Shown: positions 1 to 55,863 of the stretch, piece by piece | How the letters are laid out: each line of letters begins with the position of its first letter | How positions within the stretch are numbered: the stretch's first letter is position 1 | From: Nitrospirota bacterium | GTDB lineage: Bacteria; Nitrospirota; Thermodesulfovibrionia; Thermodesulfovibrionales; SM23-35 | Reading direction: 5' to 3' | Assembly: GCA_040753575.1 (NCBI GenBank) | Contig: JBFMEC010000001.1 | Coordinates: forward strand, 1 to 55,863 | Length of the DNA: 55,863 nucleotides | Notes under the pieces: generated by a model | Told to the model about the DNA's origin: nothing | Databases searched by the model: none | The model's input: only the letters and a program-made list of their open reading frames with translations | Program-made: the position numbers and the translations under genes

Positions 1-64
1 GTTGATAGACTTTCTTTTGAAAACAAAAAATTTTTAGGTTATATAAAATAGTTCTTAAAGGTTT

Positions 65-2812
65 TTATGAAAGCACCAGGTATTGATGTTCTTCCACGGT
101 GCCCTTATCTTTAATACCGTGGGATTCACAGTGTTGAACATTTTCAGAGAAGATATCAACAACTTTGAACCATTTCAAGGCAATCTTAGACAATTGTTTT
201 GACATGTTACATTTCCTGCTATTGCCGAGATGAAGAACAAAAACCCCATCATTTTTTAAACGTTCCCGTGCTTGCCTAAAAATTGATTCGTATACAGAGA
301 AATCTGTTTTTTGACGCTCATCTACAAACATTAATGGCTTGGAACGAAAGTCTTCAGCTTCCCACCCGCAGAACCAAAGCCTAAGCCAGTTTGCAAGATG
401 AAAGCGAGTGCTATCAAAAAATGGAGGTGATGTAACAATTGCATCAAGATTATCAATCTCTTGCGGCCACCATTTTGTTGCATCTTGGTAATAAACCTTT
501 CCCTCAACAAAGTATTCAGGATATTCCACATCAAGACTTCTTTGAACCTTATCATGCAATCGTGGCATCAATGGTCTGTATTCGAAAGGCCCCCTCGGAG
601 AAAAAGGGGTTATAGGATGAGACCTTCGGCTTAAAGCATAAGGGCGATTCCCATGCAAAATATGAAGCAAACTGGCTAACACTAAATATTCAGAAGCTGA
701 TTCAGGTGGATTCTCACTGAAATACTTTCTCGCAAGCAAGATTTCTTTAAGTGTATTTTCTTCATAATAGTCAAGAATGCTTTTATTAAAGGCAATTACA
801 GAAGCGCTATTAAGTTCCTTCTCATATACTTTTTGGGCTTTCAGGTAGTCATCAAGTTCATTTAATAAATGTTGGCACTCGATTAAATTTGGTTTCTTGA
901 TTTTTGCAGATACAATTATTCTTGCTGCGGGGCTTATTTCAAAGCTGTACGATTTATGCCCTTGCAAAGCTGCTTCAAACGGAATAGTGCCTACTCCTGC
1001 AAAAGGGTCTAAAACAACTCCATTTTCGGGGACAAAGGTCTTAACTAAGAAGTGAGCTAAAGAAGGCTTCATCTTTCCTTGATAGGAGCATAACGAGTGA
1101 AGGGGGTGGCCCCAATTGCGCTTTGAAAACGGAGTCTTTTGATGAGGGATTTCTTCTTTAAATTGAATCCATCGATTCTTCCAATGATAATCCCTTTCCC
1201 CTGTGATTATTTTATGTATTTTGGCATTTGTGAATATAAGCAGCACCTGACAAAGAGGCTGAGAACCATTTCTTGAAAGTCTTTTGCGAAGTAAAACTTC
1301 GCCTTTTAGTTTATATCTTTTATCTAACATGAGCTCCGTTAAAATTCTATCGGTCGGGACATGAACCCCACCATAAATCGAATCACCTATATCAACTGCA
1401 ATAATTGAATTATCTTTAAGGTGATATTTAAGCGATTCAAAAATCGTATTCATATCGGTGAAATAATCTTTTACCATTTTTGGAATACGAGGGTCATAAG
1501 CATTTTCTTTTAATTTAGTGACAACAGTGTCAATAGACGGATGATTTAAATTCCCGGTTTTTCTTTGAGAAACATCATTTATGCCTGCGGTTACTGACTT
1601 CTCACGGAAGGAAGTCAAGTCTTTCGGTGAATGAAGACATCTCAGAAACCAGAGTTCTATTTTTGTGTTCCTAAAGTAATTCGTTCCATTTAAATATGGA
1701 GGACTTGTTATTACAGCATCTACTTCGAGGGGTGGAATCAATGATATTTCTTTTGCATCCTCGCATATAAGAAGCGGGCGAGTAGAAATATGATTCAATT
1801 GATTCAGGTCTGAAATCATCCTATTCAATTGCTTTATAGTGCTATTTTCAAAGTCAACCTTTTCTTTTATTAGTTCTTTTTCTGTTTTATAACGCAGATC
1901 ACCAGCACGTTTTAGTAGTGATGCTGGCACAAGACTTGAAACAATAGCTACGCTGAGAAAATCCGAAGTTAGAGGGTCACTGCATGCAATGTAATCCAAC
2001 ATGGCTCTACTTTTTAAAACTGTCTCAAAGGTCAGATCGTCAAAAAACTTACTATTTCCAAAGACGCTTATATAAGTAGAAGCCAATTCTTGATCCAGAA
2101 ACATTTTGCTGATAAGCTGAGAGAAATTAATAGAAATATCCTTGAGCCTATCTATAAGTCTTATGCGCCTGTCTTCTTTAAGGGTAAGCGCTTTTATTTT
2201 AATATCAATTAATTGCTGCAAAAGGGGATTGATTTCGCAATAAAAAGCCATCTTATAGTGGCGGGCAGCAGTTAATGGCGTAGTGCCTGTGCCTGCAAAT
2301 GGGTCGAAAACGCAAGTGGAATTTGGAGCAAAATCATTCAATATATTTTCTACAAATTCTGGAGAGTACCCTTCCAACAAAGGATACCAGAGGTGAAGAG
2401 GTTCTGCATGACCACCCCTAAAGGTAGCGTGGATAGGATTGATAGTAGTAGTGCCGGGAAGGTAAGGTTGTTGAGATTCTCGCGCTATTAAAGGAATCTT
2501 TTCCTTCAAAATGCGTAAGCAAAAAGTATTTACCGGCAGGTGTTCTTTGCCCGCATCAGATTTTAAATCGTTGTAACTTGTATATCCTATTATTTCTCTT
2601 ATTTCTTGGCTCGAAAGAGGAAAAACAATATCGAATATGTCCTTTTCTTTTTCGCCGAACGCAATTTTTAAATTTTTCTTCTTAGAGGAGGATGCAGGAT
2701 AATCTTTAAAATAGATAGTTTTGAATGCTTGGCTCATTTGCGAAGAAACTACCATAATATGGTAGTTAGTGTCAAGAACTTTTAAGAGTTCACTTTCATA
2801 AAAAAATTGCAA
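65..2812 (-). CDS. Two-module DNA (N4-cytosine/N6-adenine type) methyltransferase, internally duplicated
   Basis: There are two AdoMet motif-I copies (FDPFAGTGTTPLTA near aa 170; LDPFAGVGTIPFEA near aa 600). Each is followed about 195 aa later by a catalytic (V/I)TSPP(Y/F) motif (VITSPPYLNG; IVTSPPFFDS), and the flanks of the two copies align to each other. The track start is TTG; an ATG at 2755 is an alternative. Confidence 0.8.
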   Translation of the reverse strand: MQFFYESELLKVLDTNYHIMVVSSQMSQAFKTIYFKDYPASSSKKKNLKIAFGEKEKDIFDIVFPLSSQEIREIIGYTSYNDLKSDAGKEHLPVNTFCLRILKEKIPLIARESQQPYLPGTTTINPIHATFRGGHAEPLHLWYPLLEGYSPEFVENILNDFAPNSTCVFDPFAGTGTTPLTAARHYKMAFYCEINPLLQQLIDIKIKALTLKEDRRIRLIDRLKDISINFSQLISKMFLDQELASTYISVFGNSKFFDDLTFETVLKSRAMLDYIACSDPLTSDFLSVAIVSSLVPASLLKRAGDLRYKTEKELIKEKVDFENSTIKQLNRMISDLNQLNHISTRPLLICEDAKEISLIPPLEVDAVITSPPYLNGTNYFRNTKIELWFLRCLHSPKDLTSFREKSVTAGINDVSQRKTGNLNHPSIDTVVTKLKENAYDPRIPKMVKDYFTDMNTIFESLKYHLKDNSIIAVDIGDSIYGGVHVPTDRILTELMLDKRYKLKGEVLLRKRLSRNGSQPLCQVLLIFTNAKIHKIITGERDYHWKNRWIQFKEEIPHQKTPFSKRNWGHPLHSLCSYQGKMKPSLAHFLVKTFVPENGVVLDPFAGVGTIPFEAALQGHKSYSFEISPAARIIVSAKIKKPNLIECQHLLNELDDYLKAQKVYEKELNSASVIAFNKSILDYYEENTLKEILLARKYFSENPPESASEYLVLASLLHILHGNRPYALSRRSHPITPFSPRGPFEYRPLMPRLHDKVQRSLDVEYPEYFVEGKVYYQDATKWWPQEIDNLDAIVTSPPFFDSTRFHLANWLRLWFCGWEAEDFRSKPLMFVDERQKTDFSVYESIFRQARERLKNDGVFVLHLGNSRKCNMSKQLSKIALKWFKVVDIFSENVQHCESHGIKDKGTVEEHQYLVLS

Positions 2813-3225
2813 TAAAAGTGGACTTTTGGGCTGACGTCTTATCTGGAGAAGATTATATGGAATGTCAGGATGAGGCCAAAGTCGAGTATCTGAAGATAAG
2901 GCTTAAATCAGGGTTTAATAAAGATAAAGTTCCAAAGATGACTCTTATTTCACAGAAATCCTTCCGGAACTAAAAGCCTTAAAGAAAAAATAGACCAAAT
3001 AATCTCAGACCACATTCCTTCTATCACAAGCCAGAAATTACAAAAAAAGATTCTGCAAAAATTACAGGGAGAGTTATTTGAATAAGGATAAAAATCTTAT
3101 TGCCCTGATGCCGAGCATTCTCGTTGCAAGTCGTATACTGAGCATGGCTTTAAAAGGAGAATCAAAATAAGAGTCAAAAGAGACCTATGTTATAATTATG
3201 TAAATATTTCATGTAAGGAGGAAGC

Positions 3226-3465
3226 ATGCCATCTATGAAAGCGATCGAAGATAAAATCATCATGAAATTAAAAGACTTACCAGAAGAGGGGAAAAAGGAA
3301 GTACTTGCATATATAGATCATTTAAAAAGTAAAAAAACAGAAAAAACTCTAAGACTGATAAAGAAAACCGCAGGTGCATGGAAAGGGCTTATTGATACTG
3401 AAAAGTTAAAGCGTGATATTTATTCAGACAGGCTTATTTCTACAAGGTCAAGAGTCAAGTTTTGA
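3226..3465 (+). CDS. Antitoxin (DUF2281-like) of a VapBC-type pair
   Basis: 79 aa with an N-terminal KLKDLPEEGKKEVLAYIDHLKSKK pattern. The stop overlaps the TTG start of the downstream PIN gene (TTGA overlap at 3462-3465). RBS AAGGAGG upstream. Confidence 0.6.
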   Translation: MPSMKAIEDKIIMKLKDLPEEGKKEVLAYIDHLKSKKTEKTLRLIKKTAGAWKGLIDTEKLKRDIYSDRLISTRSRVKF

Positions 3466-3857
3466 AATATTTAATCGACACTGACTGGATTATAGACCAT
3501 CTTAATGGTATCGAATCTGTAACAAAGAAACTTGAAAAGTTAGCTCCTTCAGGCATCTGTACAAGTATCATATCTGTTGCTGAACTTTACGAAGGTGTAT
3601 ATGGTTCAAGGAATTACGAAGATAGCCTTAGTGCATTAGAAACTTTTCTTGAAGGTATTACAGTTTTACCCATAGACCAAGATATATGTAGAATCTTTGG
3701 AAGAGAAAGAAATAAATTACGGAAACATGGAAACATTATTGGAGACTTTGACCTTCTGATAGCCTCTATATGTTTAAGACACAATCTTACACTTCTGACA
3801 AATAATAAAGAACATTTTGAAAGAATAGATTCACTAAAAATTATCTCATTGGTATAG
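3462..3857 (+). CDS. vapC: PIN-domain toxin VapC
   Basis: 131 aa. Has the MKYLIDTDWIIDHL N-terminus (first acidic PIN residue), SVAELYEG and DLLIASICLRHNLTLLTNNKEHFERI. Translationally coupled to the antitoxin. Confidence 0.8.
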   Translation: MKYLIDTDWIIDHLNGIESVTKKLEKLAPSGICTSIISVAELYEGVYGSRNYEDSLSALETFLEGITVLPIDQDICRIFGRERNKLRKHGNIIGDFDLLIASICLRHNLTLLTNNKEHFERIDSLKIISLV

Positions 3858-4004
3858 TTGACAGACTAAATGTATAAAACGGGGCGAGTACATTTTTCAG
3901 AGCTTATTCTAAATGAAGCCTCAAATCAGAATGTTTTGCAATCGTCTTAAAGTGTTCTCTTTTGTAAAAGTGGCATTCCCCTGCTTAATTTGAGGTGAAA
4001 TGAC

Positions 4005-4583
4005 ATGAGTTTATCCGGGAATATGAAAAATAGGTTAATAGAACTTATTATTGAAAAGGCTTTTAAATACAGCGAAGATCCTATGTTTAAGCTTGTTTCG
4101 GGCAGGATGAGCAACTATTATTTCAACTGTAAGGCTGTGTCTTTGCATCCTGAGGGGATGTATCTAATAGGGAATCTTATTTTTGATCATATCAAAGGCC
4201 TTGATGTGAGGGGAATTGGCGGGCTTACACTTGGTGCCGATCCGATAGCATGTGCTGTGGCTTATACATCCTATCTCAAAGGAAAGCCTGTAGAAGCCTT
4301 TGTAGTTCGCAAATCGCCGAAATCCCATGGGACAATGCTCTGGATAGAAGGGAATGTAAAAAAAGGCGATAAAGTGGTGATTATTGATGATGTCATCACG
4401 ACGGGCAAATCGACTATTGAGGCTATAGGAAGGGTAAAAGAAGAAGGACTTGAGATTGTAAAGGTGATCTCTCTCATCGACAGGCAGGAAGGTGGCAGAG
4501 AGGCCATAGAGGCATTAGGTTATAAAGTCGATTCTGTTATTACAAAGGCTGAGGTAATGGAGCTATATAGGCGTCAACTATAA
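4005..4583 (+). CDS. pyrE: Orotate phosphoribosyltransferase
   Basis: 192 aa with the PRPP-binding loop KVVIIDDVITTGKST and SGRMSNYYFNCK. RBS GAGGTGA. Confidence 0.9.
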   Translation: MSLSGNMKNRLIELIIEKAFKYSEDPMFKLVSGRMSNYYFNCKAVSLHPEGMYLIGNLIFDHIKGLDVRGIGGLTLGADPIACAVAYTSYLKGKPVEAFVVRKSPKSHGTMLWIEGNVKKGDKVVIIDDVITTGKSTIEAIGRVKEEGLEIVKVISLIDRQEGGREAIEALGYKVDSVITKAEVMELYRRQL

Positions 4584-4628
4584 TGCAGACATTGCTCAAA
4601 AATTTATTTAACTTTCACAACATCTGCG
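4583..4628. repeat. Short member of a MITE-like inverted-repeat family, positioned as a hairpin between convergent pyrE and oppC
   Basis: ATGCAGACATTGCTCAAAAATTTATTTAACTT matches the arm at 29113-29143 (reverse complement) at about 28/33. The right half CTTTCACAACATCTGCG is the reverse complement of the arm at 28998-29013 at about 14/16. Confidence 0.6.
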
Positions 4629-4636
4629 TTATTCAG

Positions 4637-5488
4637 TTAATGCCTCTCAGCCTCCCAGAGCCTTGGATCAAGGGCATCTCTTAATCCCTCTCCAACAAGG
4701 TTATAGCTTAAAACCGTAATCAATATTGCAAGCCCCGGATATAAAGAGAGCCACCATGCAACCTCTATATTATCCTTCCCCGAGGTTAAAATATTCCCCC
4801 AGCTCGGGTCTGGCGGTTGCACTCCAAGGCCGAGAAAGGAAAGGCCTGATTCAACGAGTATTGCACCGGCGATACCAAATGTGGCTGCCACAAAGACGGG
4901 TGAAAGGGCATTCGGCAGGATATGCCTGAATATAAGTCTGGCATCACTAACCCCCATAGCTCTTGCAGCACTGACAAAATCCCTTTCTTTTAAGGTGAGG
5001 AATTCTGCCCTGACAAGCCTCGCCACATCCATCCAGTTAGTGATTCCTATTACAGCCATTATCGTAAAAATACTGGGTTCAAGAATTGCAATAACGGCAA
5101 GTATCAGAAAGAAAGTTGGGAAGGCAAGCATAATGTCAACAAACCTCATAAGTATCGCATCTATCCTTCCTCCATAAAAACCAGCAACTGCGCCAATAAT
5201 AATACCTATTGCTATCGCAATCCCTACTGCAACGAAACCGACTTTTAAAGAGACCCTGCTCCCCCATATTATTCTTGAAAGCAGATCTCGACCGAGCTCG
5301 TCAGTACCTAATAGATGTGTTTTGCTCGGAGGTGAAAGCACATTATGGACATCTATCGCAGTTGGCTCATAGGGCGCAATGAAAGGCGCAAGAAGAGATA
5401 TAGTTATGAGTAACAACACTGTTATTGCACCAATGACAGAAAGCCTGTTCTCTGAGAATCTTCGGCCTATAACCTTCAAGAGTCTCAT
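4637..5488 (-). CDS. ABC peptide/nickel-type transporter permease (OppC/DppC family)
   Basis: 283 aa, about 6 TM segments, with the binding-protein-dependent transport EAA-like region [21 protein letters not shown]. 4-nt overlap with the upstream permease. Confidence 0.8.
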
Positions 5489-6462
5489 TTACTTCTCATC
5501 CTTATTCTCGGGTCAACCAGTGCATAGGATATATCGGCAATCAGATTTCCAAACAATGTAAGGACTGCCCCGATCACAAGAATTCCCATTATCGTTGGAT
5601 AATCTCTCGACATGGTGGATGAATAAAAAAGCTGCCCCATGCCTGGAATCGCAAAGATTGTTTCAAATATCACGCCACCACCTATAAGACCGGGTACAGA
5701 AAGCCCCAGGATTGTTACAATCGGCATGAGGGCGTTCCTGAAGGCATGTTTGAAAATAACCCGTGATCCTGGTAAACCTTTCGCTATGGCAGTCCTGATA
5801 TAGTCCTGTCTTATGACCTCCAGCATGCTTGAGCGGCTATATCGGCTCAGCCCTGCGATTCCCCCAAAGGCGGAGACTCCTATAGGAAGGATTAGGTGTT
5901 TGATCCAGTCGAGCAACCTCTCGAGAGGTGTCATCTCTGATACGTCTATACTCTGAATGCCCGATATCGGGAGAATACCCATATTAACACCAAAGAGTAT
6001 CATTAGCAGGAGGGCAAGCCAGAAGGTGGGAGTGGAGAAACCTATGAAGACGAAAATTGTTGAGAGCTTATCAAAGAGCGAATACTGTTTTACCGCAGAA
6101 AAGGTGCCGACAGGGATCGCAAAAATAAATATCAGCATCAGCGAAAGGATATTAATCGTTAAAGTAATGGGGATCCTTTCGATGATCTTATCAATAACCT
6201 TTCTACCGTCCACGAAGGACTTTCCGAAATCGAGGTTAGCAAACCTCTTTAGCCAGTCGATATACTGGACATGCAAAGGCTTATCAAGACCATAAAGCCT
6301 TTTTAAATTCTCCTTTGCCTGGGCCGATGCCTTAAGAGACATCTCTGTTTGAACCTCCACGGGGCTTCCGGGTGCAAGATGAATTACTATAAAAGTTATA
6401 AGCGTAATTCCAAAGAGCAGGGGGGTCATGAGAAGAAGCCTTTTTGTCAAATAAGAGAGCAT
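5485..6462 (-). CDS. ABC peptide/nickel-type transporter permease (OppB/DppB family)
   Basis: 325 aa with the typical OppB N-terminus [34 protein letters not shown] and [25 protein letters not shown]. Confidence 0.8.
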
Positions 6463-6477
6463 ATCCTGACCTTAACC

Positions 6478-9315
6478 TCAGCCTATTGTCGGAACTTGGT
6501 CAGCCGTTGTCTTATCAAGGATGGCTTTTAAATACTTTCCCGTATAGGATTTTTTAACATTAATAATTTCTTCGGGTGGACCTTCAAAAATGATCCTCCC
6601 TCCTTTATCTCCACCTTCGGGACCTAAATCCACTATCCAGTCCGATGCCTTTATGACATCGAGGTTATGTTCGATAACAACAACTGTATTACCTGAGTCA
6701 ACCAGTCTCTGGAGCACATCGAGTAATGCCTTAACATCCCTGAAATGTAATCCCACTGTAGGCTCGTCAAGTATGTAAAGAAGCCCCTTCATTTCATAAG
6801 TTTTTCCGAAAGGAAATTTAGTTTCTCTCATAGCTTCTAACTCTGCGCATATTTTGAGCCTCTGTGCCTCACCTCCCGAAAGTGTAGTTGCCGGTTGACC
6901 GAGCCTGATGTAGCCAAGTCCTATATCTTTCAGTAAGGAAAGTTTATTTCTAACGGGAGCAATATCGGAAAAAAGTTCCATAGCTTCTTCTACCGTCATG
7001 TTCAGGACATCGTCTATATTTTTACCCCTGTAGGTTACCCGCAGGGCCTCTGGTTTGTATCTCCTGCCGCCGCATTTTTCACATTTAATATAGAGGTCTT
7101 CAAAGAAATACATCTCAAGCCTCTGGTATCCTTCACCTTTGCAGGTCTCACATCTGCCTCCTGGCACATTAAAGGAGAAGAATCCTTGCCCGTATCCGTA
7201 GGTCTTTGCCTCTGTCTGTTCTGCGAAGAGTTTTCTTATTACATCGAAGACCTTCAAATATGTCACGGGATTCGAACGGGGAGTCCTGCCTATTGGTGTC
7301 TGGTCGATGAGTTTAATGCCTCTTAAAAACTTGGTACCTTCAATCTTTTCATAGGGCAAGGGGAATTCTCTTTCGCCTTGAAACTCCTTAGCCAGTACCC
7401 TATAGAGAGTCTCTACAATGAGGCTGCTTTTTCCTGAACCTGAGACCCCTGTCACTGTTGTAAGCGTCTGTAAAGGGATATGGAGATCCACGGACTTCAG
7501 GTTGTTGCCCGTAGCACCAAAGAGCAAGAGTTTTCTCCCGCTGCCATTTCTCCTCTTCAGGGGAGGTTCTATTTTGTCAATTCCCTTTATATAACGTGAT
7601 GTTAGAGTATCAGTTTTAAGGAACTCCTCCATCGTACCTGAAAATACCACCTTTCCTCCTTTATGGCCACCTCCGGGGCCAAGTTCGACTATCCAATCGG
7701 CAGAACCTACGATCTCTCTATCATGTTCAACAACAAGTATGGAGTTACCAAGTCTCGAAAGATCTAACATAATGTCCGCAATTATTTCTGTGTCTCTTGC
7801 ATGGAGCCCGACTGTTGGTTCGTCCAGCACATAGAGTGTACCCGTAAGAAATGATGCAAGCTGGTTTGACAGGTTGATCCTCTGGTATTCACCTCCCGAA
7901 AGAGTCCTGCCATCGCGGCTCAGGTTAAGATAATCAATACCTACCCGCTGGAGGAACCTGAGTTTCATATCAATCTGCCTGAAGAGTTCCTTTGCAAGAT
8001 CTCTTTGAAAGGGAGATATCTCCAGATTTGCGAAAAACTTAATTATATCTGATACTGCCATCTCACTTAGTTCTGCTATATCAAGACCTGAAAGCCTGTA
8101 TGCCAGCGACTCCTTCCTTAACCTTTTACCATGGCATTGAGAACAGATTATAGGCCTTCTATACCGGCTAAGGAAAACCCTGATATGAAGCTTGTATCTC
8201 CTGCTTTCCATCTCCTCGAAGAAATCATCAATCCCATAAAAACTGCTGCTGCCTTTAAATAAACGAGCTTTCTCTTCAGGAGAAAAGTCTGCGTATGGCT
8301 TATTGATGTCAATGCCCCCTTTATGGGCGTTCTTTAAGAGCTGTCCTTTCCACCACCTGTAAGCGGGCTTGTCCCATGGCTCAACCGCACCCTCTGCCAC
8401 CGAACGATCTTTATCGGGAATTATCAAATCCTCATCATATCTGAGTATATTTCCGAATCCCTTGCAGGCAGGACAGGCACCAACAGGATGGTTGAAAGAG
8501 AAGAGAAGAGGATATGGTTTTGGCAGTTCGATGGTACATTCATCGCATATGTTTTCGGAAGTGAAAACGTGACCCGTGACCCGTGACCCGTGACTCGTAT
8601 TTATAATGATGACCTTTATTCTTCCCTTTCCTTCCTTCCATGCCATCTCTACGGAGTCCGAGAGTCTCGCCTCATCTTTGATCACAAGCCTGTCGAGGAC
8701 AATATCAATTAATCCCCCCTTGCCCCCCTTTAGTAAAGGGGGGATGGGGGGATTTTCGTCCTTTTGAAATTCCGAAATATCAACGACTTCGTCGTTGAGC
8801 CATAACCTGTAAAATCCCCTCTTCTTAAGCTCCCCGATTGATTCTCTTGTTTCGAAAAGTATGATAGCCTTTTCTCCTGAATGTTTTTCTACAAGCTCTG
8901 AAATCACCTGCGATGTATCCCACATTCTTATCTCCCTGCCGCAGTTTGGGCAAAAGGGTGTAGAAATTTTTGAGTAGAGGATCCTGAAGAGATCATAAAG
9001 CTCTGTCAACGTTCCAACGGTCGATCGTGATCCCTTAACAGGATTTTTCTGTTCAAGGGCTATGGCGGGTCTGATGTTGTGTATTGCATCAACATCAGGT
9101 CTATCAAGTTTCTCGAGAAAAAGTCTTGCATAGGTTGACAGAGATTCGATGAACCTCCATTGTCCTTCGGCAAAGACGGTATCAAAGGCAAGAGATGATT
9201 TCCCGGAGCCCGATACTCCTGTAATAGCTATGACCCTGTCATGGGGGAGACGGAGGTTAATATTCTTGAGGTTATTCTGCCGGGCACCCTCGATTATCAG
9301 TCTTCTTTCAGGCAT
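6478..9315 (-). CDS. uvrA: Excinuclease ABC subunit A
   Basis: 945 aa. Two ABC ATPase modules (GVSGSGKSSLAFDT and GVSGSGKSSL), LSGGE signatures, Zn-finger CxxC pairs, and an N-terminus IIEGARQNNLKNI. Confidence 0.97.
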   Translation of the reverse strand: MPERRLIIEGARQNNLKNINLRLPHDRVIAITGVSGSGKSSLAFDTVFAEGQWRFIESLSTYARLFLEKLDRPDVDAIHNIRPAIALEQKNPVKGSRSTVGTLTELYDLFRILYSKISTPFCPNCGREIRMWDTSQVISELVEKHSGEKAIILFETRESIGELKKRGFYRLWLNDEVVDISEFQKDENPPIPPLLKGGKGGLIDIVLDRLVIKDEARLSDSVEMAWKEGKGRIKVIIINTSHGSRVTGHVFTSENICDECTIELPKPYPLLFSFNHPVGACPACKGFGNILRYDEDLIIPDKDRSVAEGAVEPWDKPAYRWWKGQLLKNAHKGGIDINKPYADFSPEEKARLFKGSSSFYGIDDFFEEMESRRYKLHIRVFLSRYRRPIICSQCHGKRLRKESLAYRLSGLDIAELSEMAVSDIIKFFANLEISPFQRDLAKELFRQIDMKLRFLQRVGIDYLNLSRDGRTLSGGEYQRINLSNQLASFLTGTLYVLDEPTVGLHARDTEIIADIMLDLSRLGNSILVVEHDREIVGSADWIVELGPGGGHKGGKVVFSGTMEEFLKTDTLTSRYIKGIDKIEPPLKRRNGSGRKLLLFGATGNNLKSVDLHIPLQTLTTVTGVSGSGKSSLIVETLYRVLAKEFQGEREFPLPYEKIEGTKFLRGIKLIDQTPIGRTPRSNPVTYLKVFDVIRKLFAEQTEAKTYGYGQGFFSFNVPGGRCETCKGEGYQRLEMYFFEDLYIKCEKCGGRRYKPEALRVTYRGKNIDDVLNMTVEEAMELFSDIAPVRNKLSLLKDIGLGYIRLGQPATTLSGGEAQRLKICAELEAMRETKFPFGKTYEMKGLLYILDEPTVGLHFRDVKALLDVLQRLVDSGNTVVVIEHNLDVIKASDWIVDLGPEGGDKGGRIIFEGPPEEIINVKKSYTGKYLKAILDKTTADQVPTIG
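8571..8598. repeat. Heptamer tandem repeat GACCCGT x3 + GACTCGT inside uvrA
   Basis: Direct reading: gacccgt gacccgt gacccgt gactcgt. It encodes TSHGSRVTG on the minus strand, in a variable loop of UvrA. Confidence 0.9.
8711..8754. repeat. C-run/G-run palindromic element, in frame inside uvrA
   Basis: AATCCCCCC TTG CCCCCC TTTAGTAAA GGGGGG AT GGGGGG ATT. It is translated as PPIPPLLKGGKGG. The same architecture recurs at 19564-19604. Confidence 0.85.
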
Positions 9316-9414
9316 TTTTATTATTTTACACTTTTCAGGCGTGGATCTGCGAAATACGATTCTGGAATAATTCTTTGCTCCTGAGTGTTATGCCTGGTTA
9401 GTTCCGGGAAAAAA

Positions 9415-9843
9415 TCAGAAGTTCCGGTTGTTATTGCAGTCTATCCTGAAGGTATCTCCTACAATTCTTGTGCCTGTGTTACCAAAGGCAGATGCTCTGA
9501 AACAGGGTGTAAGATTGTTGCCGTTAAGGTCAATGTTTTGTTCTATGCAGTAACTGAAGCCTGGTCCAGTGCTCGGGTTGAAGCCAGGAAGCAATGCACG
9601 AATTGCCGCTATGTTATCGTTATCGGCTGCACATGTTCCTGCCGATGCAGTATAGTTGCTATTCTCAGAAAAAAATTGCTCCTCAAGAAGCCTGAGAGAC
9701 TCGAGGTTTGCATATGCCTCAGTTCTGGCAGCACTCCTCTGCTGACCGATATAGGCGGGGATCGCAATCGCCGCGAGAATGCCGATAATAGCAATAACGA
9801 TAATAAGCTCTGTTAAGGTGAACCCCTTTTTATTCATATTCAT
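9415..9843 (-). CDS. Prepilin-type (type IV pilin/pseudopilin) protein
   Basis: 142 aa with the N-terminal cleavage/methylation motif KKGFTLTELIIVIAIIGILAAIAIPAY. RBS AAAGGAGG. Confidence 0.8.
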   Translation of the reverse strand: MNMNKKGFTLTELIIVIAIIGILAAIAIPAYIGQQRSAARTEAYANLESLRLLEEQFFSENSNYTASAGTCAADNDNIAAIRALLPGFNPSTGPGFSYCIEQNIDLNGNNLTPCFRASAFGNTGTRIVGDTFRIDCNNNRNF

Positions 9844-9872
9844 ATTTAACCTCCTTTTCCTGACCGGGATTG

Positions 9873-10862
9873 TCAGACTGGGGATTCGAGGAATTCAGCC
9901 ATCTGCCTGTCGAGGTTTTTATACCACTTAATTGTTCTTTCCAGACCTTCATCCAAGCTGATCCTCGGAACCCATCCGAGCAATCTCCTCGCTTTTTCAT
10001 TAATGCAAAAAAAATGCCTGTTTTCACCAGGTCGTTTGGGTAGAGCCCCAATAAGTAACTTTATAGGGCTTCCCATCATGAGAACAATTTTTTCTGCTAC
10101 ATCCCTTATCCTGTATTCAATTCCATTGCCGATATTTATGACCTCTCCTAAAGCTTCCCTTGAGACCGCAGCGAGGAGGAATGCCTCTACAACATCATCT
10201 ACATAGTTGAATTCCCTTGTCTGGTCGCCTTCCGTCATCGCAAAGTCCTTTTTCTGAAGACAGTGATGGATCAGGGAAGGTATAAACATGTCGGTATCCT
10301 GAAAAGGTCCATAGGTGAGAAATGGTCTGACCGTGACAATTGGTAAACCCATCGTTTTGCAAAGCATCTGACAAAAATGGGTCACAGCCACCTTACTGGC
10401 TGAATACGGAGAGACTGGCATCTCCCTCTGATCCTCGCTAAATGGAGTTTCACCATCTCCATACTCCTCGGAAGCCCCTGTATTTACAAAACATTCCAGA
10501 TCTACCTTTTCTTCCAGAACCCTCTGCAGAAGATTAAGTGTGCCTTTAATATTGACATTAATCACGGTGTCAATTAATTCCGGGTCTCTTTTGACATTTC
10601 TGAAGGCGGCAAGGTGAAAGATAATCTGGGGCTTTGAATTCTTAATACAGAATGAGACTGACGGATAATCCCTCACGTCTCCATACCATATCTTGAGGTC
10701 TTTAGTGATATCTTGAATCCTGAATTGATTACTATTCCGGCTTATTAAAACATGTACCTCCGCTCCTTCCCCAATGAGCCTTCTGGTTAGGTGGGAGCCG
10801 ATAAATCCCGCTGCACCGGTCACGAGGATTACCTTATCTTTCAAAGATCTCAATCTTTCCAT
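9873..10862 (-). CDS. NAD-dependent sugar epimerase/dehydratase/reductase (extended SDR)
   Basis: 329 aa with the Rossmann motif VTGAAGFIGSHL and catalytic YSASK. Overlaps rfbF by 13 nt. Confidence 0.75.
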   Translation of the reverse strand: MERLRSLKDKVILVTGAAGFIGSHLTRRLIGEGAEVHVLISRNSNQFRIQDITKDLKIWYGDVRDYPSVSFCIKNSKPQIIFHLAAFRNVKRDPELIDTVINVNIKGTLNLLQRVLEEKVDLECFVNTGASEEYGDGETPFSEDQREMPVSPYSASKVAVTHFCQMLCKTMGLPIVTVRPFLTYGPFQDTDMFIPSLIHHCLQKKDFAMTEGDQTREFNYVDDVVEAFLLAAVSREALGEVINIGNGIEYRIRDVAEKIVLMMGSPIKLLIGALPKRPGENRHFFCINEKARRLLGWVPRISLDEGLERTIKWYKNLDRQMAEFLESPV

Positions 10863-11638
10863 ATTTTCCAGGGAGCCCTGCCACTTTCCCAGTATTCGTT
10901 AAGGAGATTCATGTCACGAAGTGTATCCATACACTGCCAAAAACCTCCATGTTGATAAACGATAAGCTGGCCCTCCTTTGCAAGCCTTTCTAACGGTTCT
11001 CTCTCTAAAATACATTGATCATCTTCCGACAGATAGGTGAATACTCCCTTATTGAATACAAAAAATCCTCCGTTTATAATGCCGCTGCCGACCTGCGGTT
11101 TTTCGCTGAATTCAATAACCCTGCCTCCTTTAGTGATTAATTCACCAAATCTTGAAGGTGGCTTAACACCGGTGATGGTGGCCAGTTTTCCGTGAGAAAG
11201 ATGGAACTGAAGAAGTTTCTTAATGTTTATATTAGCCACACCATCTCCATAGGTGAGAAGAAAGTCACTCGTATCTATATATTTTTCGATGCGTTTTATT
11301 CTTGCCCCCGTCATGGCCTTTAGCCCTGTATCTGCAAGGGTGACGCTCCAATCTTCACGATGGAGGTTATGAATCTGGATATCTTCGTGATCACCCAGAT
11401 TGATCGTAAAATCACTATTCTTAATCCTGTAGTGGAAGAAATATTCTTTAATTATCTCACCCCTGTAACCCAGGCAGATAATAAAGTCTTTGAATCCATA
11501 ATGGGAATATATCTTCATAATGTGCCACAGAATAGGTCTGGTACCGATCGGCACCATCGGCTTGGGTATAAACTCTGTCTGCTCTCTGAGTCTTGTTCCA
11601 AGCCCACCAGCTAAAATTACGACAGGAATACTTTTCAT
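10850..11638 (-). CDS. rfbF: Glucose-1-phosphate cytidylyltransferase
   Basis: 262 aa. VVILAGGLGTRLREQTEFIPKPMVPIGTRPILWHIMKIYSHYGFKDFIICLGY is the characteristic RfbF N-terminus. Confidence 0.85.
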   Translation of the reverse strand: MKSIPVVILAGGLGTRLREQTEFIPKPMVPIGTRPILWHIMKIYSHYGFKDFIICLGYRGEIIKEYFFHYRIKNSDFTINLGDHEDIQIHNLHREDWSVTLADTGLKAMTGARIKRIEKYIDTSDFLLTYGDGVANINIKKLLQFHLSHGKLATITGVKPPSRFGELITKGGRVIEFSEKPQVGSGIINGGFFVFNKGVFTYLSEDDQCILEREPLERLAKEGQLIVYQHGGFWQCMDTLRDMNLLNEYWESGRAPWKIWKD

Positions 11639-12639
11639 TTTGATATCTTCAATTCTTCTGCAGGATTCTCAAAAGAAATCACACTATTTGTTTCATGTTT
11701 GTATTCCTCTCTCACAACAAACAGGGGTCTCTGTTTTACTTCTACATAAAGCCTTCCTATGTATTCACCTATTACGCCCAGAAAGAAGAGTTGTAGTCCT
11801 CCCAGGGCAAGAATTGGCAGCAGGGTGGAGGCCCAACCAGGTATGAACTTGTCAGTGAAGATCTTGATATATAAAACCCAGAGGGCGCCAAGGAGAGTTA
11901 AGCCGGATATTAATATTCCTATCACAGAGGTTAATCTTAGAGGAAAATAAGTGAACGAAACTATCCCATCAAGACTGAGTGAAAATAGCGAGTTAATATT
12001 AAACTTTGATTTCCCTGCCATTCTCGGTTCACGTTTATAAAGAACTGTGGCATATCTTGATTCCAACTGTAAGATCATGGCTCTGATAAGCCGATTTCTT
12101 TCCGGAAGGGCATTGAATTCTTGAACCAGTGATTTTGCCATGAGCCGGAAGTCTCCGTGGTTATATACAATATCTACCCCCATTAACTTCATCAGCTTGT
12201 AATAATTCTCAGAGAAAAACCTTTTCACAAAGGAGTCTGCAGAGCGGTCTGAACGTACGCCTAAGACAAGGTCATATCCCTGTTCAAAGCAGGTTATCAT
12301 CTCCGCAATCTTTTCAGGGGGGTCCTGCAGATCGGCATCTATCGTAACAACAGCATCTCCTCTGGCATGGAAAAGACCTGCTGAGATAGAGCCCTGGAAG
12401 CCAAAATTACGCCTCAGGGCAATGATCCGGGTATGCCGATCTGATGCAAAGATATTCTTTAAAACCTGCAGGGTGTTGTCGGTTGATCCATTATCCACAT
12501 AAATAAGTTCATAATCAAAAATCCTTTTTGAGAGGATTAGATCATTGAGTACCTTACTAAGCCTTTTATGGGTTGAACTCAGAACCTCTTCCTCGTCATG
12601 ACACGGAACAACCACAGAAAATAGATTGATCTTCCTCAT
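11635..12639 (-). CDS. Polyprenyl-phosphate glycosyltransferase, GT2 (GtrB/ArnC/DPM1 type)
   Basis: 334 aa. GT2 core (VVVPCHDEEE, YVDNGSTDNT, IDADLQDPPEKI) plus a C-terminal two-TM tail ending LGVIGEYIGRLYVEVKQRPLF. Confidence 0.8.
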   Translation of the reverse strand: MRKINLFSVVVPCHDEEEVLSSTHKRLSKVLNDLILSKRIFDYELIYVDNGSTDNTLQVLKNIFASDRHTRIIALRRNFGFQGSISAGLFHARGDAVVTIDADLQDPPEKIAEMITCFEQGYDLVLGVRSDRSADSFVKRFFSENYYKLMKLMGVDIVYNHGDFRLMAKSLVQEFNALPERNRLIRAMILQLESRYATVLYKREPRMAGKSKFNINSLFSLSLDGIVSFTYFPLRLTSVIGILISGLTLLGALWVLYIKIFTDKFIPGWASTLLPILALGGLQLFFLGVIGEYIGRLYVEVKQRPLFVVREEYKHETNSVISFENPAEELKISK

Positions 12640-13373
12640 AATTTTCTTGCCACGGCAAAGAGACTAATTCCTACCGGGAGATTAATTCCACCCGATAAAA
12701 GCCTGTTCTCAAGCCCGAGAACATATTCCAGGGTTTTATTAATAAATCCGGGGGTCCCATATAATTGATCTCCTGATCCGGTTCCGTTGCGAGCGAAGAG
12801 TTTCTTGGTAAGCCTGATCAAAGTTGCTGGCAGGAACAAAGAGAAATTCCAGTAGGAAACTTTTTCTATCCTGAAACCATTCTTCTCTAAAATCTCGATG
12901 AGTCCTGCCTTTGAATACCTTCTGTAGTGGCGATTAACTTTATCATGTTGACTCCACAAGAATTTGAAGGCAGGAACGAATATGAACAATCTGCCGCCGG
13001 GCTTCAGAATCCTGTTCCATTCAAGCAATGCCCTGTCTTCTTCTCTGATATGCTCAAGGATATCAGAGGCTATGATCAGATCAAATTTCTGATCCTTAAA
13101 GGCAGTTTTCTCGGCATCAGCAACTGAGACATCACTGATATCCTTTTGTCTGCAAATCTCTATTGCATCTTTGTCAATATCTATACCATATAACTTTTTA
13201 AAACCCTGTTTTTTTAAGAATTTCAATAAGGCCCCTCCAGAGCAACCCACCTCGAGGATCCGGACATCCCTGCCGTAATCCTTTATTAACTTATAAATCA
13301 TGTCTCTCCTTGCATGGAACCACCAGTAGATCTCTTCTAATTGATGATATTTTTCAGCATAAGATTTTTCCAT
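12636..13373 (-). CDS. Class I SAM-dependent methyltransferase
   Basis: 245 aa with motif I ILEVGCSGGALLKFL and acidic post-I IDID. 4-nt overlap with the GT2 gene. Confidence 0.75.
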   Translation of the reverse strand: MEKSYAEKYHQLEEIYWWFHARRDMIYKLIKDYGRDVRILEVGCSGGALLKFLKKQGFKKLYGIDIDKDAIEICRQKDISDVSVADAEKTAFKDQKFDLIIASDILEHIREEDRALLEWNRILKPGGRLFIFVPAFKFLWSQHDKVNRHYRRYSKAGLIEILEKNGFRIEKVSYWNFSLFLPATLIRLTKKLFARNGTGSGDQLYGTPGFINKTLEYVLGLENRLLSGGINLPVGISLFAVARKL

Positions 13374-13375
13374 CT

Positions 13376-14362
13376 TTACATTCCGGTGCCTTTTAGATAA
13401 TCTTTATACCATTCTATCGCCTCAGAAAGGCCCTCCCTGAGAGAAAAGATTGGTTTCCATCCAAGCATCTCCCTCGCCTTTTTTGCTGAAAGAAACTGTT
13501 CACGAATCTCACCTTTTGCCTCATTCAGAATAACCGGCTCCAGATCCGAACGTTTCATTAATGAAAGGATCTCGTTTGTTATTTCTAAAACACTCAGGGG
13601 GGTATCATTGCCAAAATTAAAGGCCTGACCCGCAATGCGACTATCATCCATTCTTTCCGCTAAAAGGATATATGCCTTTGACGCATCTCTAACATAGAAG
13701 TAATCTCTTACATATTTTCCATCGCTTCTTATAATAGGTCTTTCGCCATAAAAAACCGACCGAATCGTTCCAGGCACAATTCTGTTGAAATTAAGGTCGC
13801 CTCCTCCAAATAGGTTGCCGCATCTCGTTACACATACAGGAAGTCCGTAATGATGGAAATACATCTGGGCTGTCAGATCCGCACAGCTCTTAGAAAGATC
13901 ATAAGGATTTCTTCCCCGAAGAGGCATGTCTTCTGTATAAGGCAGTATCTTCTGCTCACCATATGCCTTATCACTGGATGCAACAATCACCTTTTTTATC
14001 CTTTTATTCCGTCTACAGGCCTCCAGCAACATCCATGTCCCCTTAATGTTTGACTCAAAAGTCGAGAGGGGATTGTTGTTTGCTATCGGGACAATAGCCT
14101 GGGCAGCGAGATGAAAGACAACTTCTATTTCATATTCATTCAATGCTCTTTCAAGGAGATGATAATCTTCTAAACTACCGGATACAGTTGTTATCTTTTC
14201 GATAATTCTATCTCTGTAAATCCTTGATCTGGGAACATAGTCTCTAACCAAGCCGATTACATTAGCCCCCTCCTTTAGTAACTCCTCTGTAAGCCATGAT
14301 CCTAAAAGTCCGGTACAACCTGTCACAAGGACATTTTTATTCAGCCAATTTTTATTAAACAT
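13376..14362 (-). CDS. NDP-sugar 4,6-dehydratase (likely CDP-glucose 4,6-dehydratase)
   Basis: 328 aa. [14 protein letters not shown] and [11 protein letters not shown] (YxxxK) resemble RfbG, and the operon contains rfbF. Confidence 0.6.
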
Positions 14363-14370
14363 CCAGTTAA

Positions 14371-16281
14371 TTATAATATGCCAGAATTGGCAGTATTTTT
14401 GCTATTCTTCCGCTTTAAAGCAAGGTAGGCATTACAGAAGTTAGCTACAAGATCTTTTTTATCAAGTTCAAGAGCTGCCTCAATCATTTTTTTTGCATCT
14501 TCTTCCTTTCCTTTCATCATGAGGGCGAAGGCAAGGCTTGAATAGGGAGTTGAATAGGTTATCTTCTTTCTTACCAGGGGAGAAGTCTCGAGAATAATTT
14601 CATCATATATCAGTTCTTTTGGTTTTTTATATTTCTTAATAATTTCAGAATATTTAACATCATTTTTTATGAATATCTGCATAACTCCGTCAAGATAAAT
14701 AAGAACCCATTCATCATCCTTCAGAAGTCTTAAGATTAGCGGAAAGATCGCACCAGTGTAATCAGCGGTGGCTTCCTGGACTATCAGGTCAATGTTGTAC
14801 CGCTTTAAAAGACTTTTCCAGAAGGGTTTATCATTTTTTGACTTATAAGGATCTGTGGCAGAGACGTCAATTTTTCCTAATCCTTCCGGCACAAGGGCAC
14901 TGAGGGCACTCCCGAGGGCCAGATCCGCTGGTTCTGTGGGGTCATTCAATGCGTATTTGATAGCCTCACCTTCAAGTGTTGCGTCTAAGCTGATATAGCG
15001 GGTATCCTGGAAAACTTTGTAATGAGGGTAAAGCCTCCAGATCAGATAACTGCCTCTATTAGAAGAGTTGAACATAGTTGCATCAATATGATTATCAAGG
15101 AGAAAATTGGCCGCCCTTTCAGGATAAAACCTGTGCTTTCCGATTTTAAAGATATCCCTGTAATCTTTTAGTCCAAAGCCGATTGTTAAAATGAGAAAGA
15201 CCGAAAATACTATAAATGCAGCCCTGGTTCTGGCCAGGAATTTTAAGAAGTCAGGATTCTTGAAAAAATTGTAATTTCTTGATAAAGGTACGGCAACCGC
15301 CATAAAAAAGGGCACATACCTTAAAGATGTAAAGGCGGCAACTGAGGAAAAAATAATGAGAGCAAGGGTTGTAAAGTTTATGGATTTTGTCCTGATCATA
15401 TTCAGGGACGTCAAAATACTTATTAAGCCAAAAAGAACCCAGAAAGAGATATTGGCGGTTTTCATTCCATAGGGAAACCTTGTCTCAGCCACAGGACTCA
15501 TATATTCGCGGACACTGTAGTAAAGCCATTTTGCGCTTGTATGAGATTCAAGGGTGGTAAGAAGCTGCCCATTAAAATCAGGGTTTATGTAAGAAAAGAT
15601 TACTGCTGCCAGACCTGTCAGAAGGAGAATCAGGACTGATTTCTTTGTTAATGGTTGACCGATATTAAAATCAGGCTTGATCTTCTTTACGAAGAACTTA
15701 AATGCCTCTGACATTGTATAGATTAAAATAAGGGCCAGACCAAAGACGAAACCGGCGTGCATATTAGACCACAAAAGTATGAGGGGAGGAATAAAATAGA
15801 GTGGCCGGGCTGAATTCGGGTTTTCTCTGAATTTTTCAAAAAGAAGAATAAGTATTAATGTGAAGAGGAATGAAAAATATTGGGGCCTGTCAAGCTTGTA
15901 AGGTAAAAAGATTATAGTTACAAGTATGACAATCAGCATAGAGGAGTAGAGCCCTTTTCTTCTTAAGGCAAACCACAAAAGGAAAACATAGGAAGAAAAA
16001 ACTGCTGCCCTCAGGAGAATTATCCCCGATGGTCCGGCTATTGAATAGAGCTTGTAAAATATAACCTGTGAGAGCCAGTATTGCGTGAGGGTAAATTTTT
16101 CCCTATCCGTTGAAATCCCCTCATCATGGAAAGAGAAGGGATCATCCTCGGGAATTTCCTTATTTTGATATATATATTCTCCTGTTTTAAGATGGAAGGG
16201 GAAATCAACATCAACGATGGGACCTAAAAAATTGACAAAGACGGCTATGATGAAAAGGCTGACAAGGATCTTCTCCTTCAT
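14371..16281 (-). CDS. Large polytopic membrane protein, GT-C-like glycosyltransferase candidate with a TPR-like C-terminal tail
   Basis: 636 aa with about 12 or more hydrophobic segments. Acidic motifs in the first extracytoplasmic loop (DVDFPF, PEDDPF), a soluble C-terminal domain of about 200 aa, and a TPR-like [25 protein letters not shown]. The family assignment is not verified. Confidence 0.45.
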
Positions 16282-16334
16282 TGGATAATAATATTAGTCA
16301 AAGGTGTAGTCAAAATTCAAGCTTTAAGAGTTCA

Positions 16335-16366
16335 GGAGGACCGGGAAAAATTTTTCCCGGTCCTCC
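16335..16366 (-). terminator. Perfect 16-bp-arm stem-loop just downstream of the pilin gene (attenuator/terminator candidate)
   Basis: GGAGGACCGGGAAAAATTTTTCCCGGTCCTCC is a perfect palindrome 9 nt after the pilin stop. There is no strong U-tract on the minus strand, so partial termination or RNA stabilisation is equally possible. Confidence 0.5.
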
Positions 16367-16375
16367 CCCGATGAA

Positions 16376-16906
16376 TTAATCGGCGCTTACTATTTTCCTG
16401 TAGATCTCGTTTCCGGTTCTATCACGGGCTACTAAGCTTATGTTATTGCCAGATGCGGCTGTGAAGCCGATAACAATCTGCCCATTGGAGACAGAATTTA
16501 AGCCACCCAGAGACCAGAGAGATTGACCTGCACTCCAGGGTGAAACTTCAGCTGGATGAACTGTTGTTGAGGTATTTCTGGCATTTACGTACAAACTGGC
16601 TACGGCATTAACCATCGTGGAATTGACATTGTCACCACTATCAATCATGCCATTCCAGTTGGTATCACACTCTCTCAGAGCAGCCGTAGGGCCTGTCTTT
16701 AACGAAGCTGTAAGCCATGACTGGACGTCTGCCTCAGCTCCACCAGCAGCCCTCTGTACTGCTCCTTTTCTCCCTCTTTCCTGAACTCCGAGGTAGCCGG
16801 GAATTGCTATTGCAGCCAGAATTCCGATGATTGCCACAACGACCAGTAACTCGATCAGGGTGAAGCCTTTTTCACCTTTCTTCATCTTTGAGATCGTCTT
16901 AAACAT
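16376..16906 (-). CDS. Prepilin-type (type IV pilin-like) protein
   Basis: 176 aa with the N-terminal KGFTLIELLVVVAIIGILAAIAIPGY. RBS AAAGGAGGT 6 nt upstream of the ATG. Confidence 0.8.
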   Translation of the reverse strand: MFKTISKMKKGEKGFTLIELLVVVAIIGILAAIAIPGYLGVQERGRKGAVQRAAGGAEADVQSWLTASLKTGPTAALRECDTNWNGMIDSGDNVNSTMVNAVASLYVNARNTSTTVHPAEVSPWSAGQSLWSLGGLNSVSNGQIVIGFTAASGNNISLVARDRTGNEIYRKIVSAD

Positions 16907-16926
16907 CTTTTACCTCCTTTCTAATA

Positions 16927-17010
16927 AAATTCTAAATTCCAAGCACTAAATCCTGAACAATATCTAAATCCCAAACTATTTGCAACATTAGAATTTGGAA
17001 TTTAGTGCTT
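16927..17010. repeat. Heptamer-word block with internal complementary arms
   Basis: AAATTCT AAATTCC AAGCACT AAATCCT ... AGAATTT GGAATTT AGTGCTT. The segment AAGCACTAAATCC is complementary to GGAATTTAGTGCTT with one indel. Confidence 0.7.
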
Positions 17011-17202
17011 TTCTTCGTGGTGGCATGGCATGTTATCCTCTTCAAAGAGTAAATCCTGTTCCAGCGATGACATAGACCACATGGATTCCTCTTTGACCTT
17101 GTTCTCTTCCGGCGAGTCCATGCCTAAAAACATGCTGTTTTGGAACCAGTTTATTCCTGCCCGAGATTCTGATGAATCTTCAGGAATGCCACCGTAAACC
17201 AT
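17002..17202 (-). CDS. Small acidic hypothetical protein (66 aa)
   Basis: Strong RBS AAAGGAGGTGA 9 nt upstream of the ATG, and a sigma70-like promoter upstream. No recognisable domain. The C-terminus is PCHHEEKH. Confidence 0.35.
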   Translation of the reverse strand: MVYGGIPEDSSESRAGINWFQNSMFLGMDSPEENKVKEESMWSMSSLEQDLLFEEDNMPCHHEEKH

Positions 17203-17373
17203 TACTATTTCATCACCTCCTTTGTTTTAATTTTTCCTGAAGATTCAAAAAAGCAAGCACTATGCCAGAGCACAAAGGTACTGATTTAATATTTGGAAAG
17301 CCTAAAAAAAGAGGAATAATCAATGGGTTTGAAGTTTCCTTATCGGATAACCTCACCAGTGATTGTTTTATGG

Positions 17374-17403
17374 ATTATACAGGAAAAGACAATTTAATGA
17401 CAA
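17374..17403 (-). promoter_or_regulatory. Sigma70-like promoter for the small ORF and pilin
   Basis: Minus strand reads TTGTCA (17398-17403), an 18-nt spacer, then TATAAT (17374-17379). Confidence 0.5.
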
Positions 17404-17419
17404 AAAATGGCAAATTTTT

Positions 17420-17836
17420 CTATTCCCAGCTATTGATATCTTTGTTTTCGCCTTCACCACCAGGTTCACCATCAACTCCATAGGAGAAAAGATCATAATC
17501 TCCATGGCTTCCTGGTGATTCATAATGATATGGTCTACCCCAGGGATCATTTGGAGCTATCTTCTTTAGATAAGGTCCCTCCCAGCCTGGTGTGCCAGGG
17601 TTATTCAATAATGCATTCAAACCCTCTGCTGTTGTGGGATATCGGCCCGTATCGAGCCTGAACTGATCCAGACCCTGGCCAAGTAGCTCTATCTGCGCCT
17701 TAGCTGCAGATTGCTTACCCTTTCCGACCTTGGGCAATAACCTCGGAAATACAAGAGCTGCCAGCATACCTATAATAACCATAACAACCAGAAGTTCAAC
17801 GAGCGTAAAGCCCCTTTTATTTTTCACAATCTTCAT
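17420..17836 (-). CDS. gspG: Type II secretion pseudopilin GspG
   Basis: 138 aa: KRGFTLVELLVVMVIIGMLAALVFP, AKAQIELLGQGLDQFRLDTGRYPTTAEGLNAL, DPWGRPYHYESPG, DLFSYGVDGEPGG. Confidence 0.85.
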   Translation of the reverse strand: MKIVKNKRGFTLVELLVVMVIIGMLAALVFPRLLPKVGKGKQSAAKAQIELLGQGLDQFRLDTGRYPTTAEGLNALLNNPGTPGWEGPYLKKIAPNDPWGRPYHYESPGSHGDYDLFSYGVDGEPGGEGENKDINSWE

Positions 17837-17976
17837 GCTTCCTCCAGCATTCTTTCATCATGATTTTTTTAGGATTTCTTTTTTTTATTTTAACTTAGCG
17901 TACAAAATTGCGTCAAATAACCCTTTACCCGTGAATGTTATAGATGCTAAAATCTCACCATCTTATTGACTGTTAT

Positions 17977-18011
17977 TTGGTTATTGGAATTTGGTTATTG
18001 GTAATTGAATA
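17977..18011. repeat. Heptamer tandem words directly upstream of the radC ATG
   Basis: TTGGTTA TTGGAAT TTGGTTA TTGGTAA TTGAATA. Confidence 0.85.
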
Positions 18012-18012
18012 T

Positions 18013-18699
18013 ATGGCATATCCAGGTATTAAAAGTTGGCCTGAAGGTGAAAGACCGAGAGAGAGACTCCTGAAACATGGCTCTCATAACCTCTCTAAGG
18101 CACAATTAATAGCGATAATACTCCGTACCGGGGGAGGGGGCAAGAGCGCCCTTGATCTTGCACTGGAGATATTGAAATCCTTTGGAAATCTAAGAAAGCT
18201 TGAAAATGCCTCACTCGCTGAATTTGTCTCTTTCAAAGGAATGGGAAAAGCAAAGGTTGCACAGTTAAAGGCGGCCTTTGAACTTGGAAGAAGACTCCTT
18301 GAAGAACCCGCCGAAAGAGGCCCGGCCTTCTCCTCGGGTTACGACGTATATTCTTACTACTCCCGGCGTTTCAAGAATCTGAAGAAGGAGACCTTCTGTT
18401 GCGCAATGCTTGATGCAAAAAACAGAATATTTAAAGACTGCCAGATCTCTGAAGGGACTCTGACTAATTCATTAATACATCCACGAGAAGCCTTCAGAGA
18501 TGCAATAAAAGAATCTGCAGCTTCCGTCATATTTGTCCATAACCATCCGAGCGGTGACCCAAATCCCAGTCGTGAAGACATATTAATAACAGAGAGACTT
18601 GTAAAAGTAGGTGAATTAGTAGGCATAAAGGTTCTTGACCACCTAATAATAGGAGAGGAAAAGTATACCAGTATGATGGAGAAAGGATATATGAAGTGA
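18013..18699 (+). CDS. radC: RadC-family JAB-domain protein
   Basis: MAYPGIKSWPEGERPRERL, HhH region, and JAMM motif HNHPSGDPNPSREDI. The start is trimmed from track position 17944 because the extension is repeat-encoded. Confidence 0.85.
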   Translation: MAYPGIKSWPEGERPRERLLKHGSHNLSKAQLIAIILRTGGGGKSALDLALEILKSFGNLRKLENASLAEFVSFKGMGKAKVAQLKAAFELGRRLLEEPAERGPAFSSGYDVYSYYSRRFKNLKKETFCCAMLDAKNRIFKDCQISEGTLTNSLIHPREAFRDAIKESAASVIFVHNHPSGDPNPSREDILITERLVKVGELVGIKVLDHLIIGEEKYTSMMEKGYMK

Positions 18700-18700
18700 G

Positions 18701-18887
18701 AATAACCAATCACCAAATTACAATGATCAATAAAAAGATAATAACCAATGACCAGGCGCCAATAGCCAAATATGCATGAATGAATAACCAAAGAAGAAAT
18801 CTTATAATTGTCTTTGTTGTTTACTGTTTGGATATTGGTATTTAGTTTGGAATTTATTTGGAGATTGGTTATTGGTGATTGGTTATT
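18701..18887. repeat. 187-bp heptamer-word element with perfect 16-bp terminal inverted repeats
   Basis: AATAACCAATCACCAA (18701-18716) is the exact reverse complement of TTGGTGATTGGTTATT (18872-18887). The interior consists of AATNACC-type words on the left and TTGGNNN-type words on the right. Confidence 0.85.
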
Positions 18888-18908
18888 TGATTTATAAAGG
18901 GGGTTTAG

Positions 18909-19526
18909 ATGGCAAAGATCAGGAATGCACTTATCAGCGTTTCGAACAAGAAAGGTATAGTGGATTTTGCAAAGGAGCTCAATTCAATGGGAGTCAAAAT
19001 AATCTCCACAGGTGGGACAGCGAAGACCCTGAAAGAGTCTGGCATACCAGTAAAAGAAGTTTCGGAACACACCGGGTTTCCAGAGATGCTCGATGGCAGG
19101 GTAAAGACTCTTCATCCGAAAATTCATGGAGGTTTGCTGTCAAGGAGAGATAATCCAAAGGATATGGAAGAGATTAAAAGGTACGGGATCGAACCGATTG
19201 ATATGGTAGTTGTTAATTTGTATCCCTTTGAAGAGACAATCTCAAAGCCAGATGTTACCTTTGCGGAGGCTATTGAAAACATTGATATAGGTGGGCCGGC
19301 GATGCTCCGGTCAGCCTCAAAAAATTTTAAGGATGTGGCTGTCATTGTTGATCCTGAAGACTACGGGAAGATAAGTGAGGAGATGAAAAGACTTGACGGA
19401 GATATCAGTTACAGGACGAGATTGGACCTCGCAAGAAAGGTTTTTAGACATACATCGAGGTACGATGCTATGATAGCGGATTACCTGAGTAAGGTGACAG
19501 GAGAAATTCTAAATTCGAAATCCTAA
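18909..19526 (+). CDS. purH: IMP cyclohydrolase domain protein (N-terminal half of PurH only)
   Basis: 205 aa with [44 protein letters not shown] and [10 protein letters not shown]. The ORF ends at the IMPCH/AICARFT domain boundary, and no AICARFT domain follows. Confidence 0.85.
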
Positions 19527-19560
19527 ATTCTAAACCTAAACAAATCCAAATTTCAAAATC
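19504..19560. repeat. Heptamer-word block overlapping the purH-N stop codon
   Basis: AAATTCT AAATTCG AAATCCT AAATTCT AAACCTA AACAAAT. The stop TAA at 19524-19526 lies inside a word. Confidence 0.85.
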
Positions 19561-19563
19561 CAA

Positions 19564-19604
19564 CCCCTCTTAATCCCCCTTTGGTAAGGGGGGACTTAGG
19601 GGGG
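19564..19604. repeat. C-run/G-run palindromic element (same type as in uvrA)
   Basis: CCCCTCTTAATCCCCC TTTGGTAA GGGGGG ACTTA GGGGGG, located 16 nt upstream of the purD ATG. Confidence 0.8.
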
Positions 19605-19619
19605 TATTTTGGGAGAGAG

Positions 19620-20876
19620 ATGAAGGTTCTTGTCATTGGTAGCGGAGGGCGTGAACATGCGATCGCCTGGAGGTTGTCGCAGAGCCGACATGTAAACAAG
19701 ATTTACTGTTGCCCGGGTAATGCTGGCATGGCAGAGATTGCCGAGTGCATTGATGTAAGTCCTGCCAACTTTGATACCCTGATAGACTTCGTGAAATACG
19801 AATGGATAGATCTGACAATTGTTGGATCAGAGGGCTCTCTTCTGGAAGGTATTGTTGATGTCTTTGAGAAAGAGGGCTGCAAGATATTCGGTCCCAACAG
19901 AAATGCTGCACAACTTGGATTGAGCAGAGTTTTCGCAAAGGATTTTCTTAGACTTCATAGTCTTCCAACAGCCGAATATAAAATTTTTACTTCCTATCTT
20001 CATGCCGAAGATTATGTGAGGCTGAAGGGAACTCCAATAGTAATAAAGGCTGACAGACACGTTGAGAGAGATGGTCTATTTATAGCTTCGACTATCGAAG
20101 AAGCAACGGATGCCCTCAGGTTGATCATGAGGGACAGGGGATTCGGTGAGCCTGGTAAAGGAGCAATAATAGAGGAAAGTCTTAAAGGGCAGGAGGTGTC
20201 CTTCATGCTATTTATCGATGGAAAAACAATTCTACCACTTCCAAGTTCAAAGAATTACCGTCACCTCTTTGATGATGATAAAGGCCCGCTTACGGAGGGA
20301 ATGGGCGCCTATAGTCCGGAGCCGGTTGTTACGAAAGAAGTCGAGGCAGTTATAATGAAAAAGATAATGTTGCCTCTGAGTAAGGCATTAAATTCTGAGG
20401 GCATAAAATATAAAGGTCTCCTCTATGCAGATCTTATGATAGACAGAGGGAAGCCCTATGTTTTAGATTTAAGGTGTTCCTTTGGAGACCCTGAGACCCA
20501 GACCATGCTTCCAAGACTCAAAACAGATTTTTTTGAAATTGTCTTGGCAACTGTGGAGGAAAGAATAGCTGATGCCACTTTAGAATGGAAACCCAGGACA
20601 TCAGTTTGTGTTGTCATTTCTTCGAAGGGATACCCCGGAAAATATCAGGAAGGGGTGATCATAAGGGGGCTTCAAAAGGCAAAGGCCATGAGAGACGTGG
20701 TACTATTTCATTCCGGCACATCTTTCTTAAATGATGATATTGTTACGGCAGGCGCCAGAGTTGTTTCTTTAACTGCCCTGGGTACCAGCATAAAAGATGC
20801 AAGGACTAAAGCATATGAGGCGGTGGAGAAGATACATTTCGAGGGGATGCATTACAGGAAAGATATCGGGATGTGA
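19620..20876 (+). CDS. purD: Phosphoribosylamine-glycine ligase
   Basis: MKVLVIGSGGREHAIAWRL and an ATP-grasp core. The start is trimmed from 19581 because the extension is encoded by the palindromic repeat. Confidence 0.93.
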   Translation: MKVLVIGSGGREHAIAWRLSQSRHVNKIYCCPGNAGMAEIAECIDVSPANFDTLIDFVKYEWIDLTIVGSEGSLLEGIVDVFEKEGCKIFGPNRNAAQLGLSRVFAKDFLRLHSLPTAEYKIFTSYLHAEDYVRLKGTPIVIKADRHVERDGLFIASTIEEATDALRLIMRDRGFGEPGKGAIIEESLKGQEVSFMLFIDGKTILPLPSSKNYRHLFDDDKGPLTEGMGAYSPEPVVTKEVEAVIMKKIMLPLSKALNSEGIKYKGLLYADLMIDRGKPYVLDLRCSFGDPETQTMLPRLKTDFFEIVLATVEERIADATLEWKPRTSVCVVISSKGYPGKYQEGVIIRGLQKAKAMRDVVLFHSGTSFLNDDIVTAGARVVSLTALGTSIKDARTKAYEAVEKIHFEGMHYRKDIGM

Positions 20877-20878
20877 AA

Positions 20879-20962
20879 AAATCCTAAATTCGAACTTTGA
20901 GCTTTGTTTAGGATTTAGATATTAGGATTTGGTATTTTGGTTATTGGTGTTTGGTTATTATA
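20879..20962. repeat. Hairpin plus heptamer-word block between purD and purE
   Basis: AAATCCTAAA (20879-20888) pairs with TTTAGGATTT (20907-20916). This is followed by GGATTTA GATATTA GGATTTG GTATTTT GGTTATT GGTGTTT GGTTATT. Confidence 0.8.
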
Positions 20963-20978
20963 ATTTTAAGGAGATGAG

Positions 20979-21473
20979 ATGAAACCACAGGTATTGATAG
21001 TCATGGGGAGTGATTCTGACGCACCTGTTATGACCGAGGCAAGTAATATACTCAGAAAGTTCGGAATTTCCTGTGAGATGACTATTGCATCGGCCCATAG
21101 AACTCCGGGACGGGTGATACAACTGGCATCTCAGGCGGAGGAGAAAGGTATCGACGTGATTATTGCAGGTGCAGGCATGGCAGCACACCTGGCAGGTGTG
21201 ATTGCATCACACACAATTATCCCTGTTATAGGTGTACCAATAGATACATCGCCCCTCAATGGCCTTGATTCCTTGTTCGCTACTGTTCAAATGCCTGCCG
21301 GAGTGCCGGTGGCGACAATGGCAATAGGAAAGGCAGGTGCGAAAAATGCCGCAATCCTTTCAGCACAGATTATCGGAAGAAAGAACCCGGAGGTTTTAGA
21401 GAGATTGAAAGAATTCAAGAGAAAGCTTGCCCAGGAGGTCGAGAAAAAGGCTCGAGCCCTGAAAGGACGATGA
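20979..21473 (+). CDS. purE: N5-carboxyaminoimidazole ribonucleotide mutase
   Basis: 164 aa with VLIVMGSDSDAPVM, ASAHRTPGR and AGMAAHLAGV. Confidence 0.93.
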   Translation: MKPQVLIVMGSDSDAPVMTEASNILRKFGISCEMTIASAHRTPGRVIQLASQAEEKGIDVIIAGAGMAAHLAGVIASHTIIPVIGVPIDTSPLNGLDSLFATVQMPAGVPVATMAIGKAGAKNAAILSAQIIGRKNPEVLERLKEFKRKLAQEVEKKARALKGR

Positions 21474-21534
21474 ATGGATATGAGAGTGCACCTTGATTGC
21501 TACGGCTGGATGATAAAAACCAACGCAGGAAAGC

Positions 21535-21840
21535 TTACTTTTTCCCCCTTTTAGTACTGTCTTTCTCCCTTGTTTGGCCTCTGTCGCGTCTTTCCAGAGG
21601 TTTTGCCTCATTAACAACAATATTTCTCTCCAAAAAGGCATTGCCATTAAGCATTGAGATAGCCTTCTGTGCATCTTCCTTTGAGGCCATTTCCACAAAG
21701 CCGAAGCCGCGCATTTTCCCGGTTGCCGCATCTTTAATAAGCTTCACAGAAACAACCTCACCTGCCTTTGAAAACAATTCCCTCACGCTATCTTCCGAAG
21801 CCCTGAAGGAAATATTTCCCACATAGAGCCTTTTACTCAT
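21535..21840 (-). CDS. RRM-type RNA-binding protein
   Basis: 101 aa with RNP-2 LYVGNI and RNP-1 RGFGFVEM, plus a basic C-terminal tail. Confidence 0.9.
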   Translation of the reverse strand: MSKRLYVGNISFRASEDSVRELFSKAGEVVSVKLIKDAATGKMRGFGFVEMASKEDAQKAISMLNGNAFLERNIVVNEAKPLERRDRGQTREKDSTKRGKK

Positions 21841-22002
21841 TCTTCCCCCTTTTCAATCTTAGTTACTAAAAATAACTTGCTAACTATGCACGATGAAGAA
21901 ATCATTTGTCAAGCGACAAGCATCATGAAATTAGTTCTATGGATGCGCCAAACATTGAGTGCGAAATCTGAGCGTTGGTAAGAAGAATATGCGAACGAAA
22001 CC

Positions 22003-23814
22003 CTAAGCATGAACGGTTCTTTTTGACTCTGCTTCCCGAATAATTGCTTCGATTTCAAATCCGTCTACAGTCTCTCTCTCGAGGAGTGCCTTTGCAAGTG
22101 CTTCAAGAAGATCCTTCTTCTCCAGGAGAAGGTTCCTGGCTACATTATAAGCCTCTATCACTATCCTCTTGACCTCCTCGTCTATATCGATTGCTGTTTT
22201 TTCACTGTAATCCTTATGTTTAGCAATCTCACGGCCAAGAAAAATCTGTTCGTCCTTTTTCCCGAAGGTGAGAGGACCGAGTTTATCGGACATACCCCAT
22301 TCAGTGACCATCTTCCTTGCAAGCTCTGTCGCACGTTCGAGGTCGTTACCCGCCCCCGTTGTCATATGGTTCAATGCAATCTCTTCTGCGGCTCTACCTC
22401 CAAGAAAAACAGAGAGGGCCTTCATGAGATAGTCTTTGGAATAAGTATATCTGTCATCGAGAGGGAGTTGTTGTGTAACCCCCAGGGCCCTTCCTCTCGG
22501 TATGATGCTGACCTTATGAATGGGATCTGTACCTGGTAGAAGCTTTGCTACGAGTGCATGACCTGCTTCATGATAGGCTGTATTTCTCTTTTCTGTTTCA
22601 CTTATTATCATGCTTTTTCTTTCCACACCCATCAGTACCTTATCTTTTGCTGCCTCAAAATCAGATATTTCCACCTTACTCTTTGACTTCCTTGCTGCAA
22701 GCAAAGCTGCCTCATTTACAAGGTTTGCCAGGTCAGCACCGGAAAAACCAGGTGTTCCCCGTGCTATCTGTTCAAGACTGATCTTCTCATCAACAGGGAT
22801 ATTCTTCGTATGGACCTTAAGTATTTCAAGCCTACCCTTGACATCAGGCTGTGGCACGACCACCTGCCTGTCAAACCTTCCGGGCCTTAAGAGAGCTGGA
22901 TCAAGGACGTCAGGCCTGTTTGTGGCGGCAATAATGATAACACCCTGGTTGCTCTCAAAACCATCCATTTCTACGAGAAGCTGGTTTAAGGTCTGTTCGC
23001 GTTCATCATGCCCACCACCCAAACCTGCTCCTCTGTGGCGGCCTACCGCATCTATCTCATCAATAAAAATTATACAGGGTGCATTCTTCTTTGCCTGGTC
23101 AAAAAGGTCTCTAACCCTTGATGCACCAACTCCCACAAACATCTCCACGAAGTCAGAGCCTGATATGGAGAAGAAGGGCACTCCTGCTTCACCTGCTATA
23201 GCCCTTGCAAGGAGGGTCTTGCCTGTTCCTGGTGCGCCCACGAGAAGTACACCTTTAGGAATTTTACCTCCCAGTTTCTGAAATTTCTGCGGATCCTTCA
23301 GAAAGTCAATGATCTCCTGAACCTCACCTTTAGCTTCTTCTACGCCTGCAACATCGGCAAAGGTTATCTTTACTGACTTTTCGGATACGAGCTTTGCCCT
23401 TGCCTTACCAAAGGATAAGGCCTTGTTGCCACCCGCCTGCATCTGACGCATAAAGAATATCCAGACAGCAATCAGGACGATTATGGGGCCCCAGGAGAGG
23501 AATACATTCCAATACCAGGGATTTTGGTCTGCCGGTTTTGCAGTGATCCTTACGTTTTTGGACATCAAAATCTTTATAAGGTCAGGATATTCGGTAGTGT
23601 AGGTTTTAAAACCCTTACCGTCTTTAAATCGGCCCGTTATCTGGCTATCTTTTATAACTACTTCTTCAACCTCACCCGCTTCAAGCCTGGATATGAAGTC
23701 AGAAAATATTATTTCCTCAACAGCTTTTCTGGGTGTACTGAAAAGATTGAAGAGGATTATCATCATTATCCCGATCAATAACCAGACAAAGAGATTTCTG
23801 TAAACGTTCAACAA
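22003..23814 (-). CDS. ftsH: ATP-dependent zinc metalloprotease FtsH
   Basis: 603 aa. Two N-terminal TM segments, AAA Walker [15 protein letters not shown], and the zinc site HEAGHA. Confidence 0.97.
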
Positions 23815-23844
23815 TTCCTCCTGAATCAGAACTATTCTATTTTA

Positions 23845-24597
23845 TCATATCAAAAGACCATTTTCAGAAAGCTGCTCCATATCACTTCCCAGTAGCTTTT
23901 TCTGGACTTTAATAAGACTGCCTATACCCTCTTCTGCGAGTTTTATAAGATTGTCAAGTATTTCCTTCGAAAAGGGCATACCCTCGGCAGTACCCTGTAT
24001 CTCGACCAGTCTTCCCTCTCCTGTCATAACAATATTCATATCCACCTCGGCAATTGAATCCTCGAGATAAGAGAGATCGATCCTTGGTTCTCCGTTTACA
24101 ACTCCTACGCTTATAGCGGCAAGATAGTCATTAATGGGTGTCTTATCAATGAGCCCATTTCTCAAGGCATATTTCATCGCATCTGATAGGCAAATAAATG
24201 CACCACTAATAGCCACTGTTCTTGTGCCTCCGTCTGCCTGTATGACGTCACAGTCTATCCAGATCGTTCTTTCACCAAGGATCGAAAGGTCAACAACAGA
24301 CCTGAGGGCCCTTCCTATTAGCCTCTGTATCTCATGAGTTCTTCCGCTAATCCTTCCTGTACTGGATTCCCTTATAAGTCGTGTTTGAGTTGCCCTCGGG
24401 ATCATAGAGTACTCGGCCGTTATCCACCCTCTCTTCTGATCCTTTAGAAAAGGAGGAACCTTGTCCTCAATTGAGGCAGTGCATATTACTCTTGTATTTC
24501 CCATTTCGATCAAAACAGAACCCTCCGCCGCTTTTATGAAATTCCGATGGATCTTAATGCTGCGTATCTCATTATTCTTTCTGCCATCAGGCCTCAT
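23845..24597 (-). CDS. rph: Ribonuclease PH
   Basis: 250 aa with [26 protein letters not shown] and [16 protein letters not shown]. Confidence 0.93.
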
Positions 24598-24610
24598 CTA
24601 TCCTCCATTT

Positions 24611-24782
24611 TTAATAACCAATTTTAATAACCAAACATTAAAATTCTAAATTTCGGGCACTAAATCCCAAACAAATCCAAAATCCTAAATTCAAATGTCT
24701 GGAATCCAGAAAGTTTTGAGCGGTTGAAGTTTGAATTTAGAATTTTTCACTTCGTTTGTTTCTTGTTTGGTCATGGTTATTT
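24611..24782. repeat. Long imperfect palindrome built from heptamer words (rph-murI spacer)
   Basis: The left arm is TTAATAA CCAATTT TAATAAC CAAACAT TAAAATT CTAAATT ... AATCCTA AATTCAA. The right arm is TTTGAATTTAGAATTT ... TTGGTCATGGTTATT. Confidence 0.75.
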
Positions 24783-24792
24783 CAGAGTACCT

Positions 24793-25638
24793 CTAACTAC
24801 CCACTGATATTTTTTCGATATGCTCTATTTTCTGCTCCAGAAACCTTTCCCCTATTTTAATGAATCTCTCCGGTGAATCAGTCACATAGAACTCTCTTAC
24901 TGGTTTTTCTTTATCTTCCCTTTTGAAACTGCCAATTTCAAGAATTTTTTTTATTTCCTTTGCTACCTCTACAGCTGAGTCGATAAGTTTTATATCACTT
25001 CCCATCACTTCTGATATAACACTTTTCAATAAAGGATAATGTGTGCATCCAAGGACGAGGGTATCAATGCCTTTATTTTTCATTTTCTGCAGATATTTTT
25101 CGGCAATAAGAGTGACAATGTCTCCTTCCGTCCATCCTTCTTCTACGAGGGGCACGAAAAGAGGACAGGGCTGACTGAATACTTCGACATCCCCGTCAAT
25201 AGTTTTGATCAACTTTGTATAGGAATTGCTCCTTATTGTTGCCTCGGTGCCTATGATCCCGACTCTCTTACTCCGGGTGTATCTAACAGCTGCCTTTGCT
25301 CCCGGCTCGATGACGCCGACCACGGGGATCGAAAGGCTCTCTTTGATGGCGTACAGGCTGACCGAGGAGGCGGTGTTACAAGCCACCACCAGGAGTTTGA
25401 TATCTTTCGAAAAAAGAAATCTTGTGTTTTCAAAGGAATATCTTGTCACAGCCTCAGGAGACCTTATACCGTAAGGTACCCTTCCGGTATCTCCCAGATA
25501 AATGGTATTTTCTCCGGGAAGTTGCTCTATTATCTCCTTTAAGACGGTGAGTCCGCCTATCCCTGAGTCAAAGACGCCGATGGGCCTGTTTCTCTTTTCA
25601 CCAGGGAATTCCATTCTAAGAATATGGCAGTCATTCAA
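24793..25638 (-). CDS. murI: Glutamate racemase
   Basis: PIGVFDSGIGGLTV, VVACNTAS and LGCTHYP. The start may instead be the internal Met9. Confidence 0.9.
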   Translation of the reverse strand: MNDCHILRMEFPGEKRNRPIGVFDSGIGGLTVLKEIIEQLPGENTIYLGDTGRVPYGIRSPEAVTRYSFENTRFLFSKDIKLLVVACNTASSVSLYAIKESLSIPVVGVIEPGAKAAVRYTRSKRVGIIGTEATIRSNSYTKLIKTIDGDVEVFSQPCPLFVPLVEEGWTEGDIVTLIAEKYLQKMKNKGIDTLVLGCTHYPLLKSVISEVMGSDIKLIDSAVEVAKEIKKILEIGSFKREDKEKPVREFYVTDSPERFIKIGERFLEQKIEHIEKISVGS

Positions 25639-26218
25639 TGCCTTTTCCTTCTACAAGTTCATGAGAAACTATATTTTTCAGGGGATAGGAAAGATAGAGA
25701 TGGCCTCCGAGCGTTTCTATTTCCCTACCCTCTATCAGGATTTTTACGTCCTCTATGTCCTGAACATTTGCGGTTAGGCTTTCATATAATCCCTTAAGAA
25801 GAAAAAATTCTATTTTAGCATCACCTTGAAAATTTCTCCTGAATTCATCCGACAGGTCAACATAGATTATATTGTCAGCATCTCTGTAAAGACCAAGAAG
25901 TTTCGTATCTTTTGGTATACTTGACTTTGTTTTAGCGGCGGTACTCCGAAGGTATTCTTCAACGACAGCTTCAGCAATTGCGGTCAGGTTTGTCTTCCTC
26001 GGAACTTTTTTCTCCTCGACCTTGATCTGATCATCTTCGGGAAAATAGATCCTAAGAGAAAGGACGTCTCCGACTTTATCTGATGGTTCTCGTGTCTGCT
26101 CTCCGGATAGCCTGGCTCTATCGGAGAAAGCCTTTGAGAAATAAAGATATCCTGCCACGACACCTGCCGAGAATAATAAAACCAAAAATATCAGGACTGA
26201 TATTTTCCTGATATTCAT
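25631..26218 (-). CDS. GerMN-domain lipoprotein-like protein
   Basis: 195 aa with a signal/TM N-terminus. Its position between the amidase gene and murI is typical for GerM-like genes. Sequence support is weak. Confidence 0.45.
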   Translation of the reverse strand: MNIRKISVLIFLVLLFSAGVVAGYLYFSKAFSDRARLSGEQTREPSDKVGDVLSLRIYFPEDDQIKVEEKKVPRKTNLTAIAEAVVEEYLRSTAAKTKSSIPKDTKLLGLYRDADNIIYVDLSDEFRRNFQGDAKIEFFLLKGLYESLTANVQDIEDVKILIEGREIETLGGHLYLSYPLKNIVSHELVEGKGIE

Positions 26219-27150
26219 GATGACCTTTCATATGATGAAATTCCATTCAGAATCGAATCGATCAGCCTTGCCCTCATGGCCTGGTCGTAAACTGCAAATC
26301 CTGGGGCGGGGAATTCGATCATTACAGCAGGGGCCCCAGTTGAATTAAGTATCGGAAGGGAGATTTCTCTATAAACAATGTTGACCTGGAAATCATCCTT
26401 TATAGCCTTACCAAGGTTATCTGAAAGGGCCTTACTTTTCCCGATATATTTTTTCTGTCTTGAGGAAATACTGTAAATTTCAGAAATTTCATTAGAGCCT
26501 TTGTCTTCAACCTCCGGGACATTAAGGACAAAATTCTCCGACATTGAAGAATGGAGGCTGATAAAGAGATCGGGATTTTTCTGGTTAACAAATCCTATTC
26601 TATCGATGAGCGACATATACTGGTCAACCTTGCGGGTAAGAAAGACCCTTTTCCCTCGTTTTGAAAGGGCTGCACTTAAGTCTTTAGCCAGATTAAGGCT
26701 TATATCCTTCTCCCGAAATTCTTGGAAAATAATTCCAGAATCATAACCTCCATGTCCGGGATCAATCACAAAGGTCTTAGAAAGGATCGGTGAAGTCTGC
26801 TTCTCCATTGTTTGTATGTCAATTACAAGCCTCGGGGGAGACATGAGTCTTAAAATCTTGACCTCTCCCCTGTCTTTTAAATTTATTAGCAATATTTTAT
26901 CCTTTGACACTGCCTCAAGCGGAAAATCTTTCGGCATAGCAAGATTGAAAGAGCCGGGGAATTCCAGCTTTATCTGGCTGGATAGAACAGCAGCATTTGT
27001 TCTCTTAAGAAAAGACTCATCGGCCTCAAGGACTATTCGTATAAGTCCTTCTTTACTGCTTGATCTCAGAAGAATCTCTGTCTTTGTCTCACCAAAAAGG
27101 GATATTGTTAGAGCAAAAAATGCTATCACTAAAAATATATTTTTTTTCAT
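26215..27150 (-). CDS. N-acetylmuramoyl-L-alanine amidase (AMIN + Amidase_3)
   Basis: 311 aa with a signal peptide, VIDPGHGGYDSG, FISLHS and an AMIN-like N-terminal domain. Confidence 0.8.
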   Translation of the reverse strand: MKKNIFLVIAFFALTISLFGETKTEILLRSSSKEGLIRIVLEADESFLKRTNAAVLSSQIKLEFPGSFNLAMPKDFPLEAVSKDKILLINLKDRGEVKILRLMSPPRLVIDIQTMEKQTSPILSKTFVIDPGHGGYDSGIIFQEFREKDISLNLAKDLSAALSKRGKRVFLTRKVDQYMSLIDRIGFVNQKNPDLFISLHSSMSENFVLNVPEVEDKGSNEISEIYSISSRQKKYIGKSKALSDNLGKAIKDDFQVNIVYREISLPILNSTGAPAVMIEFPAPGFAVYDQAMRARLIDSILNGISSYERSS

Positions 27151-27164
27151 GGCGACGATCTCTT

Positions 27165-28127
27165 TTAAACTATTCCCTGCTTCAAAATATCATGGAGGTG
27201 GATAATGCCGATAGCCTTTCCCTCCCTATCAGGTACAACCAGGGCTGTTATTGAGTAACTTTCCATAATGGATAATGCCTTTGCTGCAAGTTCTTCCTCA
27301 GATACAGTCTTAGGACTTTTTGTCATAACTTCTTCCGCAATCATTTCAAAGAGCTTTCCACCCCACTTTTCAATCCCTCTTCTTAAATCTCCATCCGTTA
27401 TCACCCCTGTGAGCCTGCCGTTATCATCCAGGACAATGGTATGACCGAGCCTCTTTGAAGACATCTCAATCACTGCCTTTGACATAGGTGTTCCCATGGT
27501 GACCTTAGGGATCTCATCCCCTATATGCATGAGGTCTTTCACCTTTATAAAAAACTTCTTGCCGATCCTTCCTCCGGGGTGAAAAAGGGCAAAATCCTGC
27601 TCTTTGAATCCCCTCTTCATGAGTAATGATACTGCTAAGGCATCACCCATTGCCATGGCCGCTGTAGTAGATGCAGTGGGCACAATGCCGAGAGTGCATG
27701 CCTCTTCTTTCACCGACACATCAAGAGTAACATCTGCTGCCTTCGAAAGACTCGATTCAGGATTACCCGTTACAGAAATGAGGTGGACGTTAAATCTCTT
27801 CAAAAAAGGTATTAATTCTATTATTTCCTCAGTCTCACCGCTATTTGATATGGCTATTATAACGTCATCAGATGTTACCATCCCAAGATCCCCATGGCCT
27901 GCCTCAGCAGGGTGTAGAAAGAAGGCCGGTGTGCCCGTAGACGCCAGGGTTGCAGCTATCTTTTTGCCAACAAGACCGGACTTACCCATGCCGGTCACCA
28001 CGACTCTACCCTTGCTGGCATAGAGAAGCTCAACGGCCTTTTCAAAATTACTATTAAGCTTATCAATAAGGTTAAGTATTGCCTCGGCCTCAATCTTCAG
28101 GACACGCTTTGCATCATCAAGGATCAT
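27165..28127 (-). CDS. kdsD: Arabinose-5-phosphate isomerase (SIS + 2xCBS)
   Basis: 320 aa with GRVVVTGMGKSG, SNSGETEE and C-terminal CBS pairs. Confidence 0.9.
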   Translation of the reverse strand: MILDDAKRVLKIEAEAILNLIDKLNSNFEKAVELLYASKGRVVVTGMGKSGLVGKKIAATLASTGTPAFFLHPAEAGHGDLGMVTSDDVIIAISNSGETEEIIELIPFLKRFNVHLISVTGNPESSLSKAADVTLDVSVKEEACTLGIVPTASTTAAMAMGDALAVSLLMKRGFKEQDFALFHPGGRIGKKFFIKVKDLMHIGDEIPKVTMGTPMSKAVIEMSSKRLGHTIVLDDNGRLTGVITDGDLRRGIEKWGGKLFEMIAEEVMTKSPKTVSEEELAAKALSIMESYSITALVVPDREGKAIGIIHLHDILKQGIV

Positions 28128-28137
28128 TTCTCTCAGA

Positions 28138-28965
28138 TTATCCCCGGGACTGAATAATTGACCATATATTCTTAACGTCCTTCAACAAATTCTCCAATTC
28201 GTCCAATGATATCATATTCGGCCCATCACATAATGCCTTATCCGGTTCAGGATGTACTTCCAGGAATAAACCGTCAACGCCAACCGCCACAGCTGCCTTT
28301 GCGAGGGTTGGAGCGAATTCCCTCTGTCCGCCTGAGCTTTTACCCATTCCACCAGGGAGCTGAAGGCTGTGGGTTACGTCGAGAATAACAGGGTATCCAA
28401 AGGATCGCATAATGGGTAATGCCCTGAAATCAACAATGAAATTGTTATATCCAAAGGAAGTGCCCCGCTCGGTTATGAATATATTATGATTTCCCGTTGA
28501 CACGAACTTCTCTATTATGTTCTTTATATCCCACGGTGCAAGAAACTGTCCCTTTTTGACATTTACAGGTTTTCCGGTAATTGATGCTGACAGGATCAAG
28601 TCTGTTTGCCGGCACAGAAAGGCTGGTATCTGCAATACATCAAGAACCTCTGCAGCAGGTTTTACCTCCTCTACTGAATGGATGTCAGAAATTATTGATA
28701 TATCAAACTTGTTCCGCACGTCGGAAAGGATTCTTAATCCCTTTTCTATGCCAGGTCCTCTGAAGGAAGAAAGAGAGGTTCGATTTGCCTTATCATAGGA
28801 GCTTTTAAATAAAATGGGGAGGCCAAGTCCTTTGCATATTTCCTTAAGTCTTTTCGCAGTAAAAAATACAATATCCTCACTTTCAATGACACATGGACCT
28901 GCAATAATTAAGAGGGGATTGTTCCCCCCGAGCTTTGTGTTCGCTATGCTTATTTCCCGTGTCAC
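28138..28965 (-). CDS. kdsA: 3-deoxy-8-phosphooctulonate synthase
   Basis: 275 aa with IAGPCVIES, FKSSYDKANR and DVTHSLQLPGG. Confidence 0.93.
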   Translation of the reverse strand: MTREISIANTKLGGNNPLLIIAGPCVIESEDIVFFTAKRLKEICKGLGLPILFKSSYDKANRTSLSSFRGPGIEKGLRILSDVRNKFDISIISDIHSVEEVKPAAEVLDVLQIPAFLCRQTDLILSASITGKPVNVKKGQFLAPWDIKNIIEKFVSTGNHNIFITERGTSFGYNNFIVDFRALPIMRSFGYPVILDVTHSLQLPGGMGKSSGGQREFAPTLAKAAVAVGVDGLFLEVHPEPDKALCDGPNMISLDELENLLKDVKNIWSIIQSRG

Positions 28966-28991
28966 AATTTAATTTAAATAATGAAATTATA

Positions 28992-29143
28992 ATGATGCAG
29001 ATGTTGTGAGAAAATTTATTTTTTGATACCTTAGTGTACCTCTAACTGATGGTTTTTGGAATATTTTAGTGGTTAAAACAAATGAAGATACTCCCAATAA
29101 ACTCATCAAGTTAAATAAATTTTCGAACAATATTTGCATCATC
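28992..29143. mobile_element. MITE-like element with ~31-bp terminal inverted repeats (pyrG-kdsA spacer)
   Basis: The left arm ATGATGCAGATGTTGTGAGAAAATTTATTT matches the reverse complement of the right arm, GATGATGCAAATATTGTTCGAAAATTTATTT, at about 26/31. A short relative lies at 4583-4628. There is no coding capacity. Confidence 0.6.
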
Positions 29144-29155
29144 AGTTAAAGGCCC

Positions 29156-30823
29156 CTATTTTTTCTCTTCTGCACTGACTTCCATGTAAGGAAAGAGAGA
29201 CCTTTTCTCTCTGAGAGACGCCTCTATGAATGCCTTGAATAAAGGGTGAGGGTCTGTTGGTCTTGATTTGAATTCAGGATGGAACTGGCAGCCGAGGAAC
29301 CATGGATGGTCTTCAATCTCGATGATCTCCACCAGTTCTCCCTCGGGACTGAGGCCGCCGATCTTCAAGCCATTTCTTGTTAGTATCTCCCTGTAGGCAT
29401 TGTTAAATTCATATCTATGCCTGTGTCTTTCCGATATCTCCTTTCTGCCGTATGCTCTGAGGGCATTTGTCCCATCTTCAAGGATGCAGGGGTAAGCACC
29501 GAGTCTCATAGTACCGCCCTTCTGAGAATTTTCTGAACGCACCTCGACTCTGCCCTTTCTGAAGTCATACCACCTTTCCATAAGGTAAATAACGGGATCC
29601 GGTGTGTTTAAATCAAATTCAGAACTATTTGCAGAAAGACCGCAGACGTTCCTGGCAAATTCAATTACCGCACATTGCATTCCCAGACATATGCCGAAAT
29701 AGGGTATCTTTTTTTCGCGCCCATATCTTATAGCCTCCATCATCCCTTCAATCCCTCTATATCCAAATCCCCCTGGCACAAGAATTCCATCAGCTTCAGA
29801 GAGATATCTCTCGGGGCCGTGAACCTCCACTTTTTCAGCATCTATCCACTGAAGATTCACTCTCGCATCATTTGCGATGCCGCCGTGGATGAGGGCCTCT
29901 ATGAGGCTTTTGTACGAGTCCTTGAGCCCGGTATATTTTCCGACTATTGCTATGTTCACCTCATTCTTGGGTTCCTTTATCCTTTTTACGATATCTTTCC
30001 AGAGAGCAAGGTCTGGCTCTTTAAAACCAAGGTTCAGCCTCTTACTTATAAGATAATCGAGGCCTTCGCTATGCAATACTATAGGCACCTCATAGATCGT
30101 CTCAACATCTGTTGCTGCTATGACAGCATCTCCATCAAGGTTACAGTGAATGGCTATCTTTTTCTTTACGTCGGGTGGAAGGGGCCTATCAGTTCTACAC
30201 AGAAGTATATCTGGCTGAATACCTATCTCCCTGTATTCTTTCACACTGTGCTGGGTAGGTTTTGTCTTAAGCTCACCAGCTGATTTCACGTAGGGAATAA
30301 GGGTCAGGTGTACATAAAGTACATTTTCTCTGCCGACATCATAACGGAACTGCCTTATCGCTTCCAGAAAAGGCAGGCTCTCGATATCTCCGATAGTACC
30401 ACCGATCTCGACTATCACAGCATCAAAATTATTACTTGCCGATTTTATGGCACTTTTGATCTCATCGGTGATATGGGGCACTACCTGAACAGTTTCCCCC
30501 AGATAATCACCCTGCCTCTCCTTTGTGATCACGTTATAGTAAATTCTCCCCGTTGTGTAATTATTTGTTTGTGATGTCCTGATTGACGTGAACCTCTCAT
30601 AATGTCCGAGATCAAGATCCGTCTCTGCCCCATCATCAGTAACAAAAACCTCTCCATGCTGGAAGGGGCTCAATGTTCCCGGATCGACATTTATGTAAGG
30701 GTCCAATTTTTGAAGTGTAACCTTCAATCCCTTTGCTTCAAGGAGAGCACCTATGGCAGCGGCGGCAATCCCCTTTCCGAGGGCCGAAACAACACCACCT
30801 GTTACAAAGATGTACTTAGGCAT
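29156..30823 (-). CDS. pyrG: CTP synthase
   Basis: 555 aa with [19 protein letters not shown] and the GATase motif GICLGMQ. Confidence 0.97.
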
Positions 30824-31536
30824 TTTTCCACCCTTTCTAAGTCTTCGGGGGTATCTACCCCGTAGGTTTCAAAAAAGGTCTCTTTAAGTTTGATTTTCAT
30901 TCCATTTTCCAGGGCTCTTAATTGCTCGAGCTTCTCTATCTGTTCAAGCCTTGTTTGATCCATTCCGGCCAGTTCAACGAGCACTTCTTTCCTGTAACTA
31001 TAAAGGCCGATGTGTTTATAAAAATGATTAATTAAATGTGAAGAATGGGGAGCCCGATAAGGGATAGCTGTTCGCGAAAAATATAATGCAAACCAATCCT
31101 TGTCAAAGACCACCTTAACAATATTTGGATCCGAAATTTCCCGCGGGTCTTCTATTTTTTTTATGATGGTTCCGATGGAAGCCCGTCTGTCCTCAAGGAT
31201 GGTAATTACGTCATCTATCATTTGTGGCTTTATGAGCGGCTCATCAGCTTGCATATTCACGATTATGTCAAAATCCACCGAGGTAGCAACCTCCGCGACT
31301 CTATCGGTGCCCGAAGGGTGTGCCCGGTTTGTCATAATCGCCTTTCCTCCAAAAGAAAGTACCTTTTCAAATATGGTTTCGCTATCCGTGGCAACTATTA
31401 CATCATCTGCAAGTTTTGAAAGTCTGGAGTTTTCATATACATGTTGTATTATTGGTCTTCCCCTGAGGAGGCTTAAGGGTTTTCCCGGGAAACGGGTTGA
31501 ATCATAGCGGGCAGGGATAATGACTATCGCTGTCAT
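30802..31536 (-). CDS. kdsB: 3-deoxy-manno-octulosonate cytidylyltransferase
   Basis: 244 aa with [16 protein letters not shown] and NMQADEPLI. Confidence 0.92.
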
Positions 31537-31573
31537 GATTTTAACTAATAATTATATAATTCTTCCTCATGCC

Positions 31574-31603
31574 TTGACAATACCTGTTAATAATAATTAT
31601 ATT
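31574..31603 (+). promoter_or_regulatory. Sigma70-like promoter upstream of the PEPCK-like gene
   Basis: TTGACA (31574-31579), an 18-nt spacer, then TATATT (31598-31603). Confidence 0.45.
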
Positions 31604-31722
31604 TTTGAATGTTCATTTAAGGAATGGGGCCAGATCACGTTTTAATATAGTTATAACTTAATATTCCTATATTGGTTTGATCGAGAGAAATTTTGATTTT
31701 TGATTGAAATCGGGAAAGGAAA

Positions 31723-33381
31723 ATGACAGGGCATAAGATTCCGGGCTCTCCATGGAGAGCATACATCGAGAGTGCTTTTTTTGCAAATTCTGTAAGAAAA
31801 ACCACGATGGCTGAACTTCACAAACTCGCCTCGAAGCAGCCAGAGGTCGTTGAAACCTCTGAGCCAATGTATAAACCTGAACAGTTTGGACTTCCTGAAG
31901 ATGCCAGAGTCCTTGTTTCCAACGATGGCGGGATAGTAGGGCGAACTGCAAGGGCAAGGAGATTGGTTCGCGAGATGGGTAAGGAAAGAGATAAATATTT
32001 GTGTCTGTTGGGAGAGGCTATCTATAGTTTCAACCGCCGCCAGGGATTATGGCTCGAAGGTATTGTGGGACTACACCCGGACTTTATGGTTAAGGCACAC
32101 CTTTTGAGCCCCGTAACTGACGCTAAGAATATGCTCGATTGGGGTTTCAACTTTACTCCCTGGATGAAGCCCTGGGCCGATCTCTATGAGAAATCACGTG
32201 TATTAGATGAACCTGATATACTTGTTTTCGCTGATCCAGAATGGTCACATACTGATTTTCCAAGCGGACTCGTGATTATAGATGAGATGCAAAATTGTAT
32301 TGCCATTTTAGGGTTACGATATTTCGGGGAAAGGAAAAAGGGTACACTTACACTTGCCTGGACTGTCGGTGTCCGCCAGAATATGGTTGCCTGTCACGGA
32401 GGAATCAAAAAGATCGGTGATAAACCACCGGTTGCCGTTTTTGGTTTATCAGGTTCGGGGAAATCTTCTATTACTAATAGTCATGACCATGCAGGCACCC
32501 TGAGTGAAAATGAGAGGGTTACCGTTATTCATGACGATGCCTTCCTTATAGATCTGGAAAATGACTTTACCATTGCCCTTGAGCCGAGCCTCTTTGATAA
32601 GACTGATGCTGTTGAATTTCAGGACCCGATAATAAAATATTTCTTCTCGGCCCAGAATGTGGCTGTAACAGAAACTCCTGATGGCAACAAGAAAATAGTC
32701 TGTTCCGATATCAGAAATGAGAACGGCCGGTGCATTAAAACAAGGGATATGTTTAACCATGCGGATTCCTGTGGAAGGCCCGGCATGGTTATATGGTTGC
32801 AAAAAGACACCAGTCTTCCGCCCATAAGCAAGGTTGAGTCAGTAGGCTTGGCCGTGGCCATGGGGGCATCATTAAGCACCATGCGGGCAAAGGGAGTAGA
32901 AAATGTCGATCCCCGGGAACTCGAGAGATTGGTAATCGAGCCCTTTGCAAACCCCTTCAGGGTTCACCCGCTTCTGGTAGATTGCATACAATTCAAGAAG
33001 CTTTTCAAGCTGGGAACGGAATGTTATATAATGAATACCCACGCCTTTGGCCTGCTGGGGGATCTCGTTGATATTCCCAAAGAGCTTTCTCTCTCCATCG
33101 TTACGGAACTGGTGAGAGGAAACATCGAATGGAGGGAATGGAGGGCCTTTCGGGGACTGTCACTTCCTAAAAATGGAGGAGAGTTGTTCGGTGCCGATTA
33201 TGATAAAAAATATAAGCCAACGAGAGATCCTGGATACTTAAGATTCTTGCGTGACAGGATGCAGGATCGCATTAACTATTTATCAAGTAAGAGAGATCTG
33301 GAAAACGATATGGACAGTGCCTTTATTGATCCCCTGGTTGCCGCCAGAACGGTGATAGACCAGATTCTGCATCCCATTTAG
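31723..33381 (+). CDS. Divergent ATP-dependent phosphoenolpyruvate carboxykinase-like protein
   Basis: 552 aa. It is collinear with PckA: LGLRYFGERKKG vs GGTWYGGEMKKG, VACHGG vs SMHCSA, kinase-1a FGLSGSGKSS vs FGLSGTGKTT, and IHDDAF vs GDDEHG. The start is uncertain (31723 or 31807). Confidence 0.6.
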   Translation: MTGHKIPGSPWRAYIESAFFANSVRKTTMAELHKLASKQPEVVETSEPMYKPEQFGLPEDARVLVSNDGGIVGRTARARRLVREMGKERDKYLCLLGEAIYSFNRRQGLWLEGIVGLHPDFMVKAHLLSPVTDAKNMLDWGFNFTPWMKPWADLYEKSRVLDEPDILVFADPEWSHTDFPSGLVIIDEMQNCIAILGLRYFGERKKGTLTLAWTVGVRQNMVACHGGIKKIGDKPPVAVFGLSGSGKSSITNSHDHAGTLSENERVTVIHDDAFLIDLENDFTIALEPSLFDKTDAVEFQDPIIKYFFSAQNVAVTETPDGNKKIVCSDIRNENGRCIKTRDMFNHADSCGRPGMVIWLQKDTSLPPISKVESVGLAVAMGASLSTMRAKGVENVDPRELERLVIEPFANPFRVHPLLVDCIQFKKLFKLGTECYIMNTHAFGLLGDLVDIPKELSLSIVTELVRGNIEWREWRAFRGLSLPKNGGELFGADYDKKYKPTRDPGYLRFLRDRMQDRINYLSSKRDLENDMDSAFIDPLVAARTVIDQILHPI

Positions 33382-33391
33382 AAGGGCCATT

Positions 33392-34060
33392 TTGGATCTC
33401 GCAGCTATCGCAAGACAGATAATCATATCGGCATTTCCAATACTGATAGCTATCACATTCCATGAGTTGTCCCACGGATTCGTCGCAAACAGATTAGGTG
33501 ATCCCACAGCCAGAATGATGGGTAGACTTACTTTAAATCCCATAGCCCATATTGATCCCATCGGAACAATATTATTACCCCTTATGCTTATCATCTTTAC
33601 CAATGGTCAGTTCGTTTTTGGATACGCAAGGCCCGTCCCTATAAACCCCGTAAACTTTAGAAACCCCAGGAAAGATATGGCCATTTCTGCGGCGGCAGGA
33701 CCCGTCACAAATATACTTCTTTCAATTCTAAGCGTATTAATCCTCAGGTTAGTCCTTTTTCCTCTTTCAGTCCTGTTGCCCGAATCTCTGAGCATTATGA
33801 TCATAAAACCCTTAGTTATGATATTCACGGCGAGCGTCGTCATCAATGTGATTCTTGCAGTATTCAATATGATACCGATCCCCCCACTTGATGGAGGAAG
33901 GGTATTGATAGGTTTTCTTCCATACAGGCAGGCTATCTCCTTCAGCAAGATCGAACCTTTTGGATTTATAATAGTCATAATCTTTATAGCGACTGGCATA
34001 GCGAATTATTTTGTTATGCCCATGGTAAATTTGTTTTTGAGAATATTGCAGTCATTTTAG
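33392..34060 (+). CDS. Site-2 protease family (M50) membrane metalloprotease
   Basis: 222 aa with HELSHGFVA (HExxH), multiple TM segments and a PIPPLDGG motif. TTG start as given in the track. Confidence 0.75.
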   Translation: MDLAAIARQIIISAFPILIAITFHELSHGFVANRLGDPTARMMGRLTLNPIAHIDPIGTILLPLMLIIFTNGQFVFGYARPVPINPVNFRNPRKDMAISAAAGPVTNILLSILSVLILRLVLFPLSVLLPESLSIMIIKPLVMIFTASVVINVILAVFNMIPIPPLDGGRVLIGFLPYRQAISFSKIEPFGFIIVIIFIATGIANYFVMPMVNLFLRILQSF

Positions 34061-34114
34061 AAAGATGAAACATTGTTTCAGTAAGAAAATCATTAAGAGT
34101 TATCCGGTTAAATA

Positions 34115-35101
34115 GTGAAAAAGGAAAGAGTCCTCAGTGGCATGCAGGCAAGTGGGAAATTGCACCTGGGGAATCTGATGGGTGCACTGAGTAACTGGGT
34201 CAAATTACAGGATGAATACGATTGTTATTATTTCGTTGCCGATTGGCATGCCCTGACAACGGGTTACACAGAACCTGCATCTATAAGAGAATCCACAGAA
34301 GACGTCCTCATCAATTTTCTTGCTGCCGGCCTTGATCCTGAAAAAAGTACAATATTCCTGCAGTCAAGAATTCTTCAACATGCCGAACTTCACCTGCTGC
34401 TTTCCATGATAATTCCCCTGGGCTGGCTTGAAAGGGTTCCCACCTACAAAGAGAAACAGGAGGAACTAAAAGAAAAAGATCTATCGACCTACGGATTTCT
34501 CGGATACCCTGTTCTTCAGTCTGCAGACATCCTTATATACAGGGCTAAATATGTGCCCGTAGGAGTCGATCAGATACCCCACCTTGAGATTAGCCGGGAG
34601 ATTGCAAGGCGCTTTAATTATCTCTATAAACAGATCTTTCCAGAACCGGAGGCGCTGTTGACAGAATTTCCAAAAGTTGTTGGAACGGATGGAAGAAAAA
34701 TGTCAAAGAGCTACGGGAATGCCATATATCTCTCTGATAGCCCTGAAGAGGTTGAACAGAAGATAAGGACGATGGTTACAGACCCTGCAAGAATCAAAAA
34801 GACAGACAAAGGTAATCCCGAGTTATCTCCCGTTTATCACCTTCATAAAATCTTTTCTTCAAAGGAAGAGCAGGATGAGATCGTAAAAGGGTGCATAACA
34901 GCGGGCATAGGCTGCATAGACTGTAAGAAGATCCTGATCAAGAATGTGCTGAATGTTCTGGAGCCAATCTGGGGAAAAAGGCGAGAGCTTCTGAATAACC
35001 CTGACATGCTTTATCATATGGTTGAGAAAGGAATCGATAAGGCTAAAAAGACCGCCGAAGAGACGATGCAGCTTGTCAGGGAGGCGATGGGTTTAACTTA
35101 A
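34115..35101 (+). CDS. trpS: Tryptophan-tRNA ligase
   Basis: 328 aa. SGMQASGKLHLGN (HIGH-type) and KMSKS. The GTG start is supported by the conserved RVLSG N-terminus. Confidence 0.93.
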   Translation: MKKERVLSGMQASGKLHLGNLMGALSNWVKLQDEYDCYYFVADWHALTTGYTEPASIRESTEDVLINFLAAGLDPEKSTIFLQSRILQHAELHLLLSMIIPLGWLERVPTYKEKQEELKEKDLSTYGFLGYPVLQSADILIYRAKYVPVGVDQIPHLEISREIARRFNYLYKQIFPEPEALLTEFPKVVGTDGRKMSKSYGNAIYLSDSPEEVEQKIRTMVTDPARIKKTDKGNPELSPVYHLHKIFSSKEEQDEIVKGCITAGIGCIDCKKILIKNVLNVLEPIWGKRRELLNNPDMLYHMVEKGIDKAKKTAEETMQLVREAMGLT

Positions 35102-35118
35102 CCTGAATAAGATTTCAA

Positions 35119-36450
35119 ATGCATTTAATGATGAGATATTTTAGAATCCTTCTTTTTCCTCTTTTCTTGTTAATGCCAATGACTATCTATGCCGGGGAAG
35201 TAAAAGAATACGGGCTGGACAACGGAATTAAAGTCTTGATCATTGAAGAACATAAAGCTCCCGTGGCTACATTCCAGGTCTGGTATCGGGTTGGATCAAG
35301 AGATGAGCCTCTCTGCAAATCAGGTCTGAGTCATCTTCTCGAACACATGATGTTTAAAGGTACTTCAAAATATGGACCTGGTGTTTTCTCCAGGATAGTT
35401 CAGAAGAATGGCGGAATTGACAACGCCCATACTACTAAAGATTATACGGTCTACTTTGAGCTTTTTCCCTCTGACAGGATTTCCCTCCCCGTCGAACTCG
35501 AGGCCGATAGGATGCAAAACCTTACAATAAATCCTGAGGAGACTCCTCTGGAAAGAGGAGTCGTTATGGAGGAAAGAAGGTTGAAATATGAGGATGATCC
35601 AAAGAACTCTTTGTTCGAAGAGGTTGTGGCAGCCTCTTTCAAGGTGAGTCCCTATCAAAGACCTGTCATCGGTTGGATGTCTGACCTTAAGTCAATGGAG
35701 AGAGATGACCTGCATAATTTTTATAAAATTTACTATTCTCCTGAAAATGCGGTTATTATTGTTGTTGGAGATGTGAATGCCGAGGAGATGATAAGAAGAA
35801 TTATCTCATCCTTTGGAGAAATTCCTTCCGGTCCTAAAAGGAAGACCGTGACCTGTTTTGAACCTGAGCAGAGAGGTGAAAGAAGAGTTCTCCTTAAAAG
35901 AGAAGCGGAACTGCCCTATGTCCTCATAGCTTATCATACACCCAGTTTTCCCCACGAGGATAGCTTTGCCCTCGATGTCCTGAGCCTCATAATGGCTGGC
36001 GGGAAGAGTTCCAGCCTCTATCGATCCCTGGTTCATGAAAAAGAGATTGCCCTCGGTGCCTCCGCCGATTATAGCGGCTTCAACAGAGACCCCTATCTTT
36101 TTTTCCTTTCGGCAACGGCCTCTCCCGGGAAAGACATAAAGGATGTAGAAGATTCTCTCTATGCGGAGATTGAGAAGATAAAGGAACAGCCCCCTTCTGA
36201 GAGGGAGGTTCAGAAGGCAAAAAATCAGATCGAGTCATCTTTTATTATGGAGCAGGACTCTATTTATGTTCAGGCTATGAAATATGGACTCTTCGAGATG
36301 CTGGGAGACTGGAGGCTTATCGACAGATATCTTGAGGGGATAAGAAAGGTAAAACCTGATGATATAGTGAAGGTGGCAAAAAAATATTTAAAAGAGGAAA
36401 ACAGAACAGTGGGCATATTAATTCCCGCTAAAGAGCAAAATTTAAAATGA
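35119..36450 (+). CDS. M16 family zinc peptidase (active subunit)
   Basis: 443 aa with a signal peptide and the inverted zinc motif HLLEHMMFKG. Confidence 0.85.
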   Translation: MHLMMRYFRILLFPLFLLMPMTIYAGEVKEYGLDNGIKVLIIEEHKAPVATFQVWYRVGSRDEPLCKSGLSHLLEHMMFKGTSKYGPGVFSRIVQKNGGIDNAHTTKDYTVYFELFPSDRISLPVELEADRMQNLTINPEETPLERGVVMEERRLKYEDDPKNSLFEEVVAASFKVSPYQRPVIGWMSDLKSMERDDLHNFYKIYYSPENAVIIVVGDVNAEEMIRRIISSFGEIPSGPKRKTVTCFEPEQRGERRVLLKREAELPYVLIAYHTPSFPHEDSFALDVLSLIMAGGKSSSLYRSLVHEKEIALGASADYSGFNRDPYLFFLSATASPGKDIKDVEDSLYAEIEKIKEQPPSEREVQKAKNQIESSFIMEQDSIYVQAMKYGLFEMLGDWRLIDRYLEGIRKVKPDDIVKVAKKYLKEENRTVGILIPAKEQNLK

Positions 36451-37793
36451 AAAATTCAAAATCCAGGAAGATATTAATTATTTTATTAATTTTAAATTTT
36501 ACATTTTTAATTTTAAATTTAAAGAATGTTTTTGCCCTTGACGCAAAAAGGACTGTCCTTCCAAATGGTCTTATAGTCCTTCATTCAGAGAAGCACAACC
36601 TTCCTATAGTTATGGTTACTCTTCTTGTGAAGGCAAGCCCCCTTAATGAAGCAGAAGAGAAGGCGGGACTGGCCAATCTAACAGCTGAACTCCTTAGGGA
36701 AGGCACAAAGAAACGCTCTTCTTCAGAAATAAGTGAGGAGATTGAATTCATAGGTGCTTACCTCGATGTATCGGCCGGAATTGATTATACAACGGTAACT
36801 CTATCAGTCCTGAAAAAAGATATCAAGCAGGGCTTCGAGTTGTTTTCTGATATTCTGCTTAATCCTGTCTTTCCTGAGGGTGAGATCAAAAAGAAAAAGG
36901 AACTCATCAAGGGTTATATAAGACAGCGCCAGGAAGACCCCTCATTCATTGCAGAACAAACCTTCAAAAGAGGGGTCTTTGGTGAACATCCTTACGGAAG
37001 GCTCGTGGAGGGTTCCCCCGAAACTATTGATAAAATAAAAAGGGAAGACCTGACAAAATTCTATTCGGATTATTTTCTTCCGAACAATTCTATTCTATCT
37101 GTTGTAGGAGATGTCACCCCGGAGGAAGTCACTTCTCTGATAGAAAGATACCTTGGAGGATGGAAAAGGGCTGAGGTGAAATTAGTTACTGCTGGAAAAT
37201 CTGAAGTTAGGAAGATCAAAAAGATTTCAAAAATAGATAGGGATCTGAGCCAGGCAAATATTATTCTCGGTCATCTAGGCCTGAGCAGAGACAATCCGGA
37301 TTACTATGCGGTTTCTGTCATGAGCTATATACTTGGGGGAGGAGGCTTTTCATCGAGGCTCATGCGGTCAATAAGAAATGAAAAAGGCCTTGCCTACGAT
37401 GTATATAGTCTTTTCTCAGCCAACAAAGAAGGTGGAATTTTCCAGGTGGGTGTCCAAACAAGGAACGAGTCTGCCAATACAGTGATTGAAGAGATACTGA
37501 AACAGGTTGAAAGGATAAGAAAAGAGGAGGTTTCGGAGGAGGAACTGTCAGATGCTAAATCCTATCTGACGGGTAGTTTTCCCAGGAGGCTTGATACTAA
37601 TAGAAAGATTGCTGACTTCCTTGCCTCTGTGGAATTTTACAACCTCGGACTTGATTATGCGGAGAAGTATTATGGCTACATAAATTCGGTTACAAAGGAT
37701 AGTGTTCTGAAAGTTGCAAAGAAGTATCTCGATCCCGAAAATTATATTCTCGTTGTCGTGGCAGATCAGGAAAAGGCAAGTCTCAAATATTGA
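36447..37793 (+). CDS. M16 family peptidase, non-catalytic partner subunit
   Basis: 448 aa with the M16 fold pattern but no HxxEH. 4-nt overlap with the upstream M16 gene. Confidence 0.8.
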   Translation: MKNSKSRKILIILLILNFTFLILNLKNVFALDAKRTVLPNGLIVLHSEKHNLPIVMVTLLVKASPLNEAEEKAGLANLTAELLREGTKKRSSSEISEEIEFIGAYLDVSAGIDYTTVTLSVLKKDIKQGFELFSDILLNPVFPEGEIKKKKELIKGYIRQRQEDPSFIAEQTFKRGVFGEHPYGRLVEGSPETIDKIKREDLTKFYSDYFLPNNSILSVVGDVTPEEVTSLIERYLGGWKRAEVKLVTAGKSEVRKIKKISKIDRDLSQANIILGHLGLSRDNPDYYAVSVMSYILGGGGFSSRLMRSIRNEKGLAYDVYSLFSANKEGGIFQVGVQTRNESANTVIEEILKQVERIRKEEVSEEELSDAKSYLTGSFPRRLDTNRKIADFLASVEFYNLGLDYAEKYYGYINSVTKDSVLKVAKKYLDPENYILVVVADQEKASLKY

Positions 37794-37844
37794 TTTAAAT
37801 TCCAGAATCCAAAATCAGGATACAGGATTTTAGACCGTCTATCT

Positions 37845-38693
37845 TTATCTCTTGATTCGTAAAGTCTCACTATAACCTACGACTGAAATGCCAGCCTTTT
37901 CTGACTCTTCGATAATTTTCTTCTTGTTAAGCATGATGCTGTTTCTTGCCTCAACGGCAAGGACCTTCACTCCTGCTTCAACCATGGCCTTCAGTGTATC
38001 TAATCCTACAACAGGCACATCAAATCTCATATCCTGCTGAGGCTTGCTGACCTTCACAACCACAGCTCCTTCGCCGGCAAGCCTTCCACCTCTTTTTATC
38101 GCCTTATCAGTACCTTCTATAGCTTCTACGGCCATGACGGCCTGATTTTTGACCACAACTGTCTGTCCTATATCGAGCCCGCTTATCTCCTTTGCAATCT
38201 TCCAACCGAAGGCGATATCTTTCCATTCCTCTTCGGTAGGCTCTCTTTTTGTTAGCAATCCCTCGGGTGTGACCAGATTCGAACCGAAGGTGGTTATGTC
38301 GAGAAGGTTAAGGCTCTCTTTCTTAATCTCCTTCGTAAGGGCTAACAGGATTGTGTCATCGCTCCTGTCCTTTAAAGAAAAGAGGAGTTTTATGGCCCTG
38401 AGGTCAGGTGTGATTTTACTTCTGTAAAGCAACGATTTAGGCACCTTCCCAGCCATGACTACCTCTTTGACTCCGTATCTTTTCAGAGAATCGAGTATTT
38501 CACCGAGCCTGCCGACATTAATCCATTTTATTTCATCCACATGGGAAGATAGTGATCTGTCAGCAAGAGGTTCGAGTGCAATAGCAAAGACTTTGTACCC
38601 CCGTGATTGTGCTTCGGCTGCAATAATTTTAGGTAAATCCCCCATACCCGAGATTAATCCCAATTTCTTTTCTACCTGATGAATTCTTCTCAA
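37845..38693 (-). CDS. lpxI: UDP-2,3-diacylglucosamine hydrolase LpxI (DUF1009)
   Basis: 282 aa with an N-terminal KLGLISGMGDLPKIIA like LpxI. It sits directly downstream of lpxA in the lpxD-fabZ-lpxA cluster. Confidence 0.72.
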   Translation of the reverse strand: MRRIHQVEKKLGLISGMGDLPKIIAAEAQSRGYKVFAIALEPLADRSLSSHVDEIKWINVGRLGEILDSLKRYGVKEVVMAGKVPKSLLYRSKITPDLRAIKLLFSLKDRSDDTILLALTKEIKKESLNLLDITTFGSNLVTPEGLLTKREPTEEEWKDIAFGWKIAKEISGLDIGQTVVVKNQAVMAVEAIEGTDKAIKRGGRLAGEGAVVVKVSKPQQDMRFDVPVVGLDTLKAMVEAGVKVLAVEARNSIMLNKKKIIEESEKAGISVVGYSETLRIKR

Positions 38694-38707
38694 GTGCTTA
38701 CCACCTC

Positions 38708-38820
38708 TAAATCACCAATAACCAATAATCAAACATCAAATAAATTCTAATAACCAAGCTCCAATGACCAAACAGTTTTGGAACTTGAGATTTGGTTATT
38801 GTAATTTGGTTATTGGTTTA
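38708..38820. repeat. Heptamer-word inverted block (lpxA-lpxI spacer)
   Basis: AAATCAC CAATAAC CAATAAT CAAACAT ... TAACCAA GCTCCAA TGACCAA is followed by GAGATTT GGTTATT GTAATTT GGTTATT GG. Confidence 0.8.
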
Positions 38821-38823
38821 TTC

Positions 38824-39603
38824 TTATCTACAGATCCCTCTTTTATTTTTCTGTATAAACTCAATAAGGTGTTTTATCTCATCCGTATAAGGAAGGTCCT
38901 CCTGTATTTTCTTTATTGCATCTTTCAGGGTTCTTTTCTCTCTAAAAAGAATCTTATATGCCTTTTTGAGTTCATTTATGGTCGAATCAGAAAAGCCATG
39001 TCTCTTTAACCCAATTGTATTAAGACCAAAGAGTTTCGCCCTCGCACCTGAGGCTATCATATAGGGCGGAATATCCTGTCCCACGCCGCTGAAACCACCG
39101 ACCATCGCATAGGCTCCGATCCTTGTGAACTGATGTACCGCCACCAGCCCGCCTATGACGGCATAGTCTTCAACCATGACATGACCAGCGAGGGTAGCAA
39201 CATTTGCCATTGTCACGAAACTTCCGATCCTGCAATCGTGTGCTATGTGAACATAGGCCATAAGGAAATTGTTGTCTCCTATTGTGGTCAAGCCATCTCC
39301 GCCAACAGATGCCCTGTGTAAAGTTATATATTCCCTGATAATATTGTTGTTTCCGATCTTTACCCCTGTTTTTTCTCCTTTATATTTTGTATCCTGAGGC
39401 GGAAGGCCAATACTGGTGAAGGGATATATTATGCAGTTTTCACCTATCTCTGTATTTCCTTCTATAATTACATTCGAAATAAGTTTTGTTCCTTTCTTTA
39501 TAGTAACGTCTTCTCCGATAATACAGAATGGTCCAATGGAAACATCTTCACCTATTTGTGCTTGAGGACTTACTATTGCCGAAGAATGGATTCCCATTTT
39601 CAT
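38824..39603 (-). CDS. lpxA: Acyl-ACP--UDP-GlcNAc O-acyltransferase
   Basis: 259 aa with left-handed beta-helix hexapeptide repeats and a helical C-terminal domain, in lpx cluster context. Confidence 0.92.
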   Translation of the reverse strand: MKMGIHSSAIVSPQAQIGEDVSIGPFCIIGEDVTIKKGTKLISNVIIEGNTEIGENCIIYPFTSIGLPPQDTKYKGEKTGVKIGNNNIIREYITLHRASVGGDGLTTIGDNNFLMAYVHIAHDCRIGSFVTMANVATLAGHVMVEDYAVIGGLVAVHQFTRIGAYAMVGGFSGVGQDIPPYMIASGARAKLFGLNTIGLKRHGFSDSTINELKKAYKILFREKRTLKDAIKKIQEDLPYTDEIKHLIEFIQKNKRGICR

Positions 39604-39606
39604 TAT

Positions 39607-40041
39607 TTATGACTCTCTGTCTGTGACCATGGCAGTAAATTCGGCTTCTGCCGCAATTTTGTCTTCAACAAGGGCGTTACCAGAAAACTTCCAGACATTT
39701 CCTCTTTGCTGAAGGATAGTAATCTCGAATTTTAGCTGATCTCCTGGAACAACGGGTCTCCTGAATTTTGCCTTCTCTATGCTCATGAAATAAACGGACT
39801 TTCCTATTGTGGCACCTGAACGAAAGGCAAGTATACCCGCTACCTGAGCCATCGCCTCTATTATCAATACGCCAGGCATTATGGGTTGACCGGGAAAATG
39901 TCCCTGGAAAAATTCTTCATTGATCGTAACATTCTTGATCCCAACGATCTTGGCTCCTGGTTCTATCTCTATGATCCTGTCGACTAAAAGAAAGGGATAT
40001 CGGTGAGGTAAAAATTGTTGTATCTCCTTTATATTCATCAT
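39607..40041 (-). CDS. fabZ: 3-hydroxyacyl-ACP dehydratase
   Basis: 144 aa with LPHRYPFLLVDRI, FFQGHFPGQPIMPGVL and IEAMAQ. Confidence 0.93.
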   Translation of the reverse strand: MMNIKEIQQFLPHRYPFLLVDRIIEIEPGAKIVGIKNVTINEEFFQGHFPGQPIMPGVLIIEAMAQVAGILAFRSGATIGKSVYFMSIEKAKFRRPVVPGDQLKFEITILQQRGNVWKFSGNALVEDKIAAEAEFTAMVTDRES

Positions 40042-41069
40042 CTGGAATACCTCCTTTCAAGTTCCTCGATTTTTTCTTCAAGTTTTCTGATCTTTTTAAA
40101 GAGTTCCGGCAGTTTCTGGAATATGGCGATTGCCTTTAACCAGTTTCTGTGGGGAATTACGGGTATCCCTGAATACTCTCCTTTTGAAAGATTTCCCATT
40201 ATGCCTGATTTTGCACCTATTATTGCTCCCGAATCTATTTTAAGGTGATCAGCAACCCCAACCTGGCCAGCTAAAGTCACAAAATCGCCAATTTCGGAAC
40301 TTCCACCAATTCCGACTTGAGCAACAATAAGCGAATTGCAACCGATTTTGACATTATGTGCGATCTGGACAAGGTTATCTATTTTTGTGCCTCTTCCAAT
40401 TATTGTATTTCCTGTCGTTGCCCTGTCAATCGAAACATTTGAACCGATCTCCACGTCATCCTCAATTATGACGCCCCCTACCTGGGGAATCTTATAGTGT
40501 CTTCCTTCCTCGAAAACATAACCAAAACCATCAGAGCCTATGACCGAACTGGAATGGATGGTTACTCCATTACCTACCTTTACATTTTCCCTCAGTGTAA
40601 CATTTGGATAAATGACACACCTCTCCCCCAAAGTAGTATTTTCACCTATAAAGACAAAAGGATAAATAATTGTCCAGTCGCCAATAGAAACACCATCCGA
40701 TATAAAGGAGAAAGGAAAGATTGAAATGTTCTTACCTACCCGCGCCTTATCAGATACAATGGCATCCTTGCTAATTCCTGCGGGTTTCAGTTGTTTTACA
40801 TAGAAGTGCTCAAGTAATCTTGCAAAGGCATAATGAGGGTTTGATACTTTAAGCTGTGTTATTTTGATAGATAGTATTGGTTCCTTTACGATTATACAAG
40901 ACGCCCTGCATGCTGTAATGTCTTTGATATACTTCGCTGAAGAAACAAAGGTAATATCCCCTTCTTGAGAACTGCTTATGCTCGATACCCCCGTGATTTC
41001 AATATCATCCGCCTGAGATGGCCCGATTATTTCTCCGTTAAACAGGGACGCAATTTCTCGAAGCTTCAC
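40038..41069 (-). CDS. lpxD: UDP-3-O-acylglucosamine N-acyltransferase
   Basis: 343 aa with hexapeptide repeats and a C-terminal coiled-coil helix, in lpx cluster context. Confidence 0.9.
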   Translation of the reverse strand: MKLREIASLFNGEIIGPSQADDIEITGVSSISSSQEGDITFVSSAKYIKDITACRASCIIVKEPILSIKITQLKVSNPHYAFARLLEHFYVKQLKPAGISKDAIVSDKARVGKNISIFPFSFISDGVSIGDWTIIYPFVFIGENTTLGERCVIYPNVTLRENVKVGNGVTIHSSSVIGSDGFGYVFEEGRHYKIPQVGGVIIEDDVEIGSNVSIDRATTGNTIIGRGTKIDNLVQIAHNVKIGCNSLIVAQVGIGGSSEIGDFVTLAGQVGVADHLKIDSGAIIGAKSGIMGNLSKGEYSGIPVIPHRNWLKAIAIFQKLPELFKKIRKLEEKIEELERRYSR

Positions 41070-41590
41070 TGATCTTTCGGTTTTGCCTTCGATTCGTTGT
41101 ATTTCTTTATAACAGTATCAGTGATGTCTATGCCTTTATCCGAATAGAGGACTGCATTTCTGTCCAAGATGAGCATATAGCCATCTTCTTTTCCTATTTT
41201 GTCGACTATCTCAAAAATCTCTTTTGATATCATATCTTCTAATTCCATTCTTTTTTTCTTGAATTCGGCCTCCGAATCCTGGACAAGTCTCTGATACTCC
41301 CTGATTAACCTTTCGAGTTCTTCTTCCTTATTTTTCTTTGCTTCTGCGGAGAGTACGGAGGCCTGTTTCTCCAGTTCGCTCCTGAGCTTTTCTATGACCT
41401 TACCCTTTTCATCTATGACCGCCTGTTTTGCCGCCCTCATGGACTCTAAGTCAGATTTTGCCTTCTTTCCTGCTTCTGATTCATTCAAAGCCTTCAGTCC
41501 ATCAACAACCCCTGTTTTGATTGAATCAGCCCCAAATGAAAGGGTTGGCACAATCAGAATGGTCAAGACCAACAGCAATAATTTTCTCAT
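41066..41590 (-). CDS. skp: Periplasmic chaperone Skp/OmpH
   Basis: 174 aa with a signal peptide and a long charged coiled-coil region. Located between bamA and lpxD. Confidence 0.75.
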   Translation of the reverse strand: MRKLLLLVLTILIVPTLSFGADSIKTGVVDGLKALNESEAGKKAKSDLESMRAAKQAVIDEKGKVIEKLRSELEKQASVLSAEAKKNKEEELERLIREYQRLVQDSEAEFKKKRMELEDMISKEIFEIVDKIGKEDGYMLILDRNAVLYSDKGIDITDTVIKKYNESKAKPKDQ

Positions 41591-41611
41591 TTCTCCTCCT
41601 TAAATTTTTTA

Positions 41612-43861
41612 CTAAAAGAATGTGCCGAAGGCAAATTCAGCCTTGCTTGCATCCTCTCCGGGTTTTCTCTTAAGATTATAACCCCATTCAATCCTTATGG
41701 GCCCAAAAGGTGAAATCCATCTTACCCCTATTCCTGTAGTATATCTGAGACTTCCAAAATTTTTGAACGATTCATAGGAGTTACCCGCATCGAAGAATAC
41801 CACACCTTTTAATCTTATCTCACTAAGAATAGGGAATATATATTCTGCATTTAAGATAAGTTCTTCTGTACCACCTATCACATCGCCTGTTTTTTTGTCT
41901 CTTGGTCCTGCCTCACCAAATCCCAGACCTCTTATAGTATATATGCCGCCCACATAAAACCTTTCGTAAAGTGGCAGATCCTTGCCGAAAATACCTGAGG
42001 CATAGCCAAATCTGCCTCTGAACATGAATGTAGTACTTTTAACCGGGAAATACCAGGCAGAGTCAACTTCTCCCTTTACAAAATAGTTAGTGCCGCCAAT
42101 TCCAGCATATGTGACATAAAGGGAATTTCTGGATCCCTTAGTTGGATCAAGGTAATTGTCCCGCGAGTCTCTCACTATTGCGGGAGTAATACTGCTTGTC
42201 ACTCTTGTACCTTCCTGATCCTTTATTACTGCCGAGGCATCCTCAACTATATTAAATATCGTTGCATTCTCAAAATTATAGGTGAGATCGGCGCTCCAGT
42301 ATTCTGAGAACCTCTTACCGAAGGAAAAGCCAAAACCCGTTGCTTTCTTATCGTATTCTATATATTCTCTGGTGGTTCGATAGATACTCGTGGAAAAAGA
42401 AATTGGCTTATCCATGAACCAGGGATCCCTGAAGGTAATGTCATAATAAGTGCTTCTTCCGCCGACTTCCGCACCGATCTTCAAATATTGCCCCTTACCG
42501 AAGAGATTGCCCTGTGTCAGATTGACCATGGCAATAAATTTATCCACGGAGCTATAACCGCCCCCGATGCTTACAAAGCCTGTAGGTCTTTCCTTTACCT
42601 TCACCTCAACATCCAACAATTTTTCTTCTGGCCTGGGTTTGGGAATGATTTCCACCGTCTCGAAAAAATTGAGATTATTGATCCTTTCATAGCTTCTTTT
42701 CAGTAAAGCGCTGTTAAAGACATCACCCTCATCAAGTCTAATTTCTCTTCTTATAACTTTGTCTCTCGTCCTGGTGTTTCCTGAAATCTCTATCCTGCCT
42801 ATCCTGTATTTGTCGCCCTCTTCAATCTTTAGTATTAGCTTTACGAGTTTTTTACTCTCGTCAGGTATAAGATCGGGTGTAATAGTCACCGTGGCATAGC
42901 CGTTTTCGGTATATAAATCAGAGATCGAAAGTATACTTCCTTTAAGATTTTCTTTACTGAAGATGGAATTTGGGATCAGCGTGACCCTTTTTTTCAATTC
43001 ATCAGTACTGAAGACTTTATTACCCGAGAATTCGATGGAAGATATTTTGAACTGATCACCCTCTGAAATTGGTATCGTTATTATCATCCCCTTTCTGTTA
43101 TCCGTCAGATGAATCTTTGGTTCCCCCACTGCTACCTTTATGAATCCATTATTGAAATAAAGGTCCCTTATCCTCTCAATATCCGAATCCATGCGCTCCT
43201 TCTTATAATATCCGGAGGAAGTTATAAAAGAGAAAATGGACCATTTTTTCGTCTCAATAACCTTTTTTATCTTGCCCGCTGAAATGAATTTGTTTCCTTC
43301 TATATTTATTTTCTTAATCTTTACCTTTGGGCCTTCCTCTATCTGATAGGTCAGACTGACCTCATCGGGGCCTATTTTTCTGATGACCGGTACGATTCTT
43401 GATAACCAGTACCCCTCTTCTTCATAAAAGGCCCGCAGCCTGCTCGTATTTTCCTGAATCAGTACGGCATCAGCAATTGTGCCTGTTGTAATTGTGAGCT
43501 TTTCTTTAAGTTTCGAGTCATCCAGCTCCTTATTACCCTGAAATTCGATTTTTACAATGGTGGGTTTTTCCTTCACAACGTAGATGAGTTTTATGCCGCC
43601 TTCGAAGGCTTCGATTTCTGCCTTTACGTCATCGAAGTACCCCAGTTTGAAAATATTTTTGATGTCCTCATTTGTTTTATCCTGGGAGATAGGCTCACCC
43701 ACCTTCTGGGTGATCTTAGACTTGACTGCACTCTCTTCGATTCTCTTTAGACCCTTTATTTCTATTGATTTGACGATCGGTAGTTCTTGAGAACAGACAG
43801 ACCATGGTTTCAGAACCAGAAGGAAGATCAACGAGATCGTTAGTGAACCTGTTTTCAGCAT
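41612..43861 (-). CDS. bamA: Outer membrane protein assembly factor BamA
   Basis: POTRA repeats followed by a C-terminal beta-barrel ending FAFGTFF. The start is trimmed to the ATG at 43861, which has a GGAGG RBS 6 nt upstream. Confidence 0.93.
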   Translation of the reverse strand: MLKTGSLTISLIFLLVLKPWSVCSQELPIVKSIEIKGLKRIEESAVKSKITQKVGEPISQDKTNEDIKNIFKLGYFDDVKAEIEAFEGGIKLIYVVKEKPTIVKIEFQGNKELDDSKLKEKLTITTGTIADAVLIQENTSRLRAFYEEEGYWLSRIVPVIRKIGPDEVSLTYQIEEGPKVKIKKINIEGNKFISAGKIKKVIETKKWSIFSFITSSGYYKKERMDSDIERIRDLYFNNGFIKVAVGEPKIHLTDNRKGMIITIPISEGDQFKISSIEFSGNKVFSTDELKKRVTLIPNSIFSKENLKGSILSISDLYTENGYATVTITPDLIPDESKKLVKLILKIEEGDKYRIGRIEISGNTRTRDKVIRREIRLDEGDVFNSALLKRSYERINNLNFFETVEIIPKPRPEEKLLDVEVKVKERPTGFVSIGGGYSSVDKFIAMVNLTQGNLFGKGQYLKIGAEVGGRSTYYDITFRDPWFMDKPISFSTSIYRTTREYIEYDKKATGFGFSFGKRFSEYWSADLTYNFENATIFNIVEDASAVIKDQEGTRVTSSITPAIVRDSRDNYLDPTKGSRNSLYVTYAGIGGTNYFVKGEVDSAWYFPVKSTTFMFRGRFGYASGIFGKDLPLYERFYVGGIYTIRGLGFGEAGPRDKKTGDVIGGTEELILNAEYIFPILSEIRLKGVVFFDAGNSYESFKNFGSLRYTTGIGVRWISPFGPIRIEWGYNLKRKPGEDASKAEFAFGTFF

Positions 43862-44098
43862 TCTTACCTCCGTATTTAAACTCGAAAAGTATAGCACCCA
43901 GAGCAGGGTAAAAGTAAACAGAAATGTTCTTTTTTTCTACGAAAATTAAAAATCTTGAAGTCTGTAATCTTAGCACATCAAATAAATAAATTAATTGATT
44001 AGTTTTTTTTATTTGATTATTCATTTGATTTGTATTATGCTGGATTGCTCAGTTTCTTTTAAAGACTTCGCAAAAATCAAATCAAAGAGGAGGTTGCC

Positions 44099-45346
44099 AT
44101 GAAGAAGTACGACACGCCTTTGATTGACGAGTTGGAAAAAGGGCCATTTCCAAGTTTCGTCACCGAGATCAAGAAGGCAGCGAAGAAGAATGAAATGGCC
44201 AATGATGAATTGGGTCAGCTCGAGTACTCTTTCAAGACCAACCGCGGATACTGGAAGCATGGTGGAATTGTTGGTGTCCTCGGCTATGGAGGTGGTATCA
44301 TCGGAAGATACTCTGAGCTACCGGATAAGTTCCCCAATGTTGAATTTTTCCACACCGTCAGGATAAACCAGCCGTCTGGTTGGTTTTACACCACAGAGGT
44401 GTTGAGAGAAATTGCGGACATTTGTGACAAGTACGGGAGCGGCATTACAAACTTTCATGGTTCCACTGGTGACATGGTTTTACTCGGGACGACTACCGCG
44501 AATCTCGAACCCATTTTTGCAGAGCTTACGTCTAAGGAAAAACCTGCCCATTTAAGATTTGATCTTGGTGGCTCAGGTTCTGCCATGAGGACGCCGAGTT
44601 GCTGTAATGGTCCTGCACGTTGCGAATGGACGAACTATGACACCATGGAGGCCTGCTACCAGATTACACAGGAATTCCAGGATGAACTCCATAGGCCGGC
44701 ATTTAACTATAAATTCAAGTTTAAGTTCGCAGGTTGCGCCTGTGACTGTGTTGCATCTATGGCTCGTTCTGACTGTTCTGTAGTTGGCACATGGAGAGGT
44801 CCCATCCTTATCGACCAGGATGCCATAAAATGGCATGAAAAGAAGGGAGTAGATGTCCAGAGAGACATTGTAAACATGTGCCCCACGCAGTGCATCACCT
44901 ACGATGGTAAAGCGATGAAGATAGACAATGCTGAATGTATCAGGTGTATGCATTGTATTTCAAAACTTCATCATGCACTGAAACCAAGCGGTGAAAGGGG
45001 TGCAACAATCTGTATCGGTAATAAGGCACCTATCGTTATAGGAACCATACTCTCCCATGTCATCATCCCATTTATGAAGATGGAGGCACCTTTTAATGAA
45101 CTTAAGGAATTGGCCCGTAAGATGTGGGACTGGTGGGATGAAAATTCAAAACCCAGGGAAAGGATAGGAGAGGTTATAGAGTTTAAGGGCATGAGGTCTT
45201 TCCTCGAGGCCATTGATGTGCCTCCTATGCCGTATCATGTTAAAGAGCCGAGAAGAGACCCCTTCTGGTTCTTCAAGGAAGAGGATATAGAAGTACTTAA
45301 GAAGAAAGAGGAAGAGGAAAAGAAGACTGGAAAATTTAAATTTTAA
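44099..45346 (+). CDS. dsrA: Dissimilatory sulfite reductase alpha subunit
   Basis: 415 aa. Siroheme/FeS Cys clusters CNGPARC and GCACDC, and the ferredoxin insert CPTQCI...CIRCMHC. RBS AGAGGAGG. Confidence 0.95.
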   Translation: MKKYDTPLIDELEKGPFPSFVTEIKKAAKKNEMANDELGQLEYSFKTNRGYWKHGGIVGVLGYGGGIIGRYSELPDKFPNVEFFHTVRINQPSGWFYTTEVLREIADICDKYGSGITNFHGSTGDMVLLGTTTANLEPIFAELTSKEKPAHLRFDLGGSGSAMRTPSCCNGPARCEWTNYDTMEACYQITQEFQDELHRPAFNYKFKFKFAGCACDCVASMARSDCSVVGTWRGPILIDQDAIKWHEKKGVDVQRDIVNMCPTQCITYDGKAMKIDNAECIRCMHCISKLHHALKPSGERGATICIGNKAPIVIGTILSHVIIPFMKMEAPFNELKELARKMWDWWDENSKPRERIGEVIEFKGMRSFLEAIDVPPMPYHVKEPRRDPFWFFKEEDIEVLKKKEEEEKKTGKFKF

Positions 45347-45358
45347 AGGAGGTATAAA

Positions 45359-46471
45359 ATGGGATTCTATGGTGACAGGAAACTAACTGAAGAGGAATGT
45401 AAGAAACTCAGAGAGACAGATATAGGGCCACCCCACTATAAACATTTTTTGCCGCCGGTAATCCAGAAAAATTATGGCAAATGGAAGGACCATGAGATCC
45501 TGAACCCCGGCCTGATGGTTCATATAGCAGAAAGCGGTGATAAGGTATGGAGTGTGAGAGTGGCAACGCCAAGGATTATAGCCACTGATACAATCCGTGA
45601 AGTGTGTGATATAGCAGATAAGTATTGTGGTGGGCATCTCCGCTGGACATCAAGGAATAATATAGAGTTCCTCGTATCAGAGGAGAAAAATGTTGAGCCC
45701 ATTCAGGAAGAGCTTAAGAAACGCGGCTTCTTGATGGGTGGCATCGGCTACAGGATAAGCAACATGGTTCATACCCAGGGCTGGGTTCATTGCCATGGTG
45801 CTGCAACAGATGCTTCCGGCATAGTTAAATCTGTTATGGATGAGCTTGCTGATTATTTCACCACAAAGGAACTCCCTAATAAGCTGAGACTCGCCCTCGC
45901 ATGCTGCCCCAATATGTGCGGCGCCGTCCACTGTTCAGACATAGCGGTAGTTGCGATTCACACAAAGGTGCCCCCGGTTGATGCTGAGAGATTGCGTAAG
46001 GTTTGTGAGATACCTACAGTCATCGCATCCTGCCCGACAAGGGCGATAAGCCCTGATCCTGCCACAAAAAGCGTCAAGATCAATGCTGAAAAATGCATGT
46101 ACTGCGGAAACTGTTTCACCGTCTGCCCGGCCATTGACATCAAAGACCCTTACAGAGATGGTCTTGCGATAGTTATCGGTGGTAAGGTAACAAGCCAGAG
46201 AACTAATCCAAAGTTCTCAAGGCTTGCTATTCCTTATATTTCAAATGAGCCGCCGAGATGGCCGAAGGTTGTTGGAGCAGTAAAGCACATCGTTGAGCTC
46301 TATGCAAAGCATGCAAGAAAATATGAGAGAGTTGGCGAGTGGATAGACAGGATCGGCTGGGAGAAATTCTTCCAACTCAGCGGAATCGAGTTTACATATC
46401 AGTGCATCGATGATTTCACCTTCATGAGGGAGACTCTGAGGAATACGCCAACATTTAAGTGGATTTCGTGA
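45359..46471 (+). CDS. dsrB: Dissimilatory sulfite reductase beta subunit
   Basis: 370 aa with [11 protein letters not shown] and the ferredoxin insert CPTRAI...[12 protein letters not shown], immediately after dsrA. Confidence 0.95.
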
Positions 46472-46480
46472 TAAAATATG

Positions 46481-46524
46481 ATAAAGGTTAAGGTTGAAAA
46501 ATATTTTTCAACCTTAACCTTTAT
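46481..46524 (+). promoter_or_regulatory. Perfect 44-bp palindrome (RNA stem-loop) between dsrB and dsrD
   Basis: ATAAAGGTTAAGGTTGAAAAAT followed by ATTTTTCAACCTTAACCTTTAT, an exact reverse complement. It starts 9 nt after the dsrB stop and ends 22 nt before the dsrD ATG, and it is built from AAGGTT words. Confidence 0.8.
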
Positions 46525-46546
46525 CTCAGAAAGAGGTGATACTTTT

Positions 46547-46795
46547 ATGGAGAAGGAAGAGTTAAAAGACAAGATTTTTGCTTTCTGTGAAAGGTTTAAA
46601 GGAAAGAAAAAACTGAAAGAGAGGGATGTGATTAAAGGTGTCTCCGAAGAGACAGGGACTCCTCCAGATGATGTTAAGAAGGCGCTTAGAGAAATGATTG
46701 ATGTGGGAAGGTTAATGTATTCTTATGCCGGCGGGGCTAGCTCTGTGGAAATACCGAGCGAGGAATATCTTAGAGAAAAAGGTCTTATAAAATAA
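46547..46795 (+). CDS. dsrD: DsrD
   Basis: 82 aa. It aligns to Desulfovibrio DsrD (from memory): KDKIFAFC, DDVKKALREMIDVGRLMYSYAGGASSVE vs REVKKILTALVNDEVLEYWSSGSTTMY. RBS AAGAGGTGA. The start is trimmed from 46478. Confidence 0.85.
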   Translation: MEKEELKDKIFAFCERFKGKKKLKERDVIKGVSEETGTPPDDVKKALREMIDVGRLMYSYAGGASSVEIPSEEYLREKGLIK

Positions 46796-46804
46796 ATCCC
46801 CAAT

Positions 46805-46910
46805 GAGTCATTAAGTCATTAAGATTATTCAGGAATCAGTAAAGTCAGCTATTTAAACCCAGCGTAATTGATAATGTTATAATAGATTTTGCTTGATGAC
46901 TTAATGACTC
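46805..46910. repeat. Inverted 19-bp arms built from GTCATTAA octamer words (dsrD-dsrN spacer)
   Basis: GAGTCATTAAGTCATTAAG (46805-46823) matches the reverse complement of CTTGATGACTTAATGACTC (46892-46910) at 18/19. The right arm overlaps the dsrN start. Confidence 0.85.
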
Positions 46911-48412
46911 AACTTAACCATTTAATTCCGAGAATTGTCATAGCCGGTCTTAGAGGCGGGTCTGGCAAGACTATTGTTAGCCTTGGTCTAATAGCATCTT
47001 TCAAGCGTGGAAACCTTACAATTGTTCCTTTCAAAAAAGGGCCTGACTATATTGACGCGGGATGGTTATCATATGCAGCAGGCAAACCATGTTACAATCT
47101 TGATCCTTTTTTAACCGGAAAGGATAAGATTTTATCCTCTTTCCGGAAGCATGCATTAGGTGCCCATTGCGCTTTAATAGAAGGAAATAGAGGACTTTTT
47201 GATGGCATGGATTCTGATGGTACCTATAGCACTGCTGAACTTGCAAAGTTATTAAAAGCCCCAGTCGTATTGATTATTGATTGCACAAAGATGACAAGAA
47301 CGGCTGCCATTATTGCTACTGGTATTCATAGGTTCGATCCTCGTCTCGAAATAAAGGGTGTGATCCTCAATCAGATAGCTAACAAACGCCATGAAAAAGT
47401 AATAAGAGAATCTTTTGAAAAATATTGCAAGCTTCCCGTTCTGGGTGCCCTTCCAAAAATATCGGAAGAGTTTTTCCCTGAAAGACATATGGGTTTAACA
47501 CCCTACCATGAACACAGAAAGGTCGAAAATTCGATTTCAGCTATTGAGGAGATAGCGGGGAAATATCTGAATTTAGAGAAAATCTGGAAGATTGTGAATG
47601 AAGCACCACCACTTGAATTTTTGAATGAGACCCACAAGGATTGGAGGATTCAAGTGGCCAAGAGGTCAAGTAAACTTGAATCCTTGAACCCTCGAATCCT
47701 TGAACCCTTTTCTGAAAGGGTTAGACCTGTGATCGGCGTTATAAAAGATTCTGCCTTCCAGTTTTATTATCCTGAAAACTTTGAAGAACTCCAGAAAAGA
47801 GGAGTGGAGCTGAAAGAAATAAGTGCCCTTAAAGCAAAAAGACTTCCTCAAATAGATGCCCTCTATATTGGCGGAGGTTTTCCCGAAACCCATGCCATAG
47901 CCCTTTCCGACAATATTGAGTTTCTCAACAATTTAAAAGAGGCGGTTGAAAAGGGACTACCTGTTTATGCCGAATGTGGAGGGCTGATGTTTCTGGGTGA
48001 ATCTCTTGTCCTTCATAGCAGGACATATCCAATGGCAGGTGTCTTCCCTCTAAAATTCTGCCTTGAGAAAAAGCCGCAGGCTCATGGATACACGATATTT
48101 GAGGTAGAAAGGACTAATCCTTATTATTCAGTTGGTACGGTCTTGAAAGGACATGAGTTTCATTATTCGAGAGTTTTAAATTCAGATGTTGCTTCGAGAA
48201 TCGGGACAGGTGATGATTTCTATTTTGCCTTTAAAATGAAACGAGGACTGGGCATATTCGAGAAAATGGATGGACTCTGCTATAAAAGTGTTCTTGCTAC
48301 CTATACTCATCTACATTCACTTGGAGCAGAGGAATGGGCAGATGGACTCGTTAATATGGCGAAGTCTTATAAGCTGAATGAATCACCAATGATCAGAGTA
48401 GATTTAGATTAA
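46904..48412 (+). CDS. dsrN: DsrN, cobyrinic acid a,c-diamide synthase-like amidotransferase (siroheme amidase)
   Basis: P-loop AGLRGGSGKT, a CbiA-type ATPase domain plus a C-terminal GATase (YAECGGLMFLG), in dsr context. ATG at 46904 is preferred over the TTG at 46889. Confidence 0.85.
   Translation: MTQLNHLIPRIVIAGLRGGSGKTIVSLGLIASFKRGNLTIVPFKKGPDYIDAGWLSYAAGKPCYNLDPFLTGKDKILSSFRKHALGAHCALIEGNRGLFDGMDSDGTYSTAELAKLLKAPVVLIIDCTKMTRTAAIIATGIHRFDPRLEIKGVILNQIANKRHEKVIRESFEKYCKLPVLGALPKISEEFFPERHMGLTPYHEHRKVENSISAIEEIAGKYLNLEKIWKIVNEAPPLEFLNETHKDWRIQVAKRSSKLESLNPRILEPFSERVRPVIGVIKDSAFQFYYPENFEELQKRGVELKEISALKAKRLPQIDALYIGGGFPETHAIALSDNIEFLNNLKEAVEKGLPVYAECGGLMFLGESLVLHSRTYPMAGVFPLKFCLEKKPQAHGYTIFEVERTNPYYSVGTVLKGHEFHYSRVLNSDVASRIGTGDDFYFAFKMKRGLGIFEKMDGLCYKSVLATYTHLHSLGAEEWADGLVNMAKSYKLNESPMIRVDLD
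47675..47706. repeat. Octamer tandem repeat inside the dsrN interdomain linker
   Basis: CTTGAATC CTTGAACC CTCGAATC CTTGAACC. It contains a 15-nt direct repeat GAATCCTTGAACCCT at 47678 and 47694, and encodes LESLNPRILEP. Confidence 0.85.
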
Positions 48413-48548
48413 GGTTAAGGCTAAGAGTTAAGGAAGTTCTAAATCTTCATCTTAACCTCAACCTTAATCTTAACCTTGACCTTCAGAGATTCAGGATTTG
48501 TTTGGGATTTGGATATTAGGATTTAGAATTTGAGGTTCAAATTGATCA
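48401..48548. repeat. About 150-bp block of 6-7-nt tandem words with complementary arms (dsrN 3' end to the next ORF)
   Basis: AAGGTT AAGGCT AAGAGTT AAGGAAG is complementary to CTTAAC CTCAAC CTTAAT CTTAAC CTTGAC. This is followed by GGATTTG TTTGGGA TTTGGAT ATTAGGA TTTAGAA TTTGAGG. The dsrN stop (48410-48412) lies inside the block. Confidence 0.85.
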
Positions 48549-48549
48549 T

Positions 48550-48897
48550 ATGAGAATGCAAAGAGGACGTAGAAGAGAGGCAAGATGTCCTTTCTGTGAT
48601 CGACCTATCGATGTACCTCATGAGGTGAAAACGGAATCGGGTAATTACATCCTGGGTGGGAAATGCGAGTGCACTGCCATCTATGTCTTCGACCGCAGCG
48701 GACATAGTTTGGGAGAGGCCTTCGTCGACGTCCTTAATTACGCCTGTGAAGGTAAGTGCGATAATCCCTGGGATTTGATACCGGGAGAAGATTATGAAGA
48801 GATTCTTTTGCGGTACGAACTCAATCATACCTTTTCAGAAAGCAGCAGGCGTGCCCGGGAGAATATGATTTTTATTTTGCTGAAGAAAGGCAAATAA
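48550..48897 (+). CDS. Cys-rich hypothetical protein (115 aa) embedded in the dsr locus
   Basis: ORF between dsrN and dsrC on the same strand, with three Cys pairs (CPFC, CEC, CEGKC) and a basic N-terminus. I recognise no family, and the RBS is weak. Confidence 0.5.
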   Translation: MRMQRGRRREARCPFCDRPIDVPHEVKTESGNYILGGKCECTAIYVFDRSGHSLGEAFVDVLNYACEGKCDNPWDLIPGEDYEEILLRYELNHTFSESSRRARENMIFILLKKGK

Positions 48898-49010
48898 ACA
48901 ATTATCATCTATCGATAAATTTTTTTTATTTGACAGAGAAACTTCTGTGTATTAATTTTTATATCCTGATTTAATATTCGATTTTCTCAAATTAAAGCTG
49001 TAATTTGATG

Positions 49011-49041
49011 TTGCAATAACAGAGCCGGGATATGCTATAAT
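49011..49041 (+). promoter_or_regulatory. Extended -10 promoter candidate for dsrC
   Basis: TGCTATAAT (TGn + TATAAT at 49033-49041), with TTGCAA at 49011-49016 (19-nt spacer), about 75 nt upstream of the dsrC ATG. Confidence 0.5.
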
Positions 49042-49116
49042 TATCGAAAAATTTGGGTTGATGGGAGTCTTCTTCTATCAAAAAGCAAAATCCGACTATA
49101 CAAAGGAGGTAGACAG

Positions 49117-49452
49117 ATGCCGTATCTCGAGTTTGAGGGGAAACAATATGAGGTTGATGAGGAGGGATATCTTCAGGACTGGGAGGCATGGCAGGAAGGG
49201 ATGGCACAGGTGATGGCCGCACAGGATGGGCTTACCCTCGGCAATGAACACTGGGAAATAATCAAATTCCTCAGGGGGTACTTTGAAAAATTCCAGATTG
49301 CTCCGATGATCAAGATCCTTGTTAAGGAGATAGGAAAGGCCTTCGGGCCGGAGAAGGGCAATACAAAGTATTTATATGAGCTTTTTCCGGGAGGGCCTGC
49401 AAAGCAAGCCTGTAGATATGCTGGTCTCCCAAAACCAACAGGCTGCGTATAA
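49117..49452 (+). CDS. dsrC: DsrC (bona fide, two C-terminal cysteines)
   Basis: 111 aa. The C-terminus is ACRYAGLPKPTGCV, with both conserved Cys. RBS AAGGAGG. Confidence 0.95.
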   Translation: MPYLEFEGKQYEVDEEGYLQDWEAWQEGMAQVMAAQDGLTLGNEHWEIIKFLRGYFEKFQIAPMIKILVKEIGKAFGPEKGNTKYLYELFPGGPAKQACRYAGLPKPTGCV

Positions 49453-49461
49453 TAAAGAATA

Positions 49462-49517
49462 GGTGGGAAGTAAAATATAAAATAAAAAAAGTTTACTTCC
49501 CACCCCCTGTTTTTTTC
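49462..49517 (+). terminator. Rho-independent terminator after dsrC
   Basis: Perfect 13-bp stem GGTGGGAAGTAAA / TTTACTTCCCACC (49462-49474 and 49492-49504), followed by a T-run (49510-49517). Confidence 0.85.
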
Positions 49518-49559
49518 TAAATTTTAGAATTTAGTTTCTATAATAAATTAAGTTTTAAG

Positions 49560-49588
49560 TTGACAAAATAGGTGCAATTGTTTACCAT
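49560..49588 (+). promoter_or_regulatory. Sigma70-like promoter for dsrT-dsrMKJOP
   Basis: TTGACA (49560-49565), a 17-nt spacer, then TACCAT (49583-49588). Confidence 0.55.
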
Positions 49589-49657
49589 AATCGTCGCCTT
49601 CAAGATATTTTGAAATCGCGTTCTATGTAGAGGTAGTATTTTCAACCAGCTAAATAT

Positions 49658-50254
49658 ATGAAAGATTTGAAGACCCCTGAAGCGGACATAAGGTTCAAGA
49701 ATCTCCTCTTAGAAAAAAGATCTATTCTTTTAAAAAAATGGTTTCAGCTTATACTCGAAACCTATCCCGCAGATACAATGAGATTTCTGAAAGACCAAAA
49801 AAACAAGTTCTCCAATCCGGTCGGACATACAATCCGGAAAGGAATTGAGGGCATCTTCGAAGAGCTCACCAATGAAATGGATTCTGAAAGGGTTTCCACC
49901 TTCCTTGACAACATTATCAGAATCAGGGCTATTCAGGATTTTTCTCCCTCCCGGGCAATATCTTTCGTCTTCCTTCTAAAAAAAGTAATCAGAGAGGAAC
50001 TGGAAAGTGAGATTTTAGAAAATAAACTCTCCGATGAATTATTGAAATTCGAATCCAAGATAGATGATCTGGCCCTTCTTTCCTTTGATATTTATATGAA
50101 GTGCAGGGAGAGGATTTATGAACTCAAGGCAAATGAATTGAAAAATATGTACTATAGGCTTTTGCAAAAAGCAAATTTGATATATGAGATTCAGGAAGAG
50201 AAACAGGAAGAGAAATCAGATTCCAAAGACAGTAACATCGTAAACTTAAAATAA
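49658..50254 (+). CDS. dsrT: DsrT (RsbRD N-terminal domain-like protein)
   Basis: 198 aa and helical. Its position immediately upstream of dsrM matches dsrT, and the N-terminal region resembles the RsbRD_N domain (recognition from memory). Confidence 0.7.
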   Translation: MKDLKTPEADIRFKNLLLEKRSILLKKWFQLILETYPADTMRFLKDQKNKFSNPVGHTIRKGIEGIFEELTNEMDSERVSTFLDNIIRIRAIQDFSPSRAISFVFLLKKVIREELESEILENKLSDELLKFESKIDDLALLSFDIYMKCRERIYELKANELKNMYYRLLQKANLIYEIQEEKQEEKSDSKDSNIVNLK

Positions 50255-50267
50255 AAGGGGTAATAAA

Positions 50268-51260
50268 ATGGGACTCTTATTTTCCTTTTTCACAGTTATA
50301 GCACTTGTTCTGATCGCCTTCATAGGTATTAAGGCCACAAATTTGCAGTTTTTCTTCGGAGTTATCATACCCTATGCAGCCTTTTTCACATTCATTCTTG
50401 GAGTCATTTATCGAGTTGTGAGATGGGGACGTGCGCCTGTCCCATTCCGTATTCCCACAACCGCAGGACAACAGAAAACTCTCCCGTGGATAAAGTATAG
50501 TAAACTTGATAATCCTTTCACTACTCTTGATGTTATAGGAAGAATGGCCCTTGAGGTTCTTCTTTTTCGTTCTCTCTTCAGGAACACAAGACTCGAATTG
50601 AAAACTGGCCCAAAGCTTGCGTATGAATGGGAAAAGTGGCTCTGGCTGGGTGGGTTGGCTTTTCATTATTCTTTTCTTATCATTGCTCTCCGGCATCTCA
50701 GATTGTTTACCCAGCCTGTACCTTACTTTGTGGATCTCCTGGAAAGACTCGATGCCTTTTTCCAGGTGGGCGTGCCATTGTTGTACTTAACTGATATTTT
50801 CTTCCTGGCGGCTGTGACCTATCTTTTTCTTAGAAGGGTTGTTATCCCTCAAATGCGATACATCTCCCTTGCAGCTGATTACTTTCCCCTCTTTCTGATA
50901 TTTAGCATAGGTCTTTCCGGCGTACTCATGCGGTATTTCATCAAAGTGGACGTTGTGGGTGTGAAGCAGTTGATCATGGGCTTGATCAGTTTCAATCCCA
51001 TTGTTCCCGAGGGAATCGGGGTCATCTTCTTCATTCATTTATTTCTCGTCAGCACCCTCCTGGCATATTTTCCCATGAGCAAACTTACGCATATGGCCGG
51101 AATCTTTATGAGTCCTACCAGAAATCTTGCAAATAACAATCGTGCAAAAAGGCATGTCAATCCATGGAATTACCCTGTCAAGGTTCACACATATGAGGAG
51201 TATGAAGAAGAATTTAGAGATAAAATGAAGGAAGGTGGAATACCTGTAGAAAAGGAGTAA
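50268..51260 (+). CDS. dsrM: DsrM, NarI/HdrE-like membrane di-heme b subunit
   Basis: 330 aa with about 6 TM segments and conserved His residues in the TM helices. First gene of the MKJOP order. Confidence 0.88.
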   Translation: MGLLFSFFTVIALVLIAFIGIKATNLQFFFGVIIPYAAFFTFILGVIYRVVRWGRAPVPFRIPTTAGQQKTLPWIKYSKLDNPFTTLDVIGRMALEVLLFRSLFRNTRLELKTGPKLAYEWEKWLWLGGLAFHYSFLIIALRHLRLFTQPVPYFVDLLERLDAFFQVGVPLLYLTDIFFLAAVTYLFLRRVVIPQMRYISLAADYFPLFLIFSIGLSGVLMRYFIKVDVVGVKQLIMGLISFNPIVPEGIGVIFFIHLFLVSTLLAYFPMSKLTHMAGIFMSPTRNLANNNRAKRHVNPWNYPVKVHTYEEYEEEFRDKMKEGGIPVEKE

Positions 51261-51263
51261 AAT

Positions 51264-52892
51264 ATGGCAGAGAAACCAAAGGTTCCGAAAGGGACTCCTT
51301 ATCCAGATGAACTCTCGAGGATAGATTACAAACCTCCAAAAACAGAGTGGATGGATACATCTGTTGAAATCAAGCCGAATATATATTGCATGGCTTCGAA
51401 AGGAAGGGACCTTAAAGCTGTAGATTTCCCGAACCCGAGGACATGGTCACCAAGAGATGAGGACTGGAAGCTCCCTGAAAACTGGAAAGAGATAATCTTA
51501 GAAGGAATAGCGGAGCGGCTTGGAAAGTACCGATCTTTTCGGCTCTTTATGGATATCTGTGTAAGATGTGGTGCCTGCGCTGATAAATGCCACTTCTTCA
51601 TAGGCGGAGGAGATCCGAAGAATATGCCTGTTCTCAGGGCAGAACTTCTCAGGTCAATATATAGAAAGTATTTTACAGCGTCGGGAAAGGCACTTGGAAA
51701 ACTTGCTGGAGCAAGAGAACTTACATATGATGTGTTGAAGGAGTTATGGTACTATGCCTACCAGTGTACCGAATGTCGCCGCTGCTCGCTTTTCTGCCCT
51801 TATGGTATTGATACGGCTGAAATCACGATAATGGCGAGAGAACTCCTTAATCTGTTGGGTCTAAATATCGACTGGATAGCCGGGCCTGTTGCGAAATGTT
51901 TCAGGACGGGAAATCATCTTGGCCTTTTACCCCATACACTCGCAGATACGTTTGAAATGTTCAAAAACGATATAAATAATATAACAGGTATCAAAGTAGA
52001 GCCCACCTTTAACAGGAAAGGTGCAGAGATTCTTTTTGCTGTGCCTTCTGGTGATTTCTTTGCTGACCCTGGTACTTTCACTACTATGGGCGAGCTCATG
52101 CTTTTCCATGAACTTGGTCTCGATTACACCTGGAGCACCTATGCCTCCGAGGCAGGAAACTTTGGGTTTTTCACATCCAATGAGATGGCAAAAAGGCTTA
52201 ACGCCAAGATATACGCTGAAGCTAAGAGGTTAGGTGTGAAATGGATTCTCGGAGGAGAATGTGGCCATATGTGGAGGGTCCTCCATCAATACATGGATAC
52301 ATGGAACGGCCCTGCTGATTTCCTTGAAGAACCGGTCTCCCCTTTTACAGGCACAAAATTCGAGACTGCGAAATCCACTAAGATGGTCCATATCTGTGAA
52401 TTTACCGCTGATTTAATCAAGCATGGTAAACTTAAGTTGGATCCGAGCAGAAACAATCACCTGAAGGTAACCTTCCATGATTCCTGTAACACCTCAAGGG
52501 GCATGGGAATCTTTGAAGAGCCGAGATATATCATCAAAAATGTGTGCAATCATTTCTATGAAATGCCTGAGAATACCATCAGGGAGCAGACCTTCTGCTG
52601 CGGAAGCGGATCTGGTTTAAATGCATCTGAAAATATGGAATTGAGGCTCAGGGGAGGCTTACCCAGGGCAAATGCGGTAAGGCATGTTCACGAAAAGTAC
52701 GGAGTTAATATGTTGGCCTGCATCTGTGCGATTGATAGGGCTGCCCTTGTTACCTCGATGGATTATTGGGTTCCCGGTGTACGTGTCACAGGCGTCCATG
52801 AGATGGTTGCGAATGCCCTTATCATGAAAGGTGAAAAGGAAAGGACGACTGATATGCGCGGGGATCCCCTTCCAGGGAAAGGAGGTAGTTAA
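51264..52892 (+). CDS. dsrK: DsrK, HdrD-like FeS/CCG-domain subunit
   Basis: 542 aa with CVRCGACADKC and CTECRRCSLFCPYG ferredoxin motifs, and a CCG domain (FCCGSGSG). Confidence 0.92.
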   Translation: MAEKPKVPKGTPYPDELSRIDYKPPKTEWMDTSVEIKPNIYCMASKGRDLKAVDFPNPRTWSPRDEDWKLPENWKEIILEGIAERLGKYRSFRLFMDICVRCGACADKCHFFIGGGDPKNMPVLRAELLRSIYRKYFTASGKALGKLAGARELTYDVLKELWYYAYQCTECRRCSLFCPYGIDTAEITIMARELLNLLGLNIDWIAGPVAKCFRTGNHLGLLPHTLADTFEMFKNDINNITGIKVEPTFNRKGAEILFAVPSGDFFADPGTFTTMGELMLFHELGLDYTWSTYASEAGNFGFFTSNEMAKRLNAKIYAEAKRLGVKWILGGECGHMWRVLHQYMDTWNGPADFLEEPVSPFTGTKFETAKSTKMVHICEFTADLIKHGKLKLDPSRNNHLKVTFHDSCNTSRGMGIFEEPRYIIKNVCNHFYEMPENTIREQTFCCGSGSGLNASENMELRLRGGLPRANAVRHVHEKYGVNMLACICAIDRAALVTSMDYWVPGVRVTGVHEMVANALIMKGEKERTTDMRGDPLPGKGGS

Positions 52893-52893
52893 T

Positions 52894-53292
52894 ATGTACG
52901 ATGGTGGAAAGATCCTTATCGGACTCATCATCTTTGCGGGACTGGTAACATTTCCATTATGGAATAACATAGGGAAGGCTACCGTTAAACCAGATCCAAA
53001 AATTGACACCCCTGAAATCCAGAAGATGGCAGTGAAAAAATGTGTCGAGCCGAAGGCAGTAATGAAAACTGTGCATATGAAAATGTTGAACGATTGGAGA
53101 GATGCGGTTGTCCGGGAAGCGAACAGGGTTTATATAGCGGATGATGGAAAACAGTACGCCATGAGTCTTCAGAATACATGCATGAAGTGTCATTCAAATA
53201 AATCGAAGTTTTGTGATGAATGTCATAACTATGCAGCGGTATCGCCTTACTGCTGGGATTGTCATATTAAGCCGAAGGAGAAAGAGACATGA
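52894..53292 (+). CDS. dsrJ: DsrJ, periplasmic triheme cytochrome c
   Basis: Three CxxCH motifs (CMKCH, CDECH, CWDCH) and an N-terminal TM anchor. The start is trimmed to 52894 (RBS AAAGGAGG). Confidence 0.9.
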   Translation: MYDGGKILIGLIIFAGLVTFPLWNNIGKATVKPDPKIDTPEIQKMAVKKCVEPKAVMKTVHMKMLNDWRDAVVREANRVYIADDGKQYAMSLQNTCMKCHSNKSKFCDECHNYAAVSPYCWDCHIKPKEKET

Positions 53293-54107
53293 TCAATAGA
53301 AGACAATTCTTGAAGATAGCCGGGATCTCCAGTATTGCTGGACTTGGTGGTATCTCTGTCAGTAATGTACTCAAGAGAAACTGGCTGGAAGCCTCACAGG
53401 TCGAACCAGATCCGAAGGCCATAGTAGGAAAGAGATGGGGCATGGTTGTGGATATGAGGAGGTTCAATACTGAAGAAGATTATAGAGTGGTCATGGATGC
53501 CTGCCACCGTGTTCATAATGTTCCTGATATTGGAAATCCAAAGCAGGAGATCAAATGGATATGGAAAGAGACATACGAGCATGCGTTCCCGAGCCAGGAA
53601 TTTGAAAATCCTTATATCGAGGAGCGTCTCAAAGAGAAACCCTTTATAGTACTGTGCAACCATTGTGATAACCCACCCTGTGTGAGGGTCTGTCCTACAA
53701 AGGCAACCTTCAAAAGGAAAAGTGACGGAATAGTCATGATGGATATGCATCGCTGTATCGGCTGCAGATTCTGTATGGCAGGATGTCCCTTCGGAGCAAG
53801 AAGCTTCAACTGGAGAGACCCCCGTCCTTTTATTAAGAAAGAGAATGTGGAATTCCCAACAAGGACAAAGGGTGTCGTTGAGAAGTGTACTTTTTGTTAT
53901 GAGAGATTAGCCACTGGGCTTATTCCTGCGTGTGTGGATGCATCCAGAGAGGCTGCAAAGAAGGCAGGAAAGGAACCGGGACTGATTTTTGGGGACCTCA
54001 AAGACCCGAATTCGGAGATAAGAGAAGTCCTCAGTTCTAATTTCACCATAAGGCGTAAACCGGAGCTCGGAACAATGCCCAGTGTCTTCTATATAATAGG
54101 AGGTTAA
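53289..54107 (+). CDS. dsrO: DsrO, Tat-exported 4Fe-4S ferredoxin-like subunit
   Basis: 272 aa with the twin-arginine signal NRRQFLKIAG and several CxxCxxCxxxCP clusters. Confidence 0.9.
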   Translation: MINRRQFLKIAGISSIAGLGGISVSNVLKRNWLEASQVEPDPKAIVGKRWGMVVDMRRFNTEEDYRVVMDACHRVHNVPDIGNPKQEIKWIWKETYEHAFPSQEFENPYIEERLKEKPFIVLCNHCDNPPCVRVCPTKATFKRKSDGIVMMDMHRCIGCRFCMAGCPFGARSFNWRDPRPFIKKENVEFPTRTKGVVEKCTFCYERLATGLIPACVDASREAAKKAGKEPGLIFGDLKDPNSEIREVLSSNFTIRRKPELGTMPSVFYIIGG

Positions 54108-54112
54108 GGAAA

Positions 54113-55288
54113 ATGCTTGAAAAGGCGCTCAAAGGAAGTCGAAGATACTGGGTATGGATATTCTTTCTTCTTGTTATCATGGGGTTAGGTTTTCTTAATT
54201 ATCTCCGCCAATTCACTTTTGGCCTTGGAATAACCGGTATGAGCAGAGACGTCTCATGGGGGTTTTATATTTCCCAATTTACCTTCCTTGTTGGTGTCGC
54301 TGCCTCGGGAGTGATGGTTGTCTTGCCATATTACCTCCATCACTATAAGGCCTTTGGCAGGATTACCATTTTAGGTGAATTTCTTGCTATTGCCTCCGTT
54401 ATTATGTGTATGCTTTTCATCTTTGTCGATATGGGACAACCACTCCGTGTGTTGAATGTTATCAAAAACCCGACCCCCAATTCGGTTATGTTCTGGGATA
54501 TGGTGGTTTTGAGTGGTTACCTGATTCTCAACGTAATAGTTGGCTGGAATGTCTTGAGTGCAGAACGTAAAGGTGTGCCACCACCTTCGTGGGTAAAACC
54601 ATTCATTTATATCTCAATTGCCTGGGCCCCTTCTATTCACACTGTTACGGCTTTCCTGTATGCCGGGTTACCGGGAAGGCATTTCTGGTTAACGGCTATT
54701 ATGGCAGCCCGATTCCTGGCATCAGCATTCTCTTCGGGACCGGCGCTTCTAATCATCCTGGCCTTGATTATCAGAAAATATACCAAGTTCGATCCGGGCA
54801 AGGAAGCCATCCAATCTCTTGGTAAGATCGTTACCTACTTCATGATAACAAACGTATTCTTCCTGGGTCTTGAATTTTTCACCGCTTTCTATAGCAAGAT
54901 ACCGGGGCACACTGCGTCCTTTGAGTATCTCTATAAAGGGCTGGAGGGGTATGGAAGGCTTGTCCCGCTCATGTGGACTTCCAGCATCCTCGCAGTTGTC
55001 TCTCTTATCTTATTAGTCCCGCCCCGATTCAGAAGAAATGAGACTCTTTTGGCAATTGCCTCCATAGCAGTGTTTGCTTCTTTATGGATCGATAAAGGAT
55101 TCGGATTAATAGTTGGCGGATTTGTGCCAAATCCCTTTGAAAGGGTAACCGAATATTGGCCTACCTTGCCTGAAGTTTCGATTACTCTCGGAGTATGGGC
55201 GATGGGTTTCCTGACTCTTACAGTTCTTTACAAGATAGCTGTTTCAGTCAAGGAAGAGACTGCCGGTGGCGTAGAATACGAGCATTAA
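54113..55288 (+). CDS. dsrP: DsrP, NrfD/PsrC-like integral membrane subunit
   Basis: 391 aa with about 10 TM segments. Last gene of the MKJOP order. Confidence 0.9.
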   Translation: MLEKALKGSRRYWVWIFFLLVIMGLGFLNYLRQFTFGLGITGMSRDVSWGFYISQFTFLVGVAASGVMVVLPYYLHHYKAFGRITILGEFLAIASVIMCMLFIFVDMGQPLRVLNVIKNPTPNSVMFWDMVVLSGYLILNVIVGWNVLSAERKGVPPPSWVKPFIYISIAWAPSIHTVTAFLYAGLPGRHFWLTAIMAARFLASAFSSGPALLIILALIIRKYTKFDPGKEAIQSLGKIVTYFMITNVFFLGLEFFTAFYSKIPGHTASFEYLYKGLEGYGRLVPLMWTSSILAVVSLILLVPPRFRRNETLLAIASIAVFASLWIDKGFGLIVGGFVPNPFERVTEYWPTLPEVSITLGVWAMGFLTLTVLYKIAVSVKEETAGGVEYEH

Positions 55289-55307
55289 TCGGGATTAAAG
55301 ATAGTTA

Positions 55308-55349
55308 GCAATAATAAGGGCTCATTTCCAGATGAGCCCTTATTATTGC
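55308..55349. terminator. Bidirectional terminator hairpin between dsrP and the convergent dsrC-like gene
   Basis: Perfect 18-bp stem GCAATAATAAGGGCTCAT / ATGAGCCCTTATTATTGC with a 6-nt loop. Confidence 0.8.
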
Positions 55350-55368
55350 TATGGTGTAGATTCTTCTC

Positions 55369-55704
55369 TTACATTATAGGATAACCGGTTACTGTTGCGA
55401 GTTTTGGCAATCCCGCAATCTTACAAGCTATGACGGGATCAGGAAACTGTACATATTCACAATCCTTCGGTTGGTGTACGTTCCTGCAAACAGCGCGTAC
55501 TATCGGGATTGAGCTATACTTTTTGTAATAGTCTCTAATAAACTTCAATATGTCCATCTGTTCTTTTGTAAGGGGACACACTTTGCTTACATCCTCTTTT
55601 TCAGCCAAGGCACAGGCAACTTTTTCATTCCAGTCATCAAAATTTACGAGATATCCTTCTTCATCAACAGAGATTTTCATACCTTCATACTCAATTGTGG
55701 GCAT
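55369..55704 (-). CDS. DsrC/TusE-family paralogue lacking the penultimate cysteine
   Basis: 111 aa. MPTIEYEGMKISVDEEGYL aligns with DsrC MPYLEFEGKQYEVDEEGYL. The C-terminus ACKIAGLPKLATVTGYPIM keeps CysB but not the TGCV CysA. The start is trimmed to 55704 (RBS GGAGGT). Confidence 0.85.
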   Translation of the reverse strand: MPTIEYEGMKISVDEEGYLVNFDDWNEKVACALAEKEDVSKVCPLTKEQMDILKFIRDYYKKYSSIPIVRAVCRNVHQPKDCEYVQFPDPVIACKIAGLPKLATVTGYPIM

Positions 55705-55863
55705 ATATGCACCTCCAAAAAAATTTATAAATTTTAAGGTTACCTTTGTAACCAATCATAGTATCTAAAAAATATCTCCCAAACTTTCAGTAATAAAAAT
55801 CAAGGTCAAAAGTAGTTTATGTTATCATATCCCGAAGAATAAAGCATTATAAAAAGCTGCTGT

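Follow-up and report, generated by a model that had tools for sequence, protein, structure and literature searches.

Among described precedents, GtrB paired with the GT-C glycosyltransferase PgtC2, and likewise the Pgf system, glycosylate streptococcal proteins, and GtrB/GT-C systems have been placed in a three-component framework (PMC11127046). The Pseudomonas enzyme TfpW is a GT-C specific for pilins, with a lipid-linked monosaccharide as its donor. The gene island analysed here would work like both, but with a GT-C of a new family; the donors of characterised GtrB/ArnC/DPM1-type enzymes in the literature searched are UDP- or GDP-sugars, whereas the island's GT2 probably takes a CDP-sugar. 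We consider it fairly likely that this is a pilin glycosylation island, i.e. a lipid-linked periplasmic system acting on its flanking pilins. Most likely, the compact gene set produces an unusual sugar, couples it to a lipid of the membrane and transfers it to the pilus subunits beyond the cytoplasm.

The stretch of DNA analysed (55,863 nucleotides, hereafter the window) comes from a sulfate-reducing Nitrospirota bacterium. The island lies on the minus strand throughout, as do the 66-aa ORF and the conserved neighbour GspG upstream of it; the genes, apart from that of the 636-aa GT-C between SDR1 and pilin B (14371-16281, minus strand), are as follows.

9415..9843, minus strand: pilin A, second type IV prepilin (142 aa, 4 Cys; PF07963, E 4e-9)
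9873..10862, minus strand: SDR2, extended SDR (PF16363 and PF01370)
10850..11638, minus strand: RfbF, glucose-1-phosphate cytidylyltransferase (TIGR02623, 368 bits, cut-off 300)
11635..12639, minus strand: GtrB-type polyprenyl-phosphate glycosyltransferase (GT2, two-TM C-terminal tail; full-length match to GtrB)
12636..13373, minus strand: class I SAM-dependent methyltransferase (PF08241, E 2e-22)
13376..14362, minus strand: SDR1, RfbG-like, probable CDP-glucose 4,6-dehydratase (TIGR02622 best match)
16376..16906, minus strand: pilin B, type IV prepilin (176 aa; PF07963 N_methyl, E 5e-10)
17002..17202, minus strand: 66-aa ORF (ORF listing)
17420..17836, minus strand: GspG-type pseudopilin (TIGR01710, 161 bits, cut-off 89)

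From the coordinates, pilin B and the GT-C gene are 94 nt apart, the GT-C gene is followed by SDR1 after an 8-nt gap and SDR1 by the methyltransferase after a 2-nt gap; methyltransferase/GT2, GT2/RfbF and RfbF/SDR2 overlap by 4, 4 and 13 nt, and SDR2 is separated from pilin A by 29 nt. The ORFs, junctions, prepilin N-termini and hairpin described in the initial annotation were all found in place.

The family of the 636-aa protein is covered by no Pfam or NCBIfam model. A Foldseek search with its AlphaFold2 (AF2) model (pLDDT 92.9, pTM 0.91) put AglB, STT3, PglB and DPY19 structures in all of the first 19 places among the PDB matches (E 2e-7 to 1e-4, TMq 0.44-0.54); ArnT (E 0.08), AftB and EmbC are weak fold matches. 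The GT-C-like nature suggested for this protein is thus confirmed at the level of the modelled fold, with oligosaccharyltransferases (OSTs) as nearest relatives. As modelled, the protein is a GT-C glycosyltransferase, and its family is new, with protein-modifying enzymes as best matches. It is made up of three parts.

15172..16281, minus strand: transmembrane (TM) catalytic domain, aa 1-370 (11 predicted TM helices, N-terminus cytoplasmic)
14659..15171, minus strand: periplasmic alpha/beta domain, aa 371-541 (AF2 secondary structure)
14383..14658, minus strand: C-terminal TPR-like helical tail, aa 542-633 (five helices in the model)

The active face is predicted to be periplasmic: 9 of the 10 invariant residues of the TM domain (D26, G34, W69, R132, W171, N173, H175, E259 and R321) lie in predicted periplasmic loops or at periplasmic helix ends, and the remaining one (G181) is inside TM6. 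Conserved positions of the alpha/beta domain are P387, N405, G410, Y412, P419, D426, R428, W525 and D531, and no WWD motif is found in this domain. The TPR-like tail holds in the model and at family level (the family profile matches TPR proteins at profile positions 527-592, and Pfam TPR_2 is found in 16/40 members), but not as a Pfam match in the window's own protein.

Linkage to pilins is a conserved feature of this GT-C. A pilin-flanked island surrounds 10/10 full-length orthologues in the sample (each from a separate locus, that of the window among them), a count that overstates the number of independent observations because the orthologous loci are phylogenetically related. Four more GT-C subfamilies (28-37% identity) are pilin-adjacent too, with differing gene orders and strands, and pilin-first look-ups (pilin homologues, 47% identity) have a member of the GT-C family next door in 2/2 cases; pilin adjacency in relatives, on which the proposed role hinges, is therefore well borne out. 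Overall, 32 pilin ORFs lie within 2.5 kb of a GT-C (in 0.38 Mb), as compared to 2 unrelated ones farther off (in 0.78 Mb). The wider GT-C family extends far beyond the pilin-linked subfamilies, and pilin links are absent from most of it (e.g. clusters in which 0/20, 0/19 and 0/7 members have a pilin or GT2 nearby), so family membership alone is no sign of a pilin target. These numbers bear on a broader role, in which the GT-C would be a general periplasmic protein glycosyltransferase (as PglL in Neisseria or PMT in actinobacteria) and the pilins some of its substrates or mere neighbours. We consider this unlikely: it fits the broad-specificity OSTs as best structural relatives, a TPR-like tail that could bind many clients, the very large and mostly pilin-free family and a second family member (P0066) in the same MAG, but the pilin-linked subfamilies stay by pilins through rearrangements and cassette swaps, and a separate tandem GT-C paralogue, found in some loci between the pilin and the main GT-C, suggests specialisation, not one general enzyme.

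The sugar cassette between the GT-C and the downstream pilin has been swapped at least 2 times on the GT-C tree while the GT-C and the pilins were kept, and the alternative cassettes each bring their own GtrB-like GT2. The cassette, which had been taken as part of the system, is indeed present here, but it is interchangeable between loci, i.e. a swappable module and no fixed part. A surface-glycan diversity island would be expected to show such exchange. A recombination hot spot that happens to be flanked by pilins would likewise fit cassettes that vary within constant flanks; the GT-C would then decorate a non-protein glycan of the envelope (lipid A/LPS core, O-antigen or exopolysaccharide) like ArnT/Gtr*. 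GtrB/ArnC-type GT2 and GT-C pairs classically modify LPS, ArnT, AftB and EmbC are among the weak fold matches, and the window of this diderm organism contains Kdo and lipid A genes. Even so, this explanation appears quite improbable, as ArnT and Emb match 4-6 orders of magnitude more weakly than OSTs and DPY19, the GT-C keeps with the pilins as the cassette changes (the opposite of hot-spot cargo), distant subfamilies in other gene orders and strands still adjoin pilins, and no other LPS or EPS genes were found in the islands examined.

Returning to the pilin glycosylation island, its sugar genes point to a CDP-sugar. RfbF is a glucose-1-phosphate cytidylyltransferase, passing its NCBIfam equivalog cut-off and matching 1tzf over its full length (301 bits). 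SDR1 is RfbG-like as initially annotated, with its best NCBIfam match (TIGR02622, 209 bits) under the equivalog cut-off of 278; since it comes closest in the PDB to two CDP-glucose 4,6-dehydratases, 1rkx and 1wvg (154 bits), and its SSDK and YDLSK align with TSDK and YSNSK (the SDK and YxxxK motifs), it is a probable CDP-glucose 4,6-dehydratase judging from sequence similarity. SDR2 directly follows RfbF in the window, L088 and L090, and has Pal (6bwl), a UDP-GlcA 4-epimerase (6zl6) and the Rmd reductase (2pk3) as best PDB matches, which makes it a candidate 4-ketoreductase or epimerase of the pathway. The methyltransferase has only generic PDB matches; it accompanies the CDP cassette within Nitrospirota (a DegT/RfbH-like gene takes its place in other phyla) and presumably methylates the sugar.

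The GT2 is a GtrB-type enzyme, matching Synechocystis GtrB (5ekp) over its full length with 245 bits (134 bits for ArnC). The catalytic and undecaprenyl-phosphate-binding residues of GtrB (roles from PMC12698845) are kept in the alignment: D101, D103, Q105, D106 and D163 align with GtrB D94, D96, Q98, D99 and D157, and R129, R132, K139, R186 and R203 with R122, R125, K132, K180 and R197. In the four loci examined outside the pilin islands, which carry GT2 homologues of this subclade at 67-69% identity (one Elusimicrobia bacterium and three metagenome contigs), an RfbF homologue adjoins the GT2 in 4/4, which strengthens the unusual CDP-to-GtrB link noted at the outset. These GT2s share the signature V[DN]NGSTDNT ... 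FG[YF]QGSI[ST]AGL ... D[AC]DLQDPPEK near the nucleotide-binding region, which is missing from the GT2s of the alternative cassettes, and we regard the GT2 as a probable CDP-sugar-dependent lipid-sugar synthase. We give little credence to the idea that it takes a common UDP-sugar as GtrB/ArnC do while the CDP genes feed an unlinked pathway (the characterised GtrB/ArnC/DPM1-type enzymes in the literature searched all use UDP- or GDP-sugars, neither a GtrB-type enzyme using a CDP-sugar nor any coupling of CDP-glucose with GtrB was found there, and the 245 bits are shared with a UDP-Glc-dependent GtrB), because the GT2 gene overlaps those of the methyltransferase and RfbF on either side by 4 nt, no other glycosyltransferase of the cassette works at the cytoplasmic face, and the GT2 belongs to an RfbF-linked subclade with its own signature and is swapped along with the cassette.

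The loading of a CDP-derived 6-deoxyhexose on a lipid carrier and its transfer to the pilins, as proposed initially, is thus supported, as a prediction from sequence. In the cytoplasm, RfbF would make CDP-glucose and SDR1 would convert it to CDP-4-keto-6-deoxyglucose, which SDR2 would reduce and/or epimerise and the methyltransferase probably methylate, giving a CDP-6-deoxyhexose. At the inner membrane face, the GT2 would move the sugar to undecaprenyl (polyprenyl) phosphate, and the lipid-sugar would be flipped by a flippase encoded outside the island; no flippase gene was found inside or near the island in any locus examined, and the window contains no T4P/T2SS assembly genes, GtrA/Wzx-like gene or RfbH, in agreement with the initial annotation. 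In the periplasm, the GT-C would spend the lipid-monophosphate sugar on the flanking type IV pilins, either ahead of pilus assembly or in the course of it. The enzyme has a DxD/His motif in its first loop besides other invariant periplasmic residues, and its TPR-like tail possibly recruits the pilin.

Pilin B is the candidate major pilin and a candidate acceptor; it directly precedes the GT-C gene in every orthologous locus. It is 169 aa in the NCBI annotation (start at the second Met), and its AF2 model (pLDDT 89) contains a long alpha1 helix, a loop and a 4-strand sheet. Invariants of the globular domain include W64, E79, D81, D92, S122-P123-W124, W131, D162 and D176, and the only invariant hydroxyl residues there are T82 and S122. 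Pilin B homologues show neither enrichment nor conservation of N-x-S/T sequons. We assume an O-linkage. Pilin A is also a candidate acceptor; its orthologues close the island in L001, L003, L005, L010, L012, L013, L092 and L093.

Two further elements lie between pilin B and the GT-C gene.

16334..16367, minus strand: perfect hairpin, 15-bp stem and 4-nt loop, after the pilin B stop codon (folding)
16285..16313, minus strand: sigma-70-like promoter match TTGACT-17-TATTAT (10/12 consensus positions)

The stem-loop reported for the 94-nt spacer is real (dG -34.8 kcal/mol, z = -5.0; 0/200 shuffles fold equally well), and a strong hairpin is found at the equivalent place in L001, L003, L012, L013, L018, L020 and L037, mostly with a U-tract after it, which is absent from the window's own copy. 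We consider it a candidate terminator or mRNA-stabiliser element; pilin B is probably its own transcription unit ending in a terminator, apart from the downstream genes with which it had been grouped as an operon. The promoter match lies a short way upstream of the GT-C start and is one of consensus only, matches of this kind being no commoner in the region than in shuffled sequence.

The 66-aa ORF, initially described as well-signalled, is not conserved among syntenic relatives and is doubtful. The gene order RadC, GspG, pilin is kept in L001, L003 and L092, and in L012, L013, L015 and L018 the pilin(s) likewise have a GspG gene upstream.

The best-supported model for the island is that a lipid-linked monosaccharide is used in the periplasm to glycosylate the type IV pilins that flank it, and we consider this reasonably probable; as far as computation goes, the pilin-glycosylation reading of the initial annotation is supported. 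An NDP-sugar would be converted to an Und-P-sugar by the GtrB-type GT2, and the 636-aa polytopic protein (GT-C) would transfer the sugar to the pilins in the periplasm. All ten ORFs described in the initial annotation are present on the minus strand:

17420-17836 (-): GspG
17002-17202 (-): 66-aa ORF
16376-16906 (-): pilin B
14371-16281 (-): GT-C, 636 aa
13376-14362 (-): SDR1
12636-13373 (-): methyltransferase
11635-12639 (-): GT2
10850-11638 (-): RfbF
9873-10862 (-): SDR2
9415-9843 (-): pilin A

The tight junctions described for these genes were recovered as well, with gaps of 8 and 2 nt and overlaps of 4, 4 and 13 nt from GT-C through SDR2; pilin A follows at a distance of 29 nt, and 94 nt separate pilin B from the GT-C gene. 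The 66-aa ORF, described as well signalled, does have a good Shine-Dalgarno sequence and lacks conservation across syntenic relatives: the only tblastn match to this acidic ORF is weak (41% over 56 aa) and comes from L013, the closest relative; the other syntenic loci have none. It is probably not a conserved gene, judging from these comparisons, and was excluded as a part of the system.

NCBI names the GT-C 'hypothetical protein AB1638_00070', and it matched 0 families in Pfam-A (E-value 0.01) and NCBIfam; its 40 relatives matched no Pfam families except C-terminal TPR models. The Pfam models for PMT/PMT_2/ArnT (GT39/GT83), DPY19, YfhO and Wzy_C (PglL/TfpO) are thus among those not matched by the GT-C, and STT3 was matched neither by it nor by the 40 relatives (E-value 0.01). 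PDB searches returned TPR proteins only, both with the single sequence (all 3 matches) and with a profile (among the best 60 of 241 matches). Out of all sequence, profile and structure comparisons, only the structure comparison was informative. An AlphaFold2 model built from the 40-sequence alignment (pLDDT 92.9, pTM 0.91) gave 19 Foldseek matches in PDB at E-value ≤ 1e-4, each with probability 1.00, and all 19 are protein-modifying GT-Cs, namely the AglB, STT3 and PglB oligosaccharyltransferases (OSTs) and the C-mannosyltransferase DPY19 (E-values 2e-7 to 1e-4, TMq 0.44–0.54, sequence identity 8–13%). Much weaker matches are ALG9 (E-value 0.05), ArnT (0.08), AftB (0.15) and EmbC (0.63). The model places the 636-aa protein in the GT-C fold glycosyltransferase superfamily, nearest to oligosaccharyltransferases and DPY19, in line with its initial description as GT-C-like.

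As read from the model helices, the protein has 11 TM helices and a cytoplasmic N-terminus (basic helix-end residues fall on the cytoplasmic side). This reading puts nine of the ten invariant TM-domain residues (D26, G34, W69, R132, W171, N173, H175, E259 and R321) in periplasmic loops or helix ends, with the tenth, G181, inside TM6, and makes the conserved C-terminal domain periplasmic. The acidic first external loop, after TM1, carries D24-x-D26 with D26 invariant, and H30 and D47, each conserved in 90% or more of sequences; TPR-like helical hairpins make up the final ~95 residues. No WWDxG / W[WYF]D motif was found in the GT-C, which is therefore not a member of the STT3/PglB/AglB family. 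Given the co-encoded GtrB-type GT2, its donor would be a polyprenyl-phosphate-linked sugar.

A profile search of 1.84 billion cluster representatives (50%-identity clusters) gave 16,875 matches to the GT-C family at E-value ≤ 1e-30, a count possibly inflated by TPR-only proteins; the best 150 are nearly all near-full-length, with a few truncated. By these searches the family appears very large, and neither Pfam nor NCBIfam has a model for it. At least 558 relatives came out of a genome scan, and the 78 best-matching loci were kept (mostly Nitrospirota, with some Desulfuromonadales/Geobacter and Bryobacterales). The same MAG contains a GT-C paralogue, P0066.

To see how the GT-C is associated with pilins, ORFs of 83 non-redundant loci were labelled by phmmer and a prepilin regular expression. 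All full-length GT-C orthologues (10/10, >50% identity) were found in pilin-flanked islands, which open with one or two pilin B-type genes directly upstream of the GT-C and are usually closed by a pilin A-type gene, so the bracketing by pilins seen in the initial annotation is conserved in relatives. Among GT-C clusters (~38% identity), 10/10 members of cluster 17, 7/7 of cluster 16, 3/4 of cluster 15, 2/4 of cluster 18 and 1/1 of cluster 19 are pilin-adjacent, and no member of the largest clusters is (0/20, 0/19, 0/7 and 0/5). Pilin adjacency is therefore a mark of particular GT-C subfamilies, not of the whole family. Within 2.5 kb of a GT-C we counted 32 pilin ORFs in 0.38 Mb, versus 2 pilin ORFs, unrelated to any island, in 0.78 Mb of more distant flank. 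Looking up from the other side, pilin B homologues (47% identity) adjoin a GT-C family member in 2/2 loci, in one of them on the opposite strand. Since pilin adjacency outlasts changes of gene order and orientation, a functional link is favoured over inherited synteny. That the GT-C acts on a broader range of proteins is rather unlikely in our judgement: the many members of the wider family with no pilin beside them speak for it, and the constant presence of the pilin in the subfamily of the GT-C itself speaks against it.

Four loci of relatives contain a tandem second GT-C paralogue (~590–628 aa, cluster 16) between the upstream pilin(s) and the main GT-C:

L005, 8118-10004: second GT-C paralogue
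L010, 6642-8519: second GT-C paralogue
L014, 8159-10000: second GT-C paralogue
L037, 8130-10004: second GT-C paralogue

The tandem paralogue suggests a two-enzyme or two-site modification in some lineages. The cluster 16 subfamily also provides the sole GT-C of three loci with the order pilin-GT-C-pilin-GT2 (L038, L043 and L051).

GT-C paralogues also form clusters of their own (3–5 copies in ~5–14 kb), with no pilin or GtrB-like GT2 within 10 kb:

L040, 4375-11719: five GT-C paralogues in tandem, on one strand
L048, 2044-15909: GT-C paralogue cluster, mixed strands
L031, 5462-15754: GT-C paralogue cluster, mixed strands
L022, 8353-13376: GT-C paralogue cluster

We note that in a long-read MAG (L015, 9367-13600) the GT-C and SDR1 orthologues are each split into several ORFs, which are either pseudogenes or homopolymer frameshift errors. 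Some islands have a TPR-rich protein of 608–640 aa after the downstream pilin (L005, 16890-18812; L093, 16580-18406); the one in L093 does not match the GT-C family (phmmer, E-value 1e-3), and the locus scan gave the one in L005 no GT-C label.

Type IV pilins (class III signal peptide proteins) are marked by a G|F-T-L-x-E prepilin cleavage/methylation motif with a hydrophobic alpha1-N helix after it, and by a globular domain of alpha1 helix and beta-sheet. Both flanking proteins are type IV prepilins and match N_methyl, confirming the prepilin N-termini described earlier, and GspG scores above its equivalog cut-off. The pilin B model has a helix (residues 17–68) and a four-stranded sheet. Foldseek found no significant match for it in PDB that would point to a pilin subtype (best pilin match 9laa, E-value 0.89). 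For the acceptor site, N-glycosylation at a conserved sequon in pilin B is unsupported: N-x-S/T occurs 1.60 times on average in 35 homologues versus 1.73 in shuffles, and no alignment column has a sequon in 40% or more of these sequences. The invariant hydroxyl residues of the globular domain are T82 and S122, the latter in an invariant S-P-W motif, and S122-P123-W124 is one candidate acceptor site. The linkage could also be other than O-linked, because the fold neighbours of the GT-C make N- and C-linkages. Separately, pilin B contains an EF-hand-like loop, D81-T-N-W-N-G-M-I-D-S-G-D92 (window 16631-16666, minus strand, residues 81–92); E79, D81 and D92 are invariant and G86 nearly invariant among the 35 homologues. 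The loop may be a Ca2+-binding site in the pilin alpha-beta loop.

The stem-loop noticed after pilin B is real, with a 15-bp perfect stem (dG −34.8 kcal/mol, z −5.0), and relatives have a strong hairpin at the same place after the upstream pilin, most with a U-tract, i.e., an intrinsic terminator. An Rfam scan of 9000-18200 gave no matches. A sigma-70-like match lies directly before the GT-C start in the window; together with the terminator-type hairpin of the relatives, it indicates that pilin B is probably a separate, highly expressed unit of its own. Transcription of the six-gene block with pilin A would then depend on read-through or on a promoter of its own. Between GspG and pilin B lies TTGTCA-18-TATAAT (11/12; window 17374-17403, minus strand), which scores highest of all sigma-70-like matches in the region and may be a pilin promoter; inspection by eye showed no sigma-54 site.

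Among the cassette genes, RfbF passes the equivalog cut-off (TIGR02623, 368 bits versus 300) and matches 1tzf over its full length (301 bits); these scores make it a genuine glucose-1-phosphate cytidylyltransferase, in keeping with the name first given. SDR1, first described as RfbG-like, has 1rkx and 1wvg at the top of its PDB matches. SSDK and YDLSK in its sequence line up with TSDK and YSNSK of CDP-glucose 4,6-dehydratases, which appear closest to it, yet its TIGR02622 score (209 bits) is below the NCBIfam equivalog cut-off of 278. SDR2 is an extended SDR whose best matches mix epimerases, dehydratases and the 4-ketoreductase Rmd, and the methyltransferase is a generic class I enzyme.

GT2 matches PF00535 (E-value 3e-29), and its residues 7–311 align with residues 28–328 of Synechocystis GtrB (5ekp, 245 bits), through the C-terminal transmembrane region of GtrB and including the tail motif GEYIGRLYVEVKQRP; matches to ArnC are weaker (134–147 bits). 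Roles of the metal-binding, catalytic and Und-P-binding residues of GtrB have been assigned (PMC12698845). D101, D103, Q105, D106 and D163 of GT2 align with D94, D96, Q98, D99 and D157 of GtrB, and R129, R132, K139, R186 and R203 with R122, R125, K132, K180 and R197; all catalytic and Und-P-binding residues of GtrB are conserved. Full-length homology and the presence of DxD and the key residues bear out the two-TM GtrB/ArnC/DPM1-type enzyme proposed initially, a class in which a GT-A domain with DxD precedes juxtamembrane helices and two C-terminal TM helices, and GT2 belongs with the GtrB-type polyprenyl-phosphate glycosyltransferases. Its NCBIfam scores for PgfS (best match, 244 bits versus a cut-off of 500) and ArnC (147 versus 529) are far under the equivalog cut-offs, so neither of the two is its orthologue.

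The GT2s of CDP cassettes make up a distinct subclade with the signature V[DN]NGSTDNT, FG[YF]QGSI[ST]AGL and D[AC]DLQDPPEK, where those of alternative cassettes have VDDGS, FSRNFGHH and DGDLQDPP. Outside Nitrospirota, GT2 homologues with 67–69% identity were found in one Elusimicrobia and on three unassigned metagenome contigs. In all four contexts, which are outside pilin islands, an RfbF homologue (293–402 bits) is within 5 kb of the GT2; two have a contiguous GT2-RfbF-SDR2 block, and a 437–465-aa DegT/RfbH-like gene replaces the methyltransferase. It is chiefly this cross-phylum co-inheritance of GT2 and RfbF that speaks for CDP-activated sugars as substrates of the subclade, and we infer a CDP-sugar donor from it; the initial annotation had likewise let a CDP-sugar pathway feed a GtrB-like enzyme, and a literature search found no coupling of CDP-glucose with a GtrB-type enzyme. 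A UDP-sugar as the donor of GT2 instead seems improbable to us: the relatedness to UDP-Glc-dependent GtrB speaks for it and the recurrent RfbF against it. The D-to-N change in the 'DDGS' motif of GT2 was considered as a mark of cytidine specificity and is weakened, as GtrB itself reads VNDGS. The residue directly before the Gly of this motif is the sole consistent difference, which is an observation, not evidence. One of the contexts, on an Elusimicrobia-like contig, has the following module:

L088, 5531-16927: CDP-type module of SDR, 437-aa DegT/RfbH-like protein, GT2, RfbF and SDR

Next in order come a 1009-aa YfhO-family GT-C and, after that, T2SSE/T2SSF pilus-assembly genes. By gene order, this ties the GT2 subclade to a pilus locus via a different GT-C family.

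The window cassette (SDR1-methyltransferase-GT2-RfbF-SDR2) is found in 7/10 full-length orthologous loci (the window, L001, L005, L013, L014, L037 and L015, the last with both SDR1 and GT-C in fragments), and recurs in L093 beside a more distant GT-C. Alternative cassettes, each with its own GtrB-like GT2, are found in L003, L010, L012, L020 and L092, and contain methyltransferases, a DegT aminotransferase, an SDR, an ATP-grasp enzyme, and a HAD hydrolase or acetyltransferase in various combinations. An NJ tree of GT-C orthologues does not keep the two cassette types apart: L010, with an alternative cassette, pairs as sister with L037, which has the CDP cassette (68% identity), and one clade of alternative-cassette loci falls among the CDP clades. 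This implies at least two exchanges with GT-C and pilins kept in place, an arrangement one would expect of a surface-glycan diversity island, and suggests that the GT-C tolerates different sugars.

Among known systems, TfpW of P. aeruginosa group IV (Pa5196/PA7) is closest in biology. Its GT-C membrane enzyme, encoded beside the major pilin gene, acts on the pilin in the periplasm; the donor, a monosaccharide on polyprenyl phosphate, is produced in the cytoplasm, and both loop 1 and a large C-terminal domain of the enzyme are periplasmic. The island shares the GT-C beside a pilin gene, the proposed donor type and the periplasmic placement of loop 1 and C-terminal domain. TfpW is, however, described as Emb-like with a proline-rich motif and polymerises D-Araf from PRPP via DprE1/E2, with sugar genes elsewhere and a GtrA-like protein in the system. 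Judged by that description, the island differs in its OST/DPY19-like GT-C (EmbC and AftB match weakly), its donor made from an NDP-sugar by a GtrB-type GT2, its cassette inside the pilin island and the lack of an encoded flippase. As stated initially, there are no T4P/T2SS assembly genes or flippase nearby (the rest of the window, when scanned, has housekeeping genes only), and no ORF of a dedicated flippase (GtrA, SMR or MATE type) was found in the window island, L001, L003, L005, L092 or L093.

The three-component GtrA/GtrB/Gtr* periplasmic glycosylation of Shigella/Salmonella O-antigen, generalised in PMC11127046, likewise combines a GtrB-type Und-P-sugar synthase with a GT-C moving a single sugar outside the cytoplasm, whereas the island has a predicted protein acceptor (pilin) instead of O-antigen, probably CDP instead of UDP as donor nucleotide, a GT-C family with no Pfam model, and no GtrA, SMR or MATE flippase gene. 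Streptococcal GtrB-PgtC2 and Pgf (PgfS/PgfM1/PgfE/PgfM2), in which a GT2 feeds GT-Cs that O-glycosylate extracytoplasmic proteins with a monosaccharide, follow the same order as proposed here; they differ in Gram-positive hosts, Ser/Thr-rich disordered targets, Glc or GalNAc from UDP-sugars, and no pilin link. AglB/STT3/PglB and DPY19 share the acidic first external loop and the large C-terminal extracytoplasmic domain, and are set apart by the 11 predicted TM helices of the GT-C, its lack of sequence-level matches to them among the matches listed and the absent WWD motif; the expected lipid-monophosphate monosaccharide donor resembles that of DPY19, unlike the lipid-diphosphate oligosaccharide of OSTs. 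TfpO/PilO and PglL, also encoded beside pilin genes, glycosylate pilins in the periplasm, and diversity of the glycans has been proposed to hide pili from phages and antibodies (10.1101/150227). They have an unrelated fold and family (Wzy_C/O-antigen ligase-like) and an Und-PP-oligosaccharide donor; the GT-C has no Pfam match at E-value 0.01 and hence none to Wzy_C. ArnC/ArnT again pairs a GT2 of the same architecture with a GT-C, but ArnT, whose acceptor is lipid A, is a weak fold match and its operon has ArnE/F flippase genes. We give little credence to a non-protein envelope target for the GT-C: ArnT and the O-antigen systems offer parallels for one, and the top fold matches all modify proteins. 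Pilin glycosylation, the preferred reading, would be set apart from known systems by the unmodelled OST/DPY19-like GT-C, the probably CDP-dependent synthase, the exchangeable in-island sugar genes, the lack of an encoded flippase and the environmental Nitrospirota host.

To our knowledge, pilin glycosylation is known from a few pathogens and by two enzyme types, Wzy_C-like TfpO/PglL and Emb-like TfpW; a literature search on pilin glycosylation in Nitrospirota or Thermodesulfovibrio found nothing relevant. If true, the model would add a third, unrelated family of pilin-glycosylating enzymes, in an environmental sulfate-reducing phylum, and the built-in swappable cassette would be a signature of selection for surface diversity, e.g. 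evading pilus-specific phages. It would give a first functional handle on the GT-C family, extend the donors predicted for GtrB-type polyprenyl-phosphate glycosyltransferases to a new class, CDP-sugars, and possibly offer a compact unit (pilin, GT-C and five-gene cassette) for glyco-engineering. The impact is limited by the GT2, lipid-sugar, GT-C, protein logic being already established elsewhere and by everything being inferred from MAG sequence. In a bolder reading, the island would bring together two features that each lack a described precedent: a GtrB-type subclade taking CDP-6-deoxy/dideoxy hexoses, which stays with RfbF in Nitrospirota and in the four loci outside pilin islands, and an unmodelled GT-C family whose pilin-linked subfamilies would be dedicated pilin glycosyltransferases. 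This reading is tentative, and we would sooner doubt it than assume it.

The contig belongs to a Thermodesulfovibrionales-like Nitrospirota MAG, and its remaining genes are housekeeping (UvrA, FtsH, KdsA, KdsD, LpxD, LpxI and BamA) plus an adjacent pair of NIR_SIR/ferredoxin-like proteins resembling DsrA/DsrB dissimilatory sulfite reductase (window 44099-46471, plus strand), which fits a sulfate- or sulfite-reducing Thermodesulfovibrionales host. A 915-aa DNA methyltransferase (N6_N4_Mtase; window 65-2812, minus strand) adjoins the lowest-GC stretch (window 2000-4000, GC 0.33–0.37 versus ~0.43 elsewhere in the window), and this region may be a restriction-modification or mobile segment.

Follow-up and report, generated by a model that had tools for sequence, protein, structure and literature searches.

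Word-built repeats and hairpins in the gene spacers of a dsr-bearing Nitrospirota genome

Introduction

Several spacers in a 55,863-nt stretch of DNA that carries a dsr cluster (the window) contain runs of 6-8-nt words, many of which face a complementary run. These spacers, and in particular the block downstream of dsrN (the focal block), raise the question of what kind of element the word runs represent, how they arise and whether they have a role at the junctions of the genes they separate. The host is taken, from its sequence, to be an uncultured, sulfite-reductase-bearing Nitrospirota of the Thermodesulfovibrionia type. Among the genomes compared, the best matches of its DsrB are Nitrospirota / Thermodesulfovibrionia MAGs at no more than 80% identity, and its dsr genes are ordered dsrABDN-C-T-MK..OP. 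An origin in Beggiatoa or a cyanobacterium, prompted by the resemblance of the repeats to STRR elements, is ruled out by this placement of DsrB.

Heptamer repeats are common in scattered bacteria, and in 35 years neither their origin nor their function has, to our knowledge, been explained. Depending on the genome, the same four sites of the dsr cluster hold ordinary hairpins, differently worded hairpins or nothing, which provides a clean comparative handle: conservation of structure can be separated from conservation of sequence, and slippage can be tested against mobility. The spacer word arrays and hairpins in the window are real, but the initial annotation overstated them. The word-built spacers are best read as repeats of the STRR/LSSR type which, where conserved, serve as intercistronic RNA stem-loops, and not as terminators, MITEs or REPs. 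Their interest in Nitrospirota is evolutionary, and they constitute no new kind of system.

Word arrays in the window

Autocorrelation at periods 6-8 was scored spacer by spacer against dinucleotide shuffles. Every repeat-bearing spacer exceeded its shuffles (z 2.4 to 7.5) and most other spacers had z < 2, and word arrays of period 6, 7 or 8 were recovered at all ten blocks listed initially. Most of these blocks hold or adjoin an array called at one of these periods by Tandem Repeats Finder (TRF; Table 1). The arrays in the window are short (2-5 copies); TRF reports ten of period 7 with at least three copies in the 55.9 kb, and arrays of period 6 and period 8 are also present.

Enrichment of the words was measured in 4.3 kb of spacers against coding DNA and against dinucleotide shuffles. 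Among the four word families named initially, TTGGTNA (23 spacer matches, 5.3/kb versus 0.43/kb in coding DNA, 12-fold, z 10) and AAATYCT (18 spacer matches, 4.15 versus 0.82/kb, 5-fold, z 5.2) each occur at 6 loci in the 56 kb of genome covered. The AAGGYT hexamers reach only z 1.9 overall and are local to two spacers. The octamer word has 3 spacer matches against 0.3 expected. In an unbiased count the top spacer 7-mers were AATAACC (17 versus 1.1 expected), ATAACCA and TAACCAA. Among the words TTGGTTA and AGGATTT dominate, and hexamer and octamer versions co-occur with the heptamers. Since words occur in only 13 of the 29 spacers of at least 30 nt, the description of intergenic spacers as built from such words holds for a subset. 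A known RNA family was ruled out, as Rfam 15 gave no match at or above the gathering score on either strand of the whole window.

The repeats are unevenly distributed with respect to gene orientation. Eleven of the 13 repeat-bearing spacers lie between co-directional genes; repeats are found in 11 of 19 co-directional spacers and in one each of the 5 convergent and the 5 divergent ones, and several of the spacers concerned are inside operons (dsrABDN, lpxA-lpxI). The left arms start 0-10 nt past the upstream stop codon in 7 of 7 cases. As the initial annotation reported, the stop codons of purH-N (19524-19526) and dsrN (48410-48412) lie within words. It also noted that several ORFs gain N-terminal extensions from the arrays, as those of radC, dsrD and dsrN do. 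Such spurious extensions corrupt the calls of these three genes and of purD; in the long radC ORF the RadC model aligns only from residue 37-39 onward, and the leader array lies directly 5' of the likely ATG (18013). The arrays also overwrite stop codons and insert into the dsrN linker, and annotators of Nitrospirota MAGs should expect errors of this kind.

Table 1. Word-built features of the window. Intervals in brackets are those folded; z values are relative to shuffles; MFE, minimum free energy in kcal/mol.
Feature	Position	Strand	Words and repeat structure	RNA folding
Hairpin 5' of prepilin-type gene	16925..17012	-	AAATTCY/RGAATTT	MFE -23.1, z -3.9 (16925-17012)
One-sided array, radC leader	17977..18011	+	TTGGTTA, no hairpin; TRF period 7/14	z -0.1 (17977-18011)
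Spacer-filling long imperfect hairpin, radC-purH	18700..18888	+	68 bp	MFE -56.1, z -4.8 (18700-18908)
One-sided array, nearly G-free, unstructured	19504..19575	+	AAATYCT; TRF period 7, 4.4 copies	z +0.2 (19504-19560)
Short hairpin (20879-20932), then one-sided array (20936-20958)	20879..20958	+	AAATCCT/AGGATTT hairpin; TTGGTTA array	z -2.4 (20877-20935)
Nested long hairpin, racemase gene / RNase PH spacer	24605..24785	-	Outer arms AATAACC/TTGGTYA, inner arms AAATTCT/AGAATTT; 61 bp	MFE -45, z -3.3 (24598-24792)
AT-rich heptamer arrays, M16 peptidase gene junction	36436..36522	+	CAAAATT / AATTTTA; TRF pair	weak fold
Small hairpin, convergent spacer	37794..37836	.	AAATCC/GGATTT; period-7 z 3.9	MFE z -2.0
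Hairpin, lpxA-lpxI spacer within operon	38700..38823	-	AATAACC ... TTGGTTA; TRF complementary pair, 0 mismatches	MFE -31.3, z -2.9 (38700-38823)
dsrB-dsrD hairpin, perfect 21-bp	46480..46525	+	(AAGGTT)2-loop-(AACCTT)2; 100% complementary	MFE -29.1, z -10.6 (46478-46526)
dsrD-dsrN octamer hairpin	46804..46911	+	GAGTCATTAAGTCATTAAG ... CTTGATGACTTAATGACTC; TRF period 8	MFE -32, z -5.7 (46803-46912)
Word hairpin within dsrN coding sequence	47633..47712	+	AAGGATTGGAGGATTCAAG ... CTTGAATCCTTGAACCCTCGAATCCTTGAACCC; TRF period 8/16	MFE -29.8, z -3.2
Focal hairpin	48398..48486	+	Left arm (TTAAGG/GATTTA)n, right arm (CTTAAC)n; TRF period 6, 4.0 and 5.5 copies; inverted repeat 85% complementary	MFE -23.3, z -3.0 (48398-48486)
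One-sided heptamer array, no complementary partner	48487..48548	+	AGGATTT/GGGATTT; TRF period 7	z -0.2 (48487-48549)
TRF arrays	17972-18007, 18864-18887, 19504-19540, 20907-20930, 24673-24695, 38710-38732, 38792-38818, 46806-46823, 48409-48433, 48451-48483, 48501-48531		Period 6, 7 or 8

Folding of the blocks

The initial claim that each spacer folds into a long imperfect hairpin applies to eight blocks, whose hairpins reach or approach significance (z between -2.4 and -10.6). It fails for 17977-18011, for 19504-19560 and, within the focal block, for the right half (48487-48548); these are one-sided direct arrays without a partner and cannot form stem-loops. STRR-like hairpin elements is a fair label with the same qualification. 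The units are mostly heptamers, are tandem, dispersed and mainly intergenic, and belong to a few recurring word families that include TTGGTNA; most blocks are inverted and fold better than shuffles, but not all blocks are hairpins.

The hairpin between radC and purH starts 0 nt past the radC stop codon and has 16-bp perfect terminal arms, AATAACCAATCACCAA ... TTGGTGATTGGTTATT. The composite block that starts 2 nt past the purD stop codon has a period-7 autocorrelation z of 4.6, and the Shine-Dalgarno sequence and ATG of purE come after its array. The hairpin 5' of the prepilin-type gene has a module in common with 24639-24689 (80% identity). A G:U-based test for RNA-only structure showed no preference: of 23 co-directional hairpins, 12 had a better MFE on the sense than on the antisense strand and 11 had a worse one (Wilcoxon p 0.55). 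With no advantage for sense RNA, an RNA-specific structure gains no evidence from G:U pairs.

The dsr cluster and its relatives

The perfect hairpin between dsrB and dsrD starts 8 nt past the dsrB stop codon and ends 21 nt before the dsrD ATG (46547). The octamer hairpin that follows dsrD likewise begins 8 nt past the stop codon, and its right arm contains the dsrN ATG (46904-46906), as first described. The octamer word includes the dsrN start region (TTAATGACTC), so this arm has a local source and was not brought in from elsewhere. Read in frame, the hairpin within dsrN encodes part of the linker that separates the ATPase domain from the amidotransferase domain; this linker has 83 aa in the window versus about 61-64 aa in insert-free relatives. 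In the focal block, the left arm of the hairpin takes in the end of dsrN (its last two codons and TAA stop), and 2 of 200 shuffles fold equally well. The one-sided array that follows has a ~45-nt module in common with four other loci and ends just 5' of the GAGG Shine-Dalgarno sequence and ATG (48550) of a 115-aa ORF, which is conserved and Cys-rich. A canonical terminator consisting of a GC stem and U-tract is located 3' of dsrC (49463-49516).

Relatives carry the same architecture with different words. A strong stem-loop was present at dsrB-dsrD in 48 of 50 Nitrospirota-like loci (median z -4.7) versus 3 of 14 loci from other phyla. Most of these are ordinary GC-rich stems, and the stem is word-built in the window and about eight other loci; word-built stems at the same place include those of the window, L001 and L022 (AAGGTT), L023 (TTTAAGG), L007 (AGGGATT), L017, L026 and L005. 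Since the stem-loop is kept at this junction and is word-built in some genomes, the word hairpin stands in for a conserved structure, and across the lineage ordinary hairpins are replaced by word hairpins at orthologous sites. Word hairpins also recur among relatives at the dsrD-dsrN junction, at the junction downstream of dsrN and in the dsrN coding linker, the last of these in L003, L004, L007, L020, L023, L027 and L029. Complementary word pairs, with unrelated words, were found in at least 13 Nitrospirota loci. Period 7 dominates, and the density of its arrays per 100 kb is 17.9 for the window, compared with 5.8 for Nitrospirota-like loci and 1.06 for other phyla.

The window and its nearest relative, L001 (80% DsrB identity), have word families in common in both dsr spacers. 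Copy numbers differ, with 2 hexamers in the window versus 3 in L001 and 2 octamers versus about 5 in the dsrD-dsrN spacer, a difference that appears to be the signature of slippage. A metagenome search with DsrN found no strain-level variants, the closest match being L081 at 68%, and exact-sequence look-ups of the DsrA protein and of the 115-aa ORF product gave no record for either. At the junction of dsrN and the 115-aa ORF many relatives have no spacer, as the genes abut or overlap, and the hairpin is therefore dispensable there.

Origin and function of the word hairpins

From these observations we infer slippage and templating as the generator of the arrays, together with a role at the RNA level and translational coupling. 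Replication slippage would amplify short words, mostly heptamers, in tandem, and either intra-strand templating (quasi-palindrome correction) or selection for pairing would keep the arms complementary. The resulting arrays would fill sequence that is free to vary. Between co-directional genes they would be transcribed and would act as intercistronic RNA stem-loops, presumably as barriers to 3' exonucleases or as processing sites that set the relative stability of the neighbouring cistrons. Because the 5' arm starts so close behind the upstream stop codon, the terminating ribosome would have to open the structure, and in the case of dsrN this opening would expose the start codon buried in the 3' arm and could thus couple translation. 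That the spacers hold STRR or 'long SSR' hairpins built by slippage or templating and acting in this way is given slightly better than an even chance. Among the roles listed by the initial annotation, the comparative data favour RNA stabiliser or slippage substrate, and argue against a canonical terminator.

Alternatively, the arrays could have no function of their own and arise, as a neutral by-product, from a mutational bias specific to the lineage (heptamer slippage with fold-back templating). Word hairpins and arrays occur in coding sequence as well, and arrays inside coding sequence are what a purely mutational process would yield; spacers, leaders, the hypervariable protein linker of dsrN and a loop of uvrA all carry them. 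The words differ from genome to genome, presence at the junction downstream of dsrN varies among relatives and there is no sense/antisense asymmetry, all of which agrees with neutrality. However, 48 of 50 relatives keep a dsrB-dsrD stem-loop irrespective of its sequence, which places at least this site under structural constraint, and bias alone does not predict the co-directional excess or the tight placement behind stop codons, though tolerance of insertions could mimic both. Neutrality is considered unlikely. It is rather unlikely that a self-organising process at the DNA level, in which tandem slippage and fold-back template switching are seeded locally, keeps rebuilding the RNA structures of gene junctions in this lineage and even writes into coding linkers. 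If this were true, the hairpin or array of the dsrN interdomain linker, which recurs across many genera with unrelated words, would be either a regulatory structure conserved within the gene or a switch of siroheme amidation that is prone to frameshifting, and the system would be a tractable model for the de novo origin of STRR-type repeats and structured spacers.

It is improbable that the blocks are MITE- or REPIN-like non-autonomous elements spread by a transposase whose gene lies elsewhere in the genome, even though one ~45-nt module (..GGATTTGTTTGGGATTTAG..GAATTTAGAATTT) is found at five loci and TTGGTTA blocks at six, 18701-18887 is bounded by the 16-bp perfect inverted repeats, and the focal spacer resembles an insertion when compared with relatives whose genes overlap. 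Against mobility, the octamer arm originates in the dsrN start next to it, and relatives have unrelated words at orthologous sites. A MITE was rejected in spite of the terminal inverted arms, as the copies are only 60-80% alike and vary in length and target-site duplications were not seen at 18701/18887, 24611/24782 or 38709/38820. A REPIN with its RAYT is improbable as well: the units are tandem words rather than a fixed palindrome, and no transposase or RAYT domain was found among the 50 ORFs, most of those in the window, that were scanned with Pfam or NCBIfam. A shade less probable than mobility is the possibility that the one-sided G/U-rich arrays are tandem 5'-leader sites to which a post-transcriptional regulator of the CsrA, S1 or cold-shock type binds. 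The unpaired TTGGTTA and AGGATTT arrays are all in the sense orientation ~10-45 nt from the start codons of radC, purE and the 115-aa ORF, the AGGATTT repeats give multiple GGA motifs beside the Shine-Dalgarno sequence, the unpaired A/C-rich array comes after a stop codon, and the TAACTGA repeats of Beggiatoaceae provide a precedent (PMC4679880). On the other hand, the window has just four one-sided arrays, most words are sequestered in stems and no regulator gene is linked; the words vary from locus to locus and from genome to genome, so that one binding specificity cannot account for them all. That the word hairpins are transcription terminators is barely credible. They do follow stop codons, and the dsrB-dsrD stem-loop of L050-L055 is a classic GC stem followed by a T-run, but the word hairpins of the window have AT-rich stems and sit within operons, and after dsrC, where a terminator is expected, the genome has a canonical one. 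Canonical Rho-independent termination was rejected given the lack of U-tracts and of any sense-strand call for a window word hairpin in a terminator scan.

Relation to known repeats

REP/BIME sequences of enterobacteria and the REPINs of Pseudomonas are dispersed, extragenic imperfect palindromes that stabilise mRNA 3' ends, and a REP is one conserved palindrome of 20-40 nt that is linked to a RAYT transposase. Their concentration between co-directional genes and at 3' ends matches the location bias of the window elements and their likely mode of action. In contrast, the window has tandem 6-8-nt words in variable copy number, and no RAYT was seen in it.

Closer parallels exist among heptamer repeats. 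The STRR2 unit of Mazel et al. 1990 is reportedly TTGGTCA, which the TTGGTNA family of the window resembles. As in cyanobacterial STRRs, the window has short tandem heptamer arrays at many intergenic sites with few word families per genome, and its spacers often fold into a hairpin between co-transcribed genes. STRRs were originally defined in a heterocystous cyanobacterium, whereas the window host is a Nitrospirota anaerobe whose dominant words are TTGGTTA and AGGATTT, with co-occurring hexamers and octamers and 2-5 copies. STRR hairpins located between hupS and hupL were proposed to stabilise the transcript or couple translation (PMC2670836).

Intergenic DNA is strongly enriched in the heptamer GGGAATC in Xanthomonas and in GGGGA(C/T)T in Nostoc (Rehm et al. 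2015, PMC4692102). Xanthomonas has 70-75 convergent pairs of heptamer repeats able to form stem-loops, and repeats of this type are found at the same gene junctions in related species with varying length and sequence (PMC4692102). The word type, a G-run, A and a T-run, recurs as AGGATTT in the window and AGGGATT in L007 and L027, but the host phylum differs and the window words are AT-rich. Although the Xanthomonas and Nostoc repeats have been studied as G-quadruplex formers (PMC4692102), the window words have at most GG or GGG runs and quadruplex formation is therefore unlikely; it was set aside for the window, where the words lack G3+ runs in series, and such runs do exist in the relatives L020 and L027. 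Polymerase slippage has been put forward as the cause of a heptamer bias (Mrazek 2007, as summarised in PMC4679880 and PMC4692102).

The initial annotation knew of no equivalent in a dsr-bearing lineage. This is half right, as the literature search found no report of such repeats in Nitrospirota but TAACTGA direct heptamer repeats are known from intergenic regions of the dsr-bearing sulfur oxidisers Beggiatoaceae and Thiocystis (PMC4679880). In marine Beggiatoaceae they come in 2-6 copies, located upstream of start codons by a few nucleotides, with one inverted case in 170 (MacGregor 2015, PMC4679880), and they were proposed to be bound by a post-transcriptional regulator (PMC4679880). The one-sided TTGGTTA and AGGATTT arrays of the window are similarly placed a few nucleotides upstream of starts. 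Beggiatoaceae have one word in almost exclusively direct repeats, however, whereas the window arrays are mostly paired into hairpins, and TRF detected no TAACTGA array in the window.

Additional word sites

Several word sites were missed by the initial annotation. These include the array pair at 36436-36522, which mostly encodes the signal peptide of the second M16 peptidase gene and whose membership in the word-array class is uncertain, the small hairpin at 37794-37836 and the dsrN-internal hairpin (~47633-47712). An in-frame word array within uvrA (8568-8598) had also been overlooked.

Short tandem words in the spacers

The initial annotation described the intergenic spacers as built from short tandem words. 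When 27 spacers defined from long ORFs were each compared with 200 dinucleotide-preserving shuffles, the presence of such words was borne out: autocorrelation at periods 6-8 gave z scores of 2.4-7.5 in repeat-bearing spacers, mostly at period 7, and below 2 in most other spacers. Among the 29 spacers of at least 30 nt, 13 carry words (11 of 19 co-directional, 1 of 5 convergent and 1 of 5 divergent) and the remaining 16 do not. These results rest on 56 kb of the genome. Word families fared differently against shuffles. The 4.3 kb of spacer contain 23 copies of TTGGTNA or its complement (5.3 per kb versus 0.43 per kb in coding sequence; z 10), 18 of AAATYCT or its complement (z 5.2), and three of the octamer word versus 0.3 expected. 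The AAGGYT hexamers, also proposed as recurrent, are limited to two dsr spacers and show no overall enrichment (z 1.9). The unit of STRR2 is TTGGTCA. AATAACC, ATAACCA and TAACCAA emerged unprompted as the top spacer 7-mers, with 15-17 copies versus about one expected. A module of about 45 nt (..GGATTTGTTTGGGATTTAG..GAATTTAGAATTT) is repeated at 16915, 19495, 20895, 24630 and 48480; its copies share 60-80% identity, with T residues in strict 7-nt phase.

Hairpins and one-sided arrays

Tandem Repeats Finder located arrays in the focal spacer, between dsrN and the 115-aa ORF, and similar arrays at most of the other blocks first listed. The proposal that each spacer folds as a hairpin was upheld for eight blocks, which beat shuffles, and failed for three one-sided pieces (see table). 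The 5' arm starts 0-10 nt past the upstream stop in seven of seven cases, and the 3' arm stops 14-63 nt short of the next start except at dsrN, where, as first noted, it contains the start codon. The dsrN stop, correctly noted at the outset as lying inside a word, falls within the 5' arm of the focal hairpin. None of the word hairpins in the window has a U-tract after the stem, in contrast to dsrC, which is followed by a textbook terminator. Rfam gave no match for the window.

Word arrays and hairpins in the window, and complementary array pairs in dsrB loci of relatives (L numbers)
Feature	Location	Folding z	Remarks
Hairpin	16925-17012	-3.9	element
One-sided array	17977-18011	-0.1	no complementary partner
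Hairpin	18700-18908	-4.8	whole spacer
One-sided array	19504-19575	+0.2	no complementary partner
Hairpin	20877-20935	-2.4	element
Hairpin	24598-24792	-3.3	whole spacer
Hairpin	38700-38823	-2.9	element
Hairpin	46478-46526	-10.6	element
Hairpin	46803-46912	-5.7	element
Focal region	48398-48548		AGATTTAGATTAAGGTTAAGGCTAAGAGTTAAGG - loop - CTTAACCTCAACCTTAATCTTAACCTTGACCTT, then AGGATTTGTTTGGGATTTGGATATTAGGATTTAGAATTT, GAGG Shine-Dalgarno, ATG; period 6 at 48409-48433 and 48451-48483, period 7 at 48501-48531
Focal hairpin	48398-48486	-3.0	element
One-sided array	48487-48549	-0.2	no complementary partner
In-frame GTCACGG x4 array in uvrA	8568-8598		not listed initially; - strand gene 6478-9315; encodes SHGSRVTGH, between UvrA interaction and DNA-binding domains
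AT-rich heptamer arrays CAAAATT / AATTTTA	36436-36522		not listed initially; cover the stretch shared by two overlapping M16 peptidase genes; signal peptide of the second protein (MKNSKSRKILIILLILNFTFLILNL) is mostly array-encoded
Small hairpin	37794-37836		not listed initially
Word hairpin inside dsrN	~47633-47712	-3.2	not listed initially
Array pair	L003		AGAAGTC/ACTTCTC
Array pair	L007		ACAGAAT/ATTCTGA
Array pair	L015		AGGTTG/CTTAAC
Array pair	L020		CAGGGGT/CCAACCC
Array pair	L027		AGGGATT/CTAAACC
Array pair	L029		AAGGATTC/CTCGAACC

Conservation of architecture in relatives

A search of 80 dsrB loci for complementary word-array pairs found them in at least 13 Nitrospirota loci, and no pair met the detection criterion in loci from other phyla. 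L063, a locus labelled Chloroflexi, visibly carries very long word hairpins at 1048-1205 and 8698-8795 whose arms differ in period (an 8-nt TTGGTGAG-type arm versus a 7-nt CAATCTC arm), with an MFE of -66.8 kcal/mol on one strand and -47.6 on the other. Period 7 is the dominant array period, and period-7 arrays number 17.9 per 100 kb in the window, 5.8 in Nitrospirota-like loci and 1.06 in other phyla.

Between dsrB and dsrD, a strong stem-loop lies within 80 nt of the dsrB stop in 48 of 50 Nitrospirota-like loci (median z -4.7) and in 3 of 14 loci from other phyla, which means that a structure is required at one or more of these positions. These stems are mostly plain and GC-rich (e.g. AAGGCAGTCCCG..CGGGACTGCCTT), and they are built from words in the window, its nearest relative L001, L022, L023, L007, L017, L026 and L005; a word hairpin thus supplies the structure in some genomes. 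Between dsrD and dsrN, the AGTCAWTR octamer family is common to the window (two copies) and L001 (about five), and in both the dsrN ATG belongs to a 3'-arm word.

Relatives can do without the focal spacer: in many of them dsrN and the 115-aa ORF abut or overlap. Word hairpins of unrelated words occupy this junction in L029 and L031, and a plain inverted repeat does so in L024 and L030. L081 is the closest metagenome relative; at 4856-5366 its dsrN and 115-aa ORF homologue are separated by a small ORF and by a duplicated dsrN 3'-end fragment (..GLCYKNVLATYTHLHALGAEEW..), which hints that this junction too has been rearranged there.

The linker joining the two domains of DsrN, a CobB-like siroheme amidase, forms a hot spot where in-frame heptamer or octamer arrays and hairpins recur, their words unrelated from genus to genus. 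This linker (ERHMGL to DSAFxFYY) spans 61-64 aa in most relatives and 74-108 aa where a word hairpin (window, L003, L004, L007, L020, L023, L027 and L029; MFE z -2.5 to -6.5, period z 4.5-7.0) or a plain hairpin (L030, L031 and L035) is present. One-sided arrays occur in the linkers of L032 (75 aa) and L037 (68 aa). The hot spot recurs in metagenome dsrN loci, and the L081 linker carries two non-complementary arrays. Since the units are 7-8 nt long, gain or loss of a copy would put the second domain out of frame with the first.

Possible origin and function

Heptamers are summarised in two papers as the commonest long simple sequence repeat class in several bacterial groups, with polymerase slippage blamed (PMC4679880, PMC4692102). 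In cyanobacteria, the hupS-hupL spacer and other sites carry STRR repeats that form hairpins, for which transcript stabilisation or translation coupling has been proposed (PMC2670836). Xanthomonas genomes each carry about 185 GGGAATC arrays, 70-75 as convergent pairs, which occupy the same gene junctions in related species and vary in length (PMC4692102), and in the dsr-bearing marine Beggiatoaceae, direct repeats of TAACTGA lie a short way 5' of start codons (PMC4679880). Heptamer arrays and paired arrays are therefore already known from other bacteria, and Nitrospirota is an added host; the literature searched contained no description of such repeats in this phylum. New here are the hot spot within dsrN and a set of orthologous sites that can be compared from genome to genome.

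Word arrays probably grow locally by slippage: the window and L001 differ in copy number, heptamers are the favoured unit, and one arm derives from the dsrN start beside it. Complementarity of the arms would then be upheld by inter-arm templating or by selection, and the hairpins, where conserved, would serve as stem-loops in intercistronic RNA that block exonucleases or mark processing sites. Coupling to upstream translation may come on top of this, given how close the 5' arms lie to stop codons and that the dsrN start is buried. Three results speak against a purely functional view: the lack of asymmetry between sense and antisense folding (12 versus 11, p 0.55), the dispensability of the focal spacer and the occurrence of word repeats in coding linkers. 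The combined explanation is therefore given slightly better than an even chance, with a purely neutral origin of the repeats as its main rival. Intercistronic stem-loops fit better than terminators since several hairpins are operon-internal and the hairpins are biased towards co-directional spacers and devoid of U-tracts. Regulator-binding arrays and mobile elements are also weaker candidates than neutral origin; no transposase was found among the 50 window ORFs scanned against Pfam or NCBIfam.

Genomic context

No species representative has a DsrB more than 80% identical to the one in the window, and the best matches are all Nitrospirota/Thermodesulfovibrionia MAGs, so the source is an uncultured member of that group; the same matches rule out a cyanobacterium or Beggiatoa. 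The window carries dsrA, dsrB, dsrD (true start 46547), dsrN, the 115-aa ORF, dsrC, a DsrT-like gene, dsrM, dsrK, dsrO and dsrP, together with radC, an N-terminal purH fragment, purD, purE, ftsH, RNase PH and a bamA-lpxD-fabZ-lpxA-lpxI operon. The 115-aa ORF (48550-48897), between dsrN and dsrC, is Cys-rich (CPFC...CEC motifs) with no match in Pfam or NCBIfam; it is kept beside dsrN in 47 of the 160 loci retrieved, where it often runs across the dsrN stop, and may be an unnamed dsr-cluster gene.

The purH gene (18909-19526) comprises only the N-terminal 205-aa IMP cyclohydrolase part and, in agreement with the initial annotation, ends inside a word array, which may have truncated or split it. 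Within 19504-20932, the adjacent purD has the same module on both sides (CTAAATTCGAA near 19512 and 20885). At 65-3857, a large N6/N4 DNA methylase gene (915 aa) adjoins a small ORF and PIN-domain toxin pair in a stretch of lower GC content (33-37%), possibly a mobile or defence islet lying at the edge of the window. A second dispersed repeat, not word-built (ATRATGCAGAYRTTG...AAAATTTATTTAAC), occurs as a single copy after a phosphoribosyltransferase gene (4580-4614) and as an inverted pair in the kdsA-pyrG spacer (28992-29021 and 29108-29142); the pair is 87% complementary and 91 nt apart, and the spacer has an MFE z of -4.3.
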